Shown here: one piece after another, positions 1 through 44,569 of the stretch | Position numbering within the stretch: position 1 is the stretch's first letter | Layout: every line of letters begins with the position of its first letter | Sequence record: OM632668.1 | Reading direction: 5' to 3' (one strand) | DNA from: Escherichia phage BEU35 | Length of the DNA: 44,569 nucleotides | Position numbers and translations under genes: made by a program | The notes under the pieces: model-generated | Database searches by the model: none | Seen by the model: the letters and a program-made list of their open reading frames with translations, nothing else | Told to the model about the DNA's origin: nothing

Positions 1-27
1 ACGGAGCCGCAAGGCGCGTTTCTCGGT

Positions 28-1251
28 ATGCATTGCAAGTTTCCGGCATTCGTAGCTGGCTTCGGTACGGGTAAATCCGAAGTTATGTGCAACTCTGCAC
101 TACTCGACAGCATGGAAGGTGGTAGCGATTCTATCATCGCCATGTATGAGCCGACCTATGACCTGGTGCGCCTCATCCTTGCACCGCGTATGGAAGAAAA
201 GCTCACCGACTGGGGTATCCGGTACAAATACAACAAGTCTGACAACATAATCTATACGTCTTCCGGACAATTTGGGGATTTTGTTCTGCGTACACTTGAT
301 AATCCAGCAAGAATCGTTGGCTACGAATCGTTTCGTGCGAAAATCGACGAGTTGGACACCCTTAACATGGAGCACGCCGAGCACGCGTGGAACAAAGTCA
401 TCGCCCGTAACCGCCAGTTGCCGCGGACATATAAACCTATTACACCGAAACCTGCTAATACCGTTTCCGTGTTCACTACTCCGGAAGGATTCCGTTTCGT
501 ACATGACCGCTGGGTAGTCAAAAAGAATCCAGGCTACGAGATGATTCAGGCGTCCACCCTGTCTAACCCGTTCCTGCCAGAAGATTATGTGCAGTCGTTA
601 CGCGACACATACCCAGGTCAGTTGATTGACGCCTACATCGACGGCAAGTTCGTAAACCTCACGTCCGGAACGGTATACTATGCTTACGACCGCAGGAAAA
701 ACAGCAGTCGCGAAACAATCAATCCCGGCGAGACTCTGTATATTGGGCAGGACTTTAACGTAGGTCACATGGCGAGCACGGTTTACGTGCAACGCGGTAA
801 GGTCTGGCACGCTGTTGCCGAGTTGGTTGATATGTTCGATACGCCTGACGTAGTGCGGGCCATAACTGAGCGATGGAAAAGTAAGGGCCACTATATCGTT
901 ATGTACCCGGACGCCAGCGGCAAAAACCGTAAAAGCAACAACGCCAGTACCTCAGACATCGCTCAGTTACAGCAGGCCGGTTTCGAAGTACGCGCCAAAT
1001 CAACAAACCCGCCGGTTAAAGACCGCGTATCAGCAATGAACAAGGCGCTTGAATCTGGTATGGTCATGATTAATGAGCAGGCATGCCCGGTTACGGCGCG
1101 ATGCCTTGAGCAACAGGCTTACGACAAGAACGGCGAACCAGATAAATCGGGTGGTGTGGACCACCAGAACGACGGGACCACATATCCTATCGCGTATGAA
1201 ATGCCGATTCGCAAACCAGTTATTAATGTCCCGGTGACTTTCGCACTTTAA
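28..1251 (+). CDS. terL: terminase large subunit; frame is open to position 1, so the true 5' end may lie upstream of the window
   Basis: Walker A-like GFGTGKSE near N-terminus, Walker B-like IDELD, Asp-rich C-terminal nuclease-type region; followed 12 nt later by portal-like ORF. Confidence 0.8.
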   Translation: MHCKFPAFVAGFGTGKSEVMCNSALLDSMEGGSDSIIAMYEPTYDLVRLILAPRMEEKLTDWGIRYKYNKSDNIIYTSSGQFGDFVLRTLDNPARIVGYESFRAKIDELDTLNMEHAEHAWNKVIARNRQLPRTYKPITPKPANTVSVFTTPEGFRFVHDRWVVKKNPGYEMIQASTLSNPFLPEDYVQSLRDTYPGQLIDAYIDGKFVNLTSGTVYYAYDRRKNSSRETINPGETLYIGQDFNVGHMASTVYVQRGKVWHAVAELVDMFDTPDVVRAITERWKSKGHYIVMYPDASGKNRKSNNASTSDIAQLQQAGFEVRAKSTNPPVKDRVSAMNKALESGMVMINEQACPVTARCLEQQAYDKNGEPDKSGGVDHQNDGTTYPIAYEMPIRKPVINVPVTFAL

Positions 1252-1263
1252 GAGGATTATTCA

Positions 1264-1818
1264 ATGTTAACTATGAACGGTCAGAATCAGGGTGTTAAGA
1301 CAAAACACCGGGAATGGCTGCACCACTTCGATAAATGGCAGAAGGTGCGCCACGCGCTGGAAGGCGACCTTATCCGCTATCTGCGCAACGTTGGGAAGAA
1401 TGAGCCGGACCCGACCTACGCGGCACAGCGCCAGGAAGAATACGAGAACGGCGCTATCTGTTACAACTTCACCAAGAGAACGCTGGCGGGGATGGTCGGC
1501 AGTGTCATGCGCAAAGACCCCGAGCAGATTATACCGCCTGAACTGGAGTACCTGTTACGTAACGCGGACGGTTCTGGTGTCGGGCTGTGGCAGCACGCAC
1601 AGGATACGCTAATGGAGATTGATTCGGTGGGTCGTGGCGGGTTGCTGGTGGACGCCCCGGAGACAGCCGCGGCAACGGCAGCCGAACAGAACGCGGGGTT
1701 ACTAAACCCGGTCATTGCATTCTACACTGCTGAGAACATCATCAACTGGCGACTGACCCGCATCGGCTCAGTGAACCGTGTGACGATGGTCGTGTTTAAG
1801 CTCCACCTGAGCTTGTGA
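1264..1818 (+). CDS. portal-like protein, N-terminal segment only (184 codons then stop)
   Basis: Canonical position immediately after terL; recalled resemblance to N-terminal region of P22 gp1-type portals (e.g. DSVGRGGLLVDA); too short for a complete portal. Confidence 0.45.
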   Translation: MLTMNGQNQGVKTKHREWLHHFDKWQKVRHALEGDLIRYLRNVGKNEPDPTYAAQRQEEYENGAICYNFTKRTLAGMVGSVMRKDPEQIIPPELEYLLRNADGSGVGLWQHAQDTLMEIDSVGRGGLLVDAPETAAATAAEQNAGLLNPVIAFYTAENIINWRLTRIGSVNRVTMVVFKLHLSL

Positions 1819-1982
1819 AGTATGAACAAGCGACCGCGGCGCGGGCAGGTAACGGAGCGGGACGTAAGTCCTGAGTGTAGTTACGCTGACGCGTTCGGAA
1901 GGGCCATACTCTATTGCTTGTGTAAAAAGTAACTGGTTTACTGAGATTACGCCGTTTCTATGTTTAAATTATAAGGACTAGC

Positions 1983-2010
1983 GCCCCGCTTTAAGGCGGG
2001 GCTTTACTTA
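1983..2010 (+). terminator. GC-rich hairpin (GCCCCGC-tttaag-GCGGGGC) followed by TTTACTT; putative intrinsic terminator
   Basis: Inverted repeat read directly from sequence in the 208-nt non-coding gap after the portal-like ORF. Confidence 0.4.
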
Positions 2011-2026
2011 TCGAGAAAGGGGAAAC

Positions 2027-2413
2027 ATGAATCTTAAAGCAACTGTCGTGGCAGGAGCATGTTTCATCATCCTGGCTTACACACACGGCATTTATCAGTA
2101 CCGCAGCGGCTGGCACGAAGGCCGCGCTAATCTCGTTTCGCAGCAACAGCAGAAAGCACAGGCCGAGTTAGCGAAGAAAACACAACGGCAGCAGCAAGAT
2201 GAATCAAAGGCCGCCGCCGCTGACAACGAAGGCAAGACGAAATCAGAGGTGATTACCCGTGAAGTCGTTAAGTACATTAAAACGCCTGGTCGCAGCGTGT
2301 GCACTTTTGACGATGCTCGCGTCCTGCTCAAGTCCCGCGCCGTCGCCAACGCCAATTCCATCTCCGGATACGACGATGATGCAGCCGCCGTGCAAGCTGG
2401 CGCCACCAAGTAG
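2027..2413 (+). CDS. Rz: Rz-like i-spanin
   Basis: N-terminal hydrophobic segment, Q/A/K-rich coiled-coil-like middle, contains embedded +1-frame lipoprotein ORF. Confidence 0.65.
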   Translation: MNLKATVVAGACFIILAYTHGIYQYRSGWHEGRANLVSQQQQKAQAELAKKTQRQQQDESKAAAADNEGKTKSEVITREVVKYIKTPGRSVCTFDDARVLLKSRAVANANSISGYDDDAAAVQAGATK

Positions 2414-2522
2414 TGACGCGGACGAGGATTTAGCTATCGACGTTCAGAACGCCGAATGCGTACGGCAACTGAGACTGAAAGTGTTCATGTTGCAGGATTA
2501 CGTGAGGAATATTCTGGAATAG
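2259..2522 (+). CDS. Rz1: Rz1-like o-spanin lipoprotein (embedded in Rz in +1 frame, extends past the Rz stop)
   Basis: Signal peptide with lipobox LASC, proline-rich mature region (SPAPSPTPIPSP). Confidence 0.65.
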   Translation: MKSLSTLKRLVAACALLTMLASCSSPAPSPTPIPSPDTTMMQPPCKLAPPSSDADEDLAIDVQNAECVRQLRLKVFMLQDYVRNILE

Positions 2523-2604
2523 TTGCCTTGCATGTTGGAATAATTTATTCTTGACATGTAAATCCGGGTGGCCCGGATTCCAACGTCCAGGGGACATACT
2601 GACT

Positions 2605-3306
2605 ATGAATCGTTTTTTACGTTATCCGTTCCAGGAAGAAGCTGGAGCAGAAGATAAAGCTGGTGGCGGTGACGCTCCTAAAATGTTCACCGCTGAAGAA
2701 GTTCAGGCGCTGATTGAGAAAGAAGTTGCCGGGCTTAAGGCCAATCAGGAAGCATTGCTGGCGGAGAAGAAAGAAGCCGCCCGTAAAGCAAAAGAGGCCG
2801 AAGAAGAACGGCAGCGTGCGCACCAGGAGGCGTTAAAGGCCGCCGGTAAGATGGACGAGTTTGAAAAGACGATTCGTAGCCAGTATGACCCGGTGTTAGC
2901 CGAGAAAGATGGCCGCATCTCCAAAATGGCAGAGCGCATCCTCGGCAGCGAACGTAAAGCGGTGCTAGGCTCTTTCGCGGGTGACTTTATTACCCCGGAA
3001 GCAGTGGACATCCTTGCGCCGTTCGTTAAGACTGAGTTCGAAGGTGATGATGTGGTTACTAAGTTTGTCGGCGCAGACGGTAACGTAATCACGACTGACC
3101 CGGAACAGTTCCGCAAATACCTGCGCGAACACAAAGCGTTTTCGCATTTGATTAAAGCAAATGCAGCTTCCGGCGGCGGGGCTTCCGGTGGCAAAGGCGG
3201 CGGGGCCGCACCAGCGTTTAAAGACATGAGTGAAGCAGAGCGTTTAGCCCTGTATAAATCGAACCCTGCCGAATTTGAACGGCAACTTAAAGCCCTGAGG
3301 AAATAA
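2605..3306 (+). CDS. capsid scaffolding protein (start taken at internal ATG 2605; ORF track opens at TTG 2551)
   Basis: Directly upstream of major capsid gene; charged A/E/K-rich helical composition. Confidence 0.55.
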   Translation: MNRFLRYPFQEEAGAEDKAGGGDAPKMFTAEEVQALIEKEVAGLKANQEALLAEKKEAARKAKEAEEERQRAHQEALKAAGKMDEFEKTIRSQYDPVLAEKDGRISKMAERILGSERKAVLGSFAGDFITPEAVDILAPFVKTEFEGDDVVTKFVGADGNVITTDPEQFRKYLREHKAFSHLIKANAASGGGASGGKGGGAAPAFKDMSEAERLALYKSNPAEFERQLKALRK

Positions 3307-3308
3307 TA

Positions 3309-4358
3309 ATGGCAATTACCACTATCGGCGATATCGTAACTGGCAACATCCCGGTCCTGGCGTCTTATATGACCGAGGACCCGGTAGAAAAAACCGCGTT
3401 CTTCCAGTCTGGTATTCTCACCCCGACCCCATACGCCGCCGAGATTGCCCGCGGCCCGTCCAACGTCGCTAATATTCCTTTCTGGAAAGCGATTGATACC
3501 TCTATCGAGCCGAACTACTCGAACGACGTATACCAGGACATCGCCACCCCGCGTAACGTGCAGACCGGCGAGATGATGGCGCGCGTTGCGTACCTGAACG
3601 AAGGTTTCGGTCAGGCGGATTTGACCGTTGAACTGACCAGCCAGAACCCGCTGCAATCCGTAGCGTCACGTCTGGATAACTTCTGGCAGCGTCAGGCACA
3701 ACGCCGTCTGATTGCTACCGCGCTCGGGCTGTACAATGACAACGTAGCCGCTACCGACGCATACCACGAGCAGAATGACATGGTAATCGACGTGTCTGCT
3801 ACTCTGGGCTTCGATGCGGGCGCGTTCATCGACGCTACCCAGACTATGGGCGATGCTCTGATGGGCAACGGCGGTGAAGTGCTGGGGGCTATCGCGATGC
3901 ATAGCTTCGTTTATGCGCAGGCACGTAAGCAGCAGCTTATCGACTTCATCCGTGACGCGGACAACAACACCATGTTCGCCACCTACCAGGGCTACCGCGT
4001 GATTGTTGACGACAGCATGACCGTAGTCGGCACTGGCCCGACCCGTAAGTTCATCTCCATCATCTTCGGCAACGGCGCTATCGGTTACGGTGAAGGTTCT
4101 CCGTCCAACCCGCTGGAATACGAGCGCGAAGCGTCCCGCGGCAACGGCGGCGGCGTTGAAACCCTGTGGACCCGTAAGACCTGGTTGCTACATCCGTTTG
4201 GTTACAGCTTCACCAGCGCGGTAATCACTGGCAACGGTACCGAGACTATCGCCCGCTCTGCTTCATGGCAGGACCTGGCGAACGCCTCCAACTGGAACCG
4301 TGTGGTTGACCGTAAGCATGTACCGATTGCCTTCCTGGTAACTGGTGTCAGGGCTTAA
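3309..4358 (+). CDS. major capsid protein
   Basis: 349 aa, position after scaffold, followed by strong terminator hairpin; HK97-fold-like MCP size and composition. Confidence 0.8.
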   Translation: MAITTIGDIVTGNIPVLASYMTEDPVEKTAFFQSGILTPTPYAAEIARGPSNVANIPFWKAIDTSIEPNYSNDVYQDIATPRNVQTGEMMARVAYLNEGFGQADLTVELTSQNPLQSVASRLDNFWQRQAQRRLIATALGLYNDNVAATDAYHEQNDMVIDVSATLGFDAGAFIDATQTMGDALMGNGGEVLGAIAMHSFVYAQARKQQLIDFIRDADNNTMFATYQGYRVIVDDSMTVVGTGPTRKFISIIFGNGAIGYGEGSPSNPLEYEREASRGNGGGVETLWTRKTWLLHPFGYSFTSAVITGNGTETIARSASWQDLANASNWNRVVDRKHVPIAFLVTGVRA

Positions 4359-4373
4359 GGTTAAGCTATAATC

Positions 4374-4400
4374 GAGAGGGACTTCGGTCCCTCTTTTCAT
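4374..4400 (+). terminator. intrinsic terminator after major capsid gene
   Basis: AGAGGGA-cttcgg-TCCCTCT stem-loop followed by TTTT. Confidence 0.6.
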
Positions 4401-4419
4401 TTACTAAGAGGATTCCTCA

Positions 4420-4761
4420 ATGGCAGACGTATTGAAACGACGCATCACCGGCGTCTCCGCTGACGCCCCGGGCGCTAAGATTGACATGGCGACTATTTCT
4501 CCTGCGTCTTTCTCTCCCGCGCTGGCGGCTACTACCGCAGTGACCACAGGTGAAACTATGACGCTGACCGTAACCGTAGCTGGCGGTCTGGAGCCGTATT
4601 CTTACCAGTGGTATAAGAATAACAACGCTATCGCCGGGGCTAACGCGGCTACCTACGCTAAAGCGTCAACCACTACCGCTGATTCTGGTACGTATAAAGT
4701 GGTTGTTCACGATGTGTATGGTAATATTATCTCCAGCAGCACTGTAGCAACTGTGTCTTAA
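4420..4761 (+). CDS. Ig-like domain protein, possible head decoration protein
   Basis: Ig-like beta-strand pattern (LTVTVAGG...YQWYKNN...SGTYKVVVHDVYGN); location after capsid gene. Confidence 0.5.
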   Translation: MADVLKRRITGVSADAPGAKIDMATISPASFSPALAATTAVTTGETMTLTVTVAGGLEPYSYQWYKNNNAIAGANAATYAKASTTTADSGTYKVVVHDVYGNIISSSTVATVS

Positions 4762-4797
4762 TACAACGGCCCTTCGGGGCCGTAATAAGGAAAGGTC

Positions 4798-4977
4798 ATG
4801 GCAGATAATTATGTAATCCGCGAAAAGTACACCCACGTTGATATTGTAGACGGTCAGGTGATGCCTGTTCGCGGTGTGGTAGAAGCGGATGAACTGGTTG
4901 CGACTCAACCGGACAACGAAGAAGCGCACAACAACGGCGGTGGTGCTAAGCGTCGTCGCCGTAAATCAGAGGAATAA
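4798..4977 (+). CDS. small hypothetical protein (59 aa, below the ORF-track cutoff)
   Basis: ATG preceded by AAGGAAAGG at 7 nt; fills the gap between flanking genes; basic C-terminus KRRRRK. Confidence 0.4.
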   Translation: MADNYVIREKYTHVDIVDGQVMPVRGVVEADELVATQPDNEEAHNNGGGAKRRRRKSEE

Positions 4978-4980
4978 TTT

Positions 4981-5493
4981 ATGCCGCTAATCGTGGAAGA
5001 CGGGTCGATAGTACCTAACGCCGACAGTTACATTAGTCTGGCTGACGCCCGCGCGTTAGCGGCTAATTACGGTCTTGAGTTACCCGCAGACGATACTGCC
5101 ACCGAAGTAGCCTTGCGCAACGGCGCTACTTATGTCGGGCTTGCAGAACCGCAGATGTGCGGCCGCCGTGTGTCCGCCGAGCAGTCCCTGGCGTACCCCC
5201 GCACCGGCGTTACGTTAAACGGGTTCCCGGTGGTCAACAACGCCATTCCGAAACAGGTGATTCTTGCGCAGGTAATCGCTGCCGCTACATATGGCGAGGG
5301 CACCGAAGTCCGGGCTAACTCAGACGGTCGCGCCGTGCAGACCGAGCGTGTCGAGGGTGCGGTAACAGTGACCTACTTCAACAATGGCAACAGTGGCGCT
5401 ACGACCGCGATTACCGCTGCTGACGACGCTTTACGCCCGTTATTGTGTGGCGGTCTTAACAATGGTTTCTCGTTTAACGTGTACCGGGGTTAA
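4981..5493 (+). CDS. putative head-tail connector/adaptor protein
   Basis: Gene order between capsid and tail genes; ATG 3 nt after the stop of the small ORF. Confidence 0.4.
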   Translation: MPLIVEDGSIVPNADSYISLADARALAANYGLELPADDTATEVALRNGATYVGLAEPQMCGRRVSAEQSLAYPRTGVTLNGFPVVNNAIPKQVILAQVIAAATYGEGTEVRANSDGRAVQTERVEGAVTVTYFNNGNSGATTAITAADDALRPLLCGGLNNGFSFNVYRG

Positions 5494-5495
5494 AA

Positions 5496-6110
5496 ATGGC
5501 GAAGACTAAATCAGAGATATTCACGCTAATCGGTTCCGAGCTACCGGACAACACGACCGGACTTATTACGCCTGCGAAGTTGCGCGGGGTATTAACCCAG
5601 ATGGCTGACTCACCTATTTACGCCACTCCGGGTGTTAAAGAGGTTGAAGTTCTCCGCGCTGCGTCGACAGTAGCGCAAGCGCCTACCGCAGTAGATACGG
5701 CGTTGCAGGTATCGTTCGGCTCTGCTCAGGGTAGTGCATCTGACCCGGTAATGATTAATGCTGCGGGGCTGGTTACATTCAACACCGCGGGTAACTATGC
5801 CGTTCGCATCAAGTTACAGGCCGGTCGCTCCGGCGCTAGCGGAACGTCTATCCTGTTGTCGCGTATCCTCATTAACGGCGCTCAGTACGGCTCACCAGCA
5901 GCTACGAAACTTGTTAGCTTGGAAACCACCATCCCTATTGAATCCCGTGTAGTGATTAACCCAACCGCCGGGCAAACATTCGCCGTTCAGATTATGCGAG
6001 ATAGCGCCGGGACTAACTTCGGAGGCGTATACCCGCAGGTGGCTACTGTAACTGCATGGGGCACGGCACCGTCCGCGCTACTGGTTATTTCGAGACTGGA
6101 GGCTGCCTGA
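5496..6110 (+). CDS. hypothetical structural protein
   Basis: Tightly packed within head-tail joining block. Confidence 0.4.
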   Translation: MAKTKSEIFTLIGSELPDNTTGLITPAKLRGVLTQMADSPIYATPGVKEVEVLRAASTVAQAPTAVDTALQVSFGSAQGSASDPVMINAAGLVTFNTAGNYAVRIKLQAGRSGASGTSILLSRILINGAQYGSPAATKLVSLETTIPIESRVVINPTAGQTFAVQIMRDSAGTNFGGVYPQVATVTAWGTAPSALLVISRLEAA

Positions 6111-6469
6111 TGAGCACTGCTTTCAGTAAACGTATGCAAGGCGTGGGTACACGCCTGCTAACCAAATTCGGCAGCACGGTATCTTTGGTTCGCGCTGGCT
6201 CGAAAGTGTGGGACGAAGTTCTCGGTGAGTACGTCTGGTCTGCGGACGAAGTGTTGCCGTTGAAGGCCGTTCCGGTTCCTGTTAATGCGGGTCTGGTGAA
6301 CGGTACGACGATTCAGGCTGGTGACATGATTGTTAAAGCCGATTACAGCGTCGTTCCTAAGATGGAAGACAAAGTGCAATTCGGCGGCGAGCAATGGTCC
6401 GTCGTAGCCATTGAGAAGAAGGTGGTTAACGATGATGTTGTGGCCTACTTTATTCAGGTGAGAAAATGA
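6110..6469 (+). CDS. putative head-tail joining / head closure protein
   Basis: ATGA start-stop overlap with upstream gene; gene order. Confidence 0.4.
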   Translation: MSTAFSKRMQGVGTRLLTKFGSTVSLVRAGSKVWDEVLGEYVWSADEVLPLKAVPVPVNAGLVNGTTIQAGDMIVKADYSVVPKMEDKVQFGGEQWSVVAIEKKVVNDDVVAYFIQVRK

Positions 6470-6861
6470 GTTTCGCGCTGGACGTCTCTAAGTTCGTGGA
6501 AAAGGCGAAGAAGAACCCTGAGAAGGTGATGCGTCAGGTGTCTATCAAGCTGTTTTCCGCTATTATAAAGGCGAGTCCGGTAGATACTGGTCGGTTTCGC
6601 ATGAACTGGATGGCATCTGGCGGTACTCCTGCTTCCGGGATTACGGATGCTACGGATAAATTAGGAAACACAGCAACCGGAAACGCTACAAGTTTCGTGC
6701 TGAAAGCCACCGACTGGCATGAGTTCACGCTGACAAATAACCTGCCGTATGCACAACGGCTGGAGTATGGCTGGTCGCAACAGGCCCCGCAAGGATTCGT
6801 CAGGACTAACGTGTCCCGCTTCCAGCAACTCATTAACGAAGAAGCTAGCAAGGTGAGATGA
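6466..6861 (+). CDS. HK97 gp10-like neck/tail component
   Basis: Recalled family pattern (DTGRFRMNW ... LEYGWS); 4-nt overlap coupling. Confidence 0.5.
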   Translation: MSFALDVSKFVEKAKKNPEKVMRQVSIKLFSAIIKASPVDTGRFRMNWMASGGTPASGITDATDKLGNTATGNATSFVLKATDWHEFTLTNNLPYAQRLEYGWSQQAPQGFVRTNVSRFQQLINEEASKVR

Positions 6862-7274
6862 TGGGCTACTTTGAGGACTTAACAAAAGCGTTTGATGTGC
6901 CGCTGGTAGCCTTCGGAACCACCAACGGCATCAAGGTAGCGCTTGAAAACATCGACGCGCCGACGTCAACAGATACGCCGTATCTGGCAAGTTACATGTT
7001 GCTGGCGGATACCGAGCAGGCTGACTTATTCTTCACGGAACAACGCGCCGGTGTCTATCAGATAGACATTAACTACGCATCGGTGAAAGGTAGCGCGCCA
7101 ATCAATAAAATGGCAGACTTACTTAACACGGCGTTTAAATCAGGTAAGGCATTTTCGCGTAACGACATCTGCGCCGAGGTTCAATCGGTTAGCCTGGGGC
7201 CGCTGATTGTAGAAAACGGATGGGCCAAACGACCATTGTCAATTAACTTTATTGCATTCACCAAGAGGCTGTGA
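6858..7274 (+). CDS. putative tail completion / tail terminator protein
   Basis: Gene order immediately before the tail tube gene. Confidence 0.4.
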   Translation: MMGYFEDLTKAFDVPLVAFGTTNGIKVALENIDAPTSTDTPYLASYMLLADTEQADLFFTEQRAGVYQIDINYASVKGSAPINKMADLLNTAFKSGKAFSRNDICAEVQSVSLGPLIVENGWAKRPLSINFIAFTKRL

Positions 7275-7276
7275 AT

Positions 7277-8443
7277 ATGGCTACAACTCCTTTTAAGGGC
7301 GCGAATACCGCGCAATTCTATGTGGCGGAAACTACCCCGGGCGTAACACCGGCTAACCCTGTCTGGTCGCCGTTGCGTAACACTGGCGGTGTTCCTGCCG
7401 TAACCCGCGATGCGCTGACTTCCAACGAACTAGACGGCAGCCGTGAAACTACATCCATCCGAACCGGTAACAAACAGGTTAGCGGGGAGTACGCCATCGA
7501 ACTTAGCTCTCGTAGCCAGGATGATTTCCTTGCGGGAGCGATGACTTCTACGTGGCAAGCTGGGGTAGAGATTACTGGCGCCGAAATTACGGTCGCCCCA
7601 GCAGGTAAAACATTCACCCGCGCTGCCGGTAGCTTCATTACTGACAGTGTAGAAGTTGGCGACCTTATTGCGTTCACCGACTTAACCGGCGACAACGCAA
7701 AACCGTTTATCGTGACCGCGGTTTCCGCTCTGGTAGTTACGGGCGCAGGTATTCAGCACACGCTGACAGCAGAGACAGTAACTACTGACGCAAAAACTGG
7801 CGACAAGCTGGAAACCGGTAACGCGTGTAAGACGTTCTCCATCCTGACGTGGTTCAAGGGCCAGTGTGGTAACCTGGACGCGTACATGCTGACCAAAGGT
7901 GTGGAAATCTCTGGCTTTACCGTAGAGCAGGCGGTTAACGCCATGGTCACCGGCAGCTTCCCGTTCATCGGCCTGAGTCAGGAGATTCTTACCGCGCCGC
8001 CGTCTGGCTCTGATTTCTCTCAGGTTACGTTCACCGATGAGCCGTTCTCGTCGGTAGATGTGTCGGTGTTCGATGGCTCCACGCCGTTGCGTTGCGATAC
8101 TCTCACCATCACCAACGACAACGGAGCTTCCGCGCAGTTCGAACTCGGTAACAGTAGCGTGGCGTTCGTCGAACGTGGACGCGCAGCTAACACATTCTCT
8201 ATCTCTGGCAAGCTGTACGACATGGCGATGATTCAGAAGTTTATCAACGAGCAGCAGGTAGAGATTAACTCTATTCTGGCAGGGGTAAACGGGGCTATGT
8301 CTTTCAGTTTGAAACGTGCAGAGCTTACGGCGGTTACACCTGAGATTGGTGGGCCTGAGTCAATCACTCAGTCCATTGAAGGCCAGGCTACCGGCAATCA
8401 GTACCAGTCGTCTATCGTAATTCAACGTATCACCTACGCATAA
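7277..8443 (+). CDS. major tail (tube) protein
   Basis: AAGAGG RBS 7 nt upstream of ATG; 389 aa; followed by strong terminator; position upstream of chaperone/tape measure. Confidence 0.65.
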   Translation: MATTPFKGANTAQFYVAETTPGVTPANPVWSPLRNTGGVPAVTRDALTSNELDGSRETTSIRTGNKQVSGEYAIELSSRSQDDFLAGAMTSTWQAGVEITGAEITVAPAGKTFTRAAGSFITDSVEVGDLIAFTDLTGDNAKPFIVTAVSALVVTGAGIQHTLTAETVTTDAKTGDKLETGNACKTFSILTWFKGQCGNLDAYMLTKGVEISGFTVEQAVNAMVTGSFPFIGLSQEILTAPPSGSDFSQVTFTDEPFSSVDVSVFDGSTPLRCDTLTITNDNGASAQFELGNSSVAFVERGRAANTFSISGKLYDMAMIQKFINEQQVEINSILAGVNGAMSFSLKRAELTAVTPEIGGPESITQSIEGQATGNQYQSSIVIQRITYA

Positions 8444-8448
8444 AACTA

Positions 8449-8471
8449 AGGCCCCTTTCGGGGCCTTTTTC
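8449..8471. terminator. bidirectional-looking intrinsic terminator between convergent genes
   Basis: AGGCCCC-tttc-GGGGCCT stem-loop followed by TTTTT. Confidence 0.6.
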
Positions 8472-9026
8472 TTACAAACCTAATTTTAAAGCAATGTCTA
8501 TAACGTTCGATTTAACGTCACCCGGTATGATGTAGGTGTCGTAATCTTTTACACCACTAACATCGTACAGATAGCCACGGCTATCGCCGATGAACGTATA
8601 GCCGTCACGATGGAGGCGGACGATTCGCACGTCATGCCCCGCGGCGACGATAGGGGCAACTTCACTGGCGAATCCACCGTCGGACACTACAAAAACTTCG
8701 TCGCCGTCAGGCAAGTTTTCAGCAAGATACTTACCGAAATAATCATCGCCGAATACCGGTTTAATGAATTGCTCAGAAATGGCAATCATTAACTGGCGGC
8801 GGGACAACCCATTAAGAAAACCCTCGGGTTTTTCTTTCCGCGCCCGGTCGTCGTAGCCGTCGAGAAATTCGTGGTAAGCATCCTGGCCTAACGCTGCCAA
8901 AGCAATATTGAACATTGGATTCTTGAAACTGGTAGTTCCTTTCGCAAAGCCCATTTCTACCAGCGCCATAGCAAGCGTGTCTTTCCCGCAACCCGCAGGG
9001 CCATTAAGAATAATTACCTTAGCCAT
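8472..9026 (-). CDS. P-loop nucleotide/nucleoside kinase (dNMP-kinase-like)
   Basis: N-terminal MAKVIILNGPAGCGKDT Walker A resembling T4-type dNMP kinase P-loop (SGKDT). Confidence 0.65.
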   Translation of the reverse strand: MAKVIILNGPAGCGKDTLAMALVEMGFAKGTTSFKNPMFNIALAALGQDAYHEFLDGYDDRARKEKPEGFLNGLSRRQLMIAISEQFIKPVFGDDYFGKYLAENLPDGDEVFVVSDGGFASEVAPIVAAGHDVRIVRLHRDGYTFIGDSRGYLYDVSGVKDYDTYIIPGDVKSNVIDIALKLGL

Positions 9027-9514
9027 TATTTATCGCTCCCGTGGGGTTTTAAGTGTGTAGAGTTCCCGTTACAGTCGTATTCGGTAACTGCGTGTGCGGT
9101 TATGCCGAGGTCACGGAAATGCTTTATTACCGCTGGAGAGTCGTCGAACGCACACAAGATTCTTTCCAGTCCGAAAGCACGCAACACCTCTTCTTTAATT
9201 ACGATGTCTTTTCTGTTGTCGTGTTTGCTGCGCATGATTAGCGTGTCAAACCTAACGTTATTCTCTCGTAACCATTCGCGAGTCTCCTCCTCAGCGTCAT
9301 CACTTCGCCCGGTAAGGATAATTATAGTAAGTCCGGAATGCCACAGTACGCTACACAAATGGATATTGTCGTATATCGGAGCGTCATCTTTGCAGGCCAT
9401 GTTAAATGGCTTCCACGCCCACGTTTCTCCGTAGTTATCTTTTGGTAACAGGTGTAAGCGATGGGTACCGTCGGCCAATGTCCCGTCTAAATCGAAAATT
9501 ACAATATCTTTCAT
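9026..9514 (-). CDS. HAD-superfamily phosphatase
   Basis: N-terminal FDLDGTLAD (DxDGT) motif. Confidence 0.65.
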   Translation of the reverse strand: MKDIVIFDLDGTLADGTHRLHLLPKDNYGETWAWKPFNMACKDDAPIYDNIHLCSVLWHSGLTIIILTGRSDDAEEETREWLRENNVRFDTLIMRSKHDNRKDIVIKEEVLRAFGLERILCAFDDSPAVIKHFRDLGITAHAVTEYDCNGNSTHLKPHGSDK

Positions 9515-10641
9515 CCCAGCATCTCCGGTGAAATAGTTAAACGTGCGACCTCGCCATATTCGGCGCTATAAGTAATTACATTTGCACTGCGGCCCGACAT
9601 CCATCCGCCGCGAGAGGCGTAGGCGTCTTTAGCCGCTAAGGTGCGGTGTTGCTCAACAATCATGTTACGGCTTTCTACAATCTTCTGGTGGTGCAGATGG
9701 CCTACGTGGGCGTAGCTGTAAACACTCTCGCCGAACGCTTTACGGAACTTGGCAATCATAACCGGTTCGATAGCGTCGAATCGTGCTTTATGCCCGTGAT
9801 GGAAGAACAGCGTCGTTTTGCCGTGTTGCACCATCTTGTAAACATCCGGCGACGTATCGACGAACACGCGCGGCTCATTGTCGTACAGCGTACTGAACAT
9901 CTCAGCCAACCAAATCATACCCGATTCGTCGTGATTCCCTTGCACGATAAGCAAGCGAACATTTTTATGCTTAACCAACGCCATATCAACGACACGGCGG
10001 ACCATACGAATCATGTAACGGACCAGTTTCTGATAGCGCGTGTCAGCGTCAAGGACATGACCGCTTGCGGGCGTAACGGCATCAAGACTATCGAAGTGCG
10101 CTAAGTCACCAAGAAGATTGATAACCCCAGTACCGGCATCCGGTGCTTTCTGGAATGCTGCATCGAACCAACGAGAGAACAGGTCTTCCGCAATCTTCAT
10201 GTCCCAGTCGTCGCCGCTCTCGTCGGCCCAGGCCAGCATACCGAGATGGAAATCGGATACAGTGTAAAGATTGAGCAGCTTATCGTCCCGTTTGGCACGA
10301 ACGGCTTTAACAGGTGCAACGGGCGTAATCTCCGATTTCATGCCTTCGATCACGGCTTTCATCAATTCAACCTGACGTTCGGCGTCAGTGTCGGTCTTAA
10401 CCCATTGCAACTTAGTGTTGCCGAACTCATCCACCAGTGACGACGTTCCTTTAATCTTATAGCCGTCCGGGACAAGGTGGCTAACATCACGTCCGTGACC
10501 TACACCTTTCTTAGCCAGCTTCGCTTTACGGATACGAATTACGCGGTCTGAGATGCCGTATTTACGGGCGATGTCTACATTCTTCATTCCGGCGTTCAAT
10601 TCTTCCTGTAACTGTTCGTCGGTTATTTTCTTCCGGGCCAT
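9511..10641 (-). CDS. metallophosphoesterase (calcineurin-like) with N-terminal helix-turn-helix
   Basis: Motifs SDFHLG, GDLAHFD, GNHDE, HVGHLHH in canonical order; N-terminal HTH-like segment. Confidence 0.7.
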   Translation of the reverse strand: MARKKITDEQLQEELNAGMKNVDIARKYGISDRVIRIRKAKLAKKGVGHGRDVSHLVPDGYKIKGTSSLVDEFGNTKLQWVKTDTDAERQVELMKAVIEGMKSEITPVAPVKAVRAKRDDKLLNLYTVSDFHLGMLAWADESGDDWDMKIAEDLFSRWFDAAFQKAPDAGTGVINLLGDLAHFDSLDAVTPASGHVLDADTRYQKLVRYMIRMVRRVVDMALVKHKNVRLLIVQGNHDESGMIWLAEMFSTLYDNEPRVFVDTSPDVYKMVQHGKTTLFFHHGHKARFDAIEPVMIAKFRKAFGESVYSYAHVGHLHHQKIVESRNMIVEQHRTLAAKDAYASRGGWMSGRSANVITYSAEYGEVARLTISPEMLG

Positions 10642-10679
10642 GCTTACTTCCTCGTGTTTAGGATTTGTCTTATAGTAGC

Positions 10680-10871
10680 CTACTTCTCTTTCACGTTCGA
10701 GTTACAAGCCCAGATTAAAATGAATACCCACGGCAACAGAACCCACCCGAGAAATAAGTTAGCCATGAATATCGCTAGCTTTGCTTTATGGTTTCGCATA
10801 TGGGCCACAAAAAACGGGATAAAATAAACGCCTACAACAATAATTAAAAAGAACATAGCGATACCGGTCAT
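10680..10871 (-). CDS. small membrane protein (two predicted TM helices); start taken at internal ATG with AGGAG RBS
   Basis: Hydrophobic segments FFLIIVVGVYFIPFFVA and LFLGWVLLPWVFILIWA. Confidence 0.45.
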   Translation of the reverse strand: MTGIAMFFLIIVVGVYFIPFFVAHMRNHKAKLAIFMANLFLGWVLLPWVFILIWACNSNVKEK

Positions 10872-11049
10872 AACATAACTCCTGATTTGAGATAACATCG
10901 TTGGTGTAAGTGAATAGTACGCTATTATATTGGGGAGTGCAAGTAGTGTGCTAGAATAATTTTGCGCCTAGTGTCGCACACGAAAAGCGGGTGGTTCCCG
11001 TCTGGCGCATTTCCTTTAACCAGTAACCTCTTAACCAAAGGATTAAAGA

Positions 11050-11466
11050 ATGAAACTTTCTGATTTTTATTACGAAGCGGAAGCCGAAAAGGGCGCACGT
11101 ATGCCGATACCGCTAAAAGACGGTACTGATTCCGGGGAATGGCTTAATGTTGTTTCTCCTGAGGCGGACGTTGCCGTTAAGGCTATGCGCGCGTTCACCC
11201 TTGCATACCGGGCAGTATTAGGGAAATTAAAACCGCTTCGTGATAAGTGCGAAGAGATGAAAGATTTCTCTGAATACAACCTGAAGATGGAAGACGCGGC
11301 GACGGACCTTAACCGTCAGTTAGCGATTGAATTGGTTAACGGGTGGAGCCTTGACGACGAATTCAATAAAGAGAATCTGAACACACTCCTGACGCAATAT
11401 AAACGACTCGCGGAACTTGTTGTTGTGTTTCATAACGAACAACTGCACCAGCTACAGGAAAAGTAG
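11050..11466 (+). CDS. tail assembly chaperone (G-like)
   Basis: Immediately upstream of tape measure gene; downstream ORF open in the -1 frame. Confidence 0.55.
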   Translation: MKLSDFYYEAEAEKGARMPIPLKDGTDSGEWLNVVSPEADVAVKAMRAFTLAYRAVLGKLKPLRDKCEEMKDFSEYNLKMEDAATDLNRQLAIELVNGWSLDDEFNKENLNTLLTQYKRLAELVVVFHNEQLHQLQEK

Positions 11467-11471
11467 ACGCG

Positions 11472-11831
11472 TTGCTCCAGTTCGCCCGTTGGAACTTCAT
11501 AACCCGCCACAAACGGCGGGAATTTGACAGTATCGCCGATGGGCATAAAGCCGCGCTAATTGCTATGGGGGTTATGCAAGACGCGCCGGATGCAACGCAG
11601 GCCGCTGGGCCGGAATGCCCCCCTGAGCTATTAACCACATTTGAGAAGTACAGGGAAATTAAATTCACCCGCCGAGTGGACGACGACGGCATCAAGATGT
11701 ACCCGCGCGAGCAATTACGATGGTCAGATTTAGTGGCGTACAGCACCGTTTCAGGCCAGAATATAGGGATGTTCGAATCCGACATCATCATGAGCTTAGA
11801 CGCTATTTTCGAGGGTAGAAACGATGGCTGA
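11472..11831 (+). CDS. tail assembly chaperone extension (T-like), probably made as a G-T fusion by -1 frameshift
   Basis: Open in -1 frame from 11436, overlaps the G stop and the tape measure start. Confidence 0.45.
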   Translation: MLQFARWNFITRHKRREFDSIADGHKAALIAMGVMQDAPDATQAAGPECPPELLTTFEKYREIKFTRRVDDDGIKMYPREQLRWSDLVAYSTVSGQNIGMFESDIIMSLDAIFEGRNDG

Positions 11832-14163
11832 TGTAGCTAGTTTAGTAGTAAAAGTAACAGAGCAAGGCGCGAAAGCCACATCAGACCGTCTTGACAACCT
11901 TTCAAAGTCCGCAAAAGTAGCGGGGGCCGCCGTAGCAGGCCTTGCTTCTATCGTAGCGGCTACCGCGTATAAAGCTGCCCAAGAACTGGTTGACTCACAG
12001 CGGCAACTGGACAAGATGTCCGCCAGTTTGAAGACCTTAACAGGAAGTACCCAAGGTGCTAAACAGGCGCTAAGTATCCTGCAAGATTTTGCCCGCGATA
12101 CCCCATACGGACTGGAGCAGGCGGTGGAAGGCTTCCGTAAGCTGGTGGCCCTTGGCCTTACCCCATCCGAGGAGGCGTTGCGGTCCTACGGCAATACCGC
12201 ATCGGCTATGGGCAAGGACCTTAATCAGATGATTGAGGCGGTAGCCGACGCCAGTACGTTTGAGTTCGAACGCCTAAAAGAATTCGGCATCAAAGCCAAG
12301 CAGAACAAAAACGACGTAGAGTTTACATTCCAGGGGACAACAACCGTAGTTAAGAAAAGCGCTGCCGATATTGAGCAGTATTTACTTAATATTGGTAACG
12401 TAAATTTTGCCGGTGCCATGGCGGACCAGGCCAACACCCTTAATGGCGCTATCGCGAGCGCCAGTGACTCATGGTCGCAGCTAAAAATGACGCTTGCCAC
12501 CAGTCTTGATGTTGGCGCACTTGCGGAACCTATCAGGTATATCGATGACTTGATCCAGGAATTAAACGCGTCTGTTGCTTCCGGTGAATTAGCCGCTGAA
12601 ATGCAGATGTGGGGCGACATAGCGTCGGAAGTAGGAAGCGCTATCGAGATGTCATTCGACGCTGCGTTTGGCTTTGTTGGTGATGCCATCAACGGGCTTA
12701 ATGAACTGTGGGATTTCAGCAGCAAGAGTATTACCGATAGCGGAGAACAAACGGCCACCACCATCGCTGAATCCGCCGCCGATGCTCTTGACTTCATCGC
12801 GGAAGAGTTCACCGCGATGGAGAGATTCTTTGAAGATATGGTTAAAGGTGCTCAGGACGCTGGCCGTCTTGTACGCGCCGCTTTTACCCCCGGGGAATCA
12901 GTAGACGTAGCTAAAAATATCAACTTCCAGCTTGGCATGGCTTTGGATACCCAGCGCGATGTCGCCGACGTTACGCGTAAAAGTTTCCGCGAACAGGTAG
13001 AAGCTCAACAGGATATTGTAGCGTTAAAACGCGCGGCGTATGACATCGATAAGGAGTCCGCAAAAGCTGAGGGGTTAAACAAATTTAAGGTAACCGGAAC
13101 CGGCGGCGGTTCTGACGATGACGGGTCAGCCGCAAAAGCCGCTAAGAAAGCAGCGGACGCGTTCGAGCGCCAGAAAAAGGCGGCGGAAGACTTCTACTAT
13201 CAGTCAATCCATCTTAATGATGACGTATTTCAGAAAATAGAAGCTAACCAGGAAGAGCAACTGTCTAAGTTGCAGGATTTTTATAGCAATAAGCTTCTTA
13301 GCGACCAACAGTACGAAAACGCCAAGACGCAGATTATGCTCTCTGCCGAACAGGCCCGCCAGGAAGAACTGGACAAGAAAAGGAAAGAAGCCCAGGAGAA
13401 GCAGCAGAAAGGTGATGATTTCATGGCTCAGATTATGGGCCAGAACGCCGCTGAGCTTGAGCTTCTCGACATCCAGGAACAGCAGAAACTGGCGGTCGCA
13501 GATAAGTACCGTGAGCAAGGGCTTATTAGTGAGAAGCAGTATCAGGCTGCGCTTAATGCCATCAACGAGCAGTACGCCACGAAGCGTGCCGACGCAACGG
13601 CAACGGCCTTCGGTAACATGGCCTCAAACATCGGGTCTGCGTTGGGCGAAGCCTCTGGTGCGTATAAGGCATTCGCTATCGTACAGGCCACCATAGCCAC
13701 TTACACCGCGGCTATCGAGGCGTACAAGTCCACGGCGGCTATCCCTGTAGTTGGCCCATTCCTGGCTCCTGTAGCTGCCGCCGCTGCCGTTGGGGCGGGT
13801 ATGGCGCAGATTTCCGCTATCAGGTCCGCACGTGAACAGGGCGGACAGTTATCCGCGGGGCAGGCTTCAACCATCGCCGAACGCGGTAAACCAGAAGTTA
13901 TCATGCCCGCTGGTGCGTCACGTGTACGCACCGCACAGCAGATGAAAGAAATTATGGGGCAAAACGGGTCTTCTTCCGGACCGTCTAATGTTACTATCGT
14001 AAACAACACGAGTTCTCAAATCGGCAACGTATCCACTGAGCAAGATGATGAAGGCCGTTTGCGTATCATCATCGAGGAGCAAGTGGCTGCCTCTTTGCAG
14101 AACAGTAACAGTAAGATTAGCAAGGCCCGCAAGGCCACAAGAAATGCGCCGGGGTTTAAATAA
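11824..14163 (+). CDS. tail tape measure protein
   Basis: 779 aa, long alpha-helical/coiled-coil composition, Gly/Ala-rich segment, position after G/T. Confidence 0.8.
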   Translation: MADVASLVVKVTEQGAKATSDRLDNLSKSAKVAGAAVAGLASIVAATAYKAAQELVDSQRQLDKMSASLKTLTGSTQGAKQALSILQDFARDTPYGLEQAVEGFRKLVALGLTPSEEALRSYGNTASAMGKDLNQMIEAVADASTFEFERLKEFGIKAKQNKNDVEFTFQGTTTVVKKSAADIEQYLLNIGNVNFAGAMADQANTLNGAIASASDSWSQLKMTLATSLDVGALAEPIRYIDDLIQELNASVASGELAAEMQMWGDIASEVGSAIEMSFDAAFGFVGDAINGLNELWDFSSKSITDSGEQTATTIAESAADALDFIAEEFTAMERFFEDMVKGAQDAGRLVRAAFTPGESVDVAKNINFQLGMALDTQRDVADVTRKSFREQVEAQQDIVALKRAAYDIDKESAKAEGLNKFKVTGTGGGSDDDGSAAKAAKKAADAFERQKKAAEDFYYQSIHLNDDVFQKIEANQEEQLSKLQDFYSNKLLSDQQYENAKTQIMLSAEQARQEELDKKRKEAQEKQQKGDDFMAQIMGQNAAELELLDIQEQQKLAVADKYREQGLISEKQYQAALNAINEQYATKRADATATAFGNMASNIGSALGEASGAYKAFAIVQATIATYTAAIEAYKSTAAIPVVGPFLAPVAAAAAVGAGMAQISAIRSAREQGGQLSAGQASTIAERGKPEVIMPAGASRVRTAQQMKEIMGQNGSSSGPSNVTIVNNTSSQIGNVSTEQDDEGRLRIIIEEQVAASLQNSNSKISKARKATRNAPGFK

Positions 14164-15581
14164 TGAGCGACTTATACTTTCCACGTAGCCTTAAGCCGGT
14201 GGTATCAAAAGGCTACTCAATGACCAGACGTAACAACGTCTGGAGTGTAGATTTAGCCGGTGGCGGAGTGCGTCAAGGCCGTGACACGTATTATGATGTG
14301 TTCCCAATAAGCGTAACCCTGATTACATCCGCAATGGGGCGGCAGGCGTTTCTGTCGTTCCTCGAGAAAGTCGATGGTGGCGCGTCAAGTTTCTGGATGG
14401 CGCACGACTTCGGCATGGGTATTGAGGATTATCAAGTCACCATTACATCCACCGTCGCCGAGTCCACTGAAGACGGGATTAACTGGACAATTACTTTCAC
14501 GGCAACCGCTGAGAAATCACCGTTCCAGGACCTCGAGAACCAGTGTCTGATTAACAATCTGCCAGATTTGTATGGCTGTTATGGTGATTGCCTGGGCAGT
14601 TTCCTGAAAATATACGCGAACTACGAGACTACGTTCCCACGCATCTGGAGTAATGAAGGGCCTGCGGGATACCCGCCAATTAACCTTCTGGCGTCCGCGC
14701 TGGATAGCCGCATTGTTTATGAGGGGCCACAGGTATACCACATCAACCGAAACGGCAATCTTGTGCCATCAGCCGCAAATGAATGGCCCCTTACGTTTAT
14801 TGACGGGGTTGCTGTTGGGCGTGTGCCACCAGAAGGCGGTTCTATTAACTACCAGATAGGCGGGTTAGGTATTGGGTGGGTACATACTTTCAACCGTATA
14901 CCACTAACATCAACAGAGGACAGTGTATATCAAGGCAACCTGGCGGGCACAGTCACCCCAACAGCAGAAAATAACAGCCATTTCTTGTATGCCGAATCGC
15001 TGGGGGATTCAGTAATAGATGTTGGGGAAACATATACTGCTACGGTAATTCTTAAGGCGAATGGTGTCCAGTTTATTCAGGTTTATTGGAACGCAGGTAG
15101 CACAGGGATTTCATCGCACTACTCTAACTTCGACCTTATTAATAAAGCTGTATCAGGCACGGCGACATCGGCTTTCGTAACTGAAATATCTGATGGGTGG
15201 GTTCTATGCTCAACTACCACAACCGCGACAGGAGACGGTTCTGCACTATCCTCCATCGCGGTGGCAAGCGTACCGTCTATGACGTCTACCAGACTCCCGT
15301 CTTACGCATCGGATGGAGCATCTTCTTTTTCAGTTGCGTCCGCTCAGGTTGAAAAAAAACCATTTGCCACGTCGCCGATAGTAACTGACGCATCACCATC
15401 CGCCCGCCCGGCGGCATCGGCAAAAGTAGCAATGAACGGCGCAACAAGCATCGACATTACCTATTCTGACGGCACTGTGGTAAACATTCCAGCGATTGGA
15501 GATTACGCCGCCATCCCACAGGCTGATTCTGCGTGGGGCAGTAAATACATCACTCGTATTGATTTTAATGTGGGCGGTTAA
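14163..15581 (+). CDS. distal tail protein (lambda M-like N-terminus with C-terminal extension)
   Basis: ATGA overlap with tape measure stop; gene order. Confidence 0.5.
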   Translation: MSDLYFPRSLKPVVSKGYSMTRRNNVWSVDLAGGGVRQGRDTYYDVFPISVTLITSAMGRQAFLSFLEKVDGGASSFWMAHDFGMGIEDYQVTITSTVAESTEDGINWTITFTATAEKSPFQDLENQCLINNLPDLYGCYGDCLGSFLKIYANYETTFPRIWSNEGPAGYPPINLLASALDSRIVYEGPQVYHINRNGNLVPSAANEWPLTFIDGVAVGRVPPEGGSINYQIGGLGIGWVHTFNRIPLTSTEDSVYQGNLAGTVTPTAENNSHFLYAESLGDSVIDVGETYTATVILKANGVQFIQVYWNAGSTGISSHYSNFDLINKAVSGTATSAFVTEISDGWVLCSTTTTATGDGSALSSIAVASVPSMTSTRLPSYASDGASSFSVASAQVEKKPFATSPIVTDASPSARPAASAKVAMNGATSIDITYSDGTVVNIPAIGDYAAIPQADSAWGSKYITRIDFNVGG

Positions 15582-15584
15582 CTT

Positions 15585-16100
15585 ATGAGTCAGGAATCAG
15601 TAGAAGCAGCCTACCGCCGTAAGCTGGCCTCAAACCCCGACGGCGAGATTGACTACACGACGCTGGAGATAGTGCATCCGCTTCTTTCGAAGCGGTATTT
15701 ACTTGTGCGCGGGCTACAGGAACTTACGGCAACACTGGAGACAGGCGAAACTATCACATTCGAACCTACCCCGATGGAGGCGTCGGGGGCGGCTAACAAC
15801 AGTGATATGGACCAGACGACAACATTCACTCTGCCGGATATTCTCAATCAACTGGATGATGAGATGGATAAAATCCCGATGAGTAATACCGAGTTACCGA
15901 AGTTCATATTCCGCCGTTACGTCAGCACTGACCTGTCTTACCCGGCTGACGGCCCTGTCGTGTACGAGTTACAGGCCATTAATCAGGAGAAGGGCGAGTT
16001 CTCCGCAGATGTCGGTACACCTATGCTGAACCAACGAAGCACTGGTATACTGATGACACCTAAAGAGATACCGTTATTACGCGGCCTGTTGACCACATGA
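15585..16100 (+). CDS. minor tail protein
   Basis: Gene order in tail tip block. Confidence 0.4.
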   Translation: MSQESVEAAYRRKLASNPDGEIDYTTLEIVHPLLSKRYLLVRGLQELTATLETGETITFEPTPMEASGAANNSDMDQTTTFTLPDILNQLDDEMDKIPMSNTELPKFIFRRYVSTDLSYPADGPVVYELQAINQEKGEFSADVGTPMLNQRSTGILMTPKEIPLLRGLLTT

Positions 16101-16462
16101 ATATTAACGACTACACGGGAATACCTTACGACTTTCGCAAACGCAATTGCTGGCATCACGTTCGCATTGTACGGGCCGATGCCGGGTTAGAAACCCCGGC
16201 GTTCGACGTTACAAGCCCAACGGCGATTAACGAAGCGTTCGACGAAGGCCATCGTGACACGAAGGGGCTTACGAAGATTGATAAGCCTGAAAACTTCTGT
16301 GCGGTGCTTATGGGGTATCGCCGTGGCGGTCGTATCGTGTGGCACGCGGGAGTTTACTTCGACGGGATGGTGAGTCATTGCGAGCTTGCGTCCCGTCAGG
16401 TACGACTTGACCGGCTGGCGGACCTCAGAGACACGTACACGGAGATTGAATTTTGGCGATAA
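16097..16462 (+). CDS. tail assembly protein with NlpC/P60-like Cys-His peptidase motif (lambda K-like)
   Basis: NCWHHVRIV catalytic-Cys-like motif and downstream His; gene order. Confidence 0.5.
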   Translation: MNINDYTGIPYDFRKRNCWHHVRIVRADAGLETPAFDVTSPTAINEAFDEGHRDTKGLTKIDKPENFCAVLMGYRRGGRIVWHAGVYFDGMVSHCELASRQVRLDRLADLRDTYTEIEFWR

Positions 16463-19020
16463 TCCTGCACTACACGCGAAATGCCGACGGGGCTTTCGAC
16501 CGTACAAAACACGTCGGGATGCCGATGGAGTTTGTCGTTAACCGTATCCCGGACGGCGTTCCGGTACGCGTCTATCTTGGCGAGATTGGTGATGATACTG
16601 ATGTTACAGACGACTTCGACGCGCTCAAAGACGAGGACGCCGTGTACCACATTATTGAGGGCGCTGGCGGCGGCATTGGCGACGCCATCGGGAGTGTATT
16701 CAGTTTCATCCTTAAGCCAATCGCCAAATTGTTCGGGCTAAACACAGCGGCTAACGCTAATTATTCCGCTACCAACAATCAGGCTACGTCGCCTAACAAC
16801 AGTCTCACCGACCGCTCAAACAAGCCACGACCTTATGAGCGTTCTTATGATATCTGCGGGACAGTGCAGACCATCCCCAATGACCTGATGCAGACATATA
16901 AGGTGTTTAATGCCGCGGGTGCGCTTATTGAATATGCGTACTATGACGCCGGTCGAGGGTATCTGCATATTGAGGAAGACGGTGTAACGGAGGCGGATAC
17001 CCGAATCAGCGAGATAACTGGCTCGTCGGTGGCGGTGTATTCCCCTTACACTTCGCCGAATAACACCAACGCCCCACAATTGCATATTGGCGACCCGATA
17101 GACCAGAAATTGTACGTTACATTTAAAAACGCCGATGTCGATGGCGCTGTTCTTCCCGCCCCTAATGATATCGCTATAGACGTGCAGGACTACACTGTCC
17201 AGCGGCAGGGAACAACCGGCGTTGTAATAGGCGATGACGCTGGTTTCGATGAGTTTTTGGCTGTCGGAGACCTGGCATATTTCGATAACGTATATGCGGA
17301 CACAACTCCTGGGTCTTTAGGTAATGAGGTTAACTTAGACGGGAGGTACACTGTTCTTTCGGTTAGTGAAACCACCCTTATTGTGGACGTCAGTACAAAT
17401 CAATCAGTATGGAACCAGCTAGGGGCGTCTGTGTGGTTTATAGGTGAAGAGGGTAACCATCTTATAGGCCCGGCGGACACTTACGCGGCTTCTCTCTCTG
17501 AATGGGCGTACATCACCCGCGGTACTGTCGACCGTGTTGTAGCCAATGTCGCCGCCAGCAACGGCATGTATAAATACAACGGCGACTATAACCGCGCTTC
17601 AGTGACAGTGGAACTGCAATACCAGATGGTTGATGAGCTGAAACAGCCTGTAGGTGATATGTTCACCGTGCAAGGCACTGTTACAGGGAGAAACACCGAT
17701 TACACTGGTATTACCCTATACGGAAGCTTGCCTACCGCTTCCAGATTCCGCGCCCGTATGCGCCGTGTTTCCGATACTGATAAAGATTTTGAGGGTACTG
17801 TTAGCGACGAGGTTACTTTCACTAATCTGTACGGGCAGTCACTGGATACAACCCCGCACTACGGCAACCGCACTACTATACACTGCGCTCGTAAACAAAC
17901 CCCACGTGCCGCCGAGGTGTCAGAACCGGAACTGCGCATGATTGCTACCGAGATGTGCTACAAATACTTAGGTAACGGCGTATTCGATACGGTAATGACA
18001 CCGAACACTCAGGCCGTGCAGTCGCTAATCAGGCTGGCGCGTGACCCTGTGGTGGGTAATCTGGAACTGACAACGGCAAATATGGACAAGTTACTTGCCG
18101 TGCAGGAAGAAATTGAGTCGTATTTTGGCAGTGAATTAGCCGGGCAGTTCTGCTACACGTTCGACGACTACGACACCACGATGCAGGACATCGTTCATAC
18201 CATCGCGGAAGCCGTTTTCTGTACTGCGTACCGTAAAGGTGCGGATATTATGCTGCGATTTGATCGTCCGGTTGCGGGGCCCGAAATGGTGTTCACCCAC
18301 CGCAGCAAAACTACTGGTACAGAGAAATGGACGCGCACGTTCAACGATTCGACAACCTATGATAGCCTGTCGTTCTCATACATCGACCCGGATACTAACG
18401 TACAGGAAACGATTTATATCCCGGAAGAACTCGGCGCGAACACCGAGGAATATGAATCGAAGGGCGTACGTAACTATCAGCAGGCATATTGGCTGGCGTG
18501 GCGTCGCTACCAGCGCAACGCGTTAAGTAAAGTTGTCGTAGAGTTCGAAGCTACCGAAGAGGGTGCACTCGCTACACCGGGTGGTGTAATCAGCGTGGTT
18601 AAAGGTTCACGTATCGCGCCTCAGGATGGTTATGTTGTTGCCGTTAATGGGCTTACGCTGACACTGTCGCAACCTGTTACGTTTACCCCCGGCGATGACC
18701 ACTCCATCATCCTCAAGAAGCGCGATGGCTCCGTGCAGAGTATTTCTGTTATCAAAGGAAGCCACGACCGCGAGGTGATTATGCTCTCCGCGCCGGAGGA
18801 GGCAATCTACACGGGGAATAGCGCACTAAAAACTGAGTTTTCATTCGGCAACGAAGCAAGGCATAATGCTCAGAAGATAGTTGTTTCTTCAATCGACCCC
18901 GGCGACGACCGCACGGTCAAGATTACTGGTTACAACTATGACGACGGATTCTATAAATACGACGGCGTCGCGCCATACGGCAGCAGCTTCTCCGACGGAT
19001 TCAGCAATGGTTTTAATTAA
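16453..19020 (+). CDS. tail tip / central fiber protein (lambda J-like, host specificity)
   Basis: 855 aa, follows K-like gene. Confidence 0.55.
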   Translation: MAIILHYTRNADGAFDRTKHVGMPMEFVVNRIPDGVPVRVYLGEIGDDTDVTDDFDALKDEDAVYHIIEGAGGGIGDAIGSVFSFILKPIAKLFGLNTAANANYSATNNQATSPNNSLTDRSNKPRPYERSYDICGTVQTIPNDLMQTYKVFNAAGALIEYAYYDAGRGYLHIEEDGVTEADTRISEITGSSVAVYSPYTSPNNTNAPQLHIGDPIDQKLYVTFKNADVDGAVLPAPNDIAIDVQDYTVQRQGTTGVVIGDDAGFDEFLAVGDLAYFDNVYADTTPGSLGNEVNLDGRYTVLSVSETTLIVDVSTNQSVWNQLGASVWFIGEEGNHLIGPADTYAASLSEWAYITRGTVDRVVANVAASNGMYKYNGDYNRASVTVELQYQMVDELKQPVGDMFTVQGTVTGRNTDYTGITLYGSLPTASRFRARMRRVSDTDKDFEGTVSDEVTFTNLYGQSLDTTPHYGNRTTIHCARKQTPRAAEVSEPELRMIATEMCYKYLGNGVFDTVMTPNTQAVQSLIRLARDPVVGNLELTTANMDKLLAVQEEIESYFGSELAGQFCYTFDDYDTTMQDIVHTIAEAVFCTAYRKGADIMLRFDRPVAGPEMVFTHRSKTTGTEKWTRTFNDSTTYDSLSFSYIDPDTNVQETIYIPEELGANTEEYESKGVRNYQQAYWLAWRRYQRNALSKVVVEFEATEEGALATPGGVISVVKGSRIAPQDGYVVAVNGLTLTLSQPVTFTPGDDHSIILKKRDGSVQSISVIKGSHDREVIMLSAPEEAIYTGNSALKTEFSFGNEARHNAQKIVVSSIDPGDDRTVKITGYNYDDGFYKYDGVAPYGSSFSDGFSNGFN

Positions 19021-19032
19021 AGAGGACTCTAT

Positions 19033-21018
19033 ATGTCAAGCGGATGCGGTGACGTTTTAAGCCTGGCGGATTTACAAACCGCCAAGAAGCACCAGATTTT
19101 CGAGGCCGAGGTTATCACTGGCAAATCCGGCGGTGTAGCTACGGGTGCAGACATTGATTACGCAACAAATCAGGTTACCGGGCAGACGCAGAAGACGCTT
19201 CCTGCCGTGTTGCGCGACGCGTGTTTTTCTCCGGTGTCATGGGATTTCTCCACAGGCGGCACGTTAACCGTTAACGACCGGGACAAGGTGGTGTATGACC
19301 CTGTTAGCAAAACATGGTACTCGTACGCAGGTACGTTACCAGTTGTTGTCCCTGCATCGTTTAATCCAGTCGGTAACGCTAACTGGAAGCCGCAGACAGA
19401 CCCAAATTTGCGTAATGATTTGGCGTCAAGTACCGCCGGTTTGGGGGCTTCACTGGTGTCTTTTTCCAACGGTAACACCGTTGAAACATTATCTGACGCG
19501 GACGGTGCCAAGAACATAGGCAGCGGCGAAAGGAGTTTGCTTGCACGTAACAATGATATTAAGCATTCAGGAGACTTCTCTACCCTGCAAGCTGCAGTAG
19601 ATGCATCGTTACCGAAAAATGACTTACTTATTTCCCCTGGTGAATATACTGAAAAAGTTACTATTGGTAGCGCACAGTTAAAAGGCGTTGGTGGGGCTGT
19701 AGTACTAAAAACACCAGCAGACTTTACAAACACTGTTCAGGTTAATTTATCGACGCCTCATTGGCAATTCCGCCATAGTGGCGGTTTTGCTATAGATGGT
19801 TCTGGTACAACCGGGGCCGTAGGTATTAGTTTTGACCCGTCAGACCAATATTCCGGACGTCATAATTTTAGTGATTTATACATACACAACATCAACAAGG
19901 CAATTCAGAAGCCTTCCGGGAACATCGGTAATACATGGAGAAATATTGGGGTATCTACGTGTGATTGGGGGTATTACGCGATTAGTGGCTCAGAGATGCA
20001 TTGCGGGGCCGATACCCTCTACAATATCCACTTCGACGACATCTCCACCTATGCCGTCTACCTAAACGGCACTGTCGATAACGGCGGGATAGGCGGATGG
20101 TGGCTTAAAGACTCCATTATTGAGGCTTCCGGAGGCGGCGGGATATATTTAAAAAGCAAATCAGGTGACTGCCCTACATCTCCATGCGGGGTATCCAATG
20201 TATGGACGGAAGCGATTGCAACATCATCGGCTGTTCAGGTAGACGGCGTGGCGCAAAAACCGCGAGTTCTCAAGTTGGTAGACACCGCGATATTCTTTGC
20301 TGAGTATTCTTATCTCAATAACATCGAGCTATCCAACTCCAACTTAGTAACTTATGGTTGCCGTTTTGACAACGCCGATGGTAATCAGGATATTGTAGTG
20401 GATGCACAAAGCACCATTGTAGCCCACGATGTGTATTTAAACGGCAGTTCTGGAAAGGACGTTATTGTAGAGTCTGTCGCGTCGCAATCCGCAACGGTAG
20501 CCACTACAAACTTGTCTCTGCGAGGAAATTTAACAAGGGGACGAGTGTTTAATACGCCGACGGGGAATAAGTTAAAAGCTATCACATTTGACTCAGGTCG
20601 CCATAATTTTTCTGGTAGCGGTACCGTTAACGGTTCGACTGTATCTGACGGACTTCACGCCGCTACATGTACCGAATTTTCATTCCCTGGGTCCGGTTTA
20701 TATGAAATGGTAGCGTCAAGAACGACACTTACATCCGGTAGATGGTACGTGTGGGGCGTCAACTCTCGCCTCCAATCAGGAACAGCAGATGTGAGTATAA
20801 CGTCAGGTATTACTATGGGTAGCGTTTATACTAAGTCTGGTGAGTGGATTAGCACATTTGGGGTGGGTAAAGCTTCCGCTAACGGTACTGTAAGTCTGTA
20901 CGTCTCTACTGCGGGAGGTTCAGGTGCTGTTATCAGATTTAGCGACTTCTTCATCGCTGAGTTTACGACGCAGGCTCAGGCTTTAGCTTTCGCTAACTCC
21001 AGAATGTCGTTGGCTTAA
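19033..21018 (+). CDS. tailspike / receptor-binding protein, possible beta-helix depolymerase
   Basis: 661 aa, last structural gene, Gly/Asn/Ser/Thr-rich repetitive central region typical of beta-helix spikes. Confidence 0.55.
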   Translation: MSSGCGDVLSLADLQTAKKHQIFEAEVITGKSGGVATGADIDYATNQVTGQTQKTLPAVLRDACFSPVSWDFSTGGTLTVNDRDKVVYDPVSKTWYSYAGTLPVVVPASFNPVGNANWKPQTDPNLRNDLASSTAGLGASLVSFSNGNTVETLSDADGAKNIGSGERSLLARNNDIKHSGDFSTLQAAVDASLPKNDLLISPGEYTEKVTIGSAQLKGVGGAVVLKTPADFTNTVQVNLSTPHWQFRHSGGFAIDGSGTTGAVGISFDPSDQYSGRHNFSDLYIHNINKAIQKPSGNIGNTWRNIGVSTCDWGYYAISGSEMHCGADTLYNIHFDDISTYAVYLNGTVDNGGIGGWWLKDSIIEASGGGGIYLKSKSGDCPTSPCGVSNVWTEAIATSSAVQVDGVAQKPRVLKLVDTAIFFAEYSYLNNIELSNSNLVTYGCRFDNADGNQDIVVDAQSTIVAHDVYLNGSSGKDVIVESVASQSATVATTNLSLRGNLTRGRVFNTPTGNKLKAITFDSGRHNFSGSGTVNGSTVSDGLHAATCTEFSFPGSGLYEMVASRTTLTSGRWYVWGVNSRLQSGTADVSITSGITMGSVYTKSGEWISTFGVGKASANGTVSLYVSTAGGSGAVIRFSDFFIAEFTTQAQALAFANSRMSLA

Positions 21019-21023
21019 AACTA

Positions 21024-21046
21024 AGGCCCCGAAAGGGGCCTTTTCT
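21024..21046 (+). terminator. intrinsic terminator after tailspike gene
   Basis: AGGCCCC-gaaa-GGGGCCT stem-loop followed by TTTTCT. Confidence 0.6.
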
Positions 21047-21184
21047 CTACTCTTCTGATAGCTTCTCCAGTACAAACGCCAGTTGCGCATTAGCGGCGTC
21101 TCTTTGCTGGCGTAATCGTAGAACCTCTTCTTCAAGTTCCTTGATACGTTTTTGCAACGCCGGAATCGGGGCTGTGATGTTCAT
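21047..21184 (-). CDS. small coiled-coil protein (45 aa, below ORF-track cutoff)
   Basis: ATGA overlap with upstream Toprim gene stop; translation MNITAPIPALQKRIKELEEEVLRLRQQRDAANAQLAFVLEKLSEE. Confidence 0.35.
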   Translation of the reverse strand: MNITAPIPALQKRIKELEEEVLRLRQQRDAANAQLAFVLEKLSEE

Positions 21185-21696
21185 TTGACAAATTTCCTCG
21201 CAAGATACGTTATTTCTTCTTCACAAAGTTCATCAAGGTCGTTAGATACAAATCCTCTGGAGAATGTTCTGCTAAATTTTAAACCAGCTTTATCATTGTC
21301 ACCGGCGCACACCCATTCATACGGCAAAAGTGACATTTGCTGCCGTAAGTCAGCTGGTATGTTCGACCCCAATGCGCTAACTGCATTAAACCCGCAATTC
21401 ATCAAAGCAACAGCTTTAAATATGCTTTCGGTAACAAATACCACCCCGCTACTTGGCAAATACTCAAGTCCCCATAAACACGGCCTTGTTGTTCGGGTAA
21501 AGTACCGCGCGTCTTTAGGGTTTTTACAGTTCTTTTCAGCATGTGGCTTGTAATGCTGGTATCCTCGTAGCCTACCGTCAAAACCCCACAAGTAGAATGT
21601 AGCAACGCCAGGGGCTAAGACTACCTGGAGACGGTCTGCGTCAAAACCTCGTGACAGCAGATGCGCCTTAAGTAGTAACTCCTCGCCATCCATCAT
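21181..21696 (-). CDS. Toprim-domain protein (primase-like catalytic core)
   Basis: VFVTES (conserved Glu) and AGDNDKAG (DxD) motifs. Confidence 0.5.
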   Translation of the reverse strand: MMDGEELLLKAHLLSRGFDADRLQVVLAPGVATFYLWGFDGRLRGYQHYKPHAEKNCKNPKDARYFTRTTRPCLWGLEYLPSSGVVFVTESIFKAVALMNCGFNAVSALGSNIPADLRQQMSLLPYEWVCAGDNDKAGLKFSRTFSRGFVSNDLDELCEEEITYLARKFVK

Positions 21697-23117
21697 TTCT
21701 TACCTCGTCTCTTCATGTAATTAAGCAACTCTTCCTGTACCGATTTCTTCTCGTCAGTACGTGTGGCAACAACCTCGTCCAGCGTGTCTTTAGCGACGAT
21801 GTGATAGAGGAACACCGGTCGCTCGTGCCCCGCTTGTTTCTGGCGGACCGGGCCTATACGCTCAACAACCTGCAAATAGTGCTCAAGGTTCCAGCCTTGC
21901 GAGATGAACGCCAGATGATGACCCCCGTCCTGTAAATTCAAACCATGCCCGGCTGACGCAGGATGCACGCATAAAATCTCGATTTCCCCACGGTTCCACG
22001 CTTCCATCTGCTTATTACCCTTCGCACCTTTGGCAAATGCCTGGGCCTGCGGGAATCGCTTAAGGATGCGCTCCAGTTCGTGCTTGAACTGATAGGCCAC
22101 CAGTAACGGCGCGCCCTGTAACTCTTCCACAATGGACTCCAGTGCGTCCAGTTTCGTGTCGTGCACTTTCTCCCAGTCTTTGGTTGCTTCGCCGTCAGGG
22201 CCCGAAACATACACGGCACCGGAGGCAATCTGCAGACACTTCGACGTCTTCGCCGCAGCGTTAGCCGCTTCAACTTCTCCGCTTTCCAGTTCCGCGAATA
22301 GCTTCTCCTCCATATCGATGTACGCCTGACGTGCTTTCTTCGGCAGGTCGATTTCAACCGGCACGATAACAGGCGCTTCACAACCGAACCACTCGGCGGC
22401 GTCAATCGTCAGACTGATGTCCTTCATCTTCTGGTGAATCTCGTTATCTGCACCAGGGCGGGCGTGATATTCACGTGCCATCGCAGATTTTCCTTTCTGT
22501 ACCGAATTAAACCAGCGGTCGGTGAATGCTGTATACGACGAACCTAGGCGCTCGCCAGCGTCGATAAACCAGTTCTGGCCCCACAAATCCTTGAGGCCGT
22601 TTGGTGACGGTGTACCAGTCAGGTTAATAAAACGCTTAACCCTTCCGAAAGCCACTTTACTAAGCGCCTTTGCACGCTTGCTACCACCTGAACGGCTGCG
22701 GAATGATTTAAGCTTCGTGCTTTCATCGGCAACGATAACAGTAAAAGGCCAGTCATCTTTGCCATAGTAGTCAATCAGCCACTCAATAACTTCGTAGTTC
22801 GTGCAAACCACGTTAGCATCTGACTCCAGCGCCGCGATGCGGCGCTTCTCTGAACCAGTCGCATCTACAACACGCAGACATGGGAATTGCCATTTCTCTT
22901 GCTCTGCAGGCCACGTACCAGACGCAACCCGCAGCGGGGCGAGGATTAACACGCGGTCGTCATCATTAAGTTGGCCGTTTCGGAACAGTCGGTTTAATGC
23001 CCACAGTACGCTGCCAGTCTTCCCAGCGCCCATGCTTGCCCATATGTTGCAGCGATGGTGCCGCAGCATGAACGAAGTCATGAGCTTTTGGTACTCACGC
23101 CTTTGAAACTTACTCAT
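21693..23117 (-). CDS. SNF2/DEAD-like superfamily-2 helicase
   Basis: Walker A GAGKTG, DEXH-like IVADESTK, LTGTPSPN, C-terminal helicase motifs. Confidence 0.8.
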   Translation of the reverse strand: MSKFQRREYQKLMTSFMLRHHRCNIWASMGAGKTGSVLWALNRLFRNGQLNDDDRVLILAPLRVASGTWPAEQEKWQFPCLRVVDATGSEKRRIAALESDANVVCTNYEVIEWLIDYYGKDDWPFTVIVADESTKLKSFRSRSGGSKRAKALSKVAFGRVKRFINLTGTPSPNGLKDLWGQNWFIDAGERLGSSYTAFTDRWFNSVQKGKSAMAREYHARPGADNEIHQKMKDISLTIDAAEWFGCEAPVIVPVEIDLPKKARQAYIDMEEKLFAELESGEVEAANAAAKTSKCLQIASGAVYVSGPDGEATKDWEKVHDTKLDALESIVEELQGAPLLVAYQFKHELERILKRFPQAQAFAKGAKGNKQMEAWNRGEIEILCVHPASAGHGLNLQDGGHHLAFISQGWNLEHYLQVVERIGPVRQKQAGHERPVFLYHIVAKDTLDEVVATRTDEKKSVQEELLNYMKRRGKK

Positions 23118-24039
23118 TTACCGCCCCCATGAATGCCTTTATAAATTCAGCAGCTACTTGCGGGACGATGGCATTGCCGTAACCGCGCAATCGTCCCACT
23201 CTGGCGGGTATCCCATCAGCCAGCGGGAATGTGCCGGGTTCAACTGGCCTGAATTTTCCATCCCGGCATCCGAGCCAGTCTGCCTCTGACCAGAAGCCGT
23301 GATGCGGATTGGTCGCGATATTTTCAGTCCCTGCTCCGTTGAGTAGTCCAGCCTGTCGAAAGTCCGGTCCTTTCCGTCCTTGCGAATCACTGTCTCTCCG
23401 CTCCCTCTGTAATCGTTCGCGGTCGGCGTCGCCCATGCCGTCATCGCGGCGGCCCACCCCAGTTTGTTCGGTTTCGTCCTGCCGTCTGTGCTGCGCATGT
23501 TCACGTCGTTTGTTATCAGTGATACTGCTGGCGTGGGCCAATCTATGCGCGCCGAAGAAAAGTCGGTCGCGTTTGTGCGGTGCGCCGACGCTACAAGCTG
23601 GGAGTACGGCAAACCCGACGGCGTAGTTTTCTCCTTCCAGGTGAGTTTGTAAATCGCACATCCACGATTTTGCAATTGCTGGCGCAACCTGCTCCCCAAA
23701 GAGGACTGGAGGGCGGCACTCGCTGATGAGGTCGAGGAACACAGGTGCGAGGTGTCTCGGGTCGAACTGTCCGAGTTGCTTTCCCGCTGCGCTAAACGGT
23801 TGGCAAGGCGGGCTTCCCGTCCAGAGAGGCGCATCTTCCGGAACTCCCGCAAGTCTGAGCGCGAGAGGCCAGCCGCCGATACCAGCGAAAAAATGACACT
23901 GGGTGAATCCGTCGAGGTCTTCTGGCTTAACTTCAGTAATGCTTCTTTCATCTACAACTCCAAAAGGTATGTGACCCTGTTTTATTAATTCACGCAGCCA
24001 CGCGGCTGCGCCTTTATCCCATTCGTTGTAATAGTTCAT
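23110..24039 (-). CDS. DNA (cytosine-5)-methyltransferase; central target-recognition part appears to be encoded in another frame (overlapping ORF 23154..23951)
   Basis: Motif I FAGIGG, motif IV PCQPFS, motif VIII-like PHKRDRLFFG, motif X GNAIVP in this frame; GYPPEW (GFPD-like) in the overlapping frame. Confidence 0.75.
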   Translation of the reverse strand: MNYYNEWDKGAAAWLRELIKQGHIPFGVVDERSITEVKPEDLDGFTQCHFFAGIGGWPLALRLAGVPEDAPLWTGSPPCQPFSAAGKQLGQFDPRHLAPVFLDLISECRPPVLFGEQVAPAIAKSWMCDLQTHLEGENYAVGFAVLPACSVGAPHKRDRLFFGAHRLAHASSITDNKRREHAQHRRQDETEQTGVGRRDDGMGDADRERLQRERRDSDSQGRKGPDFRQAGLLNGAGTENIATNPHHGFWSEADWLGCRDGKFRPVEPGTFPLADGIPARVGRLRGYGNAIVPQVAAEFIKAFMGAVNE

Positions 24040-24227
24040 TTTGCCACCAGAACTAACTCTTTACGCCCGAACGCCGTAACGTTACCGGTTACATCTTCGA
24101 TAACCAGTTTACCGTTCGACTCGACGTACACCGTATCAACGGCAACAGGCCGACGGGTCTTAACGTTGAAAATCATGTCGCCAGGTACGATGTCACGTGC
24201 TGGTTTGCGGTCATATTCGTGTTTCAT
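24036..24227 (-). CDS. small hypothetical protein
   Basis: First gene downstream of a strong sigma70-like promoter. Confidence 0.45.
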   Translation of the reverse strand: MKHEYDRKPARDIVPGDMIFNVKTRRPVAVDTVYVESNGKLVIEDVTGNVTAFGRKELVLVAK

Positions 24228-24257
24228 TTCTCAATTCCTTATATTGTTGGTGTAGGA

Positions 24258-24545
24258 CTAACTATAATAGTTCGCTATTAGGGCGTCAACCTGTTTAAAC
24301 GAACCAACGACAAAAACATTAGCACCACGCTTACGCATCCGCTCGTGCTCCCGTAACTGGTGTGGATCCGGCTTCGTGCTTTCGTCTTTCTTTATCTCGA
24401 CGAACCAGATGACGCCGCCGGGGAGAATTACCAGCAGGTCAGGGGCGCCGGAACGTCCTTCGTAGGAAAGTTTACGAACGAGGCCACCAATGGCCTCGAA
24501 TCGGTCTTTTGCGTATTTCTGTATTTTGCCCTCAGGCGTACTCAT
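24258..24545 (-). CDS. VRR-NUC domain nuclease-like protein (start at internal ATG)
   Basis: PDLLV ... VEIKK pattern of PD-(D/E)xK VRR-NUC proteins. Confidence 0.5.
   Translation of the reverse strand: MSTPEGKIQKYAKDRFEAIGGLVRKLSYEGRSGAPDLLVILPGGVIWFVEIKKDESTKPDPHQLREHERMRKRGANVFVVGSFKQVDALIANYYS
24261..24289 (-). promoter_or_regulatory. sigma70-like promoter (TTGACG-N17-TATAGT) for the leftward operon
   Basis: Read on minus strand: ttgacg ccctaatagcgaactat tatagt. Confidence 0.5.
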
Positions 24546-24626
24546 CCACACACCCCTCACGTTTCGTATGCGCAATACCACAGCGCGGACAGATCCGGCG
24601 GTCTTCTTCGTAGAACCAGTAAATTT

Positions 24627-24758
24627 TCATTCCAGCACCCACAGATAAATTGTTACTAACATACCTAATACGGCAACCATCATGCCGTATTGACCCTCGT
24701 GACAGTAGACACCGGCGGCGAATCCCGCCAGTACCGCAATAATCAGTTTACTTGGCAT
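24627..24758 (-). CDS. small hydrophobic membrane peptide (43 aa, below ORF-track cutoff)
   Basis: Translation MPSKLIIAVLAGFAAGVYCHEGQYGMMVAVLGMLVTIYLWVLE; overlaps the 3' end of the polymerase gene. Confidence 0.3.
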   Translation of the reverse strand: MPSKLIIAVLAGFAAGVYCHEGQYGMMVAVLGMLVTIYLWVLE

Positions 24759-27000
24759 ATCGCTTCATCTCCGCACCTTCAGCTACAAGAGGGAACCCCT
24801 CCGCCCATTCCGGCAATTCGCACATCAACCGCTCAAGCTCTGCTACATTGTATTCCGGTGAATCTGGTGTCTCGCAGATAATCTCATCGTGTACGTGAAG
24901 TACAATCGGGTAGCCGTTTGCTTCTACGTTCAGCAGGGCATTAGCCAGCAAATCACGGCACAATGCCTGAGTGCAGTTTTCCACCAGTTTACCCGAGTAG
25001 GTGTACTGGAACCCCCACTGACGGGTTAGCTGATTTTCGCCCTGGTACTTAATGCGCACGTTAGTAGACACCTTCCCGTCTCCATCTGTTTCTTTCGACA
25101 CGCTCAACCCGACGCCCGGATAAGACATAACGCGACCCGACGGCAACGTCATGCGCAACCACCAACCAGCGACTTTGTTGCCGTTGTTGTCCGTTTCTAC
25201 GTTACGCGAAAACTTAACACCCCGCGGTCCCGCAGTGAACTCTTTACCTGGATTGCGGATAGCCGCCATAGCCGCGTCTTCAATATCACGCCAGAAAGCT
25301 ACTGTTTCCGGGTGTGACTCACGCCACATGCGCTTGATAGCGTCGCAGGTACGCCACACTTTCTTATCAAGAATATACGATGGTCGGTCATCCTTTTCAC
25401 CTGGCCGCGGAGGTCGCTTGGCTTCCTGAATACGTGCCCATTCATAGCCGCGTGCAGTAGCGGCCCATATATGGTTGGGGAATGTCCCGTCCATTGTTTT
25501 TGCCATATCAACCAGGTTTAAGCCGAGGTTCTTAGCAAACTGAACGAAAGCACCGACACCACCAGCATAGCCAAGGCCCAATTCACATGCTTTACCTATC
25601 TGGCGTAGGTCACTACGGCTTTCGAGAATGTAATCAGGGTCCATGCCGAACATCTTACCCGCGGTTACACAGTAAATATCCAATCCCGCACGGAAGGTAT
25701 CGAGAGCGGTTTCTTCTCCCGCCAGCCATGCCAACCCGCGACCTTCAACGTTAGAGTAATCAGCTACGACAAACTTACGCCCGGCTTCCGGTATGATGCA
25801 GCTACGCACCGTCGATGCCGTTAGCTTGGCTACATCGAAACGGCGATGCGCGCGGCCTTTAAACAACAGGTCGATTCCGTAGGACAATGGGTGTGTTACT
25901 CTCCACCAGTCCTTCTCTGACATCCAGTCATAACGTACTTTCTTCTTTTTATTCTTCGGGTCGTCATGATAGTACCCGCGCGCCAGGTTCTGTGGCTGGA
26001 AGCCTTTACCCGCGAACCGTAACGTACGCTTTGCCCCACCGTACTGGATACAACCGCGGCGTCGGTCGTCCGACGAGCGGCCTAACAGCAGCGGGTTATA
26101 TTTCGTGGACGCTGTTGACGCGGCCCCGAGGCGCATTTCGATAATCGTGCGGGCGTCGTCAGGTAAATCATCATCGGCCAGCAGGTCATTCAGCGTCGAC
26201 TTCTGTGCGTTGTGTATGCGGTGTGCGGGGGCCAGTTCACGTAGAATAGGCAGAAAGTCCTTACCGGTAAGCGAGCCGCCGTATTTACGTTGAGCTTCTT
26301 CCTGTAACTGTGCCTTGTGCTTCTCTACGGCTTCAATCGCGGCTTCCGCCAGTGCGACGTCAACCTTAAATCCGCGGTCGTTGATTAACTGGTCAAGTTC
26401 CAGTACACGGTCTTCGAACTCGGAGTTACCCCAACGCGGCAGCTTATGGAAGACTTCACGCATCGCAGTGATGTCGCTCACGGCGTACCTGATGAACATC
26501 GCCCACTCGTCAGGGTGAGTTTCTGCGGTGTAGCGGCGGATTTTGTAGTTCTTCGGCGTCGGTTTAGAGAAACGCTTAATCAGAGCCTTGCCGCGTTTAT
26601 CTTTCGCGTTGTCTGCAGACACGCCCAGCACTTCGCACAGCGCATCAAGAGAACCCGGCAGCGCGTGACGGAACGCCCAAATCATAGTATCAATGGTGTT
26701 ACTTACCGGAATATCAAAGCCCCAGCAGTGTTTCATGATTAGGCGATCGAAAAGTCCACCGTTGTGCCATACCATCTTAATGCGACTGTTTGGCTTAACC
26801 AGACGGCGTAGAGCGCGGTGTAAATCCACGGGCATATCACTGCCGTCGGTGCAATCCCATACCTGTACAGGCTCGTCGTCAAAAGCGTAGGTACAGATAA
26901 GCACTTCGGTAGTTGGATGCTCGGCGTAAGCATAGGAGCCGACTTTCTTCAAATCGGCTTCGGAGAATGTTTCAAAGTCTAAGTAAAGCAATGTGTTCAT
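24748..27000 (-). CDS. family-A DNA polymerase with N-terminal 3'-5' exonuclease domain
   Basis: Exo I LDFETFS, motif A-like DYSNVEGR, motif B-like RQIGKACELGLGYAGG, motif C HVHDEI; ATGA coupling to upstream gene. Confidence 0.85.
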   Translation of the reverse strand: MNTLLYLDFETFSEADLKKVGSYAYAEHPTTEVLICTYAFDDEPVQVWDCTDGSDMPVDLHRALRRLVKPNSRIKMVWHNGGLFDRLIMKHCWGFDIPVSNTIDTMIWAFRHALPGSLDALCEVLGVSADNAKDKRGKALIKRFSKPTPKNYKIRRYTAETHPDEWAMFIRYAVSDITAMREVFHKLPRWGNSEFEDRVLELDQLINDRGFKVDVALAEAAIEAVEKHKAQLQEEAQRKYGGSLTGKDFLPILRELAPAHRIHNAQKSTLNDLLADDDLPDDARTIIEMRLGAASTASTKYNPLLLGRSSDDRRRGCIQYGGAKRTLRFAGKGFQPQNLARGYYHDDPKNKKKKVRYDWMSEKDWWRVTHPLSYGIDLLFKGRAHRRFDVAKLTASTVRSCIIPEAGRKFVVADYSNVEGRGLAWLAGEETALDTFRAGLDIYCVTAGKMFGMDPDYILESRSDLRQIGKACELGLGYAGGVGAFVQFAKNLGLNLVDMAKTMDGTFPNHIWAATARGYEWARIQEAKRPPRPGEKDDRPSYILDKKVWRTCDAIKRMWRESHPETVAFWRDIEDAAMAAIRNPGKEFTAGPRGVKFSRNVETDNNGNKVAGWWLRMTLPSGRVMSYPGVGLSVSKETDGDGKVSTNVRIKYQGENQLTRQWGFQYTYSGKLVENCTQALCRDLLANALLNVEANGYPIVLHVHDEIICETPDSPEYNVAELERLMCELPEWAEGFPLVAEGAEMKRYAK

Positions 27001-27275
27001 AGTCTGTACCACGTCTGATAGTCTGCTTCTGTGAGATGGTCGTCGCGATCTTGTTTCTTGTTTTTACCGCGTTCTATGATTTCTGCCCAAGTCCGGTCTG
27101 GGTCTGTGTCTTCTATTAAATGTTTATGCTCCTCGCATGCATAGTGTTTATACCAGTCTCGTACACCGTAAGCTGGAGGGTATTTAGTCATCCAAATTGC
27201 TCTAACTTTTTTACCTTCTGCCTTACAAAATTTGCAGTATGTGATGCGTCTGTATCTCTTAAGTTCCGCTGCCAT
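26997..27275 (-). CDS. small Cys/His-containing hypothetical protein (possible zinc binding)
   Basis: CKFCK ... CEEHKH pattern. Confidence 0.45.
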   Translation of the reverse strand: MAAELKRYRRITYCKFCKAEGKKVRAIWMTKYPPAYGVRDWYKHYACEEHKHLIEDTDPDRTWAEIIERGKNKKQDRDDHLTEADYQTWYRL

Positions 27276-27292
27276 TATTTTCGACCCTTAGT

Positions 27293-27314
27293 AAAAAGGC
27301 CCAATGAAGGGCCT
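27293..27314 (-). terminator. intrinsic terminator on minus strand
   Basis: AGGCCC-loop-GGGCCT hairpin followed on the minus strand by TTTTT. Confidence 0.5.
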
Positions 27315-27334
27315 TAGTTAAATTGATTCAGAAA

Positions 27335-27958
27335 TTAACGGCGGCGACGTTCGCGACGCGGTGCGTCTTCTTCGTCGTCTTCCAGGTCATCGACGCTTGC
27401 AGCTACTTTAGAACCACCGAACGCTTTACCTTCGCCTACGTATTTAATCGCCAGCAGGTTAACGCCGAGGACTTTATATTTCTGGCTGAACCAGATTTCT
27501 ACGCTTACGTTAGCAACGCAGCCGCTGTAAACCTGTTCACCTTCAATCTGTTCACCGTCTACATTGAAGTCCTGCTCTACCTGAGTCTCGCCTTTTTTAG
27601 AGGTTACAATCAGCGGTTGTTTCTGTGCCTTCGCTTTGAAGTAGAAGCCTTCCGGGAAGTCTTCAAACGGATTGTCGCGCTCGGCAATGTCTTTAATCGC
27701 GCATTTATCCATGTGCTTACCTTCACCGTAGTTGGACTTCATCCATTTCTCGGCAGCGGCTGCGCCTAACGCTTCTTCAACTACAGCGTAAACGGTGTCG
27801 TAGAGTGCATCGATTTGAGCATGGTCAGACGGCAGGATGATAGTCGCGCTGTACTGGCCTTTAGTGATTGAGCCATCATCGTTTTCACGGTCTTTTTCAC
27901 GTTCAAATACGTTAACCCATGCAGTGTTTACTTTACGCAGATTCAGTTTAATACCCAT
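27335..27958 (-). CDS. putative ssDNA-binding protein (DUF2815-like), acidic stretch then basic RRERRRR tail
   Basis: Location between Cas4-like exonuclease and polymerase; DDLEDDEEDA followed by RRERRRR. Confidence 0.45.
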   Translation of the reverse strand: MGIKLNLRKVNTAWVNVFEREKDRENDDGSITKGQYSATIILPSDHAQIDALYDTVYAVVEEALGAAAAEKWMKSNYGEGKHMDKCAIKDIAERDNPFEDFPEGFYFKAKAQKQPLIVTSKKGETQVEQDFNVDGEQIEGEQVYSGCVANVSVEIWFSQKYKVLGVNLLAIKYVGEGKAFGGSKVAASVDDLEDDEEDAPRRERRRR

Positions 27959-28026
27959 CGTGATTTCTCGCTTTTCAGTTTATATTTCAAAGTTTACTCC
28001 GGGAAGCTGCCCGGCCAGTGATTAGA

Positions 28027-28055
28027 ACTATAATAGCTAACTATTCAGGTGTCAA
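28027..28055 (-). promoter_or_regulatory. sigma70-like promoter (TTGACA-N17-TATAGT)
   Basis: Read on minus strand: ttgaca cctgaatagttagctat tatagt. Confidence 0.5.
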
Positions 28056-28244
28056 ATAAAATTTTGCAATAGGGATTATGTTCTCGAAATTAAGCATATT
28101 GGCCGGTTCGAACTCATCCTCTACAGGGTAGTATCGCATCATGGTACCGTTCAAGAACGTGAACGATTCCGAGTGTAGATACCCATCCCAGTGCCATACC
28201 ATCAAAAAATCTTTATCAGTCGGCATTTCATTTACTTGAATCAT
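28041..28244 (-). CDS. small hypothetical protein
   Basis: GGAGGA RBS 6 nt upstream; ATGA overlap with the exonuclease stop. Confidence 0.4.
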   Translation of the reverse strand: MIQVNEMPTDKDFLMVWHWDGYLHSESFTFLNGTMMRYYPVEDEFEPANMLNFENIIPIAKFYLTPE

Positions 28245-29482
28245 TCTAAATCCTCCTCTGTAACTTGATTCCACTCAGGACGTTTGTCATCCGCCGTTGC
28301 GACGCATGGCGCACCGGGCTTACGGGTAATGAAGTCTTTCAGTTCTTCTTCCGGTACAATTTTAACCGCTTCGGTCGGTGTCATAAGAACTACCTTTTGC
28401 AGCATAGTACCGTACTTCTCGAATACTGCATCGGTATCTTTCCACGCACGATTACCCGGGCGTCCTTCAACCAGTTTATACCCCGGCACTTTCTTACCGG
28501 AATGTAACGCAGCAGCCATAGCTTTCTCAACCTTGTCGATGTGCTGGCGCAACAACGGCAACTTCTCATACTCAGCTACGAGTTGCTCTGGCGTAAGCTC
28601 AAGTGCAAAGTCGTCCTCCAGTTCTTCCGCCAGCCCCGCGTTAACGGTTTTTGTACGCGCTGCGCATTGTTCAGAGAACCGACACCACTGACAACCATCT
28701 ACCGACGGCTTGAAGTCCGACGCTTTCAGGTTCTTTTTACCCCGGAAATAGGCATCAAGAGCCAACAGCGCCCGTTTCTGTGCAAACTTAGCGAACAGTT
28801 CCAGACCTTCAACCGAGATGTCCCACTCCGATGCACCGCCAGCGTACGGCTGGAAGATGACCAGTCGAACGGTTGTTATGCTATAACGTCTCTTGAGTCG
28901 GCGATAAACGCCGAGAGCATAAAGCATAAGCTGCTTGTTTTCTTTCGCTTCGACACGATGCCGCCCGGTTTTCAGGTCGCAGATGATAAGCATGTGTTCG
29001 TCGGTGTTAGCCAGTTCCTGTATGGCAACAAGGTCAGCAGTTCCGAACGTCTCAACGCCTTCATACCCCGGATGCAATACCTCAGTAAGATTAACACGCA
29101 TTTCCAGCTTGGCGTAAGTCGCTATATCGATAATCGCCTTGCAGTAGTCGGTGTACTTGCGCACCTGCTCAATCATGTCCGCCGTAATCAGTACCGCGCC
29201 TTTCATCGGGCTGATTAGTGCCTTAATCTGGCCTTTGCCTTCATCCAGCACGTAAGCACCGACTTCACGCTCTAACGGCAGCGCAGTTCCGCGAATATAA
29301 GCGTTGAGATGGACCTCAGCTATGGTGTGCATTGCCGTGCCTAATACAGCGGCTTTACCTGACGTGTTAGGGATATCTTTTTCACAGGCCAGTGATGCCG
29401 CGCAACTTAGCCACTTTTTAGCCCCTGACGGCGACAGTAAGGCATGTACATCGTTATTGCCGCCGCGTTCTTTAAGAATCAT
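28241..29482 (-). CDS. PD-(D/E)xK exonuclease, Cas4/DUF2800-like, with C-terminal Cys cluster
   Basis: RecB-nuclease-like core with CQWCRFSEQC; ends in TEEDLE. Confidence 0.65.
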   Translation of the reverse strand: MILKERGGNNDVHALLSPSGAKKWLSCAASLACEKDIPNTSGKAAVLGTAMHTIAEVHLNAYIRGTALPLEREVGAYVLDEGKGQIKALISPMKGAVLITADMIEQVRKYTDYCKAIIDIATYAKLEMRVNLTEVLHPGYEGVETFGTADLVAIQELANTDEHMLIICDLKTGRHRVEAKENKQLMLYALGVYRRLKRRYSITTVRLVIFQPYAGGASEWDISVEGLELFAKFAQKRALLALDAYFRGKKNLKASDFKPSVDGCQWCRFSEQCAARTKTVNAGLAEELEDDFALELTPEQLVAEYEKLPLLRQHIDKVEKAMAAALHSGKKVPGYKLVEGRPGNRAWKDTDAVFEKYGTMLQKVVLMTPTEAVKIVPEEELKDFITRKPGAPCVATADDKRPEWNQVTEEDLE

Positions 29483-29841
29483 CGTAAACTCTCCAAATAC
29501 AAGTTTAATGCCTGTAACTGTTCTTCTGTAGGAATGAAAGAATCATCGCGATGTAAGTCGCTTAACTGTTGCAACATTCCTGCGAACTGACGTCTTGCGT
29601 CAACAGCGTCCATGTGATGCTTTTCACTTTTATATATTAATGTTTTCGGGTAATCCTCAAGCCTGCCAGACGATTTATTCACGCGGAGCGCACGAGCTTC
29701 ATGCACAATGTGAATGTACTTTTTGCCGTTTTGTAACACAGTAGCTACGCCGCTGCTCTTTCTGCGGTCGCCGACTGTGTAAACCTTGTCGCCACTACGC
29801 AGATTAAGCCACCATTTATCGGTCATACCCTGTTCTCCCAC
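29479..29841 (-). CDS. hypothetical protein
   Basis: Operon context. Confidence 0.4.
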   Translation of the reverse strand: MGEQGMTDKWWLNLRSGDKVYTVGDRRKSSGVATVLQNGKKYIHIVHEARALRVNKSSGRLEDYPKTLIYKSEKHHMDAVDARRQFAGMLQQLSDLHRDDSFIPTEEQLQALNLYLESLR

Positions 29842-30095
29842 TGGTCAATTAAATGTCGTGTCTGGTGCTGGCAGTGCATGGCCCAGCTATACATCGACTC
29901 GAAGACATAAAAGTCAGGCTTGGCAAAAGTCGTGCGCTTAATCTGCGACACGTGACGGCCTATATCTTTGGGCCTGGGTACTTTGCCTAAGTACGCCATC
30001 TCTTCCATCTGGTGCGCACCGGAAGGAGCGCGCAATAGCCATAGAGCCTCCGTGTTATCCCGTCGGTCAATACCTCGGTAGAGTTGGTAAATCAT
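29823..30095 (-). CDS. hypothetical protein
   Basis: Operon context. Confidence 0.35.
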   Translation of the reverse strand: MIYQLYRGIDRRDNTEALWLLRAPSGAHQMEEMAYLGKVPRPKDIGRHVSQIKRTTFAKPDFYVFESMYSWAMHCQHQTRHLIDQWENRV

Positions 30096-30137
30096 ATTAC
30101 GACCCTCTGTTAAAGCGGCCAGAAGGCCGCGGGATAG

Positions 30138-30641
30138 TTATTCTTCTTCGAAATACTTGTTCTTAATCGCCGTCAGGCGTTTCAGGTATTCAGCCAGGTC
30201 TTCGTCTTTAATCGCGGCAATCTTCATTTTCTTACCGGTGAACTCCTCCAGCAGTTCATCGGAATCGTCGCACGCAGCATCGCTAGGACCTTCGTTAATT
30301 GCATCGTCGATAGCCTGAATCTGGTCACGAAGAGACTGGTAATCGACCTCTTCTTTCTCTTCTTCTGGTTCTGGAGTCGGCTCCTCTACTTTAGCTTTAC
30401 GCGGCTTGCGTTTCGGCTTCTCTTCTTCTTCTGCTGGTTTAGCGTCAACGATGTCTTCACCTTCAACAGGGATTTCTTTTGTTGCTTCTTTTTCGCACTC
30501 AGCTACCGCTTCTTTGGTATACACTACCGTCTCTACTTCTAACGGCGCTGCAACTTGTGCTGACTGTTTCGCACTGTTCGCAGCAATCAGTTCATGTGCA
30601 ACTACGAAACGTTCCAGTAATTTTAAGAATTGTTCTAACAT
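30138..30641 (-). CDS. highly acidic hypothetical protein
   Basis: E/D-rich with internal KPKRKPRKAK; second gene of leftward early operon. Confidence 0.5.
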   Translation of the reverse strand: MLEQFLKLLERFVVAHELIAANSAKQSAQVAAPLEVETVVYTKEAVAECEKEATKEIPVEGEDIVDAKPAEEEEKPKRKPRKAKVEEPTPEPEEEKEEVDYQSLRDQIQAIDDAINEGPSDAACDDSDELLEEFTGKKMKIAAIKDEDLAEYLKRLTAIKNKYFEEE

Positions 30642-30663
30642 TTGTTTCTCCTGTTTATTTAGG

Positions 30664-30891
30664 TTACTCGCCGTCGCCTTCTGTAAGGCTATCGTCTATT
30701 AATTCAAATTTACCGTTTGAGTGTTGGATAGCTTCTTGCCCGCAATGGTCGCAAACCACCAGTTTATCGAATCCGTCAAACTCGTCCCCGACTACGCAAG
30801 AAAGTACAAATTTATGTTTTGTACATACTTCTTGATGTTCACCGAAAATTACCCGGAAACATTTAGTTATAGCTCCAGTGATTATGTTCAT
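30664..30891 (-). CDS. small Cys/His-rich protein, paralog A
   Basis: Near-identical core to ORF 35878..36090 (QEVCT-HKFVLSCVVGDEFDGFDKL-VCDHCGQEAIQHSNGKFELI). Confidence 0.55.
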   Translation of the reverse strand: MNIITGAITKCFRVIFGEHQEVCTKHKFVLSCVVGDEFDGFDKLVVCDHCGQEAIQHSNGKFELIDDSLTEGDGE

Positions 30892-30919
30892 ATCTTCACC
30901 TCTCGTTTGGTATGGGCTA

Positions 30920-30949
30920 ACTATAATAGCGAACTATTCATGATGTCAA
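30920..30949 (-). promoter_or_regulatory. sigma70-like promoter (TTGACA-N18-TATAGT) for leftward early operon
   Basis: Read on minus strand: ttgaca tcatgaatagttcgctat tatagt. Confidence 0.5.
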
Positions 30950-31013
30950 TGGGCTTTTCTAAAATAATTAATATGGTACTATTCACACATCAACTGACTA
31001 AGGAGTAATTGAC

Positions 31014-31229
31014 ATGCAACCATCCGAACTAGGCATCCGTGTAGAGCAACGCCGTAAAGAACTCGGCATCTCCCAGCGCCGTCTGGCGGTCCTGACCGGC
31101 GTTTCCCAGGGCGCAATTAACCAGCTGGCTCTCGGTGTAACTCAGGACGTCCGCCCGGCAACGTTGTTTAAACTGGCGGAAGTGCTGGAAGTAGACGCTA
31201 AGTGGCTGGCGTTCGGTGAAGGGGCTTGA
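31014..31229 (+). CDS. XRE-family helix-turn-helix transcriptional regulator (Cro/CI-like)
   Basis: ISQRRLAVLTGVSQGAINQL HTH signature. Confidence 0.65.
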   Translation: MQPSELGIRVEQRRKELGISQRRLAVLTGVSQGAINQLALGVTQDVRPATLFKLAEVLEVDAKWLAFGEGA

Positions 31230-31247
31230 CGCCCCTTTCTTTTTATT
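31219..31247 (+). terminator. intrinsic terminator overlapping the regulator stop codon
   Basis: GGGGC-ttgac-GCCCC followed by TTTCTTTTTA. Confidence 0.55.
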
Positions 31248-31440
31248 GCACCTTTATCGGGTATCTTTTGCGAAACTTACCTAACCCGCAGTACACGCTG
31301 TAAGCCTCTGTGTAACTGAACACAACATGATACCCGCGCCCATAAGGAACTACGTTAAGAACTTCTACTACTTCGCCTCTGTGGTTGGTGTATTTATTAC
31401 CTTTCAGTTCGTCGCTTACTTCTTTAAATTTACCGCTCAT
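31243..31440 (-). CDS. small hypothetical protein
   Basis: GGAGGA RBS; ATGA overlap with primase stop. Confidence 0.4.
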   Translation of the reverse strand: MSGKFKEVSDELKGNKYTNHRGEVVEVLNVVPYGRGYHVVFSYTEAYSVYCGLGKFRKRYPIKVQ

Positions 31441-33704
31441 TCCAAATCCTCCTCTGTCACTGTCAACATTTCATTCGGTTCGTATATTGTCTTTGGAATC
31501 TTGTTATCAGTTATTCTGGTGTTCAGCCTGTAACGACCTGGGATTATCTGATTGTTTTCGTCAGTACCCGGAACAAGATACCCGGCCTCAACCATTTTCT
31601 TAATCTTCCCGCGTTCTATGGCTTCTTTGGAGTTAAACGCCTTTGCGTTGGGGTCTGACTGTGCGAGCTTATTCGCCGCGGCGACTGTGATGCCTTCGTT
31701 GCCGTTGTAGGTTCCTTCCGCCAGTTCAAACGCCGCGAGTATCGTGGCCTCCGAACTGTTGACGGCGTTCTCTACGGTTTTACGTACATTTTCTTTACCT
31801 TCTTTCGTCAACCCTTCTTCCCGCTCTTTCTCCTCGTCAGTTTTGAACGGCTCGAAACCCCACGGCATCAACACAAGCGCCTTGTGTGGTTCAGGCAGGT
31901 CCAGGTTTACGATTGTGCCGTATTCCTCTGTGCTACCCAGGAACTCAACCGCTCGGTATTCTTTAGGTGGCGGCGCTTCACGGAACTGTACCGACTCCAG
32001 CACCATGCCAACCGTCTTCTGCTGAGGCCCGTGCTTGAATTTCGAGTGATATACGTTTATCTGACGGTCGGTTGCACGTTCGATTGTCAGTTCCACATCA
32101 ACACCCGCATACAGCGCCCCACTGCCGCGTGCTTTCTTTCCACCCTTCGGCGTATGGTGGACAACGCCTACTGCGGCTTTAGTTGCATCGCGTACTTCTT
32201 TCAGAATGGCGATAACTTTACCCATGCCGATTGCTGTTGATGAACTGTTCTCGTCGAACTTATCAATCGTCAGTGCCAGGGTCTGGTTAAGGGTGTCGAA
32301 CGCAACCATGCCAATTGGCTCGTCGCCAGCAGTTTCGCGCATTAACTTAATCAGGCTTTTAAGTTTGCCGACTTCGCCCATATCGATGACATGTACATAA
32401 TCTTTACCTTCCTCGCCGTATTTAGCCGCGAGCGCATCAATACGTGTACGTGTGGCTGCCCCACCCTCGCCGTCGATATAGAAATGGTGACAACGCTGGG
32501 TGTCAGCCCCTGCAAACCGGTATCCGGCGGCGCTCAGGTACATCATCCCCAGCGTATAGAATGATTTGTACGTGCCCGATTCTCCGACGATACCCCAGAT
32601 ACAATCCGACGGCATGTACCCCTCAACGACGAAATCAGCCTTTACCGGCTCCGGTAACTCGTCCTCCTCTGAGTCCTCGTCGTCTTCCAGGTCGTCGAGG
32701 CTGCATGAGACAGATTCACGCGCCCCCCAACCGATGGCCTCTGCGACTTCACTGAACGGCAGCCCGGTCGCATCGCACGCGTACTTCCACACCTCTTTCG
32801 GTGACAGGCCTTCTGTCGCCGTAATGTCTGTGTCGTGAATCATGGTTACGTTTGGCGCTTCATACCCCTCGCGCGGGAAGCACAGCAGGAAGTCGTCCGG
32901 GCGCGGTGTCGGGTCGCTGTAGTTTTCAGCATGTTCCGGTGTGGCTGGCATCTTAAGGCCGCGCGGCGTCATGACGCCGCCGTACTCAAACGCCAGTGCT
33001 TCAAACGCGTCTGTAAACGCGGTGCGCAGTTCTTCCGGTATCTGGTAATCCGATGCGCTGCTAACGTCAACGGCTGGGATGCCTTCCAGTAACTCGTTCG
33101 GGTCGATCAGGTCGTTGCGGCGCGACCAGATAACGGTAGCGCCGACCGGCGGCAGGTACATCGGCTGCGACAGAGTGAACCCGCTGCGGTCCGCACCCAT
33201 GCCTTTGAAGAAGTGCTCCAGCAACCCATGACGAACACGGATGATATCACCACCCTCAACTGGGCGGGCCAGCGGCATGACGACGCGAAAGCGAGGCGAC
33301 TCATCGGTATGTGATGCCGTGGTGTAGAGACACATCGCCCGGCGGCTGCGATTAACCAGGCGCACCGCTTCCTGGTACTCTTCCGGTGTTGCACTGTCGA
33401 AGTCCAGATACGCCAGCGACGATTTGCTCACAGACGCGTCACAGCGATAGAAGAAGCCTTTACGCGCTTGTTTAAAGCCACCGGTTTCCGGGTCTTTTAC
33501 GGTGCTGTGTGTAGAATCGCACGCGGCCGTGATATAACCGGGCGCAGTCTTGGGGTTAATCCCGTCACGAACGGCATCGAGCGGCTGGATTAACTCTTTC
33601 AGGTCGTCCAGTGTTGCCGTGTGTGCGGTTCTGACATTTATATCCTTTTTCCCCGCCCGCGCGTTGCGGCGTGACCACGAGTAGGATAAAATTACATCGG
33701 ACAT
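31437..33704 (-). CDS. DNA primase/helicase-like replication protein (central P-loop ATPase)
   Basis: Walker A GESGTYKS, acidic linker DDLEDDEDSEEDE, 755 aa, ends in TEEDLE. Confidence 0.65.
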   Translation of the reverse strand: MSDVILSYSWSRRNARAGKKDINVRTAHTATLDDLKELIQPLDAVRDGINPKTAPGYITAACDSTHSTVKDPETGGFKQARKGFFYRCDASVSKSSLAYLDFDSATPEEYQEAVRLVNRSRRAMCLYTTASHTDESPRFRVVMPLARPVEGGDIIRVRHGLLEHFFKGMGADRSGFTLSQPMYLPPVGATVIWSRRNDLIDPNELLEGIPAVDVSSASDYQIPEELRTAFTDAFEALAFEYGGVMTPRGLKMPATPEHAENYSDPTPRPDDFLLCFPREGYEAPNVTMIHDTDITATEGLSPKEVWKYACDATGLPFSEVAEAIGWGARESVSCSLDDLEDDEDSEEDELPEPVKADFVVEGYMPSDCIWGIVGESGTYKSFYTLGMMYLSAAGYRFAGADTQRCHHFYIDGEGGAATRTRIDALAAKYGEEGKDYVHVIDMGEVGKLKSLIKLMRETAGDEPIGMVAFDTLNQTLALTIDKFDENSSSTAIGMGKVIAILKEVRDATKAAVGVVHHTPKGGKKARGSGALYAGVDVELTIERATDRQINVYHSKFKHGPQQKTVGMVLESVQFREAPPPKEYRAVEFLGSTEEYGTIVNLDLPEPHKALVLMPWGFEPFKTDEEKEREEGLTKEGKENVRKTVENAVNSSEATILAAFELAEGTYNGNEGITVAAANKLAQSDPNAKAFNSKEAIERGKIKKMVEAGYLVPGTDENNQIIPGRYRLNTRITDNKIPKTIYEPNEMLTVTEEDLE

Positions 33705-33762
33705 GTTGTATTTCCTTCAGCAAGTAATTTGGCCTCGGCGTTCACCGCGTCGGGGCTTTCTT

Positions 33763-33996
33763 TTATTCCAGGTCTTCTAAAGTAGCGGTCATTCCGCGAA
33801 CTTCAGCAAAGGCACTATATTTCCCGCCAACATTTTTCACGACGCCAGATTTAACCAGCACTTTTAACGACCCTTCAATAATGACGGAACTATAGTACTT
33901 AAAATAACTGCGGCGCAAGTCGATAACGCTGCACGACCCTTTTTTACGTGTCAACGAAACGACCGCCGTAAATACGCGTGACTGAAACTCGGTCAT
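33763..33996 (-). CDS. small hypothetical protein ending in TLEDLE
   Basis: Operon context; C-terminal motif shared with exonuclease and primase. Confidence 0.4.
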   Translation of the reverse strand: MTEFQSRVFTAVVSLTRKKGSCSVIDLRRSYFKYYSSVIIEGSLKVLVKSGVVKNVGGKYSAFAEVRGMTATLEDLE

Positions 33997-34196
33997 TTCA
34001 CGTTCTCCTTAATCCACGCTTCCACTTTCTCCGGGTCGAACGTACCGGGCTGCCGGCGACCCATAATGCGGATACAACAATCAGGGAACCTCCCACTCTT
34101 TAACCAGTTATTAAGCGTGCGGCGAGTAACCCCGATACGCTCAGCTACTTCATTCTGTGTCATTCTCAAACCCTCATTATCAGTTAACGAAACCAA
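33993..34196 (-). CDS. AlpA/MerR-like helix-turn-helix DNA-binding protein
   Basis: MTQNEVAERIGVTRRTLNNW HTH signature. Confidence 0.55.
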   Translation of the reverse strand: MVSLTDNEGLRMTQNEVAERIGVTRRTLNNWLKSGRFPDCCIRIMGRRQPGTFDPEKVEAWIKENVK

Positions 34197-34599
34197 GTAT
34201 ACATTGCGAATAATGGGAAATCAAACATAATCGCACCTATTGACATTATGAAAATCTTCGTTTAAGGTGCTTCTATATCTTAGTTACTTTGATTCCTGTT
34301 CACCTTGTAATACCTGCTTGAAACGCAGCGGCGCCAAAGCGCCAGCGAAGTGTTAAGCAGCAGATTACTGAACATAAGAATTACCGTAACTTTCCTTCCG
34401 TAGTATCTCTGGTTGCCCTGGGCAAGCTCTATTCTCATCGGCAGCATATCTCTTAAGTATCTGATAATTAAAAGTTTCTATAGTTGCCGTGAGCAAGGTA
34501 GAGAGTACTTCACTCCGCTGGGGTGGGCTAACGCCCACCCACTGCGTTGCGTACTCTTTTAAGAAACGAAAGAATCACAACGGCAACGTAACTATTCTC

Positions 34600-34628
34600 T
34601 TGCACACCCCAACATAATAGGATACTAT
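34600..34628 (+). promoter_or_regulatory. sigma70-like promoter (TTGCAC-N17-TACTAT)
   Basis: Hexamer spacing read from sequence; shares aataggNtactattca with promoters near 30977 and 35841. Confidence 0.4.
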
Positions 34629-34662
34629 TCACTTATCGAAACGAGACAGAGGAGTGAGGGTT

Positions 34663-34854
34663 ATGTTTAAGAAGGGTCAGTTGGTTAAAACTAAACGCGG
34701 AGGGCAATATGTATTAGTGTTGCAGGACGAGAGCGAGTATGACGAGGATAATCTGGTTGACGTATGGGGTCTGGTAAGAAAGAAAACTGGGTTCGCCTCA
34801 CGCGATAATTTAGAACTCATCGGCAACAATTTTAAATTCAAAGGGGTGAAGTGA
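34663..34854 (+). CDS. hypothetical protein
   Basis: GAGGAG RBS; first gene of rightward operon. Confidence 0.4.
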   Translation: MFKKGQLVKTKRGGQYVLVLQDESEYDEDNLVDVWGLVRKKTGFASRDNLELIGNNFKFKGVK

Positions 34855-35060
34855 TGGAAGAATTAATTTGTATTGAATCCCGCCAGGATTGGTTTGTGAA
34901 AGGTAACAAATATTCGTCAGGAGTATATTACGACGGCCGTCGATACGTTTTAGATGAAGACGGTGATGAATGGGATTTAGAGGACACTGTGGGCGAGACT
35001 TTAACCGTTAGTTTTCTTCAATGTTGTTTCCGCATCATTCACAACGGCATCGAATCATGA
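34851..35060 (+). CDS. hypothetical protein
   Basis: 4-nt overlap coupling. Confidence 0.4.
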   Translation: MMEELICIESRQDWFVKGNKYSSGVYYDGRRYVLDEDGDEWDLEDTVGETLTVSFLQCCFRIIHNGIES

Positions 35061-35142
35061 GGCTCGTGCCGACGACTCTGAGGGAGGTTGCCGTGGATAA
35101 TATTTTAATTGTCAGCGCTGTTTATGTGGGGTGGAGGTTGAT

Positions 35143-35337
35143 ATGAGTCCATATAATGAATTCCGCTTACGCCGTCTTGTTGGTGGGCTGCGCGCCGCCG
35201 AGTTTGGCGTTGAATGTTGGGAAAAGGCGAAGTACACCCCATGGAAGTCGTGGAATTTGGCCCACGCTAAGGCGGTAGCGCAGTACCGGGAGTACAAGTT
35301 AAATAGTTTCCTAAAGCACCACGGGGTAGAGCTATGA
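35143..35337 (+). CDS. hypothetical protein
   Basis: GGTGGAGG RBS upstream of ATG. Confidence 0.4.
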   Translation: MSPYNEFRLRRLVGGLRAAEFGVECWEKAKYTPWKSWNLAHAKAVAQYREYKLNSFLKHHGVEL

Positions 35338-35477
35338 GAGAAGCATTCGAACGGTGGGCCGTCGTCGAGGGTCTGCCGGTTAACAAGGGTTCAAAGAAAG
35401 AGTACCTGAACGTTAAGACGCGTCTTGCGTGGCGGGCGTGGAAAGCTGGTGTGCAGTATGTGATGAATACGAGGTGA
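35334..35477 (+). CDS. small hypothetical protein (47 aa, below ORF-track cutoff)
   Basis: ATGA overlap upstream, next gene 3 nt downstream. Confidence 0.35.
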   Translation: MREAFERWAVVEGLPVNKGSKKEYLNVKTRLAWRAWKAGVQYVMNTR

Positions 35478-35480
35478 TTT

Positions 35481-35669
35481 ATGGGTGAGTGGATTAAGTG
35501 TAGTGAGCGGATGCCGGAGCCTTATGAATACGTTCTTGTAACTGATTGTTTTGTTGGCTGTGAGGTTATGCGTGTTAATTCGGATGGCTACTGGGGACCA
35601 GCGAAGAGTTTATACCACGGCGATATCTCCCACTGGATGCCCTTACCTGAGCCACCGGCGCCGGTGTAA
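35481..35669 (+). CDS. DUF551-like small protein
   Basis: C-terminal WMPLPEPP pattern. Confidence 0.45.
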   Translation: MGEWIKCSERMPEPYEYVLVTDCFVGCEVMRVNSDGYWGPAKSLYHGDISHWMPLPEPPAPV

Positions 35670-35703
35670 CAGGTCAATAGTTTACTATTTGGCTTTGTGA
35701 CTT

Positions 35704-35740
35704 ACGCTGCTACACAGCAGCGTATCATTTTTCTCATTTT
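35704..35740 (+). terminator. intrinsic terminator
   Basis: ACGCTGCT-acac-AGCAGCGT followed by T-rich run. Confidence 0.55.
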
Positions 35741-35817
35741 TGTTCTATTTCACCAAACGCAACAATCGAAGCGACTATTGCGGGAGATGCAACAATACAA
35801 ACACCAATAAAATTTAC

Positions 35818-35846
35818 TTGCACGCTAAGATAGAATAGGCTACTAT
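35818..35846 (+). promoter_or_regulatory. sigma70-like promoter (TTGCAC-N17-TACTAT) for rightward early operon
   Basis: Hexamer spacing read from sequence; GAGAGGAG RBS precedes first gene. Confidence 0.45.
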
Positions 35847-35877
35847 TCATTTACACAAACGAGAGGAGAGACAGAAG

Positions 35878-36090
35878 ATGAATGTAGTGGCGAGATGTTT
35901 TCACGCAATTTTCGGCGCACCGCAAGAAGTATGCACTAACCATAAATTTGTACTTTCTTGCGTGGTGGGGGATGAGTTTGATGGGTTCGATAAACTTATT
36001 GTCTGTGACCATTGCGGGCAAGAAGCTATACAACACTCAAACGGTAAATTCGAACTAATTAACGAGGAAGGGGATGGGGATGGTGAGTAG
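35878..36090 (+). CDS. small Cys/His-rich protein, paralog B
   Basis: Paralog of 30664..30891 in inverted orientation. Confidence 0.55.
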   Translation: MNVVARCFHAIFGAPQEVCTNHKFVLSCVVGDEFDGFDKLIVCDHCGQEAIQHSNGKFELINEEGDGDGE

Positions 36091-36562
36091 CAAAAACGAA
36101 GTATTCGAGTACCTGATTGACCAGTTACGGCAGCACGTAAATAGCCACCCGCACAAGCAGCAGTGCGAAGACCTGGCGCATGAGGTGCAGTCACTCAAGA
36201 ATCAGTTACGTGATGCGTCAGCACTGGTGGCGGAGTTACATGAAACAATAAAACTAATGAACGAGGACTTTAACCGTGCAACCGGGCGAGGTGGCTCACT
36301 GCCGAAAGGGGAGAGCTACGTAGTAGGTGAACATGGGCCCGAGCAACCCGGTTGCCGTAAGGAAGATACTCAGGAATGCGAGCACTCTTGGATTATTATG
36401 CTTGGGTTGTTTCTCAGCGAAGGCAATACGAACAACGTTCCTGGTAGTGAGCTTTGCTCTAAATGTGGTAAACGTGAGTGGGACGACAAGGTATATAAAC
36501 CGAAAAACGATACTCAGGAATGTGAGCATGAGTGGAGATGTAAGACGGTTTTTTGGCAATAG
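36074..36562 (+). CDS. hypothetical protein with internal DTQECEH(S/E)W repeat
   Basis: Two copies of a ~20-nt direct repeat giving KEDTQECEHSW and NDTQECEHEW. Confidence 0.45.
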   Translation: MGMVSSKNEVFEYLIDQLRQHVNSHPHKQQCEDLAHEVQSLKNQLRDASALVAELHETIKLMNEDFNRATGRGGSLPKGESYVVGEHGPEQPGCRKEDTQECEHSWIIMLGLFLSEGNTNNVPGSELCSKCGKREWDDKVYKPKNDTQECEHEWRCKTVFWQ

Positions 36563-36607
36563 ACCTGGTGTTCCGTATTGCCGTAAATGTGGTGTGGAGG
36601 CGAAGCA

Positions 36608-36811
36608 ATGACCAGCATCTTATTTATCTGGGTACTATCCGCGGGCCAGATGCAACTAGCGGCATCAGAAACGTTTTATTCGATGGAGGCGTGCCAGTCA
36701 GCGGCGCGTGCCGCAGAGAACGCGCACTTCCTGTTTCAGGGCGACAAGCCCATCGATTCAGAGGTACGCGCTATCTGCTCACCTAAGCGACTTGGTAAAC
36801 AGGAGAAGTGA
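36608..36811 (+). CDS. small secreted/membrane-anchored protein
   Basis: GGAGG RBS; N-terminal hydrophobic signal-like segment. Confidence 0.4.
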   Translation: MTSILFIWVLSAGQMQLAASETFYSMEACQSAARAAENAHFLFQGDKPIDSEVRAICSPKRLGKQEK

Positions 36812-36996
36812 TTATGGTGCGGAGATATACCTACGACCAGATATTCGGGTTTACTCCTGATGTTGAGGGCGTGTTAGTGCTTTACGAAGATTACGCGAAA
36901 CTTGAAGCTGAGTTACAGAAATACAAAGACCAGTACCCTGATTATGTCGAGTGCGCGAACTGTGGGTCGGTTACACATGTGGAGGGAGTGGAGTGA
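36808..36996 (+). CDS. hypothetical protein
   Basis: Overlap coupling. Confidence 0.4.
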   Translation: MIMVRRYTYDQIFGFTPDVEGVLVLYEDYAKLEAELQKYKDQYPDYVECANCGSVTHVEGVE

Positions 36997-37289
36997 TGTC
37001 GTTAGCAACTGACATCCTGAAACGAAGCGGCCTTGCGCCGCTGTCACCGAGAGCGAAGACACGTATACACAAGCGTCGCCGTAACGTGCTGTACCCAGAG
37101 ATTCAGGACAGACGTAAAGCTATCCGCGCCTGTGGATTCCAGAACGGGAAGGCTGTGAATCTCGGTGAGTTTAAAACGCAGGAGCGCGCTGCAATCGCTA
37201 ATCGGTTATTTAATTACTGGAAATCGCTGGGATACGATGATATTCCGACGAAACCACAGAGACGACAATACATCTGGCGTCATAAATAA
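36996..37289 (+). CDS. putative AP2-like DNA-binding protein
   Basis: NGKAVNLGEFKTQERAAIANRL resembles AP2 core; GGAGGG RBS. Confidence 0.3.
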   Translation: MSLATDILKRSGLAPLSPRAKTRIHKRRRNVLYPEIQDRRKAIRACGFQNGKAVNLGEFKTQERAAIANRLFNYWKSLGYDDIPTKPQRRQYIWRHK

Positions 37290-37364
37290 ACCGTTATTAA
37301 GATAATTCCTAACCGTGCTATCCTCCAGTTACTGCATACTTAATACGCACCTGGAGGATTCATC

Positions 37365-37673
37365 TTGGATAAATTTACTGAAACAGTGACAGGCTGGCTT
37401 CTCGCTGCCGCGCTAGCCGGAGGGGTAATCGGACTACGACAACATAAGTCTGTTATTTCTGGCCCCATCGACGGATTCTGCTTTATCGCAACCGGCTTCA
37501 CTTGCGCTGTATTCGGCGCGCCTCTTGCCGCTCAATGGTTCGGTATTACCGGAGAGCGCGAGATAGCTGGCCTCGGATTCATCATCGCAATTCTCTGGAT
37601 GCCCATCTATTCCCGTCTCTCCGGTATCGTCTCTGGAGAATACATCGCTCGTCGAGGAGGCACAGATGAATGA
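37365..37673 (+). CDS. holin (TTG start)
   Basis: Hydrophobic TM segments, charged C-terminus, GGAGGA RBS, first gene of lysis cassette. Confidence 0.55.
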   Translation: MDKFTETVTGWLLAAALAGGVIGLRQHKSVISGPIDGFCFIATGFTCAVFGAPLAAQWFGITGEREIAGLGFIIAILWMPIYSRLSGIVSGEYIARRGGTDE

Positions 37674-37938
37674 GTTATTCTGGTTCGGTGGTATGCTGGC
37701 AATCGGGGGCACATCGCTGTTTAATGTGTATCATCCCAGCGTGGACGACGGATTATTTGGCCGGGTGCTCTATATCCTGACTGCCATCGTCTGTGCTGCC
37801 GGATGTATCCACCTGTTACAGGGCAGCATGTCACCAACGCTGCCTGAGACGTTAATCACATTAGTTGCGCTGCGTCAGATTCGCCAGGTGTGGCTGTCAT
37901 ACGGAGGACATAAGCGTGTCTCGAAATATTTCAGATAA
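37666..37938 (+). CDS. second small membrane protein of lysis cassette (holin/antiholin-like)
   Basis: Two predicted TM helices; overlaps holin stop. Confidence 0.45.
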   Translation: MNELFWFGGMLAIGGTSLFNVYHPSVDDGLFGRVLYILTAIVCAAGCIHLLQGSMSPTLPETLITLVALRQIRQVWLSYGGHKRVSKYFR

Positions 37939-38404
37939 TGGATTGCATTTTACCGCCGCGTTCGAGGGATTCCGAGGAACTGCGTATCGCGCTACACCGA
38001 ATGAGAAGTACCTGACTATTGGGTATGGAAGCTATGGCCCGCATGTTAAGGCGGGGCAGACCATCACTCCAGGACAAGGCCTCCTGTTACTTAATCGCGA
38101 TATGGCTAAAGCCGTAGCTGCGGTTGATGCGGCAGCGCACCATTCACTGACACAGGCACAGTTCGACGCTGTGTGTGACCTGGTCTACAACGCAGGCGCT
38201 GGCGTGATTGCCGCTACCACGGGCACAGGTAAGGCGCTGCGTTCTGGTGACATCGAGACGCTGCGGGCTAAGCTGACACTGTTCATCAACCAGAACGGCA
38301 GACCACTACTCGGCCTGCGTCGCCGTACAGCAGGTCGTCTGGCGCTGTTTGACGGTAAACCGTGGCAAGAGGCGGAGGCAATTGGGCGCGCGGTGAAAGG
38401 TTGA
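37916..38404 (+). CDS. endolysin, GH24 lysozyme-like (GTG start)
   Basis: FEGFRGTAYRATPNEKYLTIGYG catalytic Glu-Asp-Thr-type signature; GGAGGA RBS. Confidence 0.7.
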   Translation: MSRNISDNGLHFTAAFEGFRGTAYRATPNEKYLTIGYGSYGPHVKAGQTITPGQGLLLLNRDMAKAVAAVDAAAHHSLTQAQFDAVCDLVYNAGAGVIAATTGTGKALRSGDIETLRAKLTLFINQNGRPLLGLRRRTAGRLALFDGKPWQEAEAIGRAVKG

Positions 38405-38468
38405 CACCTAAGACTAATCCGACGATACTTAAATCACCTCCTGTTCCATCCCTCTGCTCTCCAGTTTT

Positions 38469-38501
38469 ATCCCGGCCCTGACCCAGCCGGGATTTTTTTT
38501 T
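38469..38501 (+). terminator. strong intrinsic terminator after lysis cassette
   Basis: ATCCCGGC-loop-GCCGGGAT followed by T9. Confidence 0.7.
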
Positions 38502-38523
38502 ATCTATTTTCGGTAATGACTAG

Positions 38524-38552
38524 TTGACTATTACCCTCGACCCTATTATATT
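38524..38552 (+). promoter_or_regulatory. sigma70-like promoter (TTGACT-N17-TATATT)
   Basis: Hexamers and spacing read from sequence. Confidence 0.45.
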
Positions 38553-38585
38553 TACTCCATCGACAACGAGAACGGAGTAGAGAAG

Positions 38586-38783
38586 ATGAGTAACGTACCG
38601 ACAATCGCAATAACCGAGGAACTTGAAGCCAAATGTATCGCATCAGTTATAGGGAATGGTTCGGTGGAAAAACTACAGATGAGGGCCGCTGCGGGCTACA
38701 TACGCAGGGCTAATAGCGCGCAGACTGATGTTTTACGTAAACGTTACCTCGTGAAAGCGTTAGAAATACTGGAGAATAACTAA
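38586..38783 (+). CDS. hypothetical protein
   Basis: GGAG RBS; first of a string of coupled small genes. Confidence 0.4.
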   Translation: MSNVPTIAITEELEAKCIASVIGNGSVEKLQMRAAAGYIRRANSAQTDVLRKRYLVKALEILENN

Positions 38784-38932
38784 TGAAAATCACAGATATC
38801 GAAGCATTCAAAGACGCGCAACTGATGGCACGTATCGCCGTTAGTAACCTTAGCAACAGCATCCCGGCAGACGCGTTCTGGTTCGCTGCGATGCAGACAC
38901 TTAAAGCAGCATATGCAGGAGAGAAGAAATGA
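38783..38932 (+). CDS. small hypothetical protein (49 aa)
   Basis: TAATG overlap upstream, ATGA overlap downstream. Confidence 0.35.
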   Translation: MKITDIEAFKDAQLMARIAVSNLSNSIPADAFWFAAMQTLKAAYAGEKK

Positions 38933-39126
38933 AAGTTAAAGCAGCTAAAATTCTCTGGTTACCCGCCCTTGACTATGTGACAGAGGGTAAAGTGTATGAC
39001 GTATACAACCCGAAAACTACTGGTTTTGGTTATATAGTTGCCGATGACGGCTGTGATATTTACATAGACTTTGGTAGCGATGAAGGTGATGGTTTCCACG
39101 GCGTTAAATGGGAGATTGTCGAATGA
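38929..39126 (+). CDS. hypothetical protein
   Basis: Overlap coupling. Confidence 0.4.
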   Translation: MKVKAAKILWLPALDYVTEGKVYDVYNPKTTGFGYIVADDGCDIYIDFGSDEGDGFHGVKWEIVE

Positions 39127-39281
39127 GCGAACAAACACCAATCAGCCAACCGTTACGAGTAGGCCGTAAAGTCAGTCACACCCCGTTCCCGACACGCGAG
39201 GAACTGATGAAACGTAACAGTTTCCCGGGGCCGGACAAGAACAAGTATCTCAATCGCATGTGGGGAGAGCGTAAAGAATGA
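39123..39281 (+). CDS. small hypothetical protein (52 aa)
   Basis: ATGA overlaps at both ends. Confidence 0.35.
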   Translation: MSEQTPISQPLRVGRKVSHTPFPTREELMKRNSFPGPDKNKYLNRMWGERKE

Positions 39282-39463
39282 CTGACCGCGAATATGAAAA
39301 GATGATGGTTGAGGCCGTTAACAGCGGCGTAGACATCGGACACGTGATGTGCGTCCTGAATACTAAAATCGCGGTAGCCGAGCAAATGGTCGAGTCGCTT
39401 TACGAGACGCGCCGTGAACTGATTAACCGCTTCAACCTGAACAAAGGTGACACCAATGCCTAA
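39278..39463 (+). CDS. hypothetical protein
   Basis: Overlap coupling. Confidence 0.4.
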   Translation: MTDREYEKMMVEAVNSGVDIGHVMCVLNTKIAVAEQMVESLYETRRELINRFNLNKGDTNA

Positions 39464-39743
39464 AATCACAATCGCATCTCTCGAGCGCCGTATTCTGGTG
39501 CTTGAGTCGGAGAAACAGACGTTAGGCGGGCAACTGTCGATTAACGGTGAGTTTCAGCTGGAGGCGTTCCGTATACTCCTCGGCGTTATGAAGCAGGAAC
39601 CCAGCGCATACGCGGGAGTGTTCCTTGACGAGGAAGGTTCGCAGACACTAAGTTACTACGCTACCGAAGAAGAATTAGCGTTCGACGGCCCCGCGGTATC
39701 TATCCCGCTGTTCGATAACTGGATGGTGTACGACTATGACTAA
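39456..39743 (+). CDS. hypothetical protein
   Basis: Overlap coupling. Confidence 0.4.
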   Translation: MPKITIASLERRILVLESEKQTLGGQLSINGEFQLEAFRILLGVMKQEPSAYAGVFLDEEGSQTLSYYATEEELAFDGPAVSIPLFDNWMVYDYD

Positions 39744-39921
39744 AGCGCCTGAACCAGTAGTTATCGATGGCGTCCTGTGGAAGCCATACTCGGTTTACCA
39801 CATCGACGCCGACGGGAAGAAGTTTAGCTTCTACATTTTTGCAATTAGCCGTGAGCACGCCGCTTGTGTGGTTGACGATATTCGAGAAACGGCGTGGCTT
39901 GGTGATGAGATAGCGGGGTGA
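39736..39921 (+). CDS. hypothetical protein
   Basis: Overlap coupling. Confidence 0.4.
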   Translation: MTKAPEPVVIDGVLWKPYSVYHIDADGKKFSFYIFAISREHAACVVDDIRETAWLGDEIAG

Positions 39922-39925
39922 GAGT

Positions 39926-40009
39926 ATGAGTCTCGAGGTGGTTATCGGTCTGGTGGGTCTTAGTTACTTCATTGGGCTGTTGGTTGGGTTTCTGTGGGGT
40001 AAATACTAA
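39926..40009 (+). CDS. very small hydrophobic peptide (27 aa)
   Basis: Translation MSLEVVIGLVGLSYFIGLLVGFLWGKY; stop overlaps next ATG. Confidence 0.25.
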   Translation: MSLEVVIGLVGLSYFIGLLVGFLWGKY

Positions 40010-40179
40010 TGTTCAGTGACATTAACGCGGCAATCGAAGAAGCAATCTGGCGTCGCTACAACGGCGAGCAACAACGGCATTTCTGCCTGGTGCAACGCGG
40101 TAACATGATTGCCGTAGTGCAGGACCGCGATAACAAATATCCGAATGCGATGTGGACAACGAGGAATTTTTTAGGATGA
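40009..40179 (+). CDS. small hypothetical protein (56 aa)
   Basis: TAATG and ATGA overlaps with neighbours. Confidence 0.3.
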   Translation: MFSDINAAIEEAIWRRYNGEQQRHFCLVQRGNMIAVVQDRDNKYPNAMWTTRNFLG

Positions 40180-40412
40180 TTACCAGCATTCCGAACCTGA
40201 TTAAAGAATTCGGCACGATGGCCGAGACATGCCGGCAAACCGGCATCAACGAAATGACGATTGCGAAGTACAGCAAAGACGTTGATTGCGAGCGCCACGT
40301 AATTTATAACAATCGTCTGATGACACATGTTAAGACAAGCCCGGTGTTATTCACGCGCCGAGGTATCACTAAAACTGAGCAACGCATTGCTAAAGGGGAG
40401 AGTGGGGAATGA
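40176..40412 (+). CDS. hypothetical protein
   Basis: Overlap coupling. Confidence 0.4.
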   Translation: MITSIPNLIKEFGTMAETCRQTGINEMTIAKYSKDVDCERHVIYNNRLMTHVKTSPVLFTRRGITKTEQRIAKGESGE

Positions 40413-40591
40413 TTGAGATTTTGAGGGCTACGAATGTTGCTGGTGACCTGGTGTTTTGGCTGGCCTTTCTCGGTGTGCTGATAAAACAACCGACTCTGTT
40501 TAACAGTCTCCCTCGTTACCTGTGGTGGCCTATGTTTTTAGGCATGGGTGTATCAGGCGTGGCAGGCATCCTTTTGTGGTTTTTCAAATGA
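40409..40591 (+). CDS. small membrane protein
   Basis: Two hydrophobic helices. Confidence 0.4.
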   Translation: MIEILRATNVAGDLVFWLAFLGVLIKQPTLFNSLPRYLWWPMFLGMGVSGVAGILLWFFK

Positions 40592-40693
40592 GACTACTAA
40601 TCATCCCTAACGCCTGGGCCATTCCCGTAGCCAACGACCATTACGGCGGCGACGGTAAAAGAGCGCAACGACACGGCCTATACAACTGATACA

Positions 40694-40718
40694 AGCCCTC
40701 TACGGAGGGCTTTTCTGT
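40694..40718 (+). terminator. intrinsic terminator before packaging genes
   Basis: GCCCTC-tacg-GAGGGC followed by TTTTCTGT. Confidence 0.55.
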
Positions 40719-40810
40719 ACATCCCGCCCAATCCCCTTATATAATCTATTTAGACGCGTAGGGCGCGTCTGGTGCGCTCTGATGGTCAGACGCATATGCA
40801 AGGGGATTCT

Positions 40811-41320
40811 ATGAAGCTGAAACTTAAGCAGCCATCGCCAGAGGTGGTGCAAGCTGCACATGAAGAAGCTGTTAGCGCAAACCGTCGCCGTAAACAACCG
40901 CGCGGTAAACAGAGCCTTTATCAATCATCCCGTAATTCCGCTGCGCTGTGGGACCCGGACTATTGCGACGAATTGATTCGTTTCTTTGACCGCACGTCGT
41001 GGGAGCTTGTGCCAACGTCTAAGGGTGATGAACGCCCACTGATTCAGGATAAGCCGCCGTCACTGGCCCGCTTCGCCTTACACATCGGCGTAACTATCCC
41101 GATAATTAAGCTGTGGCTGCGCGAGATTCCCGCATTTGCAGAAGCATACGAAACCGCCCAGGCTCTGGAAGAGGCATACTTCACTGAGACAGGGGCTGCG
41201 GGCATCTCGGCTACGTTTGCTGCCGCGAAACTGGGCCTGAATAAAACAGTTGTCGCCGAAGAAGTACGCGACGAGCCAATCAGCGAAGTAACAATTAAGG
41301 TGGTGTCCGGTGAACGTTAA
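40811..41320 (+). CDS. terS: terminase small subunit
   Basis: HTH-like PSLARFALHIGVTIPIIKLWLRE; AAGGGG RBS. Confidence 0.6.
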   Translation: MKLKLKQPSPEVVQAAHEEAVSANRRRKQPRGKQSLYQSSRNSAALWDPDYCDELIRFFDRTSWELVPTSKGDERPLIQDKPPSLARFALHIGVTIPIIKLWLREIPAFAEAYETAQALEEAYFTETGAAGISATFAAAKLGLNKTVVAEEVRDEPISEVTIKVVSGER

Positions 41321-41337
41321 TATCACGGCAACGTGAG

Positions 41338-42279
41338 GTGTGGGAATACTCAGAACCAAGTGCAGAGTTCGAAACAAAGTTCGGTGAACAATACCGCGTT
41401 CTCGATTTGATTGACGGGCGCTACCGCCAGCGAATCTATCGCTTCGATGCCGAAGGTGGCGCTCAGGATGATGTAATCGAAATATTCCCGGAACTTGGCG
41501 AACAGTTACGGGGCAAAATCCCGTTCACGTTCATTGGGGCAAGCAACAACGATGCGACCATTGATGATGCACCTTTGCTGCCGCTTGCTGAACTAAACAT
41601 AGGACATTTCCGCAACAGCGCAGACAATGAGGAGTCCAGTTTCGTTGTAGGTCAGCCAACTCTGTTCATCGCCCCGGGTGAGAACATGAGCATGGAACAG
41701 TGGAAAGAAGCCAACCCACACGGCGTGCGTATGGGGTCACGTTCTGGCCATAACATCGGTTACGGCGGCAATGCGTTTCTGGTCCAGGCCGGTGAGAACA
41801 ACCTAGCCAAGCAGAACATGCTGGATAAAGAGAATCAGGCCATCCAGATTGGTGCGCAGCTTATCACCCCTACCCAGCAAATCACCGCTGAATCAGCCCG
41901 CCTGCAACGTGGTGCCGACACGTCCGTTATGGCGACAATTGCACGTAACGTAAGCATGGCGTATACCGATGCGCTAAAGTGGGTTGCGGGTATGCTTGGG
42001 CTTAGTGACGGCACTGAAATTGAGTTCAAACTGAACATGGAGTTCTTCCTGCAACCAATGACCGCCCAGGACCGCGCTCAGTGGATGGCGGATATTAACG
42101 CGGGCCTGTTACCGGCTACCGCTTACTATGCCGCGTTGCGTAAGGCGGGGGTAACTGACTGGACAGACGAGGACATTCAGAACGCTATCGAGGATGCGCC
42201 GCTGCCGTTAGGTGCTGTTACTCAGGTGGCGGGGGAGATTCCGCAGTCGGCGCAGCAACAGGACACCACTCAGCCGTAA
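41338..42279 (+). CDS. portal-like protein, C-terminal segment (GTG start in ORF track)
   Basis: Recalled resemblance to P22 gp1-type portal core (TLFIAPGENMSMEQW vs PFFWPEQIAGFEHMY); immediately upstream of Mu-F-type gene. Confidence 0.45.
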   Translation: MWEYSEPSAEFETKFGEQYRVLDLIDGRYRQRIYRFDAEGGAQDDVIEIFPELGEQLRGKIPFTFIGASNNDATIDDAPLLPLAELNIGHFRNSADNEESSFVVGQPTLFIAPGENMSMEQWKEANPHGVRMGSRSGHNIGYGGNAFLVQAGENNLAKQNMLDKENQAIQIGAQLITPTQQITAESARLQRGADTSVMATIARNVSMAYTDALKWVAGMLGLSDGTEIEFKLNMEFFLQPMTAQDRAQWMADINAGLLPATAYYAALRKAGVTDWTDEDIQNAIEDAPLPLGAVTQVAGEIPQSAQQQDTTQP

Positions 42280-42289
42280 GTTCACATAT

Positions 42290-42310
42290 AGCCCCGAAAG
42301 GGGCTTTCTT
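42290..42310 (+). terminator. terminator-like hairpin between portal-like ORF and head morphogenesis gene
   Basis: AGCCCC-gaaa-GGGGCT followed by TTCTT. Confidence 0.4.
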
Positions 42311-42315
42311 ATAGT

Positions 42316-44286
42316 ATGCTATTAACTTTAGTACCACAGGGTTTAACTATGAGCTTACTTACATCCCTCATCAGCCATCAGATATGGCTGCAACGCACCG
42401 CATCCGGTGAGGTGAAAGACCTCACACCGTTCATTCAGGAGATGCGGGATGAAATTAAACGGCAGGTGCTGTTATTCGGTGACGACGGTCGTAGCACTGC
42501 GCGACTGAATAAATTGTTACGCGACCTTGAGGAAGCACTAACCGGACTTACGGGCGACTGGCAGACAAAGCTGACAGAAGACCTTAAGGAACTGGCGGCG
42601 TATGAGGCCGAGTGGAACGTAAAGACTCTGACCGCCAACGTTAACGCGGAATTTGTTACCCCTACCGCGGAACAGGTGTGGGCCGCTGCCGAGTTTCAGC
42701 CATTATCGTTGAGTGACAAGCCCGTTGATTTCACTAAGCTGATGGACGGCTGGGGTGAAACAGAAGTCGCGCGCCTGGTAACCGGCGTTAAGATGGGCTT
42801 TGTACAAGGCCAAACCACACGGCAGATTGTTAAGAACGTCGTAGGCGCTGGCGGACTGGCGGACATCTCTGAGCGTAACGCGGCCACCGTAATCCGTACT
42901 GCACTGTCTCACGTATCCAACGAAGCACGTAACGAGACGTACCGCCAGAACGACGACATCATCGAGAAATATGAGTGGGTGTCTACGCTGGACAGCCGTA
43001 CCAGTACAACGTGTTTCACGGCTGAAACAGAATTAGCGCCCATCGCGGGGATGGACGCGGTAATGCGCGGACTCTATTCAGGAAAAATCTTTACCATCGA
43101 ACTTTCCAACGGCGAGAAGTTCAGTGGCACCCCGAAACACCCTGTACTCACGCAATACGGATGGACTCCGCTTGATGAACTCGATCCAACTAAGCATGTC
43201 TTGTATACCACTGTTGACAAAGTGACTGTGCTCGAAACAGTGAAGAACATAAACATGCCAGCCAGAGCGGATTATATTTTTAATACGCTCGCTGATTTCC
43301 CCATCAGGAAAATGGTAAGCACGAGTCCCGCGGCAACAGATTTCTATGGCGATGGAGTGGGACTCAATGGCAAAATCGACATTGTACGGGCCGATTGCAA
43401 ACTGCGGAACTACGTCCACGCCAGCGGAATTAAACAATTCAAAAGCGAGGGTTTCAGTCTTATTCATAGCGCCGCTTTGCTGTCGGACGATAGCTCTGGC
43501 GATTTTCTCCTCCGGGGTGAATGTCCTGTGAGTGTGCCCGCGCTTAGCGAGGCCAAGTGTTTTGACCATAGAATAGAAAACTGTTTTGCTTACTTGGGTC
43601 CTTCTTATGCACTCAATAGGCGGGACGCCGGACTCGAACAATTCTATAGCCCTTTTTTGATTCAAAATGGTGTCGTTAGAAACCCAACCACGGGGTCGAT
43701 CATGCATGAGTCCGAGCTTCTTGAGAAATGTTGTTACCGTGGTGGTAGTGACGCCGTAATTCTTGGCTATGATGCTGGCGGGAGTGCCATCTCGGTACAA
43801 AGAGCAAATATCATCCGCATAAGCGTCGAGTTTAGAACGTGCCATGTTTATACCCTCTCTAGTAGTCAAGGATATTATACAGCAGGTAGTGCGATAGTCA
43901 AGAATTGCAGGGCCAGAGACGGAATGACGTGGGAAATCGGTAAAGGTCCGATGCCACCAGCCCATCCTAATTGCCGAAGTACCACTGCACCGGTAATCAG
44001 TTCAGAGTTCGACTTCCTTGATAAAGGCGCAAAACGTGCGGCTAAGGGTGCGGACGGCGGTACTCAGGTAAGCGCAGACACCACTTACTACGAGTTCCTT
44101 AAACAACAACCGGCGTGGTTTCAGGACCAGGCCCTCGGCCCGGTGCGAGGTAAGATTTTCCGTAACAGCGGTATATCGCCGGAAGAGTTTCGCGTAATAT
44201 CTGTAGATGGTTTCGGGAATCCGCTCACGCTTAAGCAGATGGCGGAACTCGATAAACGTGTTGCTGATTATCTGAAAGGGGAATAA
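42316..44286 (+). CDS. Mu F / SPP1 gp7-type head morphogenesis protein precursor with in-frame intein (alternative start ATG 42349)
   Basis: Extein DSRTSTT...CRARDGMTWEIGKGPMPPAHPNCRS matches Mu-F-type conserved core; interrupted by 298 codons with intein blocks. Confidence 0.7.
   Translation: MLLTLVPQGLTMSLLTSLISHQIWLQRTASGEVKDLTPFIQEMRDEIKRQVLLFGDDGRSTARLNKLLRDLEEALTGLTGDWQTKLTEDLKELAAYEAEWNVKTLTANVNAEFVTPTAEQVWAAAEFQPLSLSDKPVDFTKLMDGWGETEVARLVTGVKMGFVQGQTTRQIVKNVVGAGGLADISERNAATVIRTALSHVSNEARNETYRQNDDIIEKYEWVSTLDSRTSTTCFTAETELAPIAGMDAVMRGLYSGKIFTIELSNGEKFSGTPKHPVLTQYGWTPLDELDPTKHVLYTTVDKVTVLETVKNINMPARADYIFNTLADFPIRKMVSTSPAATDFYGDGVGLNGKIDIVRADCKLRNYVHASGIKQFKSEGFSLIHSAALLSDDSSGDFLLRGECPVSVPALSEAKCFDHRIENCFAYLGPSYALNRRDAGLEQFYSPFLIQNGVVRNPTTGSIMHESELLEKCCYRGGSDAVILGYDAGGSAISVQRANIIRISVEFRTCHVYTLSSSQGYYTAGSAIVKNCRARDGMTWEIGKGPMPPAHPNCRSTTAPVISSEFDFLDKGAKRAAKGADGGTQVSADTTYYEFLKQQPAWFQDQALGPVRGKIFRNSGISPEEFRVISVDGFGNPLTLKQMAELDKRVADYLKGE
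43012..43905 (+). other. intein (298 codons, Cys1 to Asn298, +1 Cys) within the head morphogenesis gene
   Basis: Starts CFTAETEL; block B-like TPKHPVLTQYGWTPLDEL; ends VYTLSSSQGYYTAGSAIVKN followed by Cys. Confidence 0.65.
43078..43845 (-). CDS. opposite-strand ORF nested in the intein: tandem HTH plus Vsr/DUF559-like nuclease-like region; candidate homing endonuclease (ORF track extends to 43965)
   Basis: AGAGAGG RBS before ATG 43845; HTH-like TPASIIAKNYGVTTTTVTTFLKKLGL and VPPIECIRRTQVSKTVFYSMVKTLGL; PYNVDFAIESHSIAIEI ... RSGWHVYVL. Confidence 0.45.
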   Translation of the reverse strand: MARSKLDAYADDICSLYRDGTPASIIAKNYGVTTTTVTTFLKKLGLMHDRPRGWVSNDTILNQKRAIELFESGVPPIECIRRTQVSKTVFYSMVKTLGLAKRGHTHRTFTPEEKIARAIVRQQSGAMNKTETLAFELFNSAGVDVVPQFAIGPYNVDFAIESHSIAIEICCRGTRAYHFPDGEISERIKNIIRSGWHVYVLHCFEHSHFVNSGIQDMLSWIEFIKRSPSVLREYRVFRGATELLAVGKFDGKDFS

Positions 44287-44569
44287 TGATGGGCTTTTTC
44301 AAAGTAACTGATGTACCGTCGCGTCGCGTAGTCCAGTACGCCCGCGTGTCTGGCTCTGGCGAGAACGTGGTGTTTATTGAAGATGAAAGTGTACTCGGTA
44401 CACCAGTAGACGATATGCCGTTTGCAGACAAGACAGGTATCGCACTCTCTGCCGCTGGTATGCTTTATGAAATTCCGTATCTGGCGGACGCTGGTGACGT
44501 GTATTTCTCTGTGCAACCGAAAGACACTGAACTTACAGATGGCAGCGCAACTATCACTGTCGAAGTTAA
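44286..44569 (+). CDS. hypothetical protein, 3'-truncated by window end
   Basis: ATG overlaps stop of head morphogenesis gene (TAATG); frame open to window end. Confidence 0.4.
   Translation, partial: MMGFFKVTDVPSRRVVQYARVSGSGENVVFIEDESVLGTPVDDMPFADKTGIALSAAGMLYEIPYLADAGDVYFSVQPKDTELTDGSATITVEV

Follow-up and report, generated by a model that had tools for sequence, protein, structure and literature searches.

The portal gene in this phage record lies in two pieces, and the split is very probably an artefact of record assembly in which three blocks of the genome were joined in the wrong order. The window, by which we mean the whole stretch of DNA analysed (44,569 nucleotides from Escherichia phage BEU35, record OM632668.1), reads A-B-C, and comparison with related records points to a native order of A-C-g-B, where g is a short piece missing from the window. 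We put the probability of this reading at about 0.9. It is likewise highly probable, on the same alignments, that the underlying phage is nearly identical to Escherichia phage BEU33 and has one ordinary 493-aa portal gene right after terL.

By megablast, the window is a K1G-like Kagunavirus of the Guernseyvirinae. Its closest record is Escherichia phage BEU33 (OM632667), which is flagged UNVERIFIED_ORG and comes from sewage in Russia. Whole-window blastn against BEU33 resolved the window into three blocks separated by two junctions:

1..1796: block A, terL and the N-terminal part of the portal gene; 100% identical to BEU33 1..1796
1796..1797: junction of A and B, blunt and non-native, fusing portal codon 178 to intergenic DNA from upstream of the spanin genes
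1797..41330: block B, spanin genes through terS and the first seven terL codons; 99.96 to 100% identical to BEU33 4465..44050
41330..41331: junction of B and C; position 41330 corresponds to the last base of BEU33 (44050)
41331..44569: block C, C-terminal part of the portal gene, minor head gene with an intein, and front of the Hoc-like gene; corresponds to BEU33 1798..4131

Whereas the window has these blocks in the order A-B-C, all relatives examined have A-C-(333 to 556 bp)-B. The annotated records of fEg-Eco06, KMB36, K1G and fFiEco02 list terS, terL, portal, MuF-like head protein, Hoc-like gene, a variable stretch, spanins, scaffold and major capsid. Piece g (BEU33 4132..4464; fEg-Eco06 11115..11670) was not found anywhere in the window; it comprises the end of the Hoc-like gene, coding for an Ig-like C-terminus, and a short stretch that is intergenic or holds a small gene, and its size is 333 to 556 bp, depending on the relative. 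Block C holds an 897-nt intein, which is absent from BEU33 and present in fEg-Eco06, KMB36 and Ec1-ASingh. The preliminary description had suspected a rearranged, permuted or misjoined packaging module with any breakpoint near 1790-1830, and both points are borne out by the altered block order, with sequence lost, and by the break found at 1796/1797. Simple circular permutation was rejected, because closing the sequence into a circle does not make A-B-C and A-C-B equivalent and the exact 30-mer of the hypothetical circular join from C to A has no match in IMG/VR. Smaller differences from BEU33 include 9 substitutions in 64 nt at 14735..14798, a small mosaic patch in an otherwise identical 29.7-kb block, as well as an indel of 1 nt at 36066 and, near 34563, a difference of 52 nt in length.

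The effect on the portal gene can be followed base by base. Its sequence is distributed over the following features:

1264..1796 (+): portal N-terminal part, codons 1-177 and the first two bases of codon 178; 100% identical to BEU33 1264..1796; runs to the end of block A
1797..1818 (+): read-through tail (third base of an F codon, KLHLSL and stop); equals BEU33 4465..4486 and fEg-Eco06 11671..11692, non-coding there
41331..42279 (+): portal C-terminal part, third base of codon 178 to codon 493 and stop; begins at the start of block C

Starting 12 nt past the terL stop, ORF 1264..1818 (+) encodes 184 aa, made up of portal residues 1-177 and seven extra codons (FKLHLSL and stop). Residues 1-177 share 94% identity with residues 1-177 of the 493-aa fEg-Eco06 portal, and the ORF matches PHROG 145 ('portal protein') at profile positions 2-180 of 493 only (E = 2e-53). 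The FKLHLSL tail has no portal counterpart and is, in all relatives, intergenic DNA upstream of the spanin genes; beyond portal codons 1-177, the reading frame happens to stay open through this DNA as far as its first stop. Frameshifting or recoding at 1796 was discarded, since no portal continuation exists downstream of that position in any frame. The remainder of the gene is found 39.5 kb away, with the whole of block B in between: ORF 41338..42279 is 99% identical to fEg-Eco06 portal residues 181-493 and contains DUF4055 (Pfam, E = 3e-24). When 1264..1796 and 41331..42279 are joined, they give 1482 nt and 493 aa with no gap, overlap or internal stop, the same length as the BEU33 and fEg-Eco06 portals. 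A single ORF of ~493 codons after terL is thus not present in the window as written, where a stop falls at codon 184, but is present once the pieces are joined. The initial reading of the two ORFs as the N- and C-terminal parts of one portal, the first without continuation in any frame, therefore stands, and the two tile that portal as it had supposed. The junction codon of the joined gene is TT/A (Leu), where relatives have TTG (Leu), and portal residues 170-190 read ...VNRVTMVVLREVWEYSEPSAEF....

The C-terminal piece differs from BEU33 at 36 positions between 41331 and 41604 (~13% divergence) with only 3 amino-acid changes, which argues that it belongs to an intact gene under purifying selection and not to a decaying fragment. 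For this patch, the best match among 50,697 phage records is just 93% identical, which places the donor lineage outside that collection. An off-by-one slip behind the 'A' at 41331 was also considered and set aside, a synonymous TTG>TTA change opening the 36-SNP patch being simpler.

Homologous proteins likewise read through the break. A word-indexed search of the 184-aa ORF against 5.8 billion proteins gave 18 matches, 14 of which lie on contigs that do not reach 2.5 kb, so that a contig end may have truncated the gene. The contigs with P0004 and P0012 measure 3.7 and 9.8 kb; P0006, P0016 and P0018 come from 44-kb contigs and probably carry frameshifts. All homologues long enough to reach the position (P0003, P0006, P0008, P0009 and P0018) read '...MVVLRE.(Y/W/F)E...' across the break: P0003 with ...VVMVVLRETYEL, P0006 with ...VVMVVLREQFEYNETDDEFVTKVGEQYRVLD... 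and P0008 with ...MVVLREPYEY, while P0009 runs on into DUF4055. The search returned fragmentary portal homologues only and no full-length 493-aa Kagunavirus portals, although the phage DNA collection has them, so the short match lengths are not evidence for a short protein family. In the gene-position index, the 184-aa product had no exact match.

The portal is one of three genes broken by a literal reading of the record. Its packaging and head neighbours are arranged as follows:

1..1251 (+): terL, codons 8-423 and stop; Pfam Terminase_6N/6C; collinear with fEg-Eco06 terL 6059..7330 from base 6080
40811..41320 (+): terS, small terminase; collinear with fEg-Eco06 terS 5560..6069
41310..41330 (+): first seven terL codons (GTG AAC GTT AAT ATC ACG GCA); same sequence as fEg-Eco06 6059..6079 and as the final bases of the BEU33 record
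42316..44286 (+): gene for a Mu F-like minor head protein, interrupted in frame by an intein (43009..43905); Pfam Phage_Mu_F and a weak Intein_splicing match
44289..44569 (+): Hoc-like head decoration gene, first 93 codons and 2 nt; corresponds to fEg-Eco06 10834..11114, part of a gene of 459 nt

The record starts 21 nt inside terL, whose ORF was called in the window at 28..1251, directly before ORF 1264..1818; the terL start fragment at 41310 reaches a TGA after 8 codons. As written, terL is off its start codon, the portal lies in two pieces, and the Hoc-like gene breaks off mid-codon at the last base of the window, which is also the end of block C. A siphovirus without a portal and without a terL start cannot propagate. 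Reordering restores genes without any base edits: A followed by C yields the portal, and B followed by A (41310..41330, then 1..1251) yields terL. We counted the mid-codon end of block C at the window end, together with the missing g, in favour of an artefact.

Several observations concern the Hoc-like gene and its surroundings in related records. Seven nucleotides within it (ACGCCCG; window 44338..44344) are present in the window and fEg-Eco06 and absent from BEU33, where their lack would frameshift the gene. A motif of ~36 nt with 89% identity occurs at 10907..10942 and, inverted, at 34600..34635, and also in g at BEU33 4340..4375; in g of both BEU33 and fEg-Eco06 it lies just downstream of a bidirectional terminator hairpin that follows the Hoc-like gene. 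By appearance it is a terminator-like element present in dispersed copies.

At the start of block B, the truncated portal ORF is followed by these features:

1822..1932 (+): small conserved ORF, 36 aa; equals the fEg-Eco06 CDS 11696..11806, 'hypothetical protein g026'
1983..2002 (+): terminator-like hairpin, 8-bp stem with 7 GC pairs, then a T-rich tail
2027..2413 (+): i-spanin gene of the spanin pair, annotated in K1G (4663..5049) and in fEg-Eco06
2259..2522 (+): overlapping o-spanin gene of the pair, annotated in K1G (4895..5158) and in fEg-Eco06

The stretch 1819..2026, which separates ORF 1264..1818 from the spanin genes, had been described as a 208-nt non-coding gap with a hairpin. Its length, the hairpin and the spanins beyond it are as described; it also holds the conserved 36-codon ORF, for which no PHROG match was found. 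Since the hairpin is shared with BEU33 (4651..4670), it is a normal feature of that intergenic region. The o-spanin read from 2259, as in K1G 4895..5158, has a signal peptide and the lipobox LASC; the fEg-Eco06 annotation (48 aa) begins past the lipobox and is probably too short. Further downstream, an ORF of 303 codons at 2745..3656 (-) runs antisense to the scaffold and major capsid genes and is probably spurious. A promoter at the start of block B (TTGACT, 17 nt, TAAGCT in BEU33 and fEg-Eco06) was not called by the consensus scan, and we make no claim for it.

The two junctions themselves are foreign to all collections searched. After position 1796, BEU33 continues with GCGTGAAG..., whereas the window from 1797 onward follows BEU33 from 4465 onward. 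None of the 180 matching records among 50,697 phage records spans the junction of A and B, and its exact 30-mer has no match in IMG/VR, JGI metagenome contigs or GTDB genomes. The junction of B and C is spanned by none of 64 matching records in the same phage collection, and its exact 30-mer has no match in IMG/VR. To the base, this second junction coincides with the 'base 1' origin of the K1G, fFiEco02 and BEU33 records, in which the portal starts at 1264. In K1G, this origin is the ATG annotated for ORF1; in the terL allele of the window it is an ACG codon 21 nt into the gene. It is therefore a coordinate set by bookkeeping and not by biology. Real recombination would have no reason to fall on it, and a breakpoint placed on a database convention points to an in-silico origin. 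Repeats or microhomology that might have mediated a real recombination or a k-mer mis-join were looked for; none longer than 11 nt was found between any of the junction flanks, and the window has no terminal overlap; the blunt junctions thus bear no signature of recombination. The 'CG' that the starts of block A and of native block C share at the junction of B and C is at chance level. Both the window and BEU33 were evidently rotated by alignment to K1G-type records, whose differing terL allele opens with ATG at base 1.

How such a misordered record could have arisen is suggested by the position of the first break. Block A stops one base before the first of the 36 clustered differences, and, apart from that, blocks A and B hardly differ from BEU33. 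A break at the first variant base looks like a contig break where two near-identical genotypes share one sample. Assembly would then have given a backbone contig of B and A and a separate contig C, breaking at the divergence from the co-occurring relative. The backbone contig would have been taken as circular and rotated to the K1G 'base 1', creating the false join of A and B; contig C would have been appended at the end, creating the false join of B and C, and the short g contig dropped. At about 0.3 to 0.6 kb, a g contig would fall under typical length cut-offs. We infer this sequence of circularising, rotating and appending as the most economical scenario, a reconstruction from the joins in the record. 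Block C is contiguous across stretches that are 100% identical to BEU33 (41605..43007 and 43905..44569), and a simple mixed-sample assembly-graph bubble does not explain this contiguity.

The BEU33 record contains a block displacement of its own. A 171-bp piece lies there at 34180..34350, 4.4 kb away from its position in the window, where the same 171 bp lie within an intact 70-aa ORF (35878..36090) and are contiguous with 210 bp homologous to fEg-Eco06 g067. Judged from this alignment, the displacement is a cut-and-paste anomaly in that record, and it lends independent support to block displacement in records from this source. The ORF concerned is one of two paralogous small Cys-rich genes, 35878..36090 (+) and 30664..30891 (-), of 70 and 75 aa and ~5 kb apart, which share ~85% nucleotide identity over 171 bp; it is the central 171 bp of the first that are displaced in BEU33, leaving the gene broken.

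Among the alternatives to a misordered record, a rearrangement that is physically real in a defective genome or minority variant fares best, and we consider it unlikely. A 2.67-kb deletion producing A-B, with a helper supplying C, would account for the join of A to B, which compared with BEU33 amounts to a clean deletion of 1797..4464; deletion variants can occur in phage lysates and cocktails, and the source seems to involve closely related co-occurring genotypes. A variant with such a deletion, however, would be left with one third of the portal and with neither the minor head protein nor the Hoc-like gene, so that it could not propagate alone, and the deletion leaves unexplained why block C is attached exactly at the conventional origin and ends mid-codon. 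The absence of the junction from every other record or contig searched (phage records, IMG/VR, JGI metagenomes and GTDB) also speaks against it.

Far less probable is that the order A-B-C is real in virion DNA and that the portal is built from two polypeptides of ~177 and ~313 aa encoded by a naturally split gene. If true, terL would start at an internal codon, and a split portal would be seen for the first time in a tailed phage. In its favour, each piece is an open reading frame, that in block C has an in-frame GTG at 41338, and split phage genes exist, such as the 'fractured genes' (PMC2677866). Yet the halves are 39.5 kb apart instead of adjacent, and the only GAGG (41334..41337) abuts the GTG at zero spacing, both being portal codons 180-181, which leaves the C-terminal piece without a usable start. 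The last seven codons of the N-terminal piece are intergenic and foreign to the portal, terL would have no start codon and the Hoc-like gene no C-terminus; the arrangement occurs in 0 of ~180 relatives, and one breakpoint sits on an arbitrary database coordinate. As for the possibility that 1264..1818 and 41338..42279 are two different complete proteins, the first an independent family of 184 aa, it is refuted: many short homologues (106-315 aa) did appear in the protein search, but their lengths are heterogeneous, none carries the FKLHLSL tail, those that are long enough read through the break, and the 493-position PHROG 145 profile is matched at 2-180 only.

The intein in block C was examined alongside the misordered blocks. 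The MuF-like gene is annotated as 'minor head protein with inserted intein' in fEg-Eco06 and KMB36. Within 43009..43905, the window, fEg-Eco06, KMB36 and Ec1-ASingh differ from one another by 1-4 of 897 nt, whereas the flanking exteins in these four phages differ by ~10%, mostly at third codon positions. This near-invariance against diverged exteins points to recent horizontal spread (homing) and thus to a mobile element; BEU33, otherwise near-identical to the window, lacks the 897-nt intein. The intein endonuclease was rejected as a cause of the rearrangement, because the breakpoints (BEU33 1796/1797, 4131/4132 and 4464/4465) are not at the insertion site (BEU33 3473/3474). The intein contains a second gene on the opposite strand:

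43078..43845 (-): antisense gene in the intein, 255-codon ORF encoding two helix-turn-helix units and a Vsr-like (EDxHD-type) homing endonuclease

Before its ATG there are an extended -10 box (TGTATAAT) and a GAGAGGG Shine-Dalgarno sequence. Three diverged homologues of the antisense protein (53%, 45% and 26% amino-acid identity) were found on metagenome contigs, with both strands open end to end, and the sense and antisense codons of the intein are in exact register. When the long genes of this genome were scanned in 3765 windows of 255 codons, not one had an open in-register antisense frame. In the intein middle of the three closer sequences, antisense amino-acid identity is 0.38-0.44 versus 0.25-0.28 for the sense frame, and substitutions peak at the antisense wobble position. 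All four antisense proteins match Pfam HTH_7 and MTES_1575, and a protein search with the sense-strand intein gave two partial matches only. The most diverged homologue, on a Logan SRR29973902 contig, occupies a different MuF-like site (...HPNC before and RCAFIP after the intein) from that in the window (...RTSTT before and CRARDG after), so the element family is found at at least two insertion sites. A 2025 report (bioRxiv 10.1101/2025.01.02.630785) describes actinobacteriophages whose minor capsid proteins carry inteins with a Vsr-like endonuclease encoded antisense. The Kagunavirus intein was noted in 2024 (PMC11162368), in a paper whose intein passages do not mention the antisense gene. 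By its predicted protein content, the intein with its antisense Vsr-like gene is a new coliphage member of this recently described kind.

For users of the record, the portal gene itself is ordinary and of low biological interest, and the practical value of these results lies in the warning they give. Automatic annotation would report the portal and the head-decoration gene as truncated and terL as lacking a start, and the record is short of about 0.3 to 0.6 kb of genome. Before any use in taxonomy, comparative genomics or therapeutic-phage safety assessment, it should be re-assembled or its blocks put in the order A-C-(gap)-B, and caution is due with records from this source, as a similar block displacement is seen in BEU33.

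Set beside known systems, the joined gene has the same sequence, the same start (1264) and the same length as the Kagunavirus/Guernseyvirinae portal (PHROG 145; fEg-Eco06 XDT02076.1, K1G ORF2 ADA82245.1), which is unsplit in other Kagunavirus records, unlike the two-piece copy in the window. With the fractured genes (PMC2677866) the window has in common that one ancestral gene appears as two ORFs and that an intein with a homing endonuclease gene lies in the same module. In the fractured-gene passages of that work (Dassa et al, 2009), the halves are adjacent and collinear, have their own start and stop signals, and usually have a split intein or an endonuclease gene between them, whereas in the window both junctions are free of mobile elements, the C-terminal half lacks a start signal and the arrangement does not recur in relatives. 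There is also a resemblance to contig-order and scaffolding errors in circularly permuted phage records, with which the window shares blunt non-native joins, a breakpoint at the origin, a block that ends mid-gene at the record end, lost sequence and several essential genes broken.

Follow-up and report, generated by a model that had tools for sequence, protein, structure and literature searches.

A widespread phage module with a proposed role in nucleotide metabolism between the tail genes of a Kagunavirus coliphage

Four minus-strand genes that separate the tail tube gene from the tail chaperone gene in Escherichia phage BEU35 form one operon. The cassette is largely known and is an ordinary, widespread phage nucleotide-metabolism module. 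We see about an even chance that the operon is a nucleotide-supply or salvage set feeding phage DNA synthesis, accompanied by a superinfection-immunity-like membrane protein. The window, the whole stretch of 44,569 nucleotides that was analysed (OM632668.1), is from a Kagunavirus (Guernseyvirinae) coliphage and is here 100% identical to phage BEU33. The relevant features are the following.

8448..8467, either strand: likely bidirectional intrinsic terminator, a G+C-rich hairpin flanked by T runs and lying where the tail tube and kinase genes converge
8472..9026, minus strand: dNMP kinase (DNK) of the T4 gp1 type, 184 aa, P-loop GPAGCGK15DT
9026..9514, minus strand: stand-alone HAD phosphatase (DxDxT), 162 aa, of the same type as the T4 Pnkp 3'-phosphatase; stop and kinase start overlapping in TAATG
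9511..10641, minus strand: HTH-linker-metallophosphoesterase (MPE), 376 aa, nuclease-like; stop and HAD start overlapping in ATGA
10680..10871, minus strand: membrane protein of the Imm_superinfect family, 63 aa, with a pair of hydrophobic helices (longest ORF to 10898)
10924..10929, minus strand: perfect TATAAT 5' of the operon, no more than a candidate -10 element
10961..11025, plus strand: int-alpA-like structured RNA motif (Rfam RF02996), a neighbour and not part of the operon

Organization of the operon

The initial annotation had proposed a minus-strand cassette of four genes spanning 8472-10898, and this cassette is real, since all open reading frames were found: 8472-9026 (184 aa), 9026-9514 (162 aa), 9511-10641 (376 aa), and 10680-10898 (72 aa). 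Their PHROG and Pfam matches indicate that they are not chance ORFs, and the domains first assigned to them (HTH and calcineurin-type MPE, DxDGT HAD, P-loop kinase, and two-helix membrane protein) were correct. The tail tube and chaperone genes had been said to be normally contiguous, and they are indeed adjacent in a distant relative, Vibrio phage 1.198.A. The kinase, HAD, and MPE genes overlap one another at stop and start codons, suggesting coupled expression. The orientation of the operon matches that of the replication genes, and its timing class is probably early or middle.

For the membrane-protein gene, the second ATG (10871) is the most likely start, which reduces the product to 63 residues and corrects the start at 10898. 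This codon is preceded, 7 nt upstream, by an AGGAG Shine-Dalgarno sequence and agrees with the annotation of phage Golestan. The protein sequence shows two hydrophobic stretches and matches Pfam PF14373 Imm_superinfect (1.6e-13, 50.8 bits for a cut-off of 27.9) and phrog_1039, immunity to superinfection (1.3e-23). On this family assignment, the protein may have a separate function of the superinfection-exclusion type.

The bidirectional terminator proposed to bound the cassette is supported by a strong hairpin at 8448-8467, which is predicted on either strand and comprises 8 bp, including 6 G-C pairs. The folding energy is -15.4 kcal/mol for the plus strand (z -3.5) and -19.9 kcal/mol for the minus strand (z -3.9), and none of 200 shuffles folded as well. 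Relatives keep the hairpin, and one of them (L006) has it twice. On the other side, the TATAAT hexamer (10929..10924) put forward as the -10 element of a cassette promoter is present, but it argues little for a promoter. An acceptable -35 element was not found, a promoter scan made no call at this position, and the hexamer occurs in the window at chance frequency (14 observed versus 18.5 +/- 4.2 expected). It is also only partly conserved, the Jerseyvirus equivalent being AATAGT, with TTGCAC-N17-TACTAT as an alternative there. Of the signals expected of a moron, the cassette shows a strong terminator hairpin and, on the promoter side, a lone possible -10 hexamer.

The divergent intergenic region also contains an int-alpA-like motif, just 5' of the tail chaperone gene (ATG 11050). 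The match to RF02996 at 10961-11025 scored 36.6 bits for a gathering threshold of 35.8. Among 12 distinct Guernseyvirinae variants, 94% of cells are paired and both-sided changes occur in 4 pairs.

The kinase and the HAD phosphatase

Sequence and structure comparisons both identify the kinase as a dNMP kinase, not a polynucleotide kinase. Its PHROG match is dNMP kinase (phrog_139, 7e-45), residues G12, G14, K15, and D16 of the P-loop are invariant among 39 homologues, and the closest fold is that of T4 gp1 dNMP kinase, the T4 Pnk kinase being absent from the top 60 structural matches. Single-sequence and profile searches of the PDB with the kinase returned P-loop matches only and did not recover T4 gp1 (PDB 1dek), to which the window protein is only 21% identical and compared with which it is shorter (184 versus 241 aa). 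An experimentally characterised relative is gp58 of phage Rao1 (R1DNK), 50% identical over the full length (E 3e-61), with its catalytic Lys15 in the same P-loop. Rao1 gp58 phosphorylates dAMP, dGMP, dCMP, and dTMP, requires K15, raises dATP during infection, and triggers KomABC (bioRxiv 10.1101/2024.12.20.629578). The fitness cost of the dnk deletion in Rao1 was not measurable (bioRxiv 10.1101/2024.12.20.629578) and salvage is therefore at most auxiliary.

The HAD protein matches PNK phosphatase in PHROG (3e-64), PF25109 HAD_PNKP in Pfam (3.3e-20, 73.1 bits for a gathering cut-off of 27.6), and Pnkp1 (4xrp, 4e-6) and T4 Pnk (1ltq, 2e-3) in the PDB. The catalytic set of T4 Pnkp is fully kept: D8, D10, R19, T68, R70, D103, K107, D124, and D125 correspond to Asp165, Asp167, Arg176, Ser211 (Thr in the HAD protein), Arg213, Asp254, Lys258, Asp277, and Asp278. 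The T4 phosphatase is fused to the Pnk kinase domain, whereas the window HAD is a stand-alone protein and carries, after motif I, about 15 inserted residues common to stand-alone phage HADs. Its neighbour is not a polynucleotide 5'-kinase domain, but the dNMP kinase, which belongs to a different family. On these matches, the HAD protein would remove 3'-phosphates from DNA breakdown products or ends. Phosphatases of the Pnkp type are classically enzymes of polynucleotide ends, and we infer the role on mononucleotide products.

The HTH-metallophosphoesterase

The MPE has a PHROG match to 'DNA repair exonuclease' (3.5e-167) and displays the motifs of the binuclear MPE superfamily (DxH, GD, GNH[DE], H, and GHxH) in order, with all metal-binding motifs intact. 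Structure comparison identified nucleases as the nearest folds, namely PolD-DP1 (a proofreading exonuclease), SbcD, and Mre11; sequence comparison with PDB chains, by single-sequence and profile searches, gave weak HTH matches only. The protein differs from Mre11, SbcD, and PolD DP1 by its unique N-terminal HTH and beta-hairpin/helix linker. The predicted model ends with the MPE core, a capping domain of the Mre11/SbcD kind not being apparent in it, and the annotation of the Golestan genome includes no Rad50/SbcC or SMC-like partner of the kind associated with Mre11/SbcD. The family is large (4624 clusters at 50% identity), is core in Drexlerviridae and Guernseyvirinae, and usually closes the replication module in relatives. 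Published escape mutants mapping to the MPE were looked for and not found. The predicted fold suggests that the MPE cuts DNA, probably that of the host.

The pre-early set of phage T5 has an analogous architecture, as a DNA-binding protein (A2), a small two-TM protein (T5.005), an MPE-motif protein required for host DNA degradation (A1), and a dNMP phosphatase (Dmp) appear together in one early transcription unit. T5 A1 carries GDxH, GD, NHD, HGH, and GHxH in order. The profile match between the MPE and A1 is local, at motif III (22 columns, probability 19%), A1 was not visibly returned by a BFVD fold search, and no homology of A2 or T5.005 to the HTH or the Imm-like protein was found. T5 excretes nucleosides, whereas the set in the window includes a kinase.

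Distribution of the slot and of its genes

The interval between the tail tube and tail chaperone genes is a cargo slot common to Guernseyvirinae. The MPE gene is present in 30 of the 31 complete slots, usually preceded by a gene for an Imm-like membrane protein, whereas the HAD and kinase genes travel as a pair found in 9 of the 31. In the close relative phiSD1, this pair is exactly replaced, homology breaking at 9511 and 8475. Base composition gave no clear foreign signature, the G+C content of the slot being only mildly lowered (0.43-0.46 versus about 0.51). Moron-type acquisition, as initially proposed, fits the HAD-kinase pair, which is accessory and sharply bounded, but not the near-core MPE. 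The position directly after the MPE gene holds varied cargos (SH3, HNH, Ant, and small ORFs). A 76-aa Jerseyvirus ORF at this position was considered as a decayed kinase and ruled out (hhalign probability 0.1%); it matches the C-terminal part of other PHROG families.

In Drexlerviridae, the MPE persists in 508 of 522 phages, and a PNK and dNMP-kinase pair, read as nucleotide supply by the authors, is the cargo found most often directly downstream of it in phages without the SH3 gene (PMC13164509). The order HTH-MPE, HAD_PNKP, DNK recurs in Rao1 (gp56-58, Drexlerviridae) and in Webervirus KOX1 (orf35-37). The order MPE-HAD-kinase is also found in the Autographiviridae phage Ahp1 (gp25-27), where the MPE is unrecognisable by BLAST and the trio adjoins exo- and endonuclease genes. 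Among 80 kinase-bearing loci of viral contigs, 55 have a same-strand HAD gene upstream and 25 have the contiguous trio. The three Rao1 proteins are 50% (kinase), 50% (HAD), and about 45% (MPE) identical to those of the window, gp58 being the only member studied. The Rao1 trio lies between replication and lysis genes on the strand of its neighbours, whereas the window cassette lies among tail genes encoded on the other strand. The Rao1 trio also comes without an imm-like gene and has short intergenic gaps in place of codon overlaps.

Proposed function and alternative explanations

In the salvage pathway that we propose, the MPE would cut DNA, probably the host's, the HAD protein would strip 3'-phosphates from the breakdown products or ends, and the kinase would make dNDPs from 5'-dNMPs, as the 50%-identical orthologue does. 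Host Ndk would then convert the dNDPs into dNTPs. The accessory HAD-kinase pair would thereby be combined with the near-constant HTH-MPE of the slot, at a cost, as members of the kinase family are what the Kongming (KomABC) defence senses as its trigger. A more specific version, which we hold tentatively, is that the HTH-MPE is the nuclease breaking down the host chromosome in T1-like and Jersey-like phages. The MPE, HAD, and kinase would then form, in gene order, a three-step path from host DNA to dNDPs. The HAD would tidy the 3'-phosphate products left by an MPE that is 'ambidextrous' in the manner of the Pseudomonas putida enzyme. [quoted passage not shown] For Guernseyvirinae, the only hint of host-DNA degradation is their sensitivity to Ec2ApeA, which is activated by deoxydinucleotides. 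Most relatives have the MPE without the HAD and kinase, and the main role of the MPE therefore need not be nucleotide supply.

The latter point bears on another possible, though not favoured, explanation, according to which the MPE is a phage DNA-processing nuclease acting in replication, recombination, or repair (Mre11/SbcD- or proofreading-like, possibly HTH-directed or autoregulated) and the HAD-kinase pair is unrelated cargo that landed downstream. The conservation of the MPE in Drexlerviridae and Guernseyvirinae whatever the HAD and kinase status, its usual location at the end of the replication module, its resemblance to PolD proofreading exonuclease, SbcD, and Mre11, and the diversity of the cargos that follow it are all in agreement with this explanation. 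However, the identical gene order recurs in three phage families, in one case with an MPE too divergent for BLAST, and a chance landing is therefore hard to credit. The codon overlaps of the trio and the lack of an annotated Rad50/SbcC-like partner in Golestan also argue against it.

The initial annotation had offered dNMP salvage with host DNA degradation, T4 Pnk-like end healing, and counter-defence as possible roles, and only the first is supported. A split polynucleotide kinase-phosphatase that heals the ends of RNA or DNA breaks, such as those made by anticodon nucleases, would account for a genuine Pnkp-type phosphatase with all its catalytic residues and for the 'polynucleotide kinase' label of many GenBank records. 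The MPE would be the 2',3'-cyclic phosphodiesterase, since bacterial Pnkp has an MPE domain as its 2',3'-phosphatase (PMC2190708 and PMC3675462). Nonetheless, we consider end healing very improbable in view of the fold of the kinase, its dNMP-kinase orthologue, and the absence of an RNA or DNA ligase from the annotation of the near-identical Golestan (78 CDS). E. coli RtcB joins 3'-P/5'-OH ends directly, and healing without a phage ligase would therefore not help. Counter-defence through nucleotide pools is also improbable, if less so. The kinase might re-phosphorylate dNMPs against dNTP-depleting defences, or the HAD protein might act like T5 Dmp, removing the dNMPs on which nucleotide-sensing systems (Kongming, PUA-Cal-HAD, and ApeA) rely. 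Known defences do deplete dNTPs or sense nucleotides from DNA breakdown, T5 Dmp is a proven anti-Kongming factor co-occurring with phage DNKs, and the accessory, patchily distributed HAD-kinase pair resembles many anti-defence genes in this respect. Against this, the kinase family is the known Kongming trigger, and the trio-bearing Rao1, with its HAD (gp57) beside the DNK, is fully sensitive to Kongming, escape having required loss of the kinase. A Dmp-like anti-Kongming role of the HAD was for this reason rejected as the main reading. In addition, the HAD protein has Pnkp-type 3'-phosphatase residues and does not belong to the Dmp family, T5 Dmp having no Pfam match. A PADLOC search gave no matches, and an NCBIfam search gave nothing useful.

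Implications

In many GenBank records, these genes appear as 'polynucleotide kinase', 'ATPase', or 'replication factor C'. As judged from its sequence relatives and fold, the kinase is a dNMP kinase. Within the salvage reading, the MPE is a testable candidate for the host-chromosome degradation gene of T1-like phages. Kagunaviruses that carry the HAD-kinase pair should be visible to Kongming-type defences, whereas relatives without the pair, such as phiSD1, should not.

Organization of the minus-strand operon

Region 8300-11200 is 100% identical in phage BEU33 and 87-96% identical in many Kagunavirus (Guernseyvirinae) genomes. In the annotation of Golestan, a close relative, the plus strand carries the head and tail genes, a minus-strand block of four genes separates the tail tube gene from the tail assembly chaperones, and the replication genes, also on the minus strand, are located farther along. 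The observation of an opposite-strand four-gene cassette in BEU35, made in the initial annotation, was sound, as the four minus-strand ORFs were found at the expected positions, each with a strong family match.

8448-8467, both strands: putative terminator hairpin
8472-9026, minus strand: kinase gene
9026-9514, minus strand: gene for a Pnkp-type phosphatase (HAD)
9511-10641, minus strand: gene for an HTH-metallophosphoesterase (MPE)
10680-10871, minus strand: Imm-like membrane-protein gene (longest ORF to 10898)
10929..10924, minus strand: TATAAT hexamer
10961-11025, plus strand: int-alpA RNA match

The hairpin is strong, and T runs flank it on each strand, in agreement with the proposed bidirectional terminator. 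The TATAAT hexamer, proposed as the -10 element of the cassette, is present, but a lone hexamer carries little weight. The window contains 14 copies (18.5 expected), a promoter scan and inspection of the sequence revealed no usable -35 element upstream, and the hexamer is degenerate in the Jerseyvirus counterpart. For the membrane-protein gene, the second ATG (10871), preceded by an AGGAG Shine-Dalgarno sequence, is the probable start codon. Stop and start codons overlap at both enzyme-gene junctions, MPE-HAD (ATGA) and HAD-kinase (TAATG), suggesting that translation of the three genes is coupled.

The divergent intergenic region (10930-11049) separating the operon from the tail chaperone gene harbors a match, at gathering threshold, to the Rfam int-alpA RNA (RF02996), which was also found in Golestan and whose setting differs from the int/alpA context behind the family name. 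An extended -10-like sequence, TGcTAGAAT (10949-10957), is located directly upstream of the motif, and three TAACC repeats following it (11017-11021, 11024-11028, and 11032-11036) reach the chaperone ribosome-binding site. In an alignment of the 12 distinct variants out of 44 Guernseyvirinae copies, pairing was found in 94% of the cells and both sides were changed in 4 pairs, representing few independent events; slid controls were near zero. Covariation across the Guernseyvirinae is modest, and the fold is thermodynamically ordinary (z -1.3).

Predicted functions of the enzymes

The kinase was compared to gp58 (R1DNK) of the Drexlerviridae phage Rao1, which phosphorylates dAMP, dGMP, dCMP, and dTMP, requires Lys15, increases dATP during infection, triggers the Kongming KomABC defence, and is dispensable, deletion of dnk having no fitness cost (bioRxiv 10.1101/2024.12.20.629578). 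By sequence, the BEU35 enzyme is a dNMP kinase because alignment with this characterised protein over the whole length gives 50% identity (E 3e-61) and K15 is shared.

HAD scored 73 bits on PF25109 (Pnkp phosphatase domain), and its PDB matches included Pnkp1 and T4 Pnk. Alignment with a T4-type PseT showed conservation of the residues named for T4 Pnkp, namely the aspartates acting as nucleophile and acid-base catalyst, a Ser/Thr, two arginines, a lysine, and the Mg-binding aspartates. HAD is a stand-alone enzyme of predicted 3'-phosphatase type. In phage Kalemo (L010 2355-3065) and some other T1-like phages, HAD is longer (236 aa in Kalemo) owing to a C-terminal extension, and its gene is located 0.6-2 kb upstream of the kinase gene, with small ORFs between them and the MPE gene distant.

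MPE scored under the Pfam cut-offs, and sequence and profile searches detected no PDB sequence match. The metallophosphoesterase motifs are all invariant over 41 diverse homologues of this very large family (4624 clusters at 50% identity). In the structure model (pLDDT 90.9), three helices at the N terminus, which weakly match GerE/FixJ/sigma-4-like HTH domains, are joined to the MPE core by a linker consisting of a beta-hairpin and a helix. The MPE of the Jerseyvirus SE129_1NRH (L006 3501-4655) is a mosaic, residues 1-125 (HTH and linker) being near-identical to those of SETP7 (L005 3501-4631) and the catalytic domain only ~55% identical to that of BEU35, a pattern that suggests recombination at the domain boundary.

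Variability of the cargo slot

The tube gene adjoins the chaperone gene in Vibrio phage 1.198.A, which is only distantly related. In the Guernseyvirinae, the slot between these genes holds variable opposite-strand cargo.

Gene content of the slot in four phages
Serratia phage Otaku (L093 5683-6009): one 108-aa ORF, the whole cargo
SETP7: imm, MPE, 76-aa ORF
SE129_1NRH: imm, MPE, HNH, 76-aa ORF, Ant
phiSD1: different first gene, MPE (96% identical to that of BEU35), two small ORFs

Judged from sequence comparison, the HAD-kinase pair is a replaceable unit with clean boundaries, because homology to phiSD1 breaks off precisely at 9511, the stop codon of MPE, and restarts at 8475. In 31 viral-contig loci that span the complete slot (388-3792 bp), MPE was present in 30, the Imm-like gene in 24, and HAD and the kinase in nine, never one without the other. 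These values agree with counts from the phage database, in which the tube protein (>=60% identity) was found in ~494 records, MPE (>=80% identity) in 291, and the kinase or HAD (>=80% identity) in only 52-56.

The slot of IMGVR_UViG_2162886012_000023 is near-empty, with 388 bp from the conserved RNA-motif core to the tail tube gene, and lacks MPE, HAD, the kinase, and the Imm-like gene. The first slot gene also varies: in phiSD1 (L145 55-381) a 108-aa ORF replaces the Imm-like gene, and neither this ORF nor that of Otaku had a Pfam match. The 76-aa ORF downstream of MPE in slots lacking HAD and the kinase (L005 4628-4858; L006 5181-5411; L145 1574-1804) aligns with no more than the last ~70 residues of longer PHROG families (phrog_2452 and, labelled 'ATPase', phrog_17613) and was unrelated to dNMP kinase upon comparison. 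Inside the Jerseyvirus slot, the hairpin sequence of the putative terminator recurs in inverted orientation beside the Ant gene (L006 5416-5441), consistent with cargo units bringing their own terminators.

Occurrence of the three enzymes in other phages

The order HTH-MPE, HAD, and dNMP kinase is present in Rao1 (gp56-57-58), Webervirus KOX1, and podovirus Ahp1 (gp25-27), whose MPE is not recognised by BLAST and matches Pfam Metallophos and phrog_221. Among 80 loci retrieved with the kinase, which are not independent (16 are from Kagunavirus), HAD was located upstream on the same strand in 55 and the trio was contiguous in 25. MPE mostly occurs without the pair; its gene then typically closes the replication module or precedes lysis or terminase genes. 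In phages lacking the SH3 gene, PNK and dNMP kinase are the commonest cargo right after the exonuclease, a pair read as nucleotide supply by the authors (PMC13164509).

Role of the cassette

The initial annotation proposed end-healing, nucleotide salvage with host DNA degradation, or counter-defence for an acquired module. End-healing fails, since the kinase belongs to the wrong family and no ligase is annotated in Golestan. Counter-defence is unlikely and, for Kongming, is contradicted by Rao1, which carries HAD and yet remains sensitive. A role of MPE as a phage DNA-processing enzyme is a serious alternative. Salvage or host takeover is preferred, and the accessory status proposed for the cassette is only partly right.

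In the preferred salvage pathway, MPE would generate DNA breakdown products, HAD would remove 3'-phosphates, and the kinase would convert dNMPs to dNDPs, adding to dATP, as shown for an orthologue. Two findings weigh against this pathway: loss of dnk costs Rao1 no fitness, and most MPE genes occur apart from the pair. The MPE and HAD steps are somewhat supported by three observations. Phages T1 and TLS break down the DNA of the host and recycle its nucleotides (PMC11447400). An MPE nuclease of Pseudomonas putida produces mixed 3'-OH and 3'-PO4 ends (PMC7826289), the latter of which would provide a substrate for a 3'-phosphatase. Finally, T5 A1 (L146 1706-3376), which is required for degradation of host DNA, carries in its C-terminal half the MPE motifs GDxH, GD, NHD, HGH, and GHxH, in that order, although the profile match to the MPE family is local only. 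The T5 pre-early unit, combining A1 with DNA-binding A2, two-TM T5.005, and the dNMP phosphatase Dmp, is an architectural parallel to the cassette, with no detectable homology between the partner proteins. The cassette of BEU35 belongs to a known phage module that is widely distributed.

Follow-up and report, generated by a model that had tools for sequence, protein, structure and literature searches.

A candidate -1 frameshift site of the A_AAG type, set against the G stop codon, in the tail assembly chaperone genes of Escherichia phage BEU35 and its relatives

Overview

The G/GT tail assembly chaperone pair of Kagunavirus very probably depends for its expression on a programmed -1 ribosomal frameshift, which in Escherichia phage BEU35 would take place on the heptanucleotide G_GAA_AAG immediately before the stop codon of the G-like gene (sequence record OM632668.1; the window is the whole stretch of 44,569 nucleotides that was analysed). 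The majority of ribosomes would translate G, a protein of 138 aa, and terminate at TAG, and a minority would slip one base back on the heptanucleotide, whereby the one tRNA-Lys of E. coli would exchange its pairing with AAG for the overlapping AAA. After the slip, translation would continue as GTA GAC GCG TTG to give a 260-aa fusion (...QLQEK-VDALLQF...) ending at the start of the tape measure gene. The conserved core of the signal would be A_AAG followed at once by TAG or TAA, and slow decoding of this stop may bring about the pause for which other sites have an RNA structure downstream. If lambda is a guide, the tape measure protein would be coated by G and by the G part of GT, and recruitment of the tail tube protein would fall to the T part.

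Related loci and synonymous analysis

For comparison, 100 related loci were gathered from GenBank phages and IMG/VR contigs, 85 of which were non-redundant family members; counts over relatives refer to these 85 unless stated otherwise. Synonymous variation was analysed in 24 sequences thinned to <93% protein identity, in an alignment of 267 columns, and the synonymous difference of a codon was defined as the fraction of same-amino-acid pairs with different codons.

Genome region and reading frames

The identity of region 10900-12100 to its relatives places the BEU35 window in Kagunavirus, subfamily Guernseyvirinae: 99.8-100% to Escherichia phages BEU33, phiEc3 and Golestan, 88-90% to other Kagunavirus phages and ~81% to Salmonella Jerseyvirus phages, which are likewise Guernseyvirinae. 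The G-like ORF occupies 11050-11466 on the plus strand. Its codons were read directly and end in CTA CAG GAA AAG TAG (Q-E-K, stop), which confirms the stop at 11464-11466 given by an earlier sequence-only reading of this DNA. In the -1 frame a TAA at 11433-11435 is followed by an open stretch on the plus strand that reaches from CGA at 11436 to TGA at 11829-11831, the latter overlapping the ATG of the tape measure gene at 11824 (ATGGCTGA); the same reading had described this frame as open from 11436 through a T-like ORF to the tape measure start, and so it is. It had also put the stretch open to shifting at 30 nt; the overlap is there, and 28 nt of it (11436-11463) are usable. In the predicted GT fusion, 11050-11463 is followed by 11463-11828 on the plus strand, and the post-shift part begins with GTA at 11463-11465 and runs to the TGA.

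The tape measure gene (11824-14163, plus strand, 779 aa) was identified by the ORF list and by its match to phrog_1538 (E 5e-205), and its ATG overlaps the T-frame stop. Only the minority of ribosomes that had shifted would arrive in the T frame, so tape measure initiation presumably relies on its own Shine-Dalgarno sequence and not on coupling. The motif GAGGG is found 9 nt upstream of this ATG (overlap region 11824-11831).

A tail protein gene is encoded on the plus strand at 7271-8443 and matches phrog_290, labelled 'minor tail protein' (E 3e-80). The homologue in Shemara is annotated 'tail protein', and the record of Serratia phage Eta likens its homologue to the putative major tail protein of vB_SenS-Ent1. 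The product is probably the major tail/tube subunit, which the T domain would recruit. G and T thus have the placement of G/GT pairs, directly upstream of the tape measure gene and downstream of a tail gene, here with four reverse-strand genes in between. These genes (8472-10898, minus strand) encode a dNMP kinase, a polynucleotide kinase, a DNA repair exonuclease and a superinfection immunity protein. Because they split the tail module, G would need a promoter of its own; a scan of 10600-11900, around the G start, returned no sigma-70-like promoter. The minus strand also holds an antisense ORF of 142 aa (11363-11791) that is longer than G and overlaps the G/T junction. It bears no sign of being a gene and can displace G in naive longest-ORF calls.

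Protein families of the two halves

Tail assembly chaperone domains were found in both halves by Pfam and by PHROG. G scored 32.5 bits against PF08748 (Phage_TAC_4; Pfam cut-off 21.1) and the T part 66.9 bits against PF23812 (Phage_TAC_18; cut-off 27). Family phrog_15027 ('tail assembly chaperone', 259 positions) is matched by G over positions 1-138 and then by T over positions 136-259, which indicates a family built from fused proteins. Used as a query against a large protein database, the 260-aa fusion gave five partial matches with no fusion among them. When 71 distinct predicted fusions were aligned, conservation at the protein level set in at the first codon after the junction, with the pattern K, junction, V-x-A-L-[Y/L/F]-x-[F/Y]-A-x-W-x-[F/Y]-[V/I].

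These alignments bear on the possibility that there is no recoding at all, the -1 ORF being a decaying or untranslated remnant and G the only product. That account agrees with the fact that no experimental T or GT product is known, and literature searches brought up no report of a GT fusion protein for any member of Guernseyvirinae. Set against it, the T frame is open for ~120 codons in every relative, its Phage_TAC_18 match is above threshold, and T is conserved as protein with synonymous variation across lineages whose G proteins are 43-62% identical. A dead ORF is excluded on the grounds of this protein-level conservation and the Pfam match, and we regard it as very improbable.

The shift site in the overlap

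No heptamer of the X_XXY_YYZ form, the canonical site of G/GT pairs, occurs in the 28-nt overlap. The sole in-frame slip-prone run there is A_AAG (11460-11463), which is contained in G_GAA_AAG (11457-11463, plus strand); the GGA of this sequence is no homotriplet. Codon reading therefore agrees with the earlier proposal that GGAAAAG just before the stop is the best candidate and that it is not a standard heptamer. In the G frame the last two sense codons are GAA_AAG (11458-11463), and A_AAG allows tRNA-Lys to re-pair cognately to AAA, as at sites of the NNA_AAG or Z_ZZN type. In-frame A_AAG has a frequency of 0.3% per codon in the long ORFs of the window, equivalent to ~2.7% for at least one occurrence in a 9-codon overlap; this expectation together with the invariance of the tetramer in 85 relatives places the site beyond chance.

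The G stop (TAG, 11464-11466, plus strand) lies directly 3' of the slippery run, which is the placement of a 'shifty stop', and is a candidate stimulator of the shift. Its first two bases, TA, are also part of the T-frame Val codon GTA at 11463-11465.

Conservation of the site among relatives

The sequence-only reading had suggested a comparison with related phages, and this comparison showed the NNA_AAG hexanucleotide with its adjoining stop in 85 of 85 non-redundant loci. The last sense codon of G was AAG in all of them, against a usage of 555 AAA to 294 AAG for Lys elsewhere in these G genes. The codon before it was GAA in 59, GCA in 17, GTA in five, AAA in two, and GGA and TCA in one each; it ended in A in every case, against a frequency of 22% for third-position A elsewhere in G. 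The stop that follows directly was TAG in 59 relatives and TAA in 26 (TGA 0), and the base 3' of it was A in 71, C in 13 and T in one (G 0).

Synonymous change is almost absent over the whole block A_AAG_TAR_NN_GCG_YTG. In the 24 sequences the synonymous difference was 0 at the NNA codon, 0 at AAG, 0 at GTA, 0 at GCG and 0.16 at YTG, as against 0.55 over the whole alignment. The four-codon windows at the junction had the lowest synonymous divergence of the alignment, 0.015 compared with 0.30 in the next-lowest region elsewhere. The Val codon at the junction was invariably GTA, and another mostly-Val column mixed GTC, GTT, GTA and GTG.

The length of the -1 frame overlap ranged from 7 to 205 nt among relatives. 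The shortest, 7 nt, was found in two loci (L076 and L080) in which G ends in CTT AAC GCA AAG TAA and the -1 frame reads ACT TAA CGC AAA GTA. In both, the -1 stop 7 nt before the G stop confines any shift to the last two sense codons of G. These short overlaps, the invariant NNA_AAG_TAR and the protein conservation of the T frame all speak for the lambda-style G/T arrangement with a non-canonical site that the sequence-only reading had put forward. Its observation of a G/T overlap lacking a canonical heptamer is confirmed, and its interpretation is supported.

Single or tandem slippage

The variable codon before AAG bears on which tRNAs move. G_GAA_AAG differs by one base from the lambda site G_GGA_AAG, and a classical two-tRNA tandem shift, in which re-pairing in the P site matters and the stop does not, is possible if doubtful as the general mechanism. 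G precedes GAA in 59 of 59 relatives with that codon, after six different preceding codons (CAG, TCG, ATG, TTG, GCG and CTG), and the relative RP180 has the lambda heptamer G_GGA_AAG at the identical position. Re-pairing from GAA to GGA would be kept if a central G.U pair is allowed, an idea discussed for similar motifs by the authors of PRFect (PMC10885494). The invariant G fits re-pairing of tRNA-Glu, which can probably move from GAA to GGA through that pair in the GAA lineage, and G_GAA_AAG is thus probably a near-cognate two-tRNA site in this phage. Two metagenomic relatives carry the canonical A_AAA_AAG at the same position.

The P-site tRNA cannot re-pair, however, in the relatives with GCA_AAG (17, with C, A or G before), G_GTA_AAG (five) or G_TCA_AAG (one), in all of which the arrangement is kept, and the loci L076 and L080 are confined to C_GCA_AAG. 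Tandem re-pairing is accordingly not a conserved requirement. The upstream tRNA being unable to re-pair in the C_GCA, A_GCA, G_GTA and G_TCA lineages, the family-wide part of the event would be the slip of a single tRNA-Lys. Re-pairing of the second tRNA may raise the efficiency in the lineage of BEU35 and refines the explanation by a single tRNA-Lys slip more than it replaces it.

The same counts can be held against slippage of RNA polymerase, which would add an extra A on the A run so that the fusion came from an edited transcript; loss of one base from the mRNA at AAAA could likewise change the frame by -1. BEU35 has a run of no more than 4 A, and the GCA_AAG, GTA_AAG and GGA_AAG relatives have one of 3 A; the long homopolymer runs known to sustain productive transcriptional slippage in bacteria are far longer than this. 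Transcript slippage also leaves the invariant final G and the adjoining stop unexplained, and we consider it hardly credible.

Fused or separately started T

Some records contain a stand-alone T CDS of 119 aa that starts from TTG at 11472-11474 (plus strand), as listed among the ORFs of the window and annotated in Golestan and Shashou. On this account T is made alone and there is no fusion: initiation would take place at TTG 11472 through a weak Shine-Dalgarno sequence, AGGA (11456-11459), or by re-initiation after the TAG six bases upstream. Both elements are present in the window, with AGGA 12 nt upstream of the TTG, and a separate 119-aa CDS is annotated in the Golestan, fEg-Eco06 and Shashou records, the authors of the last having chosen not to call a frameshift (PMC6776780). 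Such an independent start is possible in the window's own clade only. The position of the TTG is CTG in 22 of 24 diverged sequences (>7% protein difference), where the first start-like codon comes 4 to 108 codons downstream; among relatives in general, the first T-frame ATG, GTG or TTG is 3 to 108 codons downstream of the junction. The second ORF lies in the -1 frame and overlaps the end of G, and it lacks a start codon that is conserved.

The three codons before the TTG, namely GTA, a variable codon and GCG, are conserved as V-x-A, and GTA and GCG are conserved with no synonymous change. Since the start-like codon varies in position and the TTG is mostly CTG, an independent start cannot explain why the N-terminal part of T is conserved. 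Nor is the AGGA conserved, relatives having TCGGAAAAG or AACGCAAAG in its place, and both TTG as a start and a spacing of 12 nt are weak. In lambda, moreover, tail assembly depends critically on the molar ratio between gpG and fused gpGT (review PMC5009743). Separate production of T is, taken together, an improbable account, and we infer that the GT fusion is made by the frameshift.

Stimulatory elements

AAA and AAG are decoded in E. coli by one tRNA-Lys, and none of the other Z_ZZN tetramers, 16 in all, is as prone to shifting as A_AAG (PMC4066793, PMC5009743). In reporter assays, A_AAG with no stimulator gave ~0.15% frameshifting against a background of 0.11% (PMC4066793). The search for a stimulator covered structure, pairing and sequence motifs around the site. 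RNAalifold on 25 diverse relatives gave no conserved downstream structure (-0.28 kcal/mol, three weak pairs, no compensatory change), and single-sequence folds downstream of the site differed between lineages. In the window alone, 11469-11556 folds with z = -3.1, a fold that is not conserved among relatives. Rfam returned nothing relevant, its one match being at chance level (E 3.9) and well below the gathering score. Upstream, inspection by eye found no Shine-Dalgarno-like element common to relatives, the only one being the non-conserved AGGA that overlaps the site.

Downstream of the site, the sequence GCGTTG (11469-11474, plus strand) begins 5 nt after AAG. At positions 6-11 after AAG the relatives have GCGCTG (65) or GCGTTG (20). 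GCGYTG encodes only Ala-Leu in the T frame, yet its synonymous difference is 0 for GCG and 0.16 for YTG. A search for pairing partners of GCGCUG among relatives gave recurrent but inconsistent positions, none of them conserved, and the pairing probability of GCGCUG was at chance when compared with codon-shuffled downstream sequence (mean percentile 0.50 for 60 nt and 0.37 for 120 nt).

With A_AAG alone near background and no conserved stimulator found, a helping role for the stop is the inference we draw; the 'shifty stop' idea reportedly goes back to Weiss et al. in 1987. More tentatively, and with the odds rather against it, A_AAG_UAR_NN_GCGYUG could act as a compact structure-free signal, in which a weak-context stop read by RF1 and a GC-rich hexamer 5 nt downstream lift the single-tRNA slip to a useful level. 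The stop is never UGA and is never followed by G, and it is on this basis that it is taken as a weak-context RF1-read stop. We know of no description of such a combination of stimulators for -1 frameshifting in phage tail genes.

Within the coding region of T, 39 nt past the shift site, there is a perfect GC hairpin of 6 bp at 11503-11520, CCCGCC ACAAAC GGCGGG. Shashou-like Kagunavirus phages retain it, and in Jerseyvirus phages it is broken (GGCGCA). It was considered as a frameshift stimulator and rejected as too distant from the site and too poorly conserved.

Comparison with known systems

In lambda the slippery site lies several codons before the G stop, and T must be fused to G to function. 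The gene pair described here is of the same kind as lambda gpG/gpGT (Levin, Hendrix and Casjens 1993; Xu, Hendrix and Duda 2004; reviewed in PMC5009743) in that two overlapping ORFs stand just upstream of the tape measure gene, the second of them in the -1 frame and lacking a conserved start, and in that the shift is placed near the 3' end of G, on an A_AAG A-site codon pair with no evident RNA structure needed. The expected outcome would also be the same, namely a low level of a fusion whose G part goes to the tape measure and whose T part goes to the tube protein. The two differ in the site, which is the canonical G_GGA_AAG in lambda and G_GAA_AAG here (A as the second base of the triplet), set directly against the stop. 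They differ also in the Pfam families of the G and T domains, which here are Phage_TAC_4 and Phage_TAC_18, and in the tail tube gene, which here is separated from G by the four reverse-strand genes.

Sites of the NNA_AAG type have been described outside phage tail genes. Those named in the literature covered by the review PMC5009743 include G_CGA_AAG of IS1222 and A_CGA_AAG of B. subtilis cdd (Licznar 2003, as cited there); IS1222 uses its site productively, with an efficiency that depends on the preceding codon (PMC5009743). The NNA_AAG and Z_ZZN sites of E. coli (Sharma 2014, PMC4066793) share with the present one a single tRNA-Lys that moves from AAG to AAA, a variable preceding NNA and the top rank of A_AAG. 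The NNA_AAG cases that have been studied rely on a downstream pseudoknot or hairpin, whereas none is conserved here; the present site has instead a stop that is always adjacent and the GCGYTG block 5 nt downstream. The G_GAA_AAG site is most likely an ordinary phage trick of a recognised, less common class (Z_ZZN tetramer or NNA_AAG hexanucleotide).

Closer to BEU35, K1ind1 (NC_041897, ORF21A/21B) and fFiEco03 (NC_073315, gp25/gp26) have the same gene pair with G_GAA_AAG followed by the stop, and their joined CDS, at 782 nt, agrees with the 260-aa product predicted here. Shemara (NC_069152, gp24/gp25) has the same pair with G_GAA_AAG followed by TAA; its joined CDS, at 779 nt, is shorter by about one codon. 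The joined products of these three phages are known from annotation alone, whereas the nearest relatives Golestan, fEg-Eco06 and phiEc3 carry two separate genes.

In Burkholderia phage KL1, gp18/gp19 likewise have a predicted slippery heptamer immediately upstream of the G stop, with products of 142 and 264 aa (PMC3483164), but there the heptamer is the canonical G_GGA_AAC and the stop is TGA. The KL1 tail protein gp20 is similar to tail proteins of K1G/K1H/K1ind phages (PMC3483164). Among distant relatives of the G family, an IMG/VR contig has A_AAA_AAC adjoining the stop, and Pseudomonas phage Lebethron has T_TTT_TTC.

Two further phages with G homologues 26-30% identical were observed to have no convincing canonical heptamer. 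In Vibrio phage vB_VpS_BA3 (L012, Queuovirinae) the overlap holds only A_AAG tetramers, in G_GTA_AAG and G_CAA_AAG, and in Serratia phage Serbin (L013) it holds C_CGA_AAG tetramers and one A_AAG_GGT of canonical form. A frameshift is annotated in neither record, and G/T sites of the tetramer type may be under-annotated more widely.

Annotation of the gene pair

The missing heptamer is already in print, since the genome announcement of Shashou states that there is 'no canonical slippery sequence' (PMC6776780) and joined 'frameshift product' CDSs are present in the GenBank records of K1ind1, fFiEco03 and Shemara. The database records are in conflict, T being listed as a separate or hypothetical gene from TTG in Golestan, phiEc3, fEg-Eco06 and Shashou. 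The main value of the present comparison lies in consistent annotation: the comparative evidence favours a joined 260-aa GT across the subfamily. The pair would also serve as a natural example of phage G/T frameshifting that can rest on A_AAG and a stop in place of a full X_XXY_YYZ heptamer, a type of site that will escape frameshift finders looking for heptamers only. A small testable question on structure-free stimulation of a tetramer site arises from the conserved GCGYTG block together with the lack of UGA stops.

A minor irregularity was seen in the record of Salmonella phage SS3e (L003/L035, NC_006940.2), in which G is annotated as a truncated CDS of 258 nt. Reading from the aligned start meets an early TGA, which looks like an indel or a sequencing error in the record, and the G_GAA_AAG_TAG junction is intact.

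Follow-up and report, generated by a model that had tools for sequence, protein, structure and literature searches.

A single stretch of DNA in Escherichia phage VB_EcoS-Golestan probably encodes, in two reading frames of the same strand, both chains of a heterodimeric cytosine-5 DNA methyltransferase, each translated separately. The window analyzed here, i.e., the whole stretch of 44,569 nucleotides deposited under the name Escherichia phage BEU35 (OM632668.1), belongs to that phage, and independent isolates are 100% identical at the locus. The alpha gene (frame A or ORF A; 23110..24039, minus strand) codes for 309 aa and is annotated as a DNA cytosine-5 methyltransferase (RefSeq YP_009620114.1, a member of phrog_363). 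The beta gene (frame B or ORF B; 23154..23951, minus strand) codes for 265 aa in the +1 frame relative to alpha and, according to the list of open reading frames, lies wholly inside the alpha gene. Beta corresponds to phrog_1008 and is labelled “putative Mte8-like protein” or “DNA methyltransferase” in K1ind phages; the source of the name Mte8 was not found by searching. Stretches such as IDWPTPAVSLITNDVNMR and LGWAAAMTAWATPTANDYR are specific to beta, which ends with an unconstrained tail, CAVTAMPSSRK, followed by its stop codon (23154-23156, minus strand). The initial annotation of this DNA had located both same-strand ORFs correctly and proposed that an intact enzyme is read in A, then in B from about 23540, then again in A from about 23190, leaving sequencing indels, a pseudogene or an unusual recoding as the options. 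Two separately translated overlapping genes, the reading that the evidence favours, were absent from that list.

The motifs previously assigned to the two frames were all recovered where they had been placed. On the minus strand, frame A carries motif I (FFAGIGGW, 23869-23892), motif IV (SPPCQPFS, 23791-23814), motif VIII (APHKRDRLFF, 23554-23583) and RLRGYGNAIVPQVAAEFI (23140-23193), and frame B carries DWPTPAVS (23520-23543), AWATPTANDYRGSG (23397-23438) and QLNPAHSRWLMGYPPEWDD (23190-23246). In alpha, a motif II/III-like segment stands before motif I, followed by motifs IV, VI and VIII, an unconstrained linker and motif X. The locus shares with canonical monomeric C5-methyltransferases (PF00145, M.HhaI) the same motifs in colinear genomic order, but no single frame holds them all. 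Motifs I (FxGxG), IV (PCQ), VI (ENV-like) and VIII (QxRxR) lie together on alpha as in any C5-methyltransferase, but the target-recognition domain (TRD) and motifs IX and X, which should follow motif VIII on the same polypeptide, are divided, with motif X in frame A and the motif IX-like segment and a constrained variable region in frame B.

Family comparisons reflect this division. PF00145 matches alpha over residues 68-186 only (62.6 bits for a cut-off of 22), and hhalign aligns alpha residues 36-166 with the M.HhaI family (E=2e-17), motifs I, IV, VI and VIII included. In Pfam, the C-terminal part of alpha, beta and a conceptual A-B-A product yielded no PF00145 match in that half, and the A-B-A product did not raise the score (60.3 bits vs. 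62.6 for A alone). Because neither this product nor an A-B product gains anything over A alone, Pfam is uninformative for the C-terminal half of this methylase family. Sequence and profile searches of Pfam, NCBIfam, PADLOC and PDB returned no match to beta or its family alignment. In hhalign comparisons with the M.HhaI family, the conceptual A-B-A family alignment placed beta's QLNPAHSRWLMGYPPEW and alpha's RLRGYGNAIVPQVA colinear with motifs IX and X (P=0.006; hhalign probability 6%), a match absent for A alone, and the sole match of beta alone was that of its C-terminus to motif IX (E=0.14). This similarity suggests that QLNPAHSRWLMGYPPEW may be the counterpart of motif IX, an assignment that is statistically weak.

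Substitutions were classified as synonymous in A only, in B only or in both frames, and their rates were followed along the A codons. Purifying selection alternates between the frames along the gene: A alone is constrained at codons 1-105, both frames at 106-150, A alone at 151-165, B alone at 166-240, both frames again at 241-285 and A alone at 286-309 (A numbering, minus strand throughout). At codons 1-105 (23725..24039), where only alpha is constrained, changes synonymous in A and non-synonymous in B occur at a rate of 0.23-0.55, vs. 0.000-0.06 for the reverse class; the amino acids of beta residues 1 to ~75 are unconstrained there, yet the ORF is kept open. The first dual-coded segment, codons 106-150 (23590..23724), covers the motif VI-VII region of alpha together with a helix (residues 76-94) and a β-hairpin (residues 101-123) of beta (...IYKLTWKEKTTPSG...), and both single-frame-synonymous classes are depressed (0.10-0.24 and 0.05-0.08). 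At codons 151-165 (23545..23589), which include motif VIII (APHKRDRLFF), constraint is dominated by alpha (A-only-synonymous rate of 0.324 vs. 0.014). The relation is inverted at codons 166-240 (23320..23544), where only beta, here reading the WPTP/WATPTAND repeat region (residues ~137-211), is constrained, with A-only-synonymous rates of 0.004-0.078 vs. 0.10-0.235 for the reverse class. The linker that alpha reads across these codons is rich in Arg, Asp and Glu and drifts freely without acquiring stops. It had been suspected of being a meaningless read of frame A, as is borne out by codons 181-195, where changes non-synonymous in A and synonymous in B occur at 0.235 and the reverse class at 0.004. 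In the second dual-coded segment, codons 241-285 (23185..23319), alpha reads GFWSEADWLGCRDGKFRPVEPGTFPLADGIPARVG and beta reads RITASGQ..SGQLNPAHSRWLMGYPPEWDD, a motif IX-like sequence, and both classes are again constrained. Finally, only alpha is constrained at codons 286-309 (23113..23184), which encode motif X (GYGNAIVPQVAAEFI), the A-only-synonymous rate being 0.286 vs. 0.002 at codons 286-300. Since sites synonymous in both frames evolve fast within the dual-coded segments (0.44-0.70 at codons 121-150, where they are not depressed, and 0.53-0.74 at codons 256-285), the constraint on these codons bears on protein and not on RNA.

The measured boundaries of selection, 23544/23545 and 23184/23185, together with the colinear match to motifs IX and X, agree with the A-B-A path that had been proposed. 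Programmed double frameshifting, with a +1 shift from A into B near 23540 and a -1 shift back into A near 23190, would likewise account for this map, align colinearly with M.HhaI and restore a canonical single-chain architecture containing motifs I-VIII, the TRD and motifs IX and X. Such an origin is nonetheless most improbable. Constraint on B starts at A codon ~106, i.e., ~60 codons before the N-terminal part of A ends, and overlaps motifs VI-VIII of A. No slippery heptamer (X_XXY_YYZ) or conserved +1 site was found at either frame junction, upholding an earlier observation about the heptamers, and the junction sequences vary by lineage. The documented precedent for such a two-frame gene, M.EcoHK31I, consists of two separate chains (PMC2836561). 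Frameshifting would furthermore not require A to remain open through the B-only segment, nor B through the A-only segment; neither a conserved shift site nor termination or dispensability of the 0-frame downstream, the hallmarks of frameshift genes, was found here, and the 0-frame is under selection to stay open past both junctions.

This selection for openness is apparent from the counts of stop codons. Frame A contains no stop at codons 166-255 in 57 loci, where 3.36 are expected per locus, and none in the B-only segment of 64 genome loci, where 2.0 are expected per locus. Frame B contains a single stop in the A-only upstream segment of 58 loci (1.93 expected per locus) and two stops in 66 loci (0.53 expected per locus). 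By comparison, the control +2 frame shows 4.90 stops for 4.99 expected. Both ORFs are thus selected to stay open even where their amino-acid sequence drifts.

Beta also has a conserved Shine-Dalgarno sequence and ATG of its own, which, together with the selection for an open beta ORF, supports its translation by internal initiation. A Shine-Dalgarno core, GGAG (23958..23961, minus strand), precedes by 6 nt the beta ATG (23949-23951, minus strand), which is formed within the D30-E31 codons of alpha (gATGaa). This GGAG-N6-ATG start is kept in Golestan-type loci. Other lineages have AGGAG-N8-ATG, built from the Arg-Ser (AGG AGY) and Asp-Val (GAT GTC) codons of alpha; the two layouts are mutually exclusive and each is conserved. 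The Arg codon AGG occupies the Shine-Dalgarno position in 23/58 loci, vs. 11.5% of Arg codons elsewhere, and a B-frame ATG falls within the 50-nt start segment in 64/72 genome loci. Recoding is needless because both ORFs are kept free of stops, beta has its own Shine-Dalgarno sequence and ATG, and slippery sites are lacking; the option of an unusual recoding is therefore not supported. A more modest form of it, a single +1 frameshift fusing the N-terminal domain of alpha to the C-terminal part of beta, made alongside free beta or in its place, would put motifs I-VIII, the WPTP region and motif IX on one chain, and frame B is indeed open across the entire region. It has, however, no shift site either, yields a product without motif X despite the strong constraint on that motif in frame A, and leaves both the beta helix-hairpin over alpha motifs VI-VII and the beta start unexplained, such that we consider it very unlikely, if marginally less so than a double shift.

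Structure prediction is in keeping with the constraint map. In the AlphaFold2 model of beta, residues 1-75 are predicted to be disordered (pLDDT ~41), and the only confident part is a helix and hairpin located exactly in the first dual-coded segment (pLDDT 74-87); confidence is low outside residues 76-125, the mean pLDDT is 55, and Foldseek comparison of the model with PDB returned meaningless matches only. For alpha, the alignment was shallow, with sequences at least 73% identical, and pLDDT reached 38. In the two-chain arrangement that we favour, alpha would be translated from its start at 24039, coupled to translation of a small upstream ORF, and would supply the catalytic, AdoMet-binding large domain, comprising the II/III-like segment, motifs I, IV, VI and VIII, the junk linker and motif X. 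Beta would initiate inside alpha at its own GGAG-N6-ATG (23951) and begin with ~75 unconstrained, disordered residues. The helix and hairpin that follow form a putative alpha-docking module, the W-x-T-P-x-A-x-D repeats of variable length a putative target-recognition region, and the QLNPAHSRWLMGYPPEW end the presumed equivalent of motif IX. Each frame would be functional where the other is a spacer, save for the two dual-coded stretches of ~45 codons. By analogy with M.EcoHK31I, for which this has been demonstrated experimentally, alpha and beta would then assemble into an active enzyme methylating the phage DNA, which the phage may use against restriction. The long unconstrained leader of beta weighs against the two-chain reading, which gives no reason for its existence, as opposed to a start near the functional part.

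Among known systems, M.EcoHK31I and M.EaeI, both heterodimeric C5-methyltransferases, come closest to this layout. With 309 aa, the alpha chain of M.EcoHK31I equals Golestan alpha in length, and the M.EcoHK31I beta chain of 176 aa nearly matches the constrained part of Golestan beta (~180 residues). The beta chain of M.EcoHK31I is encoded inside the alpha gene in a different frame (PMC2836561). Motif IX is found on that chain and motifs I-VIII and X on alpha, and neither chain suffices alone (PMC2836561; PMC3404938, citing Lee, Kam & Shaw 1995). Internal initiation produces the beta chain, since activity is lost when its start codons are removed by silent changes and returns when beta is supplied in trans (PMC2836561; PMC3404938). 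[quoted passage not shown] The two also differ. M.EcoHK31I belongs to a type II restriction-modification system of E. coli, whereas the phage gene is an orphan in a replication module; the phage beta ORF is longer (265 aa), with an unconstrained leader of ~75 residues; and the literature places the predicted TRD of M.EcoHK31I in alpha, whereas here the VIII-X segment of alpha is neutral and it is beta that contains the constrained variable region.

Other known systems are less similar. Split C5-methyltransferases function as two chains cut in the variable region, as exemplified by M.AquI and by artificial fragments of M.HhaI, M.BspRI and M.SssI (PMC3404938). M.AquI consists of two consecutive pieces, one with motifs I-VIII and half of the variable region, the other with the second half and motifs IX-X (PMC3404938); the phage genes, in contrast, are fully nested in different frames, with motifs IX and X on different chains. 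[quoted passage not shown] It likewise constitutes a second-frame ORF in a phage methylase gene, but ShiLan insertions are sporadic mobile homing endonucleases, whereas beta would be a universally conserved partner chain.

The nested pair is very widespread. It was read in 131 loci, with coliphages at one end and prophages from many bacterial phyla at the other, and was present in every locus examined (58 viral or phage loci and 74 genome loci), a few of which have an interrupted ORF (alpha truncated in L022 and L035, a stop in B in L049 and a frame swap in L075). Chance does not account for this: ~55/58 related viral loci have an uninterrupted +1 frame running from A codon ~18-35 to roughly where A ends, and the +2 frame contains 9-33 stops. 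The layout is identical down to 43% alpha identity among viral loci, and in the distant matches SalP219, epsilon15, N15, Haboob and Vaitephage beta is still in the +1 frame. Among bacterial genome loci, the PCQ motif lies in frame -1 relative to B in 74/74 and GNA[IV] lies in the A frame in 71/74. For the beta frame, the family comprises no fewer than 10,028 clusters (50% identity, E<=1e-3), and it extends to at least 515 species-representative genomes of Proteobacteria, Desulfovibrio, Verrucomicrobia, Planctomycetes and Bacteroidetes; no single-frame relative was found in phage records, IMG/VR or GTDB genomes. Searches of plasmids and E. coli genomes returned matches annotated only as “DNA cytosine methyltransferase,” mostly in hosts of phage-plasmids (Salmonella, Klebsiella, Citrobacter), and the one E. 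coli match whose neighbourhood was inspected sits in a lambdoid prophage. Most records list alpha alone; in some, beta goes under the label “Mte8-like” or “hypothetical,” and alpha may be broken into pseudogene fragments by PGAP.

This distribution disposes of artefact and decay, the first two options of the initial annotation. In a single sequence, the junk-like middle of A does resemble a wrong-frame read, as would follow from two compensating sequencing indels or from a pseudogene. However, the isolates sequenced independently are identical, the same architecture recurs in distant phages and in prophages across phyla, which excludes sequencing indels, and the strong purifying selection acting on both frames excludes a pseudogene. 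These comparative data refute both possibilities, to which we attach practically no probability.

The more serious alternative is that beta is a real overlapping gene acting apart from the methylase, for instance as a regulator, an anti-defence factor or a DNA-binding protein, and that alpha is a complete minimal enzyme in which the C-terminal RPVEPGTFPLADGIP serves as motif IX. The lack of database matches for beta, its weak similarity to motif IX and the constraint on alpha codons 241-285 themselves are all compatible with this scenario. On the other hand, beta was never seen away from alpha, all 74 genome loci being nested in the same register; the VIII-X interval of alpha, where a TRD is expected, evolves neutrally, and the constrained variable region of beta lies exactly there; and the beta chain of M.EcoHK31I is required for methylation (PMC2836561). 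An independent role for beta is accordingly rather unlikely, albeit the least improbable of the alternatives, and beta as a subunit of the methyltransferase remains the preferred reading.

The nested methylase layout is known from M.EcoHK31I, and the phage family that has it is very widespread and under-annotated; the layout of M.EcoHK31I, a curiosity when described in 1995, appears to be no isolated case but the way in which a huge family of phage and prophage methylases is generally built. What looked like a frameshift or a pseudogene is resolved as a real, selected dual-coding gene. The chances seem evenly balanced that the whole phage and prophage “orphan Dcm-like” methyltransferase family is obligately two-subunit, with target recognition residing in the W-x-T-P-x-A-x-D repeats of the +1-frame beta and not in alpha, where it is assumed to lie in M.EcoHK31I, and that annotation pipelines systematically miss or mis-call one of the two genes. 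If so, the locus would rank with the oldest and most widely distributed long same-strand gene overlaps of prokaryotic viruses, its constraint being interleaved and two segments of ~45 codons genuinely dual-coded. The gene pair also bears on the prediction of specificity, the probable DNA-reading variable region being located in the unannotated frame, and it offers evolutionary biology a large natural set of long same-strand overlaps whose constraints separate cleanly. In phage biology and therapy, it points to a putative anti-restriction enzyme that would be inactivated by mutations that are seemingly silent in the annotated gene.

The cytosine-methylase gene lies in a region (positions 22900-24300) 100% identical to Escherichia phage VB_EcoS-Golestan (Kagunavirus, Guernseyvirinae) and comprises two overlapping minus-strand reading frames: ORF A (23110..24039, 309 aa, annotated as a DNA methyltransferase; product alpha) and ORF B (23154..23951, 265 aa; product beta), fully within ORF A in the +1 frame. 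The initial annotation regarded parts of both ORFs as meaningful, and this observation is real, since every motif that it had listed in A and B was located in place, the B ORF of K1ind phages is already annotated (as a “putative Mte8-like protein” by Bull et al. and as a “DNA methyltransferase” in RefSeq), and PHROGs holds A and B in separate families (phrog_363 and phrog_1008, respectively). The Pfam match to PF00145 is confined to A residues 68-186, and B matched nothing in Pfam, NCBIfam, PADLOC or PDB sequences. The replication module runs VRR-NUC, small ORF, methylase, SNF2-type helicase and primase; because the alpha ATG shares an ATGA (24036-24039) with the stop codon of a 63-aa ORF upstream and the helicase ATG (23117) lies 8 nt inside the end of alpha (23110-23117), translation of these genes is tightly coupled.

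For 306 pairs of sequences at 70-97% nucleotide identity, isolated substitutions were classed by their effect in each frame and normalised to possible sites; a change is called A-silent if it is synonymous in A but not in B, and B-silent in the reverse case. Codons 1-105, 151-165 and 286-309 of A are constrained in A only (A-silent 0.23-0.55, B-silent 0.000-0.06), codons 166-240 in B only (A-silent 0.004-0.078, B-silent 0.10-0.235), and codons 106-150 and 241-285, where both rates are depressed, in both frames. Doubly synonymous sites evolve fast (0.44-0.74) in most dual-coded windows (codons 121-150 and 256-285), so that the constraint there concerns two proteins rather than RNA. The charged middle of A (codons 166-240), which had been thought to resemble a wrong-frame read, drifts neutrally in A. 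The proposed succession of meaningful frames, A then B then A with shifts near 23540 and 23190, agrees with these rates, whose boundaries fall at 23544/23545 and 23184/23185.

The causes first offered for this pattern were two sequencing indels, a pseudogene or an unusual recoding. The first two are excluded by the universality of the two-frame layout in the loci examined, phage and genomic alike. When the last 131 residues of B served as tblastn query, matches emerged in remote phages (Pseudomonas Haboob, Vibrio Vaitephage, Salmonella epsilon15, coliphage N15 and Seunavirus SalP219), and in each the match again sits in the +1 frame of the methylase CDS as annotated. Among 58 distinct IMG/VR and phage loci (A identity 43-100%), the +1 frame is free of stops from A codon ~18-35 until roughly where A ends in ~55, and the +2 frame contains 9-33 stops. 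A scan of GTDB, one genome per species, gave at least 515 loci; in the 74 analysed, the PCQ motif is in frame -1 relative to B in all, GNA[IV] shares the frame of PCQ in 71, and the A ORF spans the central part of the B match unbroken in 73. The source genomes span Enterobacterales, Pseudomonas, Burkholderiales, Alphaproteobacteria, Desulfovibrio, Verrucomicrobia, Planctomycetes and Bacteroidetes MAGs, and the B family comprises 10,028 clusters at 50% identity (E<=1e-3). No single-frame version was found among the phage matches, the 58 viral loci or the 74 genome loci.

Two individual loci deserve mention. In the T4-like Krischvirus LF73P4 (OZ035795.1 70323-73394), an apparent 1-nt frame swap mid-gene leads the N-terminal part of alpha to a stop and that of beta into the alpha C-terminus, through either assembly error or natural variation. 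In the E. coli Ec1117 lambdoid prophage (L156), PGAP presents the homologue as two “incomplete” DNA cytosine methyltransferase pseudogene fragments (3878-4478 and 4586-5047), probably because protein-based evidence leaves the unconstrained middle of alpha uncovered; this is a case of a pipeline mis-annotating the family.

Recoding, in which a ribosome would leave A at 23540 and return at 23190, requires neither frame to be open beyond its own constrained part, yet selection keeps both open there. Relative to synonymous-codon shuffles of the other frame, A-frame stops number 0 in 57 loci over codons 166-255 (3.36 expected per locus) and 0 in 64 genome loci (2.0 expected per locus); B-frame stops number 1 in 58 loci over codons 36-165 (1.93 expected per locus) and 2 in 66 genome loci over the purely B-unconstrained part (0.53 expected per locus), and the +2 control frame shows 4.90 stops against 4.99 expected. 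The constraint on B moreover begins at A codon ~106, in overlap with the essential motifs VI-VIII of A, and is therefore unreachable by a shift at codon ~166. As the initial annotation had stated, neither junction has a slippery heptamer; nor is there a conserved +1 site at either, and junction sequences vary between lineages.

The start signals of B itself also count against recoding. Golestan-type beta has GGAG (23958-23961) six nucleotides ahead of an ATG (23949-23951, minus strand) built from alpha Asp30-Glu31. Other lineages use the mutually exclusive layout AGGAG-N8-ATG, in which the conserved Arg-Ser of alpha is written AGG AGY and Asp-Val GAT GTC; AGG occupies that Arg codon in 23/58 loci, against 11.5% of Arg codons elsewhere. 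A B-frame ATG falls within this 50-nt segment in 64/72 genome loci. A second candidate start, ATG 23745-23747 (beta residue 69, GGAG 9 nt upstream), is present in some close relatives and absent from others; a shorter, 197-aa isoform (MRLSGREARL...) is possible. Layout, selection and start signals together indicate that the frame map was right and its suggested causes were not: the gene is most likely a nested two-gene design encoding two separately translated proteins.

Residues 36-166 of alpha, which include motifs I and IV-VIII, align to the M.HhaI family (E=2e-17); the C-terminal part of alpha alone has no match there. A conceptual product, aligned as a family and joining A(1-165), B and A(283-end), adds a colinear match to M.HhaI 270-311 (motifs IX and X; P=0.006) through beta QLNPAHSRWLMGYPPEW and then alpha RLRGYGNAIVPQVA; with the beta profile alone, only the QLNPAHSRWLMGYPPEW segment aligns, weakly, to motif IX (E=0.14). 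This weak but directionally consistent signal suggests that the ancestral order I-VIII, variable region, IX and X is kept in the DNA, the variable region and motif IX now being read from the other frame. AlphaFold2 predicts disorder in beta residues 1-75 (pLDDT ~41). The helix (76-94) and beta-hairpin (101-123) that it models with confidence fall exactly within the first dual-coded segment, and the remainder is of low confidence. From hairpin to C-terminal motif, beta varies greatly in length, with one to ~8 W-x-T-P-x-A-x-D repeats, as expected of a target-recognition region. A fold search returned nothing informative, and the alignment was too shallow for a usable alpha model.

A motif II/III-like segment of alpha (YYNEWDKGAAAW ... 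VDERSI; residues 2-35, 23935-24036) precedes motif I (FFAGIGGW, 23869-23892). With phmmer and hhalign, alpha 36-166 aligns to M.HhaI 3-172, skipping HhaI 33-70, and alpha 2-36 aligns separately to HhaI 36-71 (P about 0.005), which suggests that the N-terminal motifs of the family are locally permuted. In the metagenomic beta-family member P0216, a ~200-residue frame-B insert, HNH-endonuclease-like by eye, sits between the unconstrained leader and the helix-hairpin, recalling the “hidden out-of-frame HNH” inside actinophage methylase genes (PMC11855218), whose expression could be explained by a translated second frame. Two further frame-B proteins (P0137 and P0139) extend far beyond the beta domain with extra C-terminal sequence, which in P0139 resembles by eye a Dam-type N6-adenine methylase (NPPY motif).

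By published description, the Golestan gene shares its nesting and motif distribution with the E. coli heterodimer M.EcoHK31I and is grouped with that design on this basis. Published accounts describe M.EcoHK31I activity as lost upon silent removal of the beta start codons and restored by beta in trans, and beta with N-terminal deletions as associating less strongly with alpha (PMC2836561; PMC3404938, citing Lee, Kam and Shaw, 1995). Unlike M.EcoHK31I, the Golestan enzyme is an orphan phage methylase within a replication module, with a beta chain that opens with a long unconstrained leader, and selection maps the constrained variable region to beta rather than alpha.

Frame A of the replication-module mRNA is translated from a start at 24039 that, as the sequence shows, is coupled by the ATGA overlap to the preceding ORF; ribosomes would also initiate in frame B at 23951, as the Shine-Dalgarno sequence, ATG and ORF maintenance suggest. 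Alpha would fold as the large catalytic domain, a floppy linker standing in for the small domain; by analogy with M.EcoHK31I and canonical C5-methyltransferase architecture, the beta helix-hairpin may dock onto alpha, and the beta repeats and motif IX may form the DNA-recognition small domain. Orphan methylases of phages have an established role in evading host restriction, and the heterodimer would methylate cytosines of phage DNA to this end. The nested design was already known from one enzyme; what is new is its breadth, the interleaved pattern of constraint and, likely, the relocation of target recognition to a hidden frame.

Follow-up and report, generated by a model that had tools for sequence, protein, structure and literature searches.

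A 14-bp inverted repeat on the promoters of Escherichia phage BEU35: a candidate operator for the phage's own 434-Cro-like protein

The spacer element common to three leftward promoters of Escherichia phage BEU35 is a perfect 14-bp dyad, AATAG-N4-CTATT, which probably acts as a phage-wide operator repressing sigma70 promoters, its most likely ligand being a dimer of the 434-Cro-like XRE protein. That the promoters fire, that the XRE protein is the binder and that binding leads to repression are points that we infer from the sequence. The window, i.e., the whole stretch of 44,569 nucleotides analyzed here (OM632668.1), belongs to a Kagunavirus (Guernseyvirinae) near-identical to Escherichia phage BEU33, and over 500 genomes of the phage collection give a match with it. 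The repeat itself, reported by PHIRE in two Kagunavirus genomes, and the promoters, annotated in the record of phage Jersey, are already known.

Promoters and copies of the inverted repeat

The sequence-only reading proposed a family of three minus-strand promoters with the architecture TTGAC(A/G)-N17/18-TATAGT. All three elements are present exactly at the coordinates proposed (24261..24289, 28027..28055, and 30920..30949), with spacers of 17, 17, and 18 bp, and they all share CTAT-TATAGT, while TGAATAGTT is common to the promoters at 28055 and 30949, as had been noticed. By their architecture, they are host-type (sigma70) promoters: the near-consensus hexamers are 17 ± 1 bp apart, each element is co-oriented with and upstream of a gene or an operon, and a minus-strand start codon preceded by a Shine-Dalgarno sequence is found 28–68 nt downstream. 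They are the top three minus-strand matches in a sigma70 consensus scan of positions 20000..39999 (scores of 11/12, 11/12, and 10/12 with spacers of 17, 18, and 17 bp, respectively), in which promoter-like matches overall did not exceed chance (16 versus 19.3 expected). When the pattern TTGAC-N18-TATAGT was searched for with at most one mismatch, 3 matches were obtained versus 0.70 expected, a number reached in 1 of 100 shuffles. The three promoters, which all belong to class 1 of the register classes defined below, are as follows.

24261..24289, minus strand: promoter A, TTGACGCCCTAATAGCGAACTATTATAGT at 24289..24261, TTGACG-N17-TATAGT; dyad AATAGCGAACTATT at 24279..24266; lies within the 3' end of ORF 24258..24581 and is followed by a small gene (24227..24036), then by methyltransferase and helicase genes
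28027..28055, minus strand: promoter B, TTGACACCTGAATAGTTAGCTATTATAGT at 28055..28027, 17-bp spacer; -35 TTGACA at 28055..28050, dyad AATAGTTAGCTATT at 28045..28032, -10 TATAGT at 28032..28027; upstream of the genes for an Enc34-type ssDNA-binding protein (27958..27335) and a DNA polymerase
30920..30949, minus strand: promoter C, TTGACATCATGAATAGTTCGCTATTATAGT at 30949..30920, TTGACA-N18-TATAGT; dyad AATAGTTCGCTATT at 30938..30925; ahead of the leftward genes starting at 30891 and divergent from the XRE gene

The conserved unit is not the pair of fragments previously quoted but the 14-bp inverted repeat (18 bp with its flanks), the final T of which doubles as the initial base of the -10 hexamer in promoters A, B, and C. 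With its flanks, the Kagunavirus form reads roughly (T/A)(G/T)AATAG-N4-CTATT(C/A)(A/T). Seven exact copies were found in the window, both strands included, at 10913, 24266, 28032, 30925, 34616, 35676, and 35834 (0.03 expected; maximum 1 in 300 dinucleotide shuffles), along with four copies showing one mismatch, at 30970, 38519, 42310, and 43572. The resulting total of 11 copies with at most one mismatch, versus 1.09 expected, was reached in 0 of 100 shuffles. No other palindrome of the 5-N4-5 type rises above the background, the shuffles giving at most 3 copies of any such palindrome. Two-mismatch copies, which are mostly located inside coding regions, occur at about the background level (25 versus 14.8 expected; shuffle maximum 30) and were left out. 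All but one of the 11 copies are intergenic or lie at the end of a gene, the exception being that at 43572, inside an ORF. The family amounts to some 9–11 sites on both strands instead of three leftward promoters. Among its members are rightward promoters, the XRE promoter, the probable late promoter, a leftward cassette located in the tail module, and a site that has no promoter. The sites beyond the leftward trio and the XRE promoter, and one nearby promoter candidate, are listed below.

10914..10942, minus strand: class 2 promoter, TTGCAC (10942..10937)-N17-TACTAT (10919..10914), dyad 10913..10926 over the -10; ahead of the leftward cassette 10898..8472 (superinfection immunity protein, exonuclease, polynucleotide kinase)
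34196..34224, minus strand: promoter-like TTGATT-N17-TATACT, a leftward candidate ahead of the AlpA-like gene
34600..34629, plus strand: class 2 promoter, TTGCAC (34600..34605)-N17-TACTAT (34623..34628), dyad 34616..34629 over the -10; at the head of the first rightward operon (small genes)
35676..35689, no strand assigned: exact dyad AATAGTTTACTATT, an "orphan" operator without a recognizable -35
35818..35847, plus strand: class 2 promoter, TTGCAC (35818..35823)-N17-TACTAT (35841..35846), dyad 35834..35847 over the -10; at the head of the second rightward operon (start 35878)
38519..38552, plus strand: probable late/packaging-operon promoter, TTGACT (38524..38529)-N17-TATATT (38547..38552), class 3
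38519..38532, plus strand: one-mismatch dyad ACTAGTTGACTATT, centred on the -35 of the probable late promoter
42310..42323, plus strand: one-mismatch dyad TATAGTATGCTATT, after a terminator-like hairpin and before a head-morphogenesis (Mu F-like) gene

Eight of the copies overlap -35 or -10 hexamers; three registers occur, and the orientation relative to transcription may be either. In class 1 (promoters A, B, and C) the dyad covers about -25..-12, i.e., the spacer and the first base of the -10, its centre in promoter B being at about -18.5; in class 2 (the TTGCAC-N17-TACTAT promoters) it covers about -19..-6, over the -10; and in class 3 (the probable late promoter) it lies over the -35. Three registers and two orientations cannot be explained by RNA polymerase recognition, but can be explained by a separate DNA-binding protein, although the conservation of the class 2 sites could partly reflect promoter function, since the half-sites resemble -10 hexamers (TACTAT, TATTAT). 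At 10913, the other half-site may possibly serve a back-to-back plus-strand promoter, TTGGTG-N16-TATTAT. A role of the dyad as an RNA or DNA hairpin was rejected: the predicted folding energies (-1.5 to -2.8 kcal/mol) are no better than those of the shuffles, and the repeat is upstream of the predicted start.

The orphan dyad at 35676 is located between the stop codon of ORF 35481..35669 and a terminator (35703..35724), 158 bp upstream of the operator at 35834; its counterpart in phage Golestan has another central tetramer, and it is absent in fBC-Eco01. The Golestan PHIRE list includes an element "before ORF3" that matches the dyad at 42310 (PMC7203180). Jerseyviruses carry AATAGTTGACTAGT at the position of the late promoter, where the defect therefore affects the opposite half-site, so that the defect of the late-promoter dyad is kept in two genera, but on opposite halves. 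The promoter candidate at 34196..34224 has no copy of the dyad, even when two mismatches are allowed, and Rfam gave no match when the long non-coding region 34100..34700 was scanned.

Conservation among relatives and the candidate regulator

Exact dyads are also carried by the genomes of the relatives: 8 in Golestan, 7 in fBC-Eco01, and 3–5 in each of four Jerseyviruses. Between the promoters A, B, and C of Kagunavirus and those of Jerseyvirus, the half-sites are identical at 29 of 30 positions, whereas identity drops to 2 of 12 in the central N4 and to 3 of 12 in the 4 nt separating the -35 from the dyad. The claim that the spacer is more conserved than RNA polymerase requires was thus borne out for the half-sites, the rest of the spacer being scrambled, and this pattern points to the footprint of a dimeric DNA-binding protein and not to that of RNA polymerase. 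Promoter B is kept in 39 IMG/VR relatives (17 distinct variants), with half-site columns at 0.94–1.00 and 8 different central tetramers.

Four further features concern the proteins and the DNA that might be involved in this control.

30970..30983, plus strand: one-mismatch dyad AATATGGTACTATT over the probable promoter of the XRE gene
31014..31229, plus strand: gene of a 71-aa XRE/HTH_3 protein (Pfam HTH_3, E 2.3e-12), the candidate operator-binding repressor
31218..31238, plus strand: terminator-like hairpin followed by a T-run, of the intrinsic type, closing the XRE transcript
33996..34163, minus strand: gene of a 56-aa HTH_17 ("AlpA/excisionase-like") protein (Pfam HTH_17, E 3e-7, residues 1–54)

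Among the small early proteins tested, a helix-turn-helix was detected only in the XRE protein and the AlpA-like protein. The best PDB match of the XRE protein is phage 434 Cro (1zug, 2cro, and 3cro; E 2.1e-6), residues 6–68 aligning with residues 4–64 of 71, and its PHROG matches are transcriptional repressors. Its gene has a probable promoter with an extended -10 (TG at 30974..30975, TACTAT at 30977..30982) and without a good -35. Two dyads, 30925 and 30970, fill the 122-bp divergent region between the XRE gene and the leftward genes; the second, which overlaps the XRE -10 and is identical in Golestan and fBC-Eco01, is likely to be an autoregulatory operator. In Jerseyviruses, the counterpart of this promoter is TTGCAC-N17-TACTAT with ATTAT-TGTA-CTATT. 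The search for XRE homologs among 5.8 billion proteins gave no independent genomic context: all 20 matches were 78–98% identical, the two contigs examined (P0014) are from the same group of phages, and the five intermediate alleles that were retrieved show no change in the recognition helix. The coarse RNA-seq time course of the Kagunavirus K1B4 (PMC12645636), which reports no transcription start sites, places an "HTH" gene among the early ones.

The alleles of the XRE protein divide by genus, with about 50% identity between Kagunavirus and Jerseyvirus, and so does the base just outside the half-site, which is T in 34 of 34 Jerseyvirus half-sites versus G in 20 and T in 20 of the 44 in Kagunavirus, these counts being phylogenetically non-independent (about 5–8 distinct sites per genus). 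Phage Jersey combines a Kagunavirus-like promoter B region with a Jersey-type XRE protein, and its flank is T (CCTTAATAGTTAACTATTAT versus CCTGAATAGTTAGCTATTAT). The recognition helices of the two XRE types differ at several positions (SQGAINQL in Kagunavirus, SQSLITHL in Jerseyvirus), while the 10-bp core is the same. As regards the recognition helix of the AlpA-like protein, the window has the same allele as Jerseyvirus (TRRTLNNW), whereas Golestan and fBC-Eco01 have TRQTINNW: the type of operator therefore follows the XRE protein and not the AlpA-like protein.

The SE1/sp9 clade lacks the AlpA-like gene but has an XRE gene (40% identical), the product of which is the only helix-turn-helix protein among 10 tested from the XRE-proximal region. 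These genomes carry a variant motif, AATAC-N4-CTAAT, on -10 or -35 elements (7 copies with at most one mismatch versus 2.1 expected, and 9 versus 1.9), which is not enriched in the BEU35 window. This variant departs consistently from symmetry, an unusual trait for the target of a homodimer. The XRE helix of the SE1 clade (TQSAISHL) is nearer that of Jerseyvirus although the motif differs, so that the co-variation is not a clean one. A comparison based on presence and absence has little power to separate the two proteins because both occur in every Kagunavirus and Jerseyvirus, and only SE1/sp9 is without the AlpA-like gene.

Proposed circuit and competing readings

The suggestion that the spacer might be an operator for the XRE-like protein turned out to be the best-supported reading, in view of the dyad symmetry, the enrichment, the footprint, the homology with 434 Cro, the copy on the regulator's own promoter, and the co-variation; binding itself is predicted. 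Each of promoters A, B, and C would carry one operator copy as the target of a dimer of the 71-aa protein, and since the operator overlaps core promoter DNA, the bound protein would be expected to keep RNA polymerase out and to lower promoter activity. Binding to the copy at 30970 would result in negative autoregulation, as suggested by the presence of a one-mismatch dyad on the extended -10 promoter of the XRE gene. The defective half-site at the probable late promoter suggests that repression might be weaker there. The operators appear to be graded, perfect copies being located on the replication and accessory promoters, a copy with one mismatch on the regulator promoter, and a copy with a defective half on the late promoter. 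With copies on almost all the promoters, even the probable late one, "early shut-off" in its simple form would be an incomplete model. A broader proposal, which we put forward tentatively and hold to be rather less than an even bet, is that most of the transcription in this family of virulent siphoviruses might be run by an orphan 434-Cro homolog without CI, the build-up of the repressor on graded operators setting the temporal order, and the flank co-evolving with the repressor allele.

The other helix-turn-helix protein deserves consideration, since the AlpA-like gene opens the leftward operon with the primase-helicase and comes first downstream of the dyad-free promoter candidate 34224..34196. 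The dyad might thus be the operator of this 56-aa protein, an immediate-early product repressing or licensing all the other promoters. The protein is 84–88% identical across both genera having the AATAG dyad and is absent in SE1/sp9, which lacks the exact dyad, and the binding element of AlpA in P. aeruginosa is also situated between the -35 and the -10 (PMC9371919). That AlpA, however, has at least 142 residues, acts as a monomer on a 6-bp element, and inserts its N-terminal segment into the RNA exit channel (PMC9371919), whereas here a protein of 56 aa would have to read a 14-bp dyad that occurs in three registers. Proteins of the HTH_17/excisionase type have no obvious dimerization module, a PDB sequence search with the AlpA-like protein gave no match and hence no relative that would support a binding geometry, the alleles of its recognition helix do not follow the type of operator flank, and the SE1 clade keeps a related promoter motif without the gene. 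On balance, this assignment is unlikely. The narrower idea of an AlpA/Q-type antiterminator loading site was rejected, given the lack of an exit-channel segment in the 56-aa protein and the 14-bp dyad in three registers; promoters A, B, and C have no -10-like pause hexamer in common in their initially transcribed regions, where only B has TCTAAT. Alternatively, no dedicated regulator may be involved, the sites being copies of an ancestral promoter-plus-leader cassette maintained by descent, RNA polymerase preference, or bidirectional cores. The downstream leader sequence shared among promoters (…ACACCAAC… and AAACGAGAGGAG) argues for homologous cassettes, the half-sites can be read as TACTAT/TATTAT, the bottom strand of CTATTATAG contains TATAAT, and site 10913 could serve two back-to-back promoters. 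Such an origin does not account for the promoter-distal half-site (about -25..-21), which has no role in RNA polymerase contacts and yet is invariant between genera while the bases on either side are scrambled, nor for the various registers and orientations, the exact dyad at 35676 without any promoter, and the genus-specific shift of the outer flank together with the XRE allele, and we consider it quite unlikely.

A host transcription factor, or some unrecognized phage protein, would also be compatible with the 14-bp 5-N4-5 geometry, which is common to many helix-turn-helix dimers. The core of the E. coli trp operator, ACTAG-TTAA-CTAGT, differs from the dyad by one base per half-site, and an ACTAG half occurs at 38519 here and in Jerseyviruses; at nearly all the dyad sites, however, the C of ACTAG is replaced by A. 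Between phage clades with identical or closely related hosts the motif changes, a point in favour of a partner encoded by the phage, and a helix-turn-helix was detected in none of the small early proteins tested other than the XRE and AlpA-like ones. A binder of this kind is very improbable. The last reading to be weighed is the one given for fBC-Eco01, in which a phage-encoded RNA polymerase would use the repeat as its promoter. It originates from the 20-mers obtained with PHIRE in Golestan (PMC7203180) and fBC-Eco01 (PMC9825357), and the latter paper ascribes seven elements, with the consensus tgAATAGTa-ccTATTat-T, to a phage RNA polymerase (PMC9825357). The records of Golestan, fBC-Eco01, SE2, SE1, and Jersey have no annotated gene for such an enzyme, and the repeat is palindromic, occurs in both orientations relative to the genes, and is embedded in good sigma70 -35/-10 pairs; this reading can hardly be maintained.

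Significance and comparison with known systems

Kagunaviruses and Jerseyviruses are among the phages most often isolated as candidates for therapy and biocontrol directed at E. coli and Salmonella, and their gene regulation is essentially unstudied. Reading the repeated 20-mer as a Cro-type operator instead of a phage-polymerase promoter would correct published annotations, define a testable regulon of about ten promoters, and name a candidate regulator; the pair formed by a compact repressor and its operator, with natural allelic variants, might be usable for engineering these phages. General concepts would not be changed, since Cro-like repressors and promoter-overlapping operators are textbook matters, and the circuit proposed is useful but ordinary.

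The "conserved phage promoters" obtained with PHIRE in Golestan (PMC7203180, Table S4) and fBC-Eco01 (PMC9825357, Table S2) correspond to the same repeat at the same places, as in the case of TAATAGCGAACTATTCACAT, TAATATGGTACTATTCACAT, and TGAATAGTATCCTATTATGT. These papers present the 20-mers as promoters, and in the passages searched, dyad symmetry, variable register relative to the sigma70 hexamers, and a link with the XRE protein are not discussed (PMC7203180, PMC9825357); the lists are also incomplete, since the seven elements of Golestan do not include promoters A and B, and the seven of fBC-Eco01 do not include promoters B and C. In the record of phage Jersey (KF148055), the orthologs of promoters A and B and of the rightward and late promoters are annotated as "similar to TTGACA(N15-18)TATAAT", by consensus match only, and no operator is annotated. 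Our literature search on the promoters and operators of Jersey-like phages yielded nothing beyond the PHIRE lists.

The AlpA element of PalpB in P. aeruginosa resembles the present sites in being a regulatory site placed in the -35/-10 interval of a sigma70 promoter and in having a regulator named AlpA (PMC9371919), but that element, a Q-like antiterminator loading site, is 6 bp long and asymmetric and needs a sigma-dependent pause site (PMC9371919). The position of the dyad within the -35/-10 spacer is also reminiscent of MerR-type operators. The spacers of MerR-type promoters are over-long (19–20 bp) and are distorted by the regulator, whereas here they have the optimal length of 17–18 bp between near-consensus hexamers, and no coiled-coil protein of the MerR family is encoded; an operator of this type was rejected in view of the spacers of 17, 17, and 18 bp.

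It is phage 434 that provides the closest comparison. In the operators of 434 Cro, which are 14 bp long, the outer bases are conserved while the centre varies. Over its full length, the XRE protein is homologous to 434 Cro (71 aa each, E 2.1e-6), and, like the 434 Cro/CI operators (ACAA-N6-TTGT at OR and OL), the dyad is 14 bp long and symmetric and has conserved outer bases around a variable centre. In both phages the sites overlap the core promoter and include one on the promoter of the regulator itself, the targets being predicted ones in the present case. The differences are that the half-site is AATAG here versus ACAAG/T in 434, that the operators are single and dispersed over some 9–11 sites instead of being grouped in threes at two control regions, and that the present phage is virulent, without a CI partner, an integrase, or a lysogeny module. 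A bistable CI/Cro switch of the lambdoid type was rejected on these grounds, given that only one Cro-like gene is present, that neither a CI-type repressor nor an integrase is annotated in the relatives, and that the operators are single and dispersed. The geometry of the dyad, its overlap with core promoters at every promoter-associated site (i.e., except at 35676), and an HTH_3 protein of the phage's own with sites flanking its promoter are nevertheless all features of the 434 type.

Promoters of the leftward replication block

Between 20000 and 40000, the window matches Escherichia phage BEU33 at 100% identity; for Golestan, phiEc3/4, and further Kagunavirus (Guernseyvirinae) genomes, the identity is 92-97%. 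Kagunaviruses are virulent siphoviruses with genomes of about 44 kb, and no integrase, CI, or RNA polymerase was found in the annotations of the relatives. The three minus-strand promoters proposed in a sequence-only reading were all located by a sequence check. They lie in the leftward replication/recombination block (34196 to 21047, minus strand), and a gene start preceded by a Shine-Dalgarno sequence is present downstream of each:

24289..24261, minus strand: promoter A, TTGACG-N17-TATAGT, followed by a small gene, then methyltransferase and helicase genes
28055..28027, minus strand: promoter B, TTGACA-N17-TATAGT, followed by the genes for an Enc34-type ssDNA-binding protein and DNA polymerase
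30949..30920, minus strand: promoter C, TTGACA-N18-TATAGT, followed by several small genes and a gene for an exonuclease

These are the top three minus-strand matches in a consensus scan of 20000..39999, where promoter-like matches in total are not above chance (16 vs. 19.3 expected); the pattern shared by A, B, and C gives 3 matches (0.70 expected). In the GenBank record of phage Jersey, the orthologues of A and B, of the rightward promoter, and of the late promoter are annotated as sigma70-like. All three spacers contain a perfect inverted repeat (the dyad), AATAG-N4-CTATT, the final T of which is the first base of the -10.

Promoter A (24258..24289) is located entirely within the 3' end of ORF 24258..24581, for which no family was found in a Pfam search, the phage Jersey orthologue being annotated with a VRR-NUC motif, while the upstream ORF 28041..28274 uses the TAG in the left half-site of operator B (28041..28043) as its stop codon. 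Because of these overlaps, A and B are also under coding constraint. Near the 5' end predicted for the mRNA of the ssDNA-binding protein, a GC hairpin (CCGGG-CAGCTT-CCCGG, -8.7 kcal/mol, 27999..28014, minus strand) is kept in Kagunavirus, Jerseyvirus, and the divergent SE1 clade; it shows no covariation and folds no better than shuffles, and might stabilise the 5' end or serve as a translational operator. The first gene after promoter C (30664..30891, 75 aa) belongs to a PHROG without known function, and the 80-90% DNA identity of 30647..30920 to a segment of T7-like phages (Kayfunavirus AN24P4, PM139, and SHAK9454 among them) points to a recent horizontal exchange between unrelated coliphage families.

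The window is rearranged relative to BEU33 and Golestan in three ways (1..1854 and 41332..44569, 35895..36065). A 2.7-kb block, running from the C-terminal portion of the portal gene up to and including the head-morphogenesis gene, is placed at the window end, so that the portal gene is split (1264..1818 and 41338..42279), and the positions of a 171-bp piece (35895..36065) and a 58-bp piece (1797..1854) differ from those in BEU33. Either a misassembly or genuine mosaicism could account for this arrangement, which leaves promoters A, B, and C untouched. The gene for the Mu F-like head-morphogenesis protein (42316..44286, 656 aa) carries about 897 bp (43008..43904, plus strand) that Golestan and BEU33 lack; this insertion gives a weak Pfam Intein_splicing match below the cut-off (E 4.4e-4) and is probably an intein, such an element being reported in the related phage Snoke (PMC6776784).

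Distribution and conservation of the dyad

The window carries seven exact and four one-mismatch copies of the dyad (1.09 expected), a total of 11 that was reached in 0 of 100 shuffles. In 300 dinucleotide-preserving shuffles, exact copies averaged 0.03 with a maximum of 1, and 5-N4-5 palindromes of any sequence never exceeded 3 copies. When all 5-mer dyads with gaps of 0-8 were counted without bias, AATAG-N4-CTATT ranked first in the window, in fBC-Eco01, and in one Jerseyvirus. Two-mismatch copies occur at background frequency and are mostly intragenic. A hairpin formed by the dyad was rejected, its folding being negligible. In class 1 (promoters A, B, and C, minus strand), the dyad lies at about -25..-12; in the three occurrences of class 2 (TTGCAC-N17-TACTAT), the right half-site doubles as the -10, placing the dyad at about -19..-6. 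The sites other than A, B, and C are as follows:

10942..10914, minus strand: class 2, upstream of a superinfection-immunity/exonuclease/polynucleotide-kinase cassette within the tail module
34600..34629, plus strand: class 2, heading one of two rightward small-gene operons
35818..35847, plus strand: class 2, heading the other
30970..30983: one-mismatch dyad AATATGGTACTATT over the probable promoter of the gene for XRE, a small HTH_3 protein; the mismatch produces an extended -10, TGgTACTAT
38524..38552: class 3, TTGACT-N17-TATATT, probable late/packaging promoter after a strong terminator behind the lysis genes; one-mismatch dyad ACTAGTTGACTATT centred on the -35
35676: exact dyad without a promoter
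42310: one-mismatch dyad upstream of the head-morphogenesis gene
43572: one-mismatch dyad inside ORF 42316..44286, assigned to no promoter
34224..34196: dyad-free leftward promoter candidate, TTGATT-N17-TATACT, ahead of the genes for an AlpA-like protein and a primase-helicase

The element of A, B, and C marks more sites than the three proposed, with rightward promoters among them.

A leader sequence downstream of the promoters is also common, …(C/T)ACACCAAC… and AAACGAGAGGAG, the latter including the Shine-Dalgarno (30910..30895, 34636..34655, and 35853..35870, for example), and this holds in all three clades; because the leader is shared too, the promoters resemble copies of a single cassette made up of promoter and leader. 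At 10961..11025, plus strand, several stems of the int-alpA RNA motif (RF02996) are matched (36.6 bits, the gathering score being 35.8; local E 2.7e-6), in the stretch that separates the dyad at 10913 from the tail assembly chaperone gene, which starts at about 11051. This motif was described between prophage int and alpA genes, and its location here is unexpected; a possible plus-strand promoter that shares the 10913 operator, TTGGTG-N16-TATTAT, could drive its transcription. The 400-bp non-coding stretch separating the AlpA-like gene from the rightward promoter (34197..34600) contains a TTGACA-N17-TAAGGT element at 34241 as well as several long-range inverted repeats, gives no Rfam match, and could be a replication origin or an RNA gene.

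Exact dyads occur at orthologous positions in Golestan (8), fBC-Eco01 (7), and the Jerseyviruses SE2, Kenya-K5, 95YS, and HBW1 (3-5). Between Kagunavirus and Jerseyvirus, the half-sites of A, B, and C together are identical at 29/30 positions, whereas only 2/12 positions match in the central tetramers and 3/12 in the 4-base stretches that separate the -35 from the dyad. Among 39 IMG/VR relatives, promoter B is retained, with unrelated sequence upstream of its -35 because of mosaic junctions; its 17 distinct variants show half-site columns conserved at 0.94-1.00 and 8 different central tetramers. The promoter-distal half-site, which is not read by the polymerase, is invariant with scrambled bases beside it, and the conservation of the spacer does exceed what RNA polymerase needs. 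Together with the three registers and both orientations, this is expected of a dimeric DNA-binding protein and not of RNA polymerase contacts.

As a string, the repeat is not new: PHIRE lists contain seven 20-mers of it for each of Golestan (PMC7203180, Table S4) and fBC-Eco01 (PMC9825357, Table S2), the latter with the consensus tgAATAGTa-ccTATTat-T. In the fBC-Eco01 study they are attributed to a phage RNA polymerase, a reading which was rejected because no gene for one is annotated in Golestan, fBC-Eco01, SE2, SE1, or Jersey. Our literature search found no paper treating the repeat as an operator or tying it to XRE.

The candidate binding protein

Two small helix-turn-helix proteins are encoded nearby, XRE (31014..31229, plus strand) and the AlpA-like protein, a 56-aa HTH_17 domain (33996..34163, minus strand) for which no sequence relative with a solved structure was found. 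The best solved relative of XRE is phage 434 Cro (E 2.1e-6), aligned nearly end to end and of the same length (71 aa), and the Gln at the start of the recognition helix is conserved across all XRE alleles. The 14-bp operators of 434 Cro keep their outer bases and vary at the centre, as the dyad does. The short divergent region adjoining the XRE gene is filled by two dyad copies, one of them on XRE's own -10, and the Jerseyvirus XRE promoter (TTGCAC-N17-TACTAT) also carries a degenerate copy.

XRE alleles divide by genus (about 50% identity), and the base just outside the half-site is T in 34/34 Jerseyvirus half-sites vs. G in 20/44 and T in 20/44 Kagunavirus ones, although these counts lack phylogenetic independence. 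In phage Jersey, a Kagunavirus-type promoter B region is combined with a Jersey-type XRE, and the operator there is flanked by T, giving the fuller palindrome TTAATAGTTAACTATTAT. A caveat is that the XRE recognition helices of the two genera differ despite the same core motif. At its recognition helix, the AlpA-like protein of the window equals the Jerseyvirus one but not those of Golestan and fBC-Eco01. An antiterminator of the Pseudomonas aeruginosa AlpA type was ruled out for this 56-aa protein: P. aeruginosa AlpA, at least 142 residues long, recognises a 6-bp element as a monomer and inserts into the RNA exit channel (PMC9371919).

In the divergent SE1/sp9 clade, the AlpA-like gene is absent; XRE (40% identical) heads the primase operon, and tests of 10 XRE-proximal proteins found no other helix-turn-helix protein. 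A variant motif, AATAC-N4-CTAAT, not enriched in the window, is present there in three exact copies per genome (3081, 7098, and 33576 in Salmonella phage SE1; 5196, 15995, and 20004 in a second genome); with up to one mismatch, the two genomes have 7 (2.1 expected) and 9 (1.9 expected). These copies also fall on -10 or -35 hexamers. Their asymmetry is consistent, in both orientations relative to the promoters, which is unusual for a homodimer operator.

The dyads at the XRE promoter, the co-variation of flank and XRE allele, and the clade lacking the AlpA-like gene lead us to favour XRE as the putative binder. The earlier observation is confirmed and extended, and its interpretation is partly supported: the dyad, its footprint, and the 434 Cro homology agree with a candidate operator for XRE in the spacer, and the sites are neither only three nor only leftward.

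A possible control circuit

Starting from the dyad sites, of which the sequences, positions, and conservation are established, we infer promoter activity, the binder, and the sign and timing of regulation as follows. The dyad-bearing promoters would be transcribed by the host RNA polymerase, and XRE would be produced from its own weak extended -10 promoter. As its level rises, XRE would occupy the operators and exclude the polymerase. Repression would begin at the perfect operators (replication, accessory, and rightward promoters), with a smaller or later response at the imperfect copies (XRE's own promoter and the late promoter). The fact that the late-promoter copy has exactly one ACTAG half-site in both genera, on opposite halves, suggests selection for a weakened site.

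A lambdoid immunity region was rejected, since no CI is annotated in the relatives, the operators are not tripartite, and there is no lysogeny. In its mode of action, the proposed circuit resembles the Cro operator system, and XRE belongs to the 434 Cro sequence family.

Follow-up and report, generated by a model that had tools for sequence, protein, structure and literature searches.

Organization of the replication module

The window, that is, the whole stretch of 44,569 nucleotides analysed here (sequence record OM632668.1), comes from the Escherichia phage BEU35 of the genus Kagunavirus. Its replication genes, together with two small ORFs coupled to them, comprise the following features:

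24748..27012, minus strand: family A DNA polymerase, 754 aa (Pfam PF00476, PF01612), candidate receptor on the model of T7 gp5
27335..27958, minus strand: T7-type SSB (gp2.5/Enc34-like, DUF2815), 207 aa (Pfam PF10991, E=1e-15; PHROG 112; PDB 4JG2, E=2e-4)
27338..27364, minus strand: basic end of the SSB, APRRERRRR (sequence)
27380..27397, minus strand: SSB motif copy SVDDLE, directly C-terminal to the OB fold (..AFGGSKVAA-SVDDLE-DDEED; sequence)
28041..28244, minus strand: p67 (phrog_6314), a small ORF whose translation is coupled to that of the exonuclease (ORF list; PHROG)
28241..28265, minus strand: 25-nt repeat copy 1, with tail codons, Shine-Dalgarno AGGAGG and ATGA overlap with p67 (repeat search)
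28241..29482, minus strand: DUF2800/PD-(D/E)XK (Cas4-like) exonuclease, 413 aa (Pfam PF10926, E=1e-67, PF12705; PHROG 69, exonuclease)
28244..28261, minus strand: exonuclease tail motif TEEDLE, ACA GAG GAG GAT TTA GAA (sequence)
31243..31440, minus strand: p65 (phrog_36357), a small ORF whose translation is coupled to that of the primase-helicase (ORF list; PHROG)
31437..31461, minus strand: 25-nt repeat copy 2, with tail codons, Shine-Dalgarno site and ATGA overlap with p65 (repeat search)
31437..33704, minus strand: primase-helicase of 755 aa, its AAA_25 helicase domain spanning residues 351-522 (Pfam PF13481; PHROG 3228, replicative helicase-primase)
31440..31457, minus strand: primase-helicase tail motif TEEDLE, ACA GAG GAG GAT TTG GAA (sequence)
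32685..32702, minus strand: internal motif copy of the primase-helicase, C-SLDDLE-DDEDS, residue 335, in the primase/helicase interdomain linker (sequence)
33763..33996, minus strand: p77, 77 aa, phrog_5169 (ORF list; PHROG)
33766..33783, minus strand: p77 tail motif TLEDLE, ACT TTA GAA GAC CTG GAA, without a Shine-Dalgarno (SD) site or an overlapping gene

Three of these minus-strand genes end in a C-terminal EDLE, namely those of the DUF2800 exonuclease (...NQVTEEDLE), the primase-helicase (...LTVTEEDLE) and p77 (...MTATLEDLE). Over all six frames of the window this tetrapeptide occurs three times, each time immediately 5' of a stop codon, and the probability of finding one and the same C-terminal tetrapeptide on any three of 69 long non-overlapping ORFs is about 1.2e-5; chance is thus excluded as the source of the shared tail. 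The original prediction of a common T-x-E-D-L-E tail on three replication-module proteins was confirmed at the level of both ORFs and C-termini. The broader pattern [ST]x[DE]DL[DE] has five occurrences in the six frames, all within replication genes: the C-termini of the exonuclease (TEEDLE), primase-helicase (TEEDLE) and p77 (TLEDLE), the SSB (SVDDLE) and the primase-helicase linker (SLDDLE). The latter two copies had been missed in the original prediction. The SSB had been described there as carrying a basic tail (RRERRRR), and a basic end is indeed present, but the acidic SVDDLE sits 14 residues ahead of the C-terminus. Since the SSB holds the same acidic motif, the model moves from an acidic tail meeting a basic SSB tail to client proteins mimicking the tail of the SSB.

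The motif is specific to this set of proteins. Among 14,449 ORFs of 75 related loci, 169 terminate in it, of which 162 are orthologues of the exonuclease, primase-helicase or p77, the remaining seven forming one additional small-protein family of the Otaku-like group that ends in ..TATDEDLE.

Conservation of the peptide and its nucleotide context

About 150 related loci retain [ST]-[DE]-x-D-L, encoded in 23-25 different ways. In the exonuclease, [ST][DE]xDL is kept in 72 of 74 orthologues, 23 nucleotide versions encoding eight peptides with an invariant D-L, and the tail is retained at 44-56% identity. The primase-helicase tail is retained in 69 orthologues and in 10 of the 12 full-length representatives of 50% clusters, down to about 30% identity; here 25 nucleotide versions yield seven peptides, again with D-L invariant, and in alignment A3 D741 is invariant and L742 nearly so. 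The relatives that retain the tail at these identities are Otaku-like phages, members of Dhillonvirus and Eiauvirus, and a further 11 metagenomic loci. All 22 p77 orthologues end in T/S-[LP]-EDLE, with neither an overlap nor an SD site. Absence of the motif from orthologues would have refuted the original prediction; instead, the tail persists in exonucleases of as little as 44% identity and in primases of about 30%. In distant lineages A, N or M often takes the place of the S/T, but the core of acidic and hydrophobic residues stays.

Two of the tails share more than the peptide. The sequence GAGGAGGATTTRGAATGA is found exactly twice in the window (28241-28258 and 31437-31454; 0.02 occurrences expected from shuffles), and the match extends to 25 nt with 92% identity (23/25). 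At both copies AGGAGG lies 7 nt upstream of an ATG that overlaps the TGA stop of the exonuclease or primase-helicase gene (ATGA), and the same 4-nt overlaps appear in the annotation of phage Golestan. Where a small gene adjoins, the E-E-D codons are GAG GAG GAT, which provides the AGGAGG ribosome-binding site and the ATGA overlap and hence the coupling. Both the shared flanking nucleotides and their double use as ribosome-binding site and start of the next gene had been correctly recognized, and two of the three tails additionally drive translational coupling as a secondary role. The slot of p67 is occupied by different genes in different relatives, and at least seven unrelated small genes begin at the ATGA junction across relatives, so the junction is mosaic. 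Among the relatives compared, no downstream gene family is common to the junctions after the exonuclease and after the primase-helicase, and the remaining ATGA junctions of the same operon are preceded by unrelated peptides.

The motif also occurs without the coupling element. Where an ATG overlaps, the exonuclease orthologues carry SD codons in 30 of 30 cases. Without an overlapping start codon, the motif is kept in 42 orthologues of the exonuclease and 52 of the primase; in 25 exonuclease orthologues SEEDLE has GAA GAA codons, the stop is TAA and a promoter comes next (for example, AGT GAA GAA GAT TTG GAA TAA). The third copy, as had been noted earlier, uses different codons: in p77 the motif is followed by TAA and a 58-nt gap. 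Because orthologues vary the codons and often have no overlapping downstream gene, the comparison of coding sequences shows that selection keeps the peptide, not the nucleotides alone, as originally proposed.

The internal copies are conserved as well. In relatives the SSB motif takes the forms S[VT][DN]DLE, SDEDLG or TDDDL[DSG], and it is present in every lineage keeping client tails. The linker copy appears as C[ST]x[DE]DL in 44 of 71 primase orthologues and in a looser form in another 14, with D354 and L355 invariant in alignment A3; it could be a structural piece of the helicase domain, not a free motif.

Co-variation of the tails

Co-variation was assessed in 24 lineages carrying the duf2800-gp2.5-polA module, with exonuclease identity under 60%. 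The exonuclease tail scores 20.9 against the cognate SSB tail and 16.9 against non-cognate ones (z=5.6, p<=5e-5), in a permutation test that ignores phylogeny, several of the 24 lineages forming one "D-L" clade, so that independent events are fewer than n. Primase tails likewise fit the exonuclease tail of their own phage (permutation, kinship ignored; z=3.7, p=3e-4); their fit to the cognate SSB tail is not significant in the same lineage set (permutation, z=0.4). Co-varying pairs include SDFDDSLLN and NDFDDSLLG.. in L102, SAEDDFDKL and SAAEDDFDEL.. in P240, ADDFADVS..EDLV and EDEFDDIT..ADLV in BIP-1, and DDDDDEV and NDDEV in Stilesk, where the tail of the lineage is also found on TerS, a protein outside DNA metabolism. 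Across lineages, the hydrophobic residue of the tail (L, F, W or V) changes in concert among the proteins of one phage.

Discussion

Structures of related SSBs offer a framework for these observations. In the crystal of the Enc34 ORF6 SSB, the tail reaches across to the next molecule, where its traceable end fills the beta-sheet groove with a buried area of 842 A^2; similar contacts are reported for 4JG2, 4KLK and T7 gp2.5 (PMC5686142). The window SSB belongs to the same DUF2815 family as these proteins (5ODJ, 4JG2, 4KLK), and the segment following its OB fold appears to correspond to the part seen docked. The traceable Enc34 end is ..TSDAYD (5ODJ sequence, last 11 residues disordered), which, by residue counting (+/-2), appears to be the positional equivalent of SVDDLE and TEEDLE. 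However, the Enc34 contact is crystal packing between identical SSB molecules, and the window SSB has Leu where Enc34 has Tyr. As the probable equivalent of the SSB motif thus lies in a neighbouring SSB, mimicry of the SSB tail, which would dock client proteins on the SSB, the polymerase or both, is taken as the best reading.

The analogy with T7 gp4 and gp2.5 made in the original prediction holds well, the SSB being T7-type (PF10991). The acidic tails of T7 gp4 bind basic patches of gp5 (PMC12593628), and the gp2.5 tail anchors on the front basic patch of gp5 and, in an AF2 model, on its own groove too (PMC12339929); a single kind of tail making several contacts thus has a published parallel. 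As in T7, the SSB and the helicase-primase have in common a short acidic tail built around one key hydrophobic residue, which in the helicase-primase forms the very C-terminus. Unlike in T7, where a terminal aromatic Phe is critical, the hydrophobic residue is Leu at position -2; the motif also occurs on a PD-(D/E)XK exonuclease, the small p77 and the primase-helicase linker, and in the SSB it lies inside the chain, ahead of a basic run.

Short docking peptides are known from other replication systems. The beta-clamp-binding motif QL[SD]LF and the C-terminal tails of T4 gp43, gp33 and gp55, which bind gp45, are borne by unrelated proteins contesting one acceptor site through one short, usually C-terminal peptide, as would be the case here; those motifs are, however, hydrophobic and unrelated in sequence, whereas the present one is acidic with a single Leu, and no clamp gene was seen in the replication module. 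The C-terminal tip of bacterial SSB, DDDIPF, is a docking peptide known from the SSB only, with the pockets on its clients. The SSB tail described here is likewise acidic-hydrophobic and putatively docking, but its clients carry the peptide, and the SSB itself ends in a basic run.

Several other explanations deserve weighing. An unlikely one is that the family A DNA polymerase is the sole receptor, as in T7, its basic patches binding the acidic tails of the helicase-primase, the SSB, the exonuclease and p77, and that the SSB-SSB crystal contact is irrelevant. T7 gp4 and gp2.5 tails do bind the gp5 TBD and front basic patches, and the polymerase is always encoded beside the exonuclease and SSB and is the best conserved protein of the module in D-L-tail lineages (identity 62-66%; exonuclease 44-56%, primase about 31%). 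Yet neither an equivalent of the thioredoxin-binding domain nor a conserved basic patch was identified in the polymerase, and the sole conspicuous Lys-rich insertion of the window enzyme is missing in Otaku, eiAU, Stilesk, P240 and Salvo. Furthermore, a recombination exonuclease or p77 has no obvious reason to ride on the polymerase, and four independent crystal structures of T7-type SSBs show the tail in contact with the body of an SSB. Exonuclease, SSB, polymerase and primase always co-occur across lineages, so presence or absence of the genes is unable to separate SSB from polymerase as the receptor. Rather improbable is the absence of any common partner, each tail being a generic acidic DNA mimic that folds onto its own DNA-binding surface in autoinhibition; the likeness of the tails would then merely reflect, with the same low probability, the small sequence space of acidic tails. 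The tails are indeed short and D/E-rich, all carriers bind or process DNA, and tail-deleted T7 gp2.5 and Enc34 SSB bind DNA tighter or less specifically. The likeness nevertheless goes beyond charge, with S/T at position 1 and D-L at positions 4-5 fixed and the hydrophobic residues changing together; in Stilesk the tail of the lineage extends to TerS, and the motif is, but for the seven Otaku-like small ORFs, absent from all other ORFs of the 75 loci.

Two further readings are very improbable. The peptide could be a by-product of a nucleotide function, either SD and ATGA coupling or a recombination junction swapping downstream genes, in keeping with the 25-nt repeat, the SD codons of overlapping-ATG exonuclease orthologues and the mosaic junction. 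Against this, p77 orthologues keep the peptide in different codons with neither SD nor overlap, as do the SEEDLE exonucleases followed by a promoter and the 52 non-overlapping primases; the internal copies have no nearby start codon, other ATGA junctions of the operon carry other peptides, and the two junctions share no downstream gene family. As a sole explanation, nucleotide function is thereby largely refuted at the sequence level. The motif might, with an equally slight probability, be a modification or turnover signal, i.e., a phosphorylation target of acidophilic Ser/Thr kinases ([ST]-x-x-[DE]) or a stability tag of early proteins. S/T followed by acidic residues is the consensus of acidophilic kinases, which the invariant S/T and acidic residues match, and the extreme C-terminal position in three proteins would suit such a signal. 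On the other hand, the proteins scanned (Pfam, PHROG; part of the window) included no evident kinase or dedicated protease, distant lineages often have A, N or M for S/T with the acidic-hydrophobic core kept, and two copies are internal.

We therefore consider it probable that [ST]-x-[DE]-D-L-[DE] is a selected short linear docking motif, a copy of the phage's own SSB tail motif; its docking function and the identity of the receptor are inferred by analogy, and the shared peptide is most likely a common docking tag, a variant of a mechanism known from phage T7. Client tails would bind where the SSB tail normally does, first of all on the concave beta-sheet of another SSB molecule, contacted in trans as in the Enc34 SSB crystal. 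T7 gp4 and gp2.5 suggest, by analogy, a second possible site, a basic patch of the family A polymerase. Docked in this way, the exonuclease would be held on SSB-coated DNA or at the replisome for recombination and end processing, as would the primase-helicase at the fork and p77, and competition with SSB-SSB contacts would permit hand-off.

An acidic motif shared by replication proteins

The genome in the window is that of a Kagunavirus (Guernseyvirinae), called BEU33 here (OM632667, 100% identity). The original prediction held that three of its proteins share an acidic C-terminus: the Cas4-like exonuclease, the primase-helicase and p77, a 77-aa protein. EDLE occurs three times in the six reading frames of the window, each time immediately before a stop codon of one of these genes, and the probability that any three of the 69 long non-overlapping ORFs would have a common C-terminal tetrapeptide is about 1e-5; the three-ORF ending is therefore confirmed and not due to chance. 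These three copies are nevertheless not the full set, as [ST]x[DE]DL[DE] has five matches in the six-frame translation of the window, in replication genes only. Four proteins carry the motif, the primase-helicase twice:

28241-29482, minus strand: exonuclease (DUF2800/PD-(D/E)XK), ending ..QVTEEDLE
31437-33704, minus strand: primase-helicase, ending ..TVTEEDLE
33763-33996, minus strand: p77, ending ..TATLEDLE
27380-27397: SVDDLE of the SSB (T7-type gp2.5/Enc34-like protein), immediately following the OB fold, 14 residues from the C-terminus
32685-32702: SLDDLE in the primase-helicase linker
27338-27364, minus strand: basic end of the SSB, APRRERRRR, after the acidic motif

The last two motif copies had been missed, and the earlier description of the SSB tail as basic captures its extreme end but not the acidic SVDDLE that precedes it. 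Both the SSB and the linker copy continue with DDE[ED] (SVDDLE-DDEED and SLDDLE-DDEDS). They lie in a 29-nt direct repeat (27369-27397 and 32674-32702; 26/29 nt, or 90%, the same) encoding SVDDLEDDEE and SLDDLEDDED, respectively, and their nearly identical codons suggest either strong codon constraint or gene conversion between both genes. A winged-helix fold considered for p77 is unsupported, the single-sequence AF2 model reaching a pLDDT of 38.5 and a PDB sequence search returning no match.

Selection on the peptide and its overlap with translational starts

At the nucleotide level, the exonuclease and primase copies have GAGGAGGATTTRGAATGA in common (two occurrences against 0.02 expected), a repeat that widens to 25 nt at 92% identity. 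In both, the TGA stop and the ATG of the next small ORF overlap; this ORF is p67 (28041-28244) after the exonuclease and p65 (31243-31440) after the primase-helicase. AGGAGG stands 7 nt upstream of that ATG, within the 5-10 nt taken to mark translational coupling; the annotation of phage Golestan contains the same stop/start overlaps. The tail codons thus do double as ribosome-binding site and start of the next gene, as first proposed. The p77 copy is separated from its downstream neighbour by a 58-nt gap and has no Shine-Dalgarno (SD) sequence.

Across related loci, the tail outlasts this arrangement. Exonuclease orthologues carry [ST][DE]xDL in 72 of 74 loci, where 23 nucleotide versions encode eight peptides. 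SD codons are present in all 30 loci with an overlapping ATG, and 42 loci keep the motif without one; in 25 of these the codons are GAA GAA, the stop is TAA and a TTGACA promoter comes immediately after it. The primase motif is present in 69 loci (25 nucleotide versions, seven peptides), 52 of them without overlap, and that of p77 in 22/22 loci without SD or overlap. The D-L of the exonuclease and primase tails is invariant across nucleotide versions, and the peptide stays constant while codons, flanks and genomic context vary, as expected of a short linear motif. At further ATGA junctions of this operon, the preceding peptides are unrelated (..KENVK, ..LESLR, ..LVLVAK). The motif is kept without overlap and the other junctions differ in peptide; selection therefore acts on the tail peptide, as originally proposed from the different codons of the third copy. 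The opposite reading, in which the tail is a pure by-product of an SD/coupling element, accounts for the repeat at the first two copies, but is contradicted by the p77 copy, by the orthologues without overlap and by the internal copies. The ribosome-binding and start role of the repeat is secondary, SD use being an opportunistic choice of codons.

The ATGA junctions themselves (28241-28244 and 31437-31440) are mosaic hot spots among the related loci L001-L075. At least seven unrelated small gene families start at the overlapping ATG after the exonuclease and at least five after the primase, several of which look like membrane proteins. No family common to both junctions was found across these loci, and exchange of downstream cassettes through the 25-nt copies was rejected on this ground.

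Conservation of the motif in related phages

A word-indexed homologue search with the exonuclease returned only matches at 94% identity or above, but the tail reaches much further. It is kept at 44-56% exonuclease identity (SDEDLS, TDEDLE, TDEDLSNE) and at about 30% primase identity (SDEDLNS, TDDDLKD; Otaku-like phages, Dhillonvirus, Eiauvirus), and 11 further metagenomic loci have it too. A library clustered at 50% identity contributed 12 full-length primase representatives, 10 of which carry the tail. The check proposed with the original prediction, a search of related phages for the terminal motif, therefore did not refute it. Among 14,449 ORFs of 75 loci, the C-terminal motif is found in 169, of which 162 are orthologues of the exonuclease, primase-helicase or p77. 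The remaining seven form one additional family of 63-68-aa proteins ending in ..TATDEDLE, encoded between SSB and polymerase in the Otaku-like group.

The internal copies are conserved as well. The SSB motif takes the forms SVDDLE, SVNDLE, STDDLE, SDEDLG, TDDDLD and TDDDLS in relatives. In an alignment of 12 diverse primase-helicases, D and L of the linker copy, C-T-[DE]-x-D-L, are invariant, and the C-terminal copy has an invariant D and a nearly invariant L.

The ..TATDEDLE proteins (L051-L058, about 12390-12756, Otaku-like metagenomic phages) are an independent family that has acquired the tail. The SSBs of Dhillonvirus, Eiauvirus and Otaku-like phages (L051, L059, L076-L078) contain long alternating acidic and basic repeats, e.g., ..DEDDEDEEEERPRRRRR; such repeats, like the basic end in BEU33, are unusual for an SSB, the tail of which is normally purely acidic.

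Co-variation of exonuclease and SSB tails across lineages

For a broader comparison, 80 more loci spanning the DUF2800 family and named phages of several lineages were sampled. Lineage by lineage, exonuclease tails resemble the SSB tail of the same phage, and in more distant lineages of the module the tail has F, W, L, I or V at its end or close to it.

Table. Exonuclease and SSB tails in distant lineages
Phage or locus; exonuclease tail; SSB tail
Staphylococcus phage P240; ..SAEDDFDKL; ..SAAEDDFDELDTDDEDFL
L102 (comparison locus); ..SDFDDSLLN; ..NDFDDSLLGDVEDLL
Bordetella phage BIP-1; ..ADDFADVSGETVEDLV; ..EDEFDDITEGAAAADLV
Providencia phage Stilesk (Chi-like); ..DDDDDEV; ..NDDEV

In a permutation test on 24 lineages with less than 60% exonuclease identity, cognate exonuclease and SSB tails have a similarity of 20.9, shuffled pairs one of 16.9 (z=5.6, p<=5e-5), and primase tails co-vary with cognate exonuclease tails (z=3.7) but not significantly with SSB tails (z=0.4); the tests are uncorrected for phylogeny, and the independent events are therefore fewer than n. 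Other Stilesk proteins with the lineage's tail are gp03 (..DDDEEI), the helicase (..VWDDEE) and the primase (..SPFDDED); its small terminase subunit (L079, 10761-11369) ends in ..EDTEDDDDEV, the same acidic tail as that of its SSB and exonuclease, which hints that packaging proteins can also carry an SSB-like tail.

Comparison with known systems and a possible receptor

The analogy with T7 gp4 and gp2.5 drawn in the original prediction holds well. The BEU33 SSB is a gp2.5-type OB-fold protein (PF10991 Enc34_ssDNA-bd, E=1.1e-15; PHROG 112 Gp2.5-like; PDB 4JG2), and acidic tails occur on both the SSB (SVDDLE-DDEED) and the helicase-primase (TEEDLE, linker SLDDLE-DDEDS), in apparent similarity of chemistry and context. 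T7 tails, however, have a critical C-terminal Phe, whereas those of BEU33 end in L-E with the hydrophobic Leu at position -2, and in the SSB the motif is internal, a basic run coming after it and RRERRRR forming the end of the protein. The shared tail is therefore not a strict member of the T7 type. Clamp-binding motifs offer a similar topology of many clients and one site, but TEEDLE and TLEDLE have a single hydrophobic residue and no Gln, unlike the beta-clamp consensus QL[SD]LF or QLxLxL. In the bacterial SSB-Ct hub the motif belongs to the SSB alone, at its extreme C-terminus, whereas in BEU33 it is found on four proteins and the SSB is basic-ended. The duf2800-gp2.5-polA module has already been described (PMC8093625); neither this paper nor that on the Enc34 SSB (PMC5686142) mentions client tails, and our literature search, including gp2.5-like, exonuclease and C-terminal tail combined, found no description of the shared tail.

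In SSBs of the T7 type the acidic tail serves for docking: the tails of T7 gp2.5 and gp4 bind basic patches of the polymerase (PMC12593628, PMC12339929), and the gp2.5 tail is modelled by AF2 as lying in the protein's own groove (PMC12339929). In the crystal of Enc34 ORF6, the tail of which is reported to be disordered, the traceable tail end enters the concave beta-sheet of the molecule next to it, burying 842 A^2; similar tail contacts are reported in 4JG2, 4KLK and T7 gp2.5 (PMC5686142). The 5ODJ sequence ends in ..GEGRVDTSDAYDEDEDEWDEDEV and, minus the last 11 disordered residues, its traceable end is ..TSDAYD (residue count, +/-2). By this count, TSDAYD would correspond in position to SVDDLE in BEU33 and to TEEDLE and TLEDLE, the tails of the putative clients. 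The T7 precedent, the Enc34 contact and this equivalence together lead us to propose that the clients (exonuclease, primase-helicase and p77) mimic the SSB tail. Their tails would dock on the tail-acceptor site of the SSB, and possibly also on the polymerase as in T7, tethering the three proteins to SSB-coated DNA and allowing competitive hand-off.

It is possible that the polymerase is the only receptor, for which T7 provides the precedent. Gene co-occurrence, including a further locus search with the primase alignment, does not separate the two candidates because all module genes always travel together. A conserved basic patch or receptor loop was sought in the polymerase and none was found; the Lys-rich insertion DDPKNKKKKVRYDWMSEKDWWRV of the BEU33 family A polymerase (about 25906-25980, minus strand; residues about 345-368) was rejected as a receptor loop, being Kagunavirus-specific and absent from Otaku, eiAU-183, Stilesk, P240 and Salvo. 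Generic cis-acting acidic tails without a shared partner would fit the acidic character of the peptides, but they explain neither the fixed S/T..D-L nor the concerted change of the hydrophobic residue among the proteins of one phage. A modification or degradation signal is a weak alternative, as the S/T is lost in distant lineages. Mimicry of the SSB tail can be extended, tentatively and at rather less than even odds, to a lineage-specific, co-evolving "SSB-tail code" in phages with the duf2800-gp2.5-polA module: an acidic-hydrophobic peptide, defined by the tail of the SSB, would be copied onto whichever proteins have to work on SSB-coated DNA, namely onto the exonuclease, two sites of the primase-helicase, small DNA-associated proteins and, in Chi-like phages, even the terminase small subunit.

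Other features of the region

Two near-identical sigma-70-like promoters on the minus strand (28026-28055 and 30919-30949; TTGACA, 17/18 nt, TATAGT; 11/12 matches) sit in a 22-nt repeat, AACTATAATAGCTAACTATTCA, one ahead of the SSB gene and one ahead of the gene at 30891, with weaker copies at 34610-34631 and 35828-35849. In relatives without p67, this promoter directly follows the exonuclease stop. The promoters may represent an operator-containing early/middle family. A 171-nt inverted repeat (30692-30862 and 35895-36065, 85% complementarity) matches a pair of small, Cys-rich paralogues, one on the minus strand (30664-30891, 75 aa) and the other on the plus strand (35878-36090, 70 aa). The p77/primase gap contains a strong hairpin (33731-33757, 11 pairs) that scores as a plus-strand intrinsic terminator, the local genes being on the minus strand, and a similar bidirectional-looking terminator (31218-31238) lies between a cro-like gene and p65.

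The minus-strand gene at 30138-30641 encodes a highly acidic, Lys-rich protein of 167 aa (phrog_3127) with an aromatic-acidic C-terminus kept across lineages (KYFEEE in the window, KYYEEE in Otaku, TYFELED in YD-2008.s, EFFEFEEE in eiAU), possibly a docking tail of a second type. In Serratia phage Otaku, a second copy of the final ~30 residues of the DNA polymerase (..PSWERGFPLAAEGDIMYRYRK) is encoded by gp47 (L076, 18690-18881), a 63-aa ORF located upstream of the replication operon.

Significance

The phages with the duf2800-gp2.5-polA module form a large group in which replisome assembly is essentially unstudied; carriers of the module include Guernseyvirinae, Dhillonvirus, Chi-like phages, many Staphylococcus and Streptococcus prophages, and Bacteroides phages. 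The shared tail appears as a clean short-linear-motif network, with a function that we infer, in this very widespread replication module; it carries the "acidic tail" principle of T7 beyond two proteins, to a whole module, and a six-residue tag on SSB, primase-helicase, exonuclease and small accessory proteins provides a directly testable wiring diagram, with lineage-specific variants as natural specificity swaps for experiments. The tag also suggests a physical coupling of the exonuclease to the gp2.5-like annealing protein, comparable to that of lambda Exo and Beta. A small ORF of unknown function that ends with its lineage's SSB-like tail in a phage with this module is probably a replisome or SSB client. 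If the SSB-tail code is true, the T7-type SSB would be both donor and acceptor of a private interaction network coupling replication, recombination and packaging, and the divergence of the DL, DF, DW and DEV lineage types would prevent cross-talk with co-infecting phages or the host.
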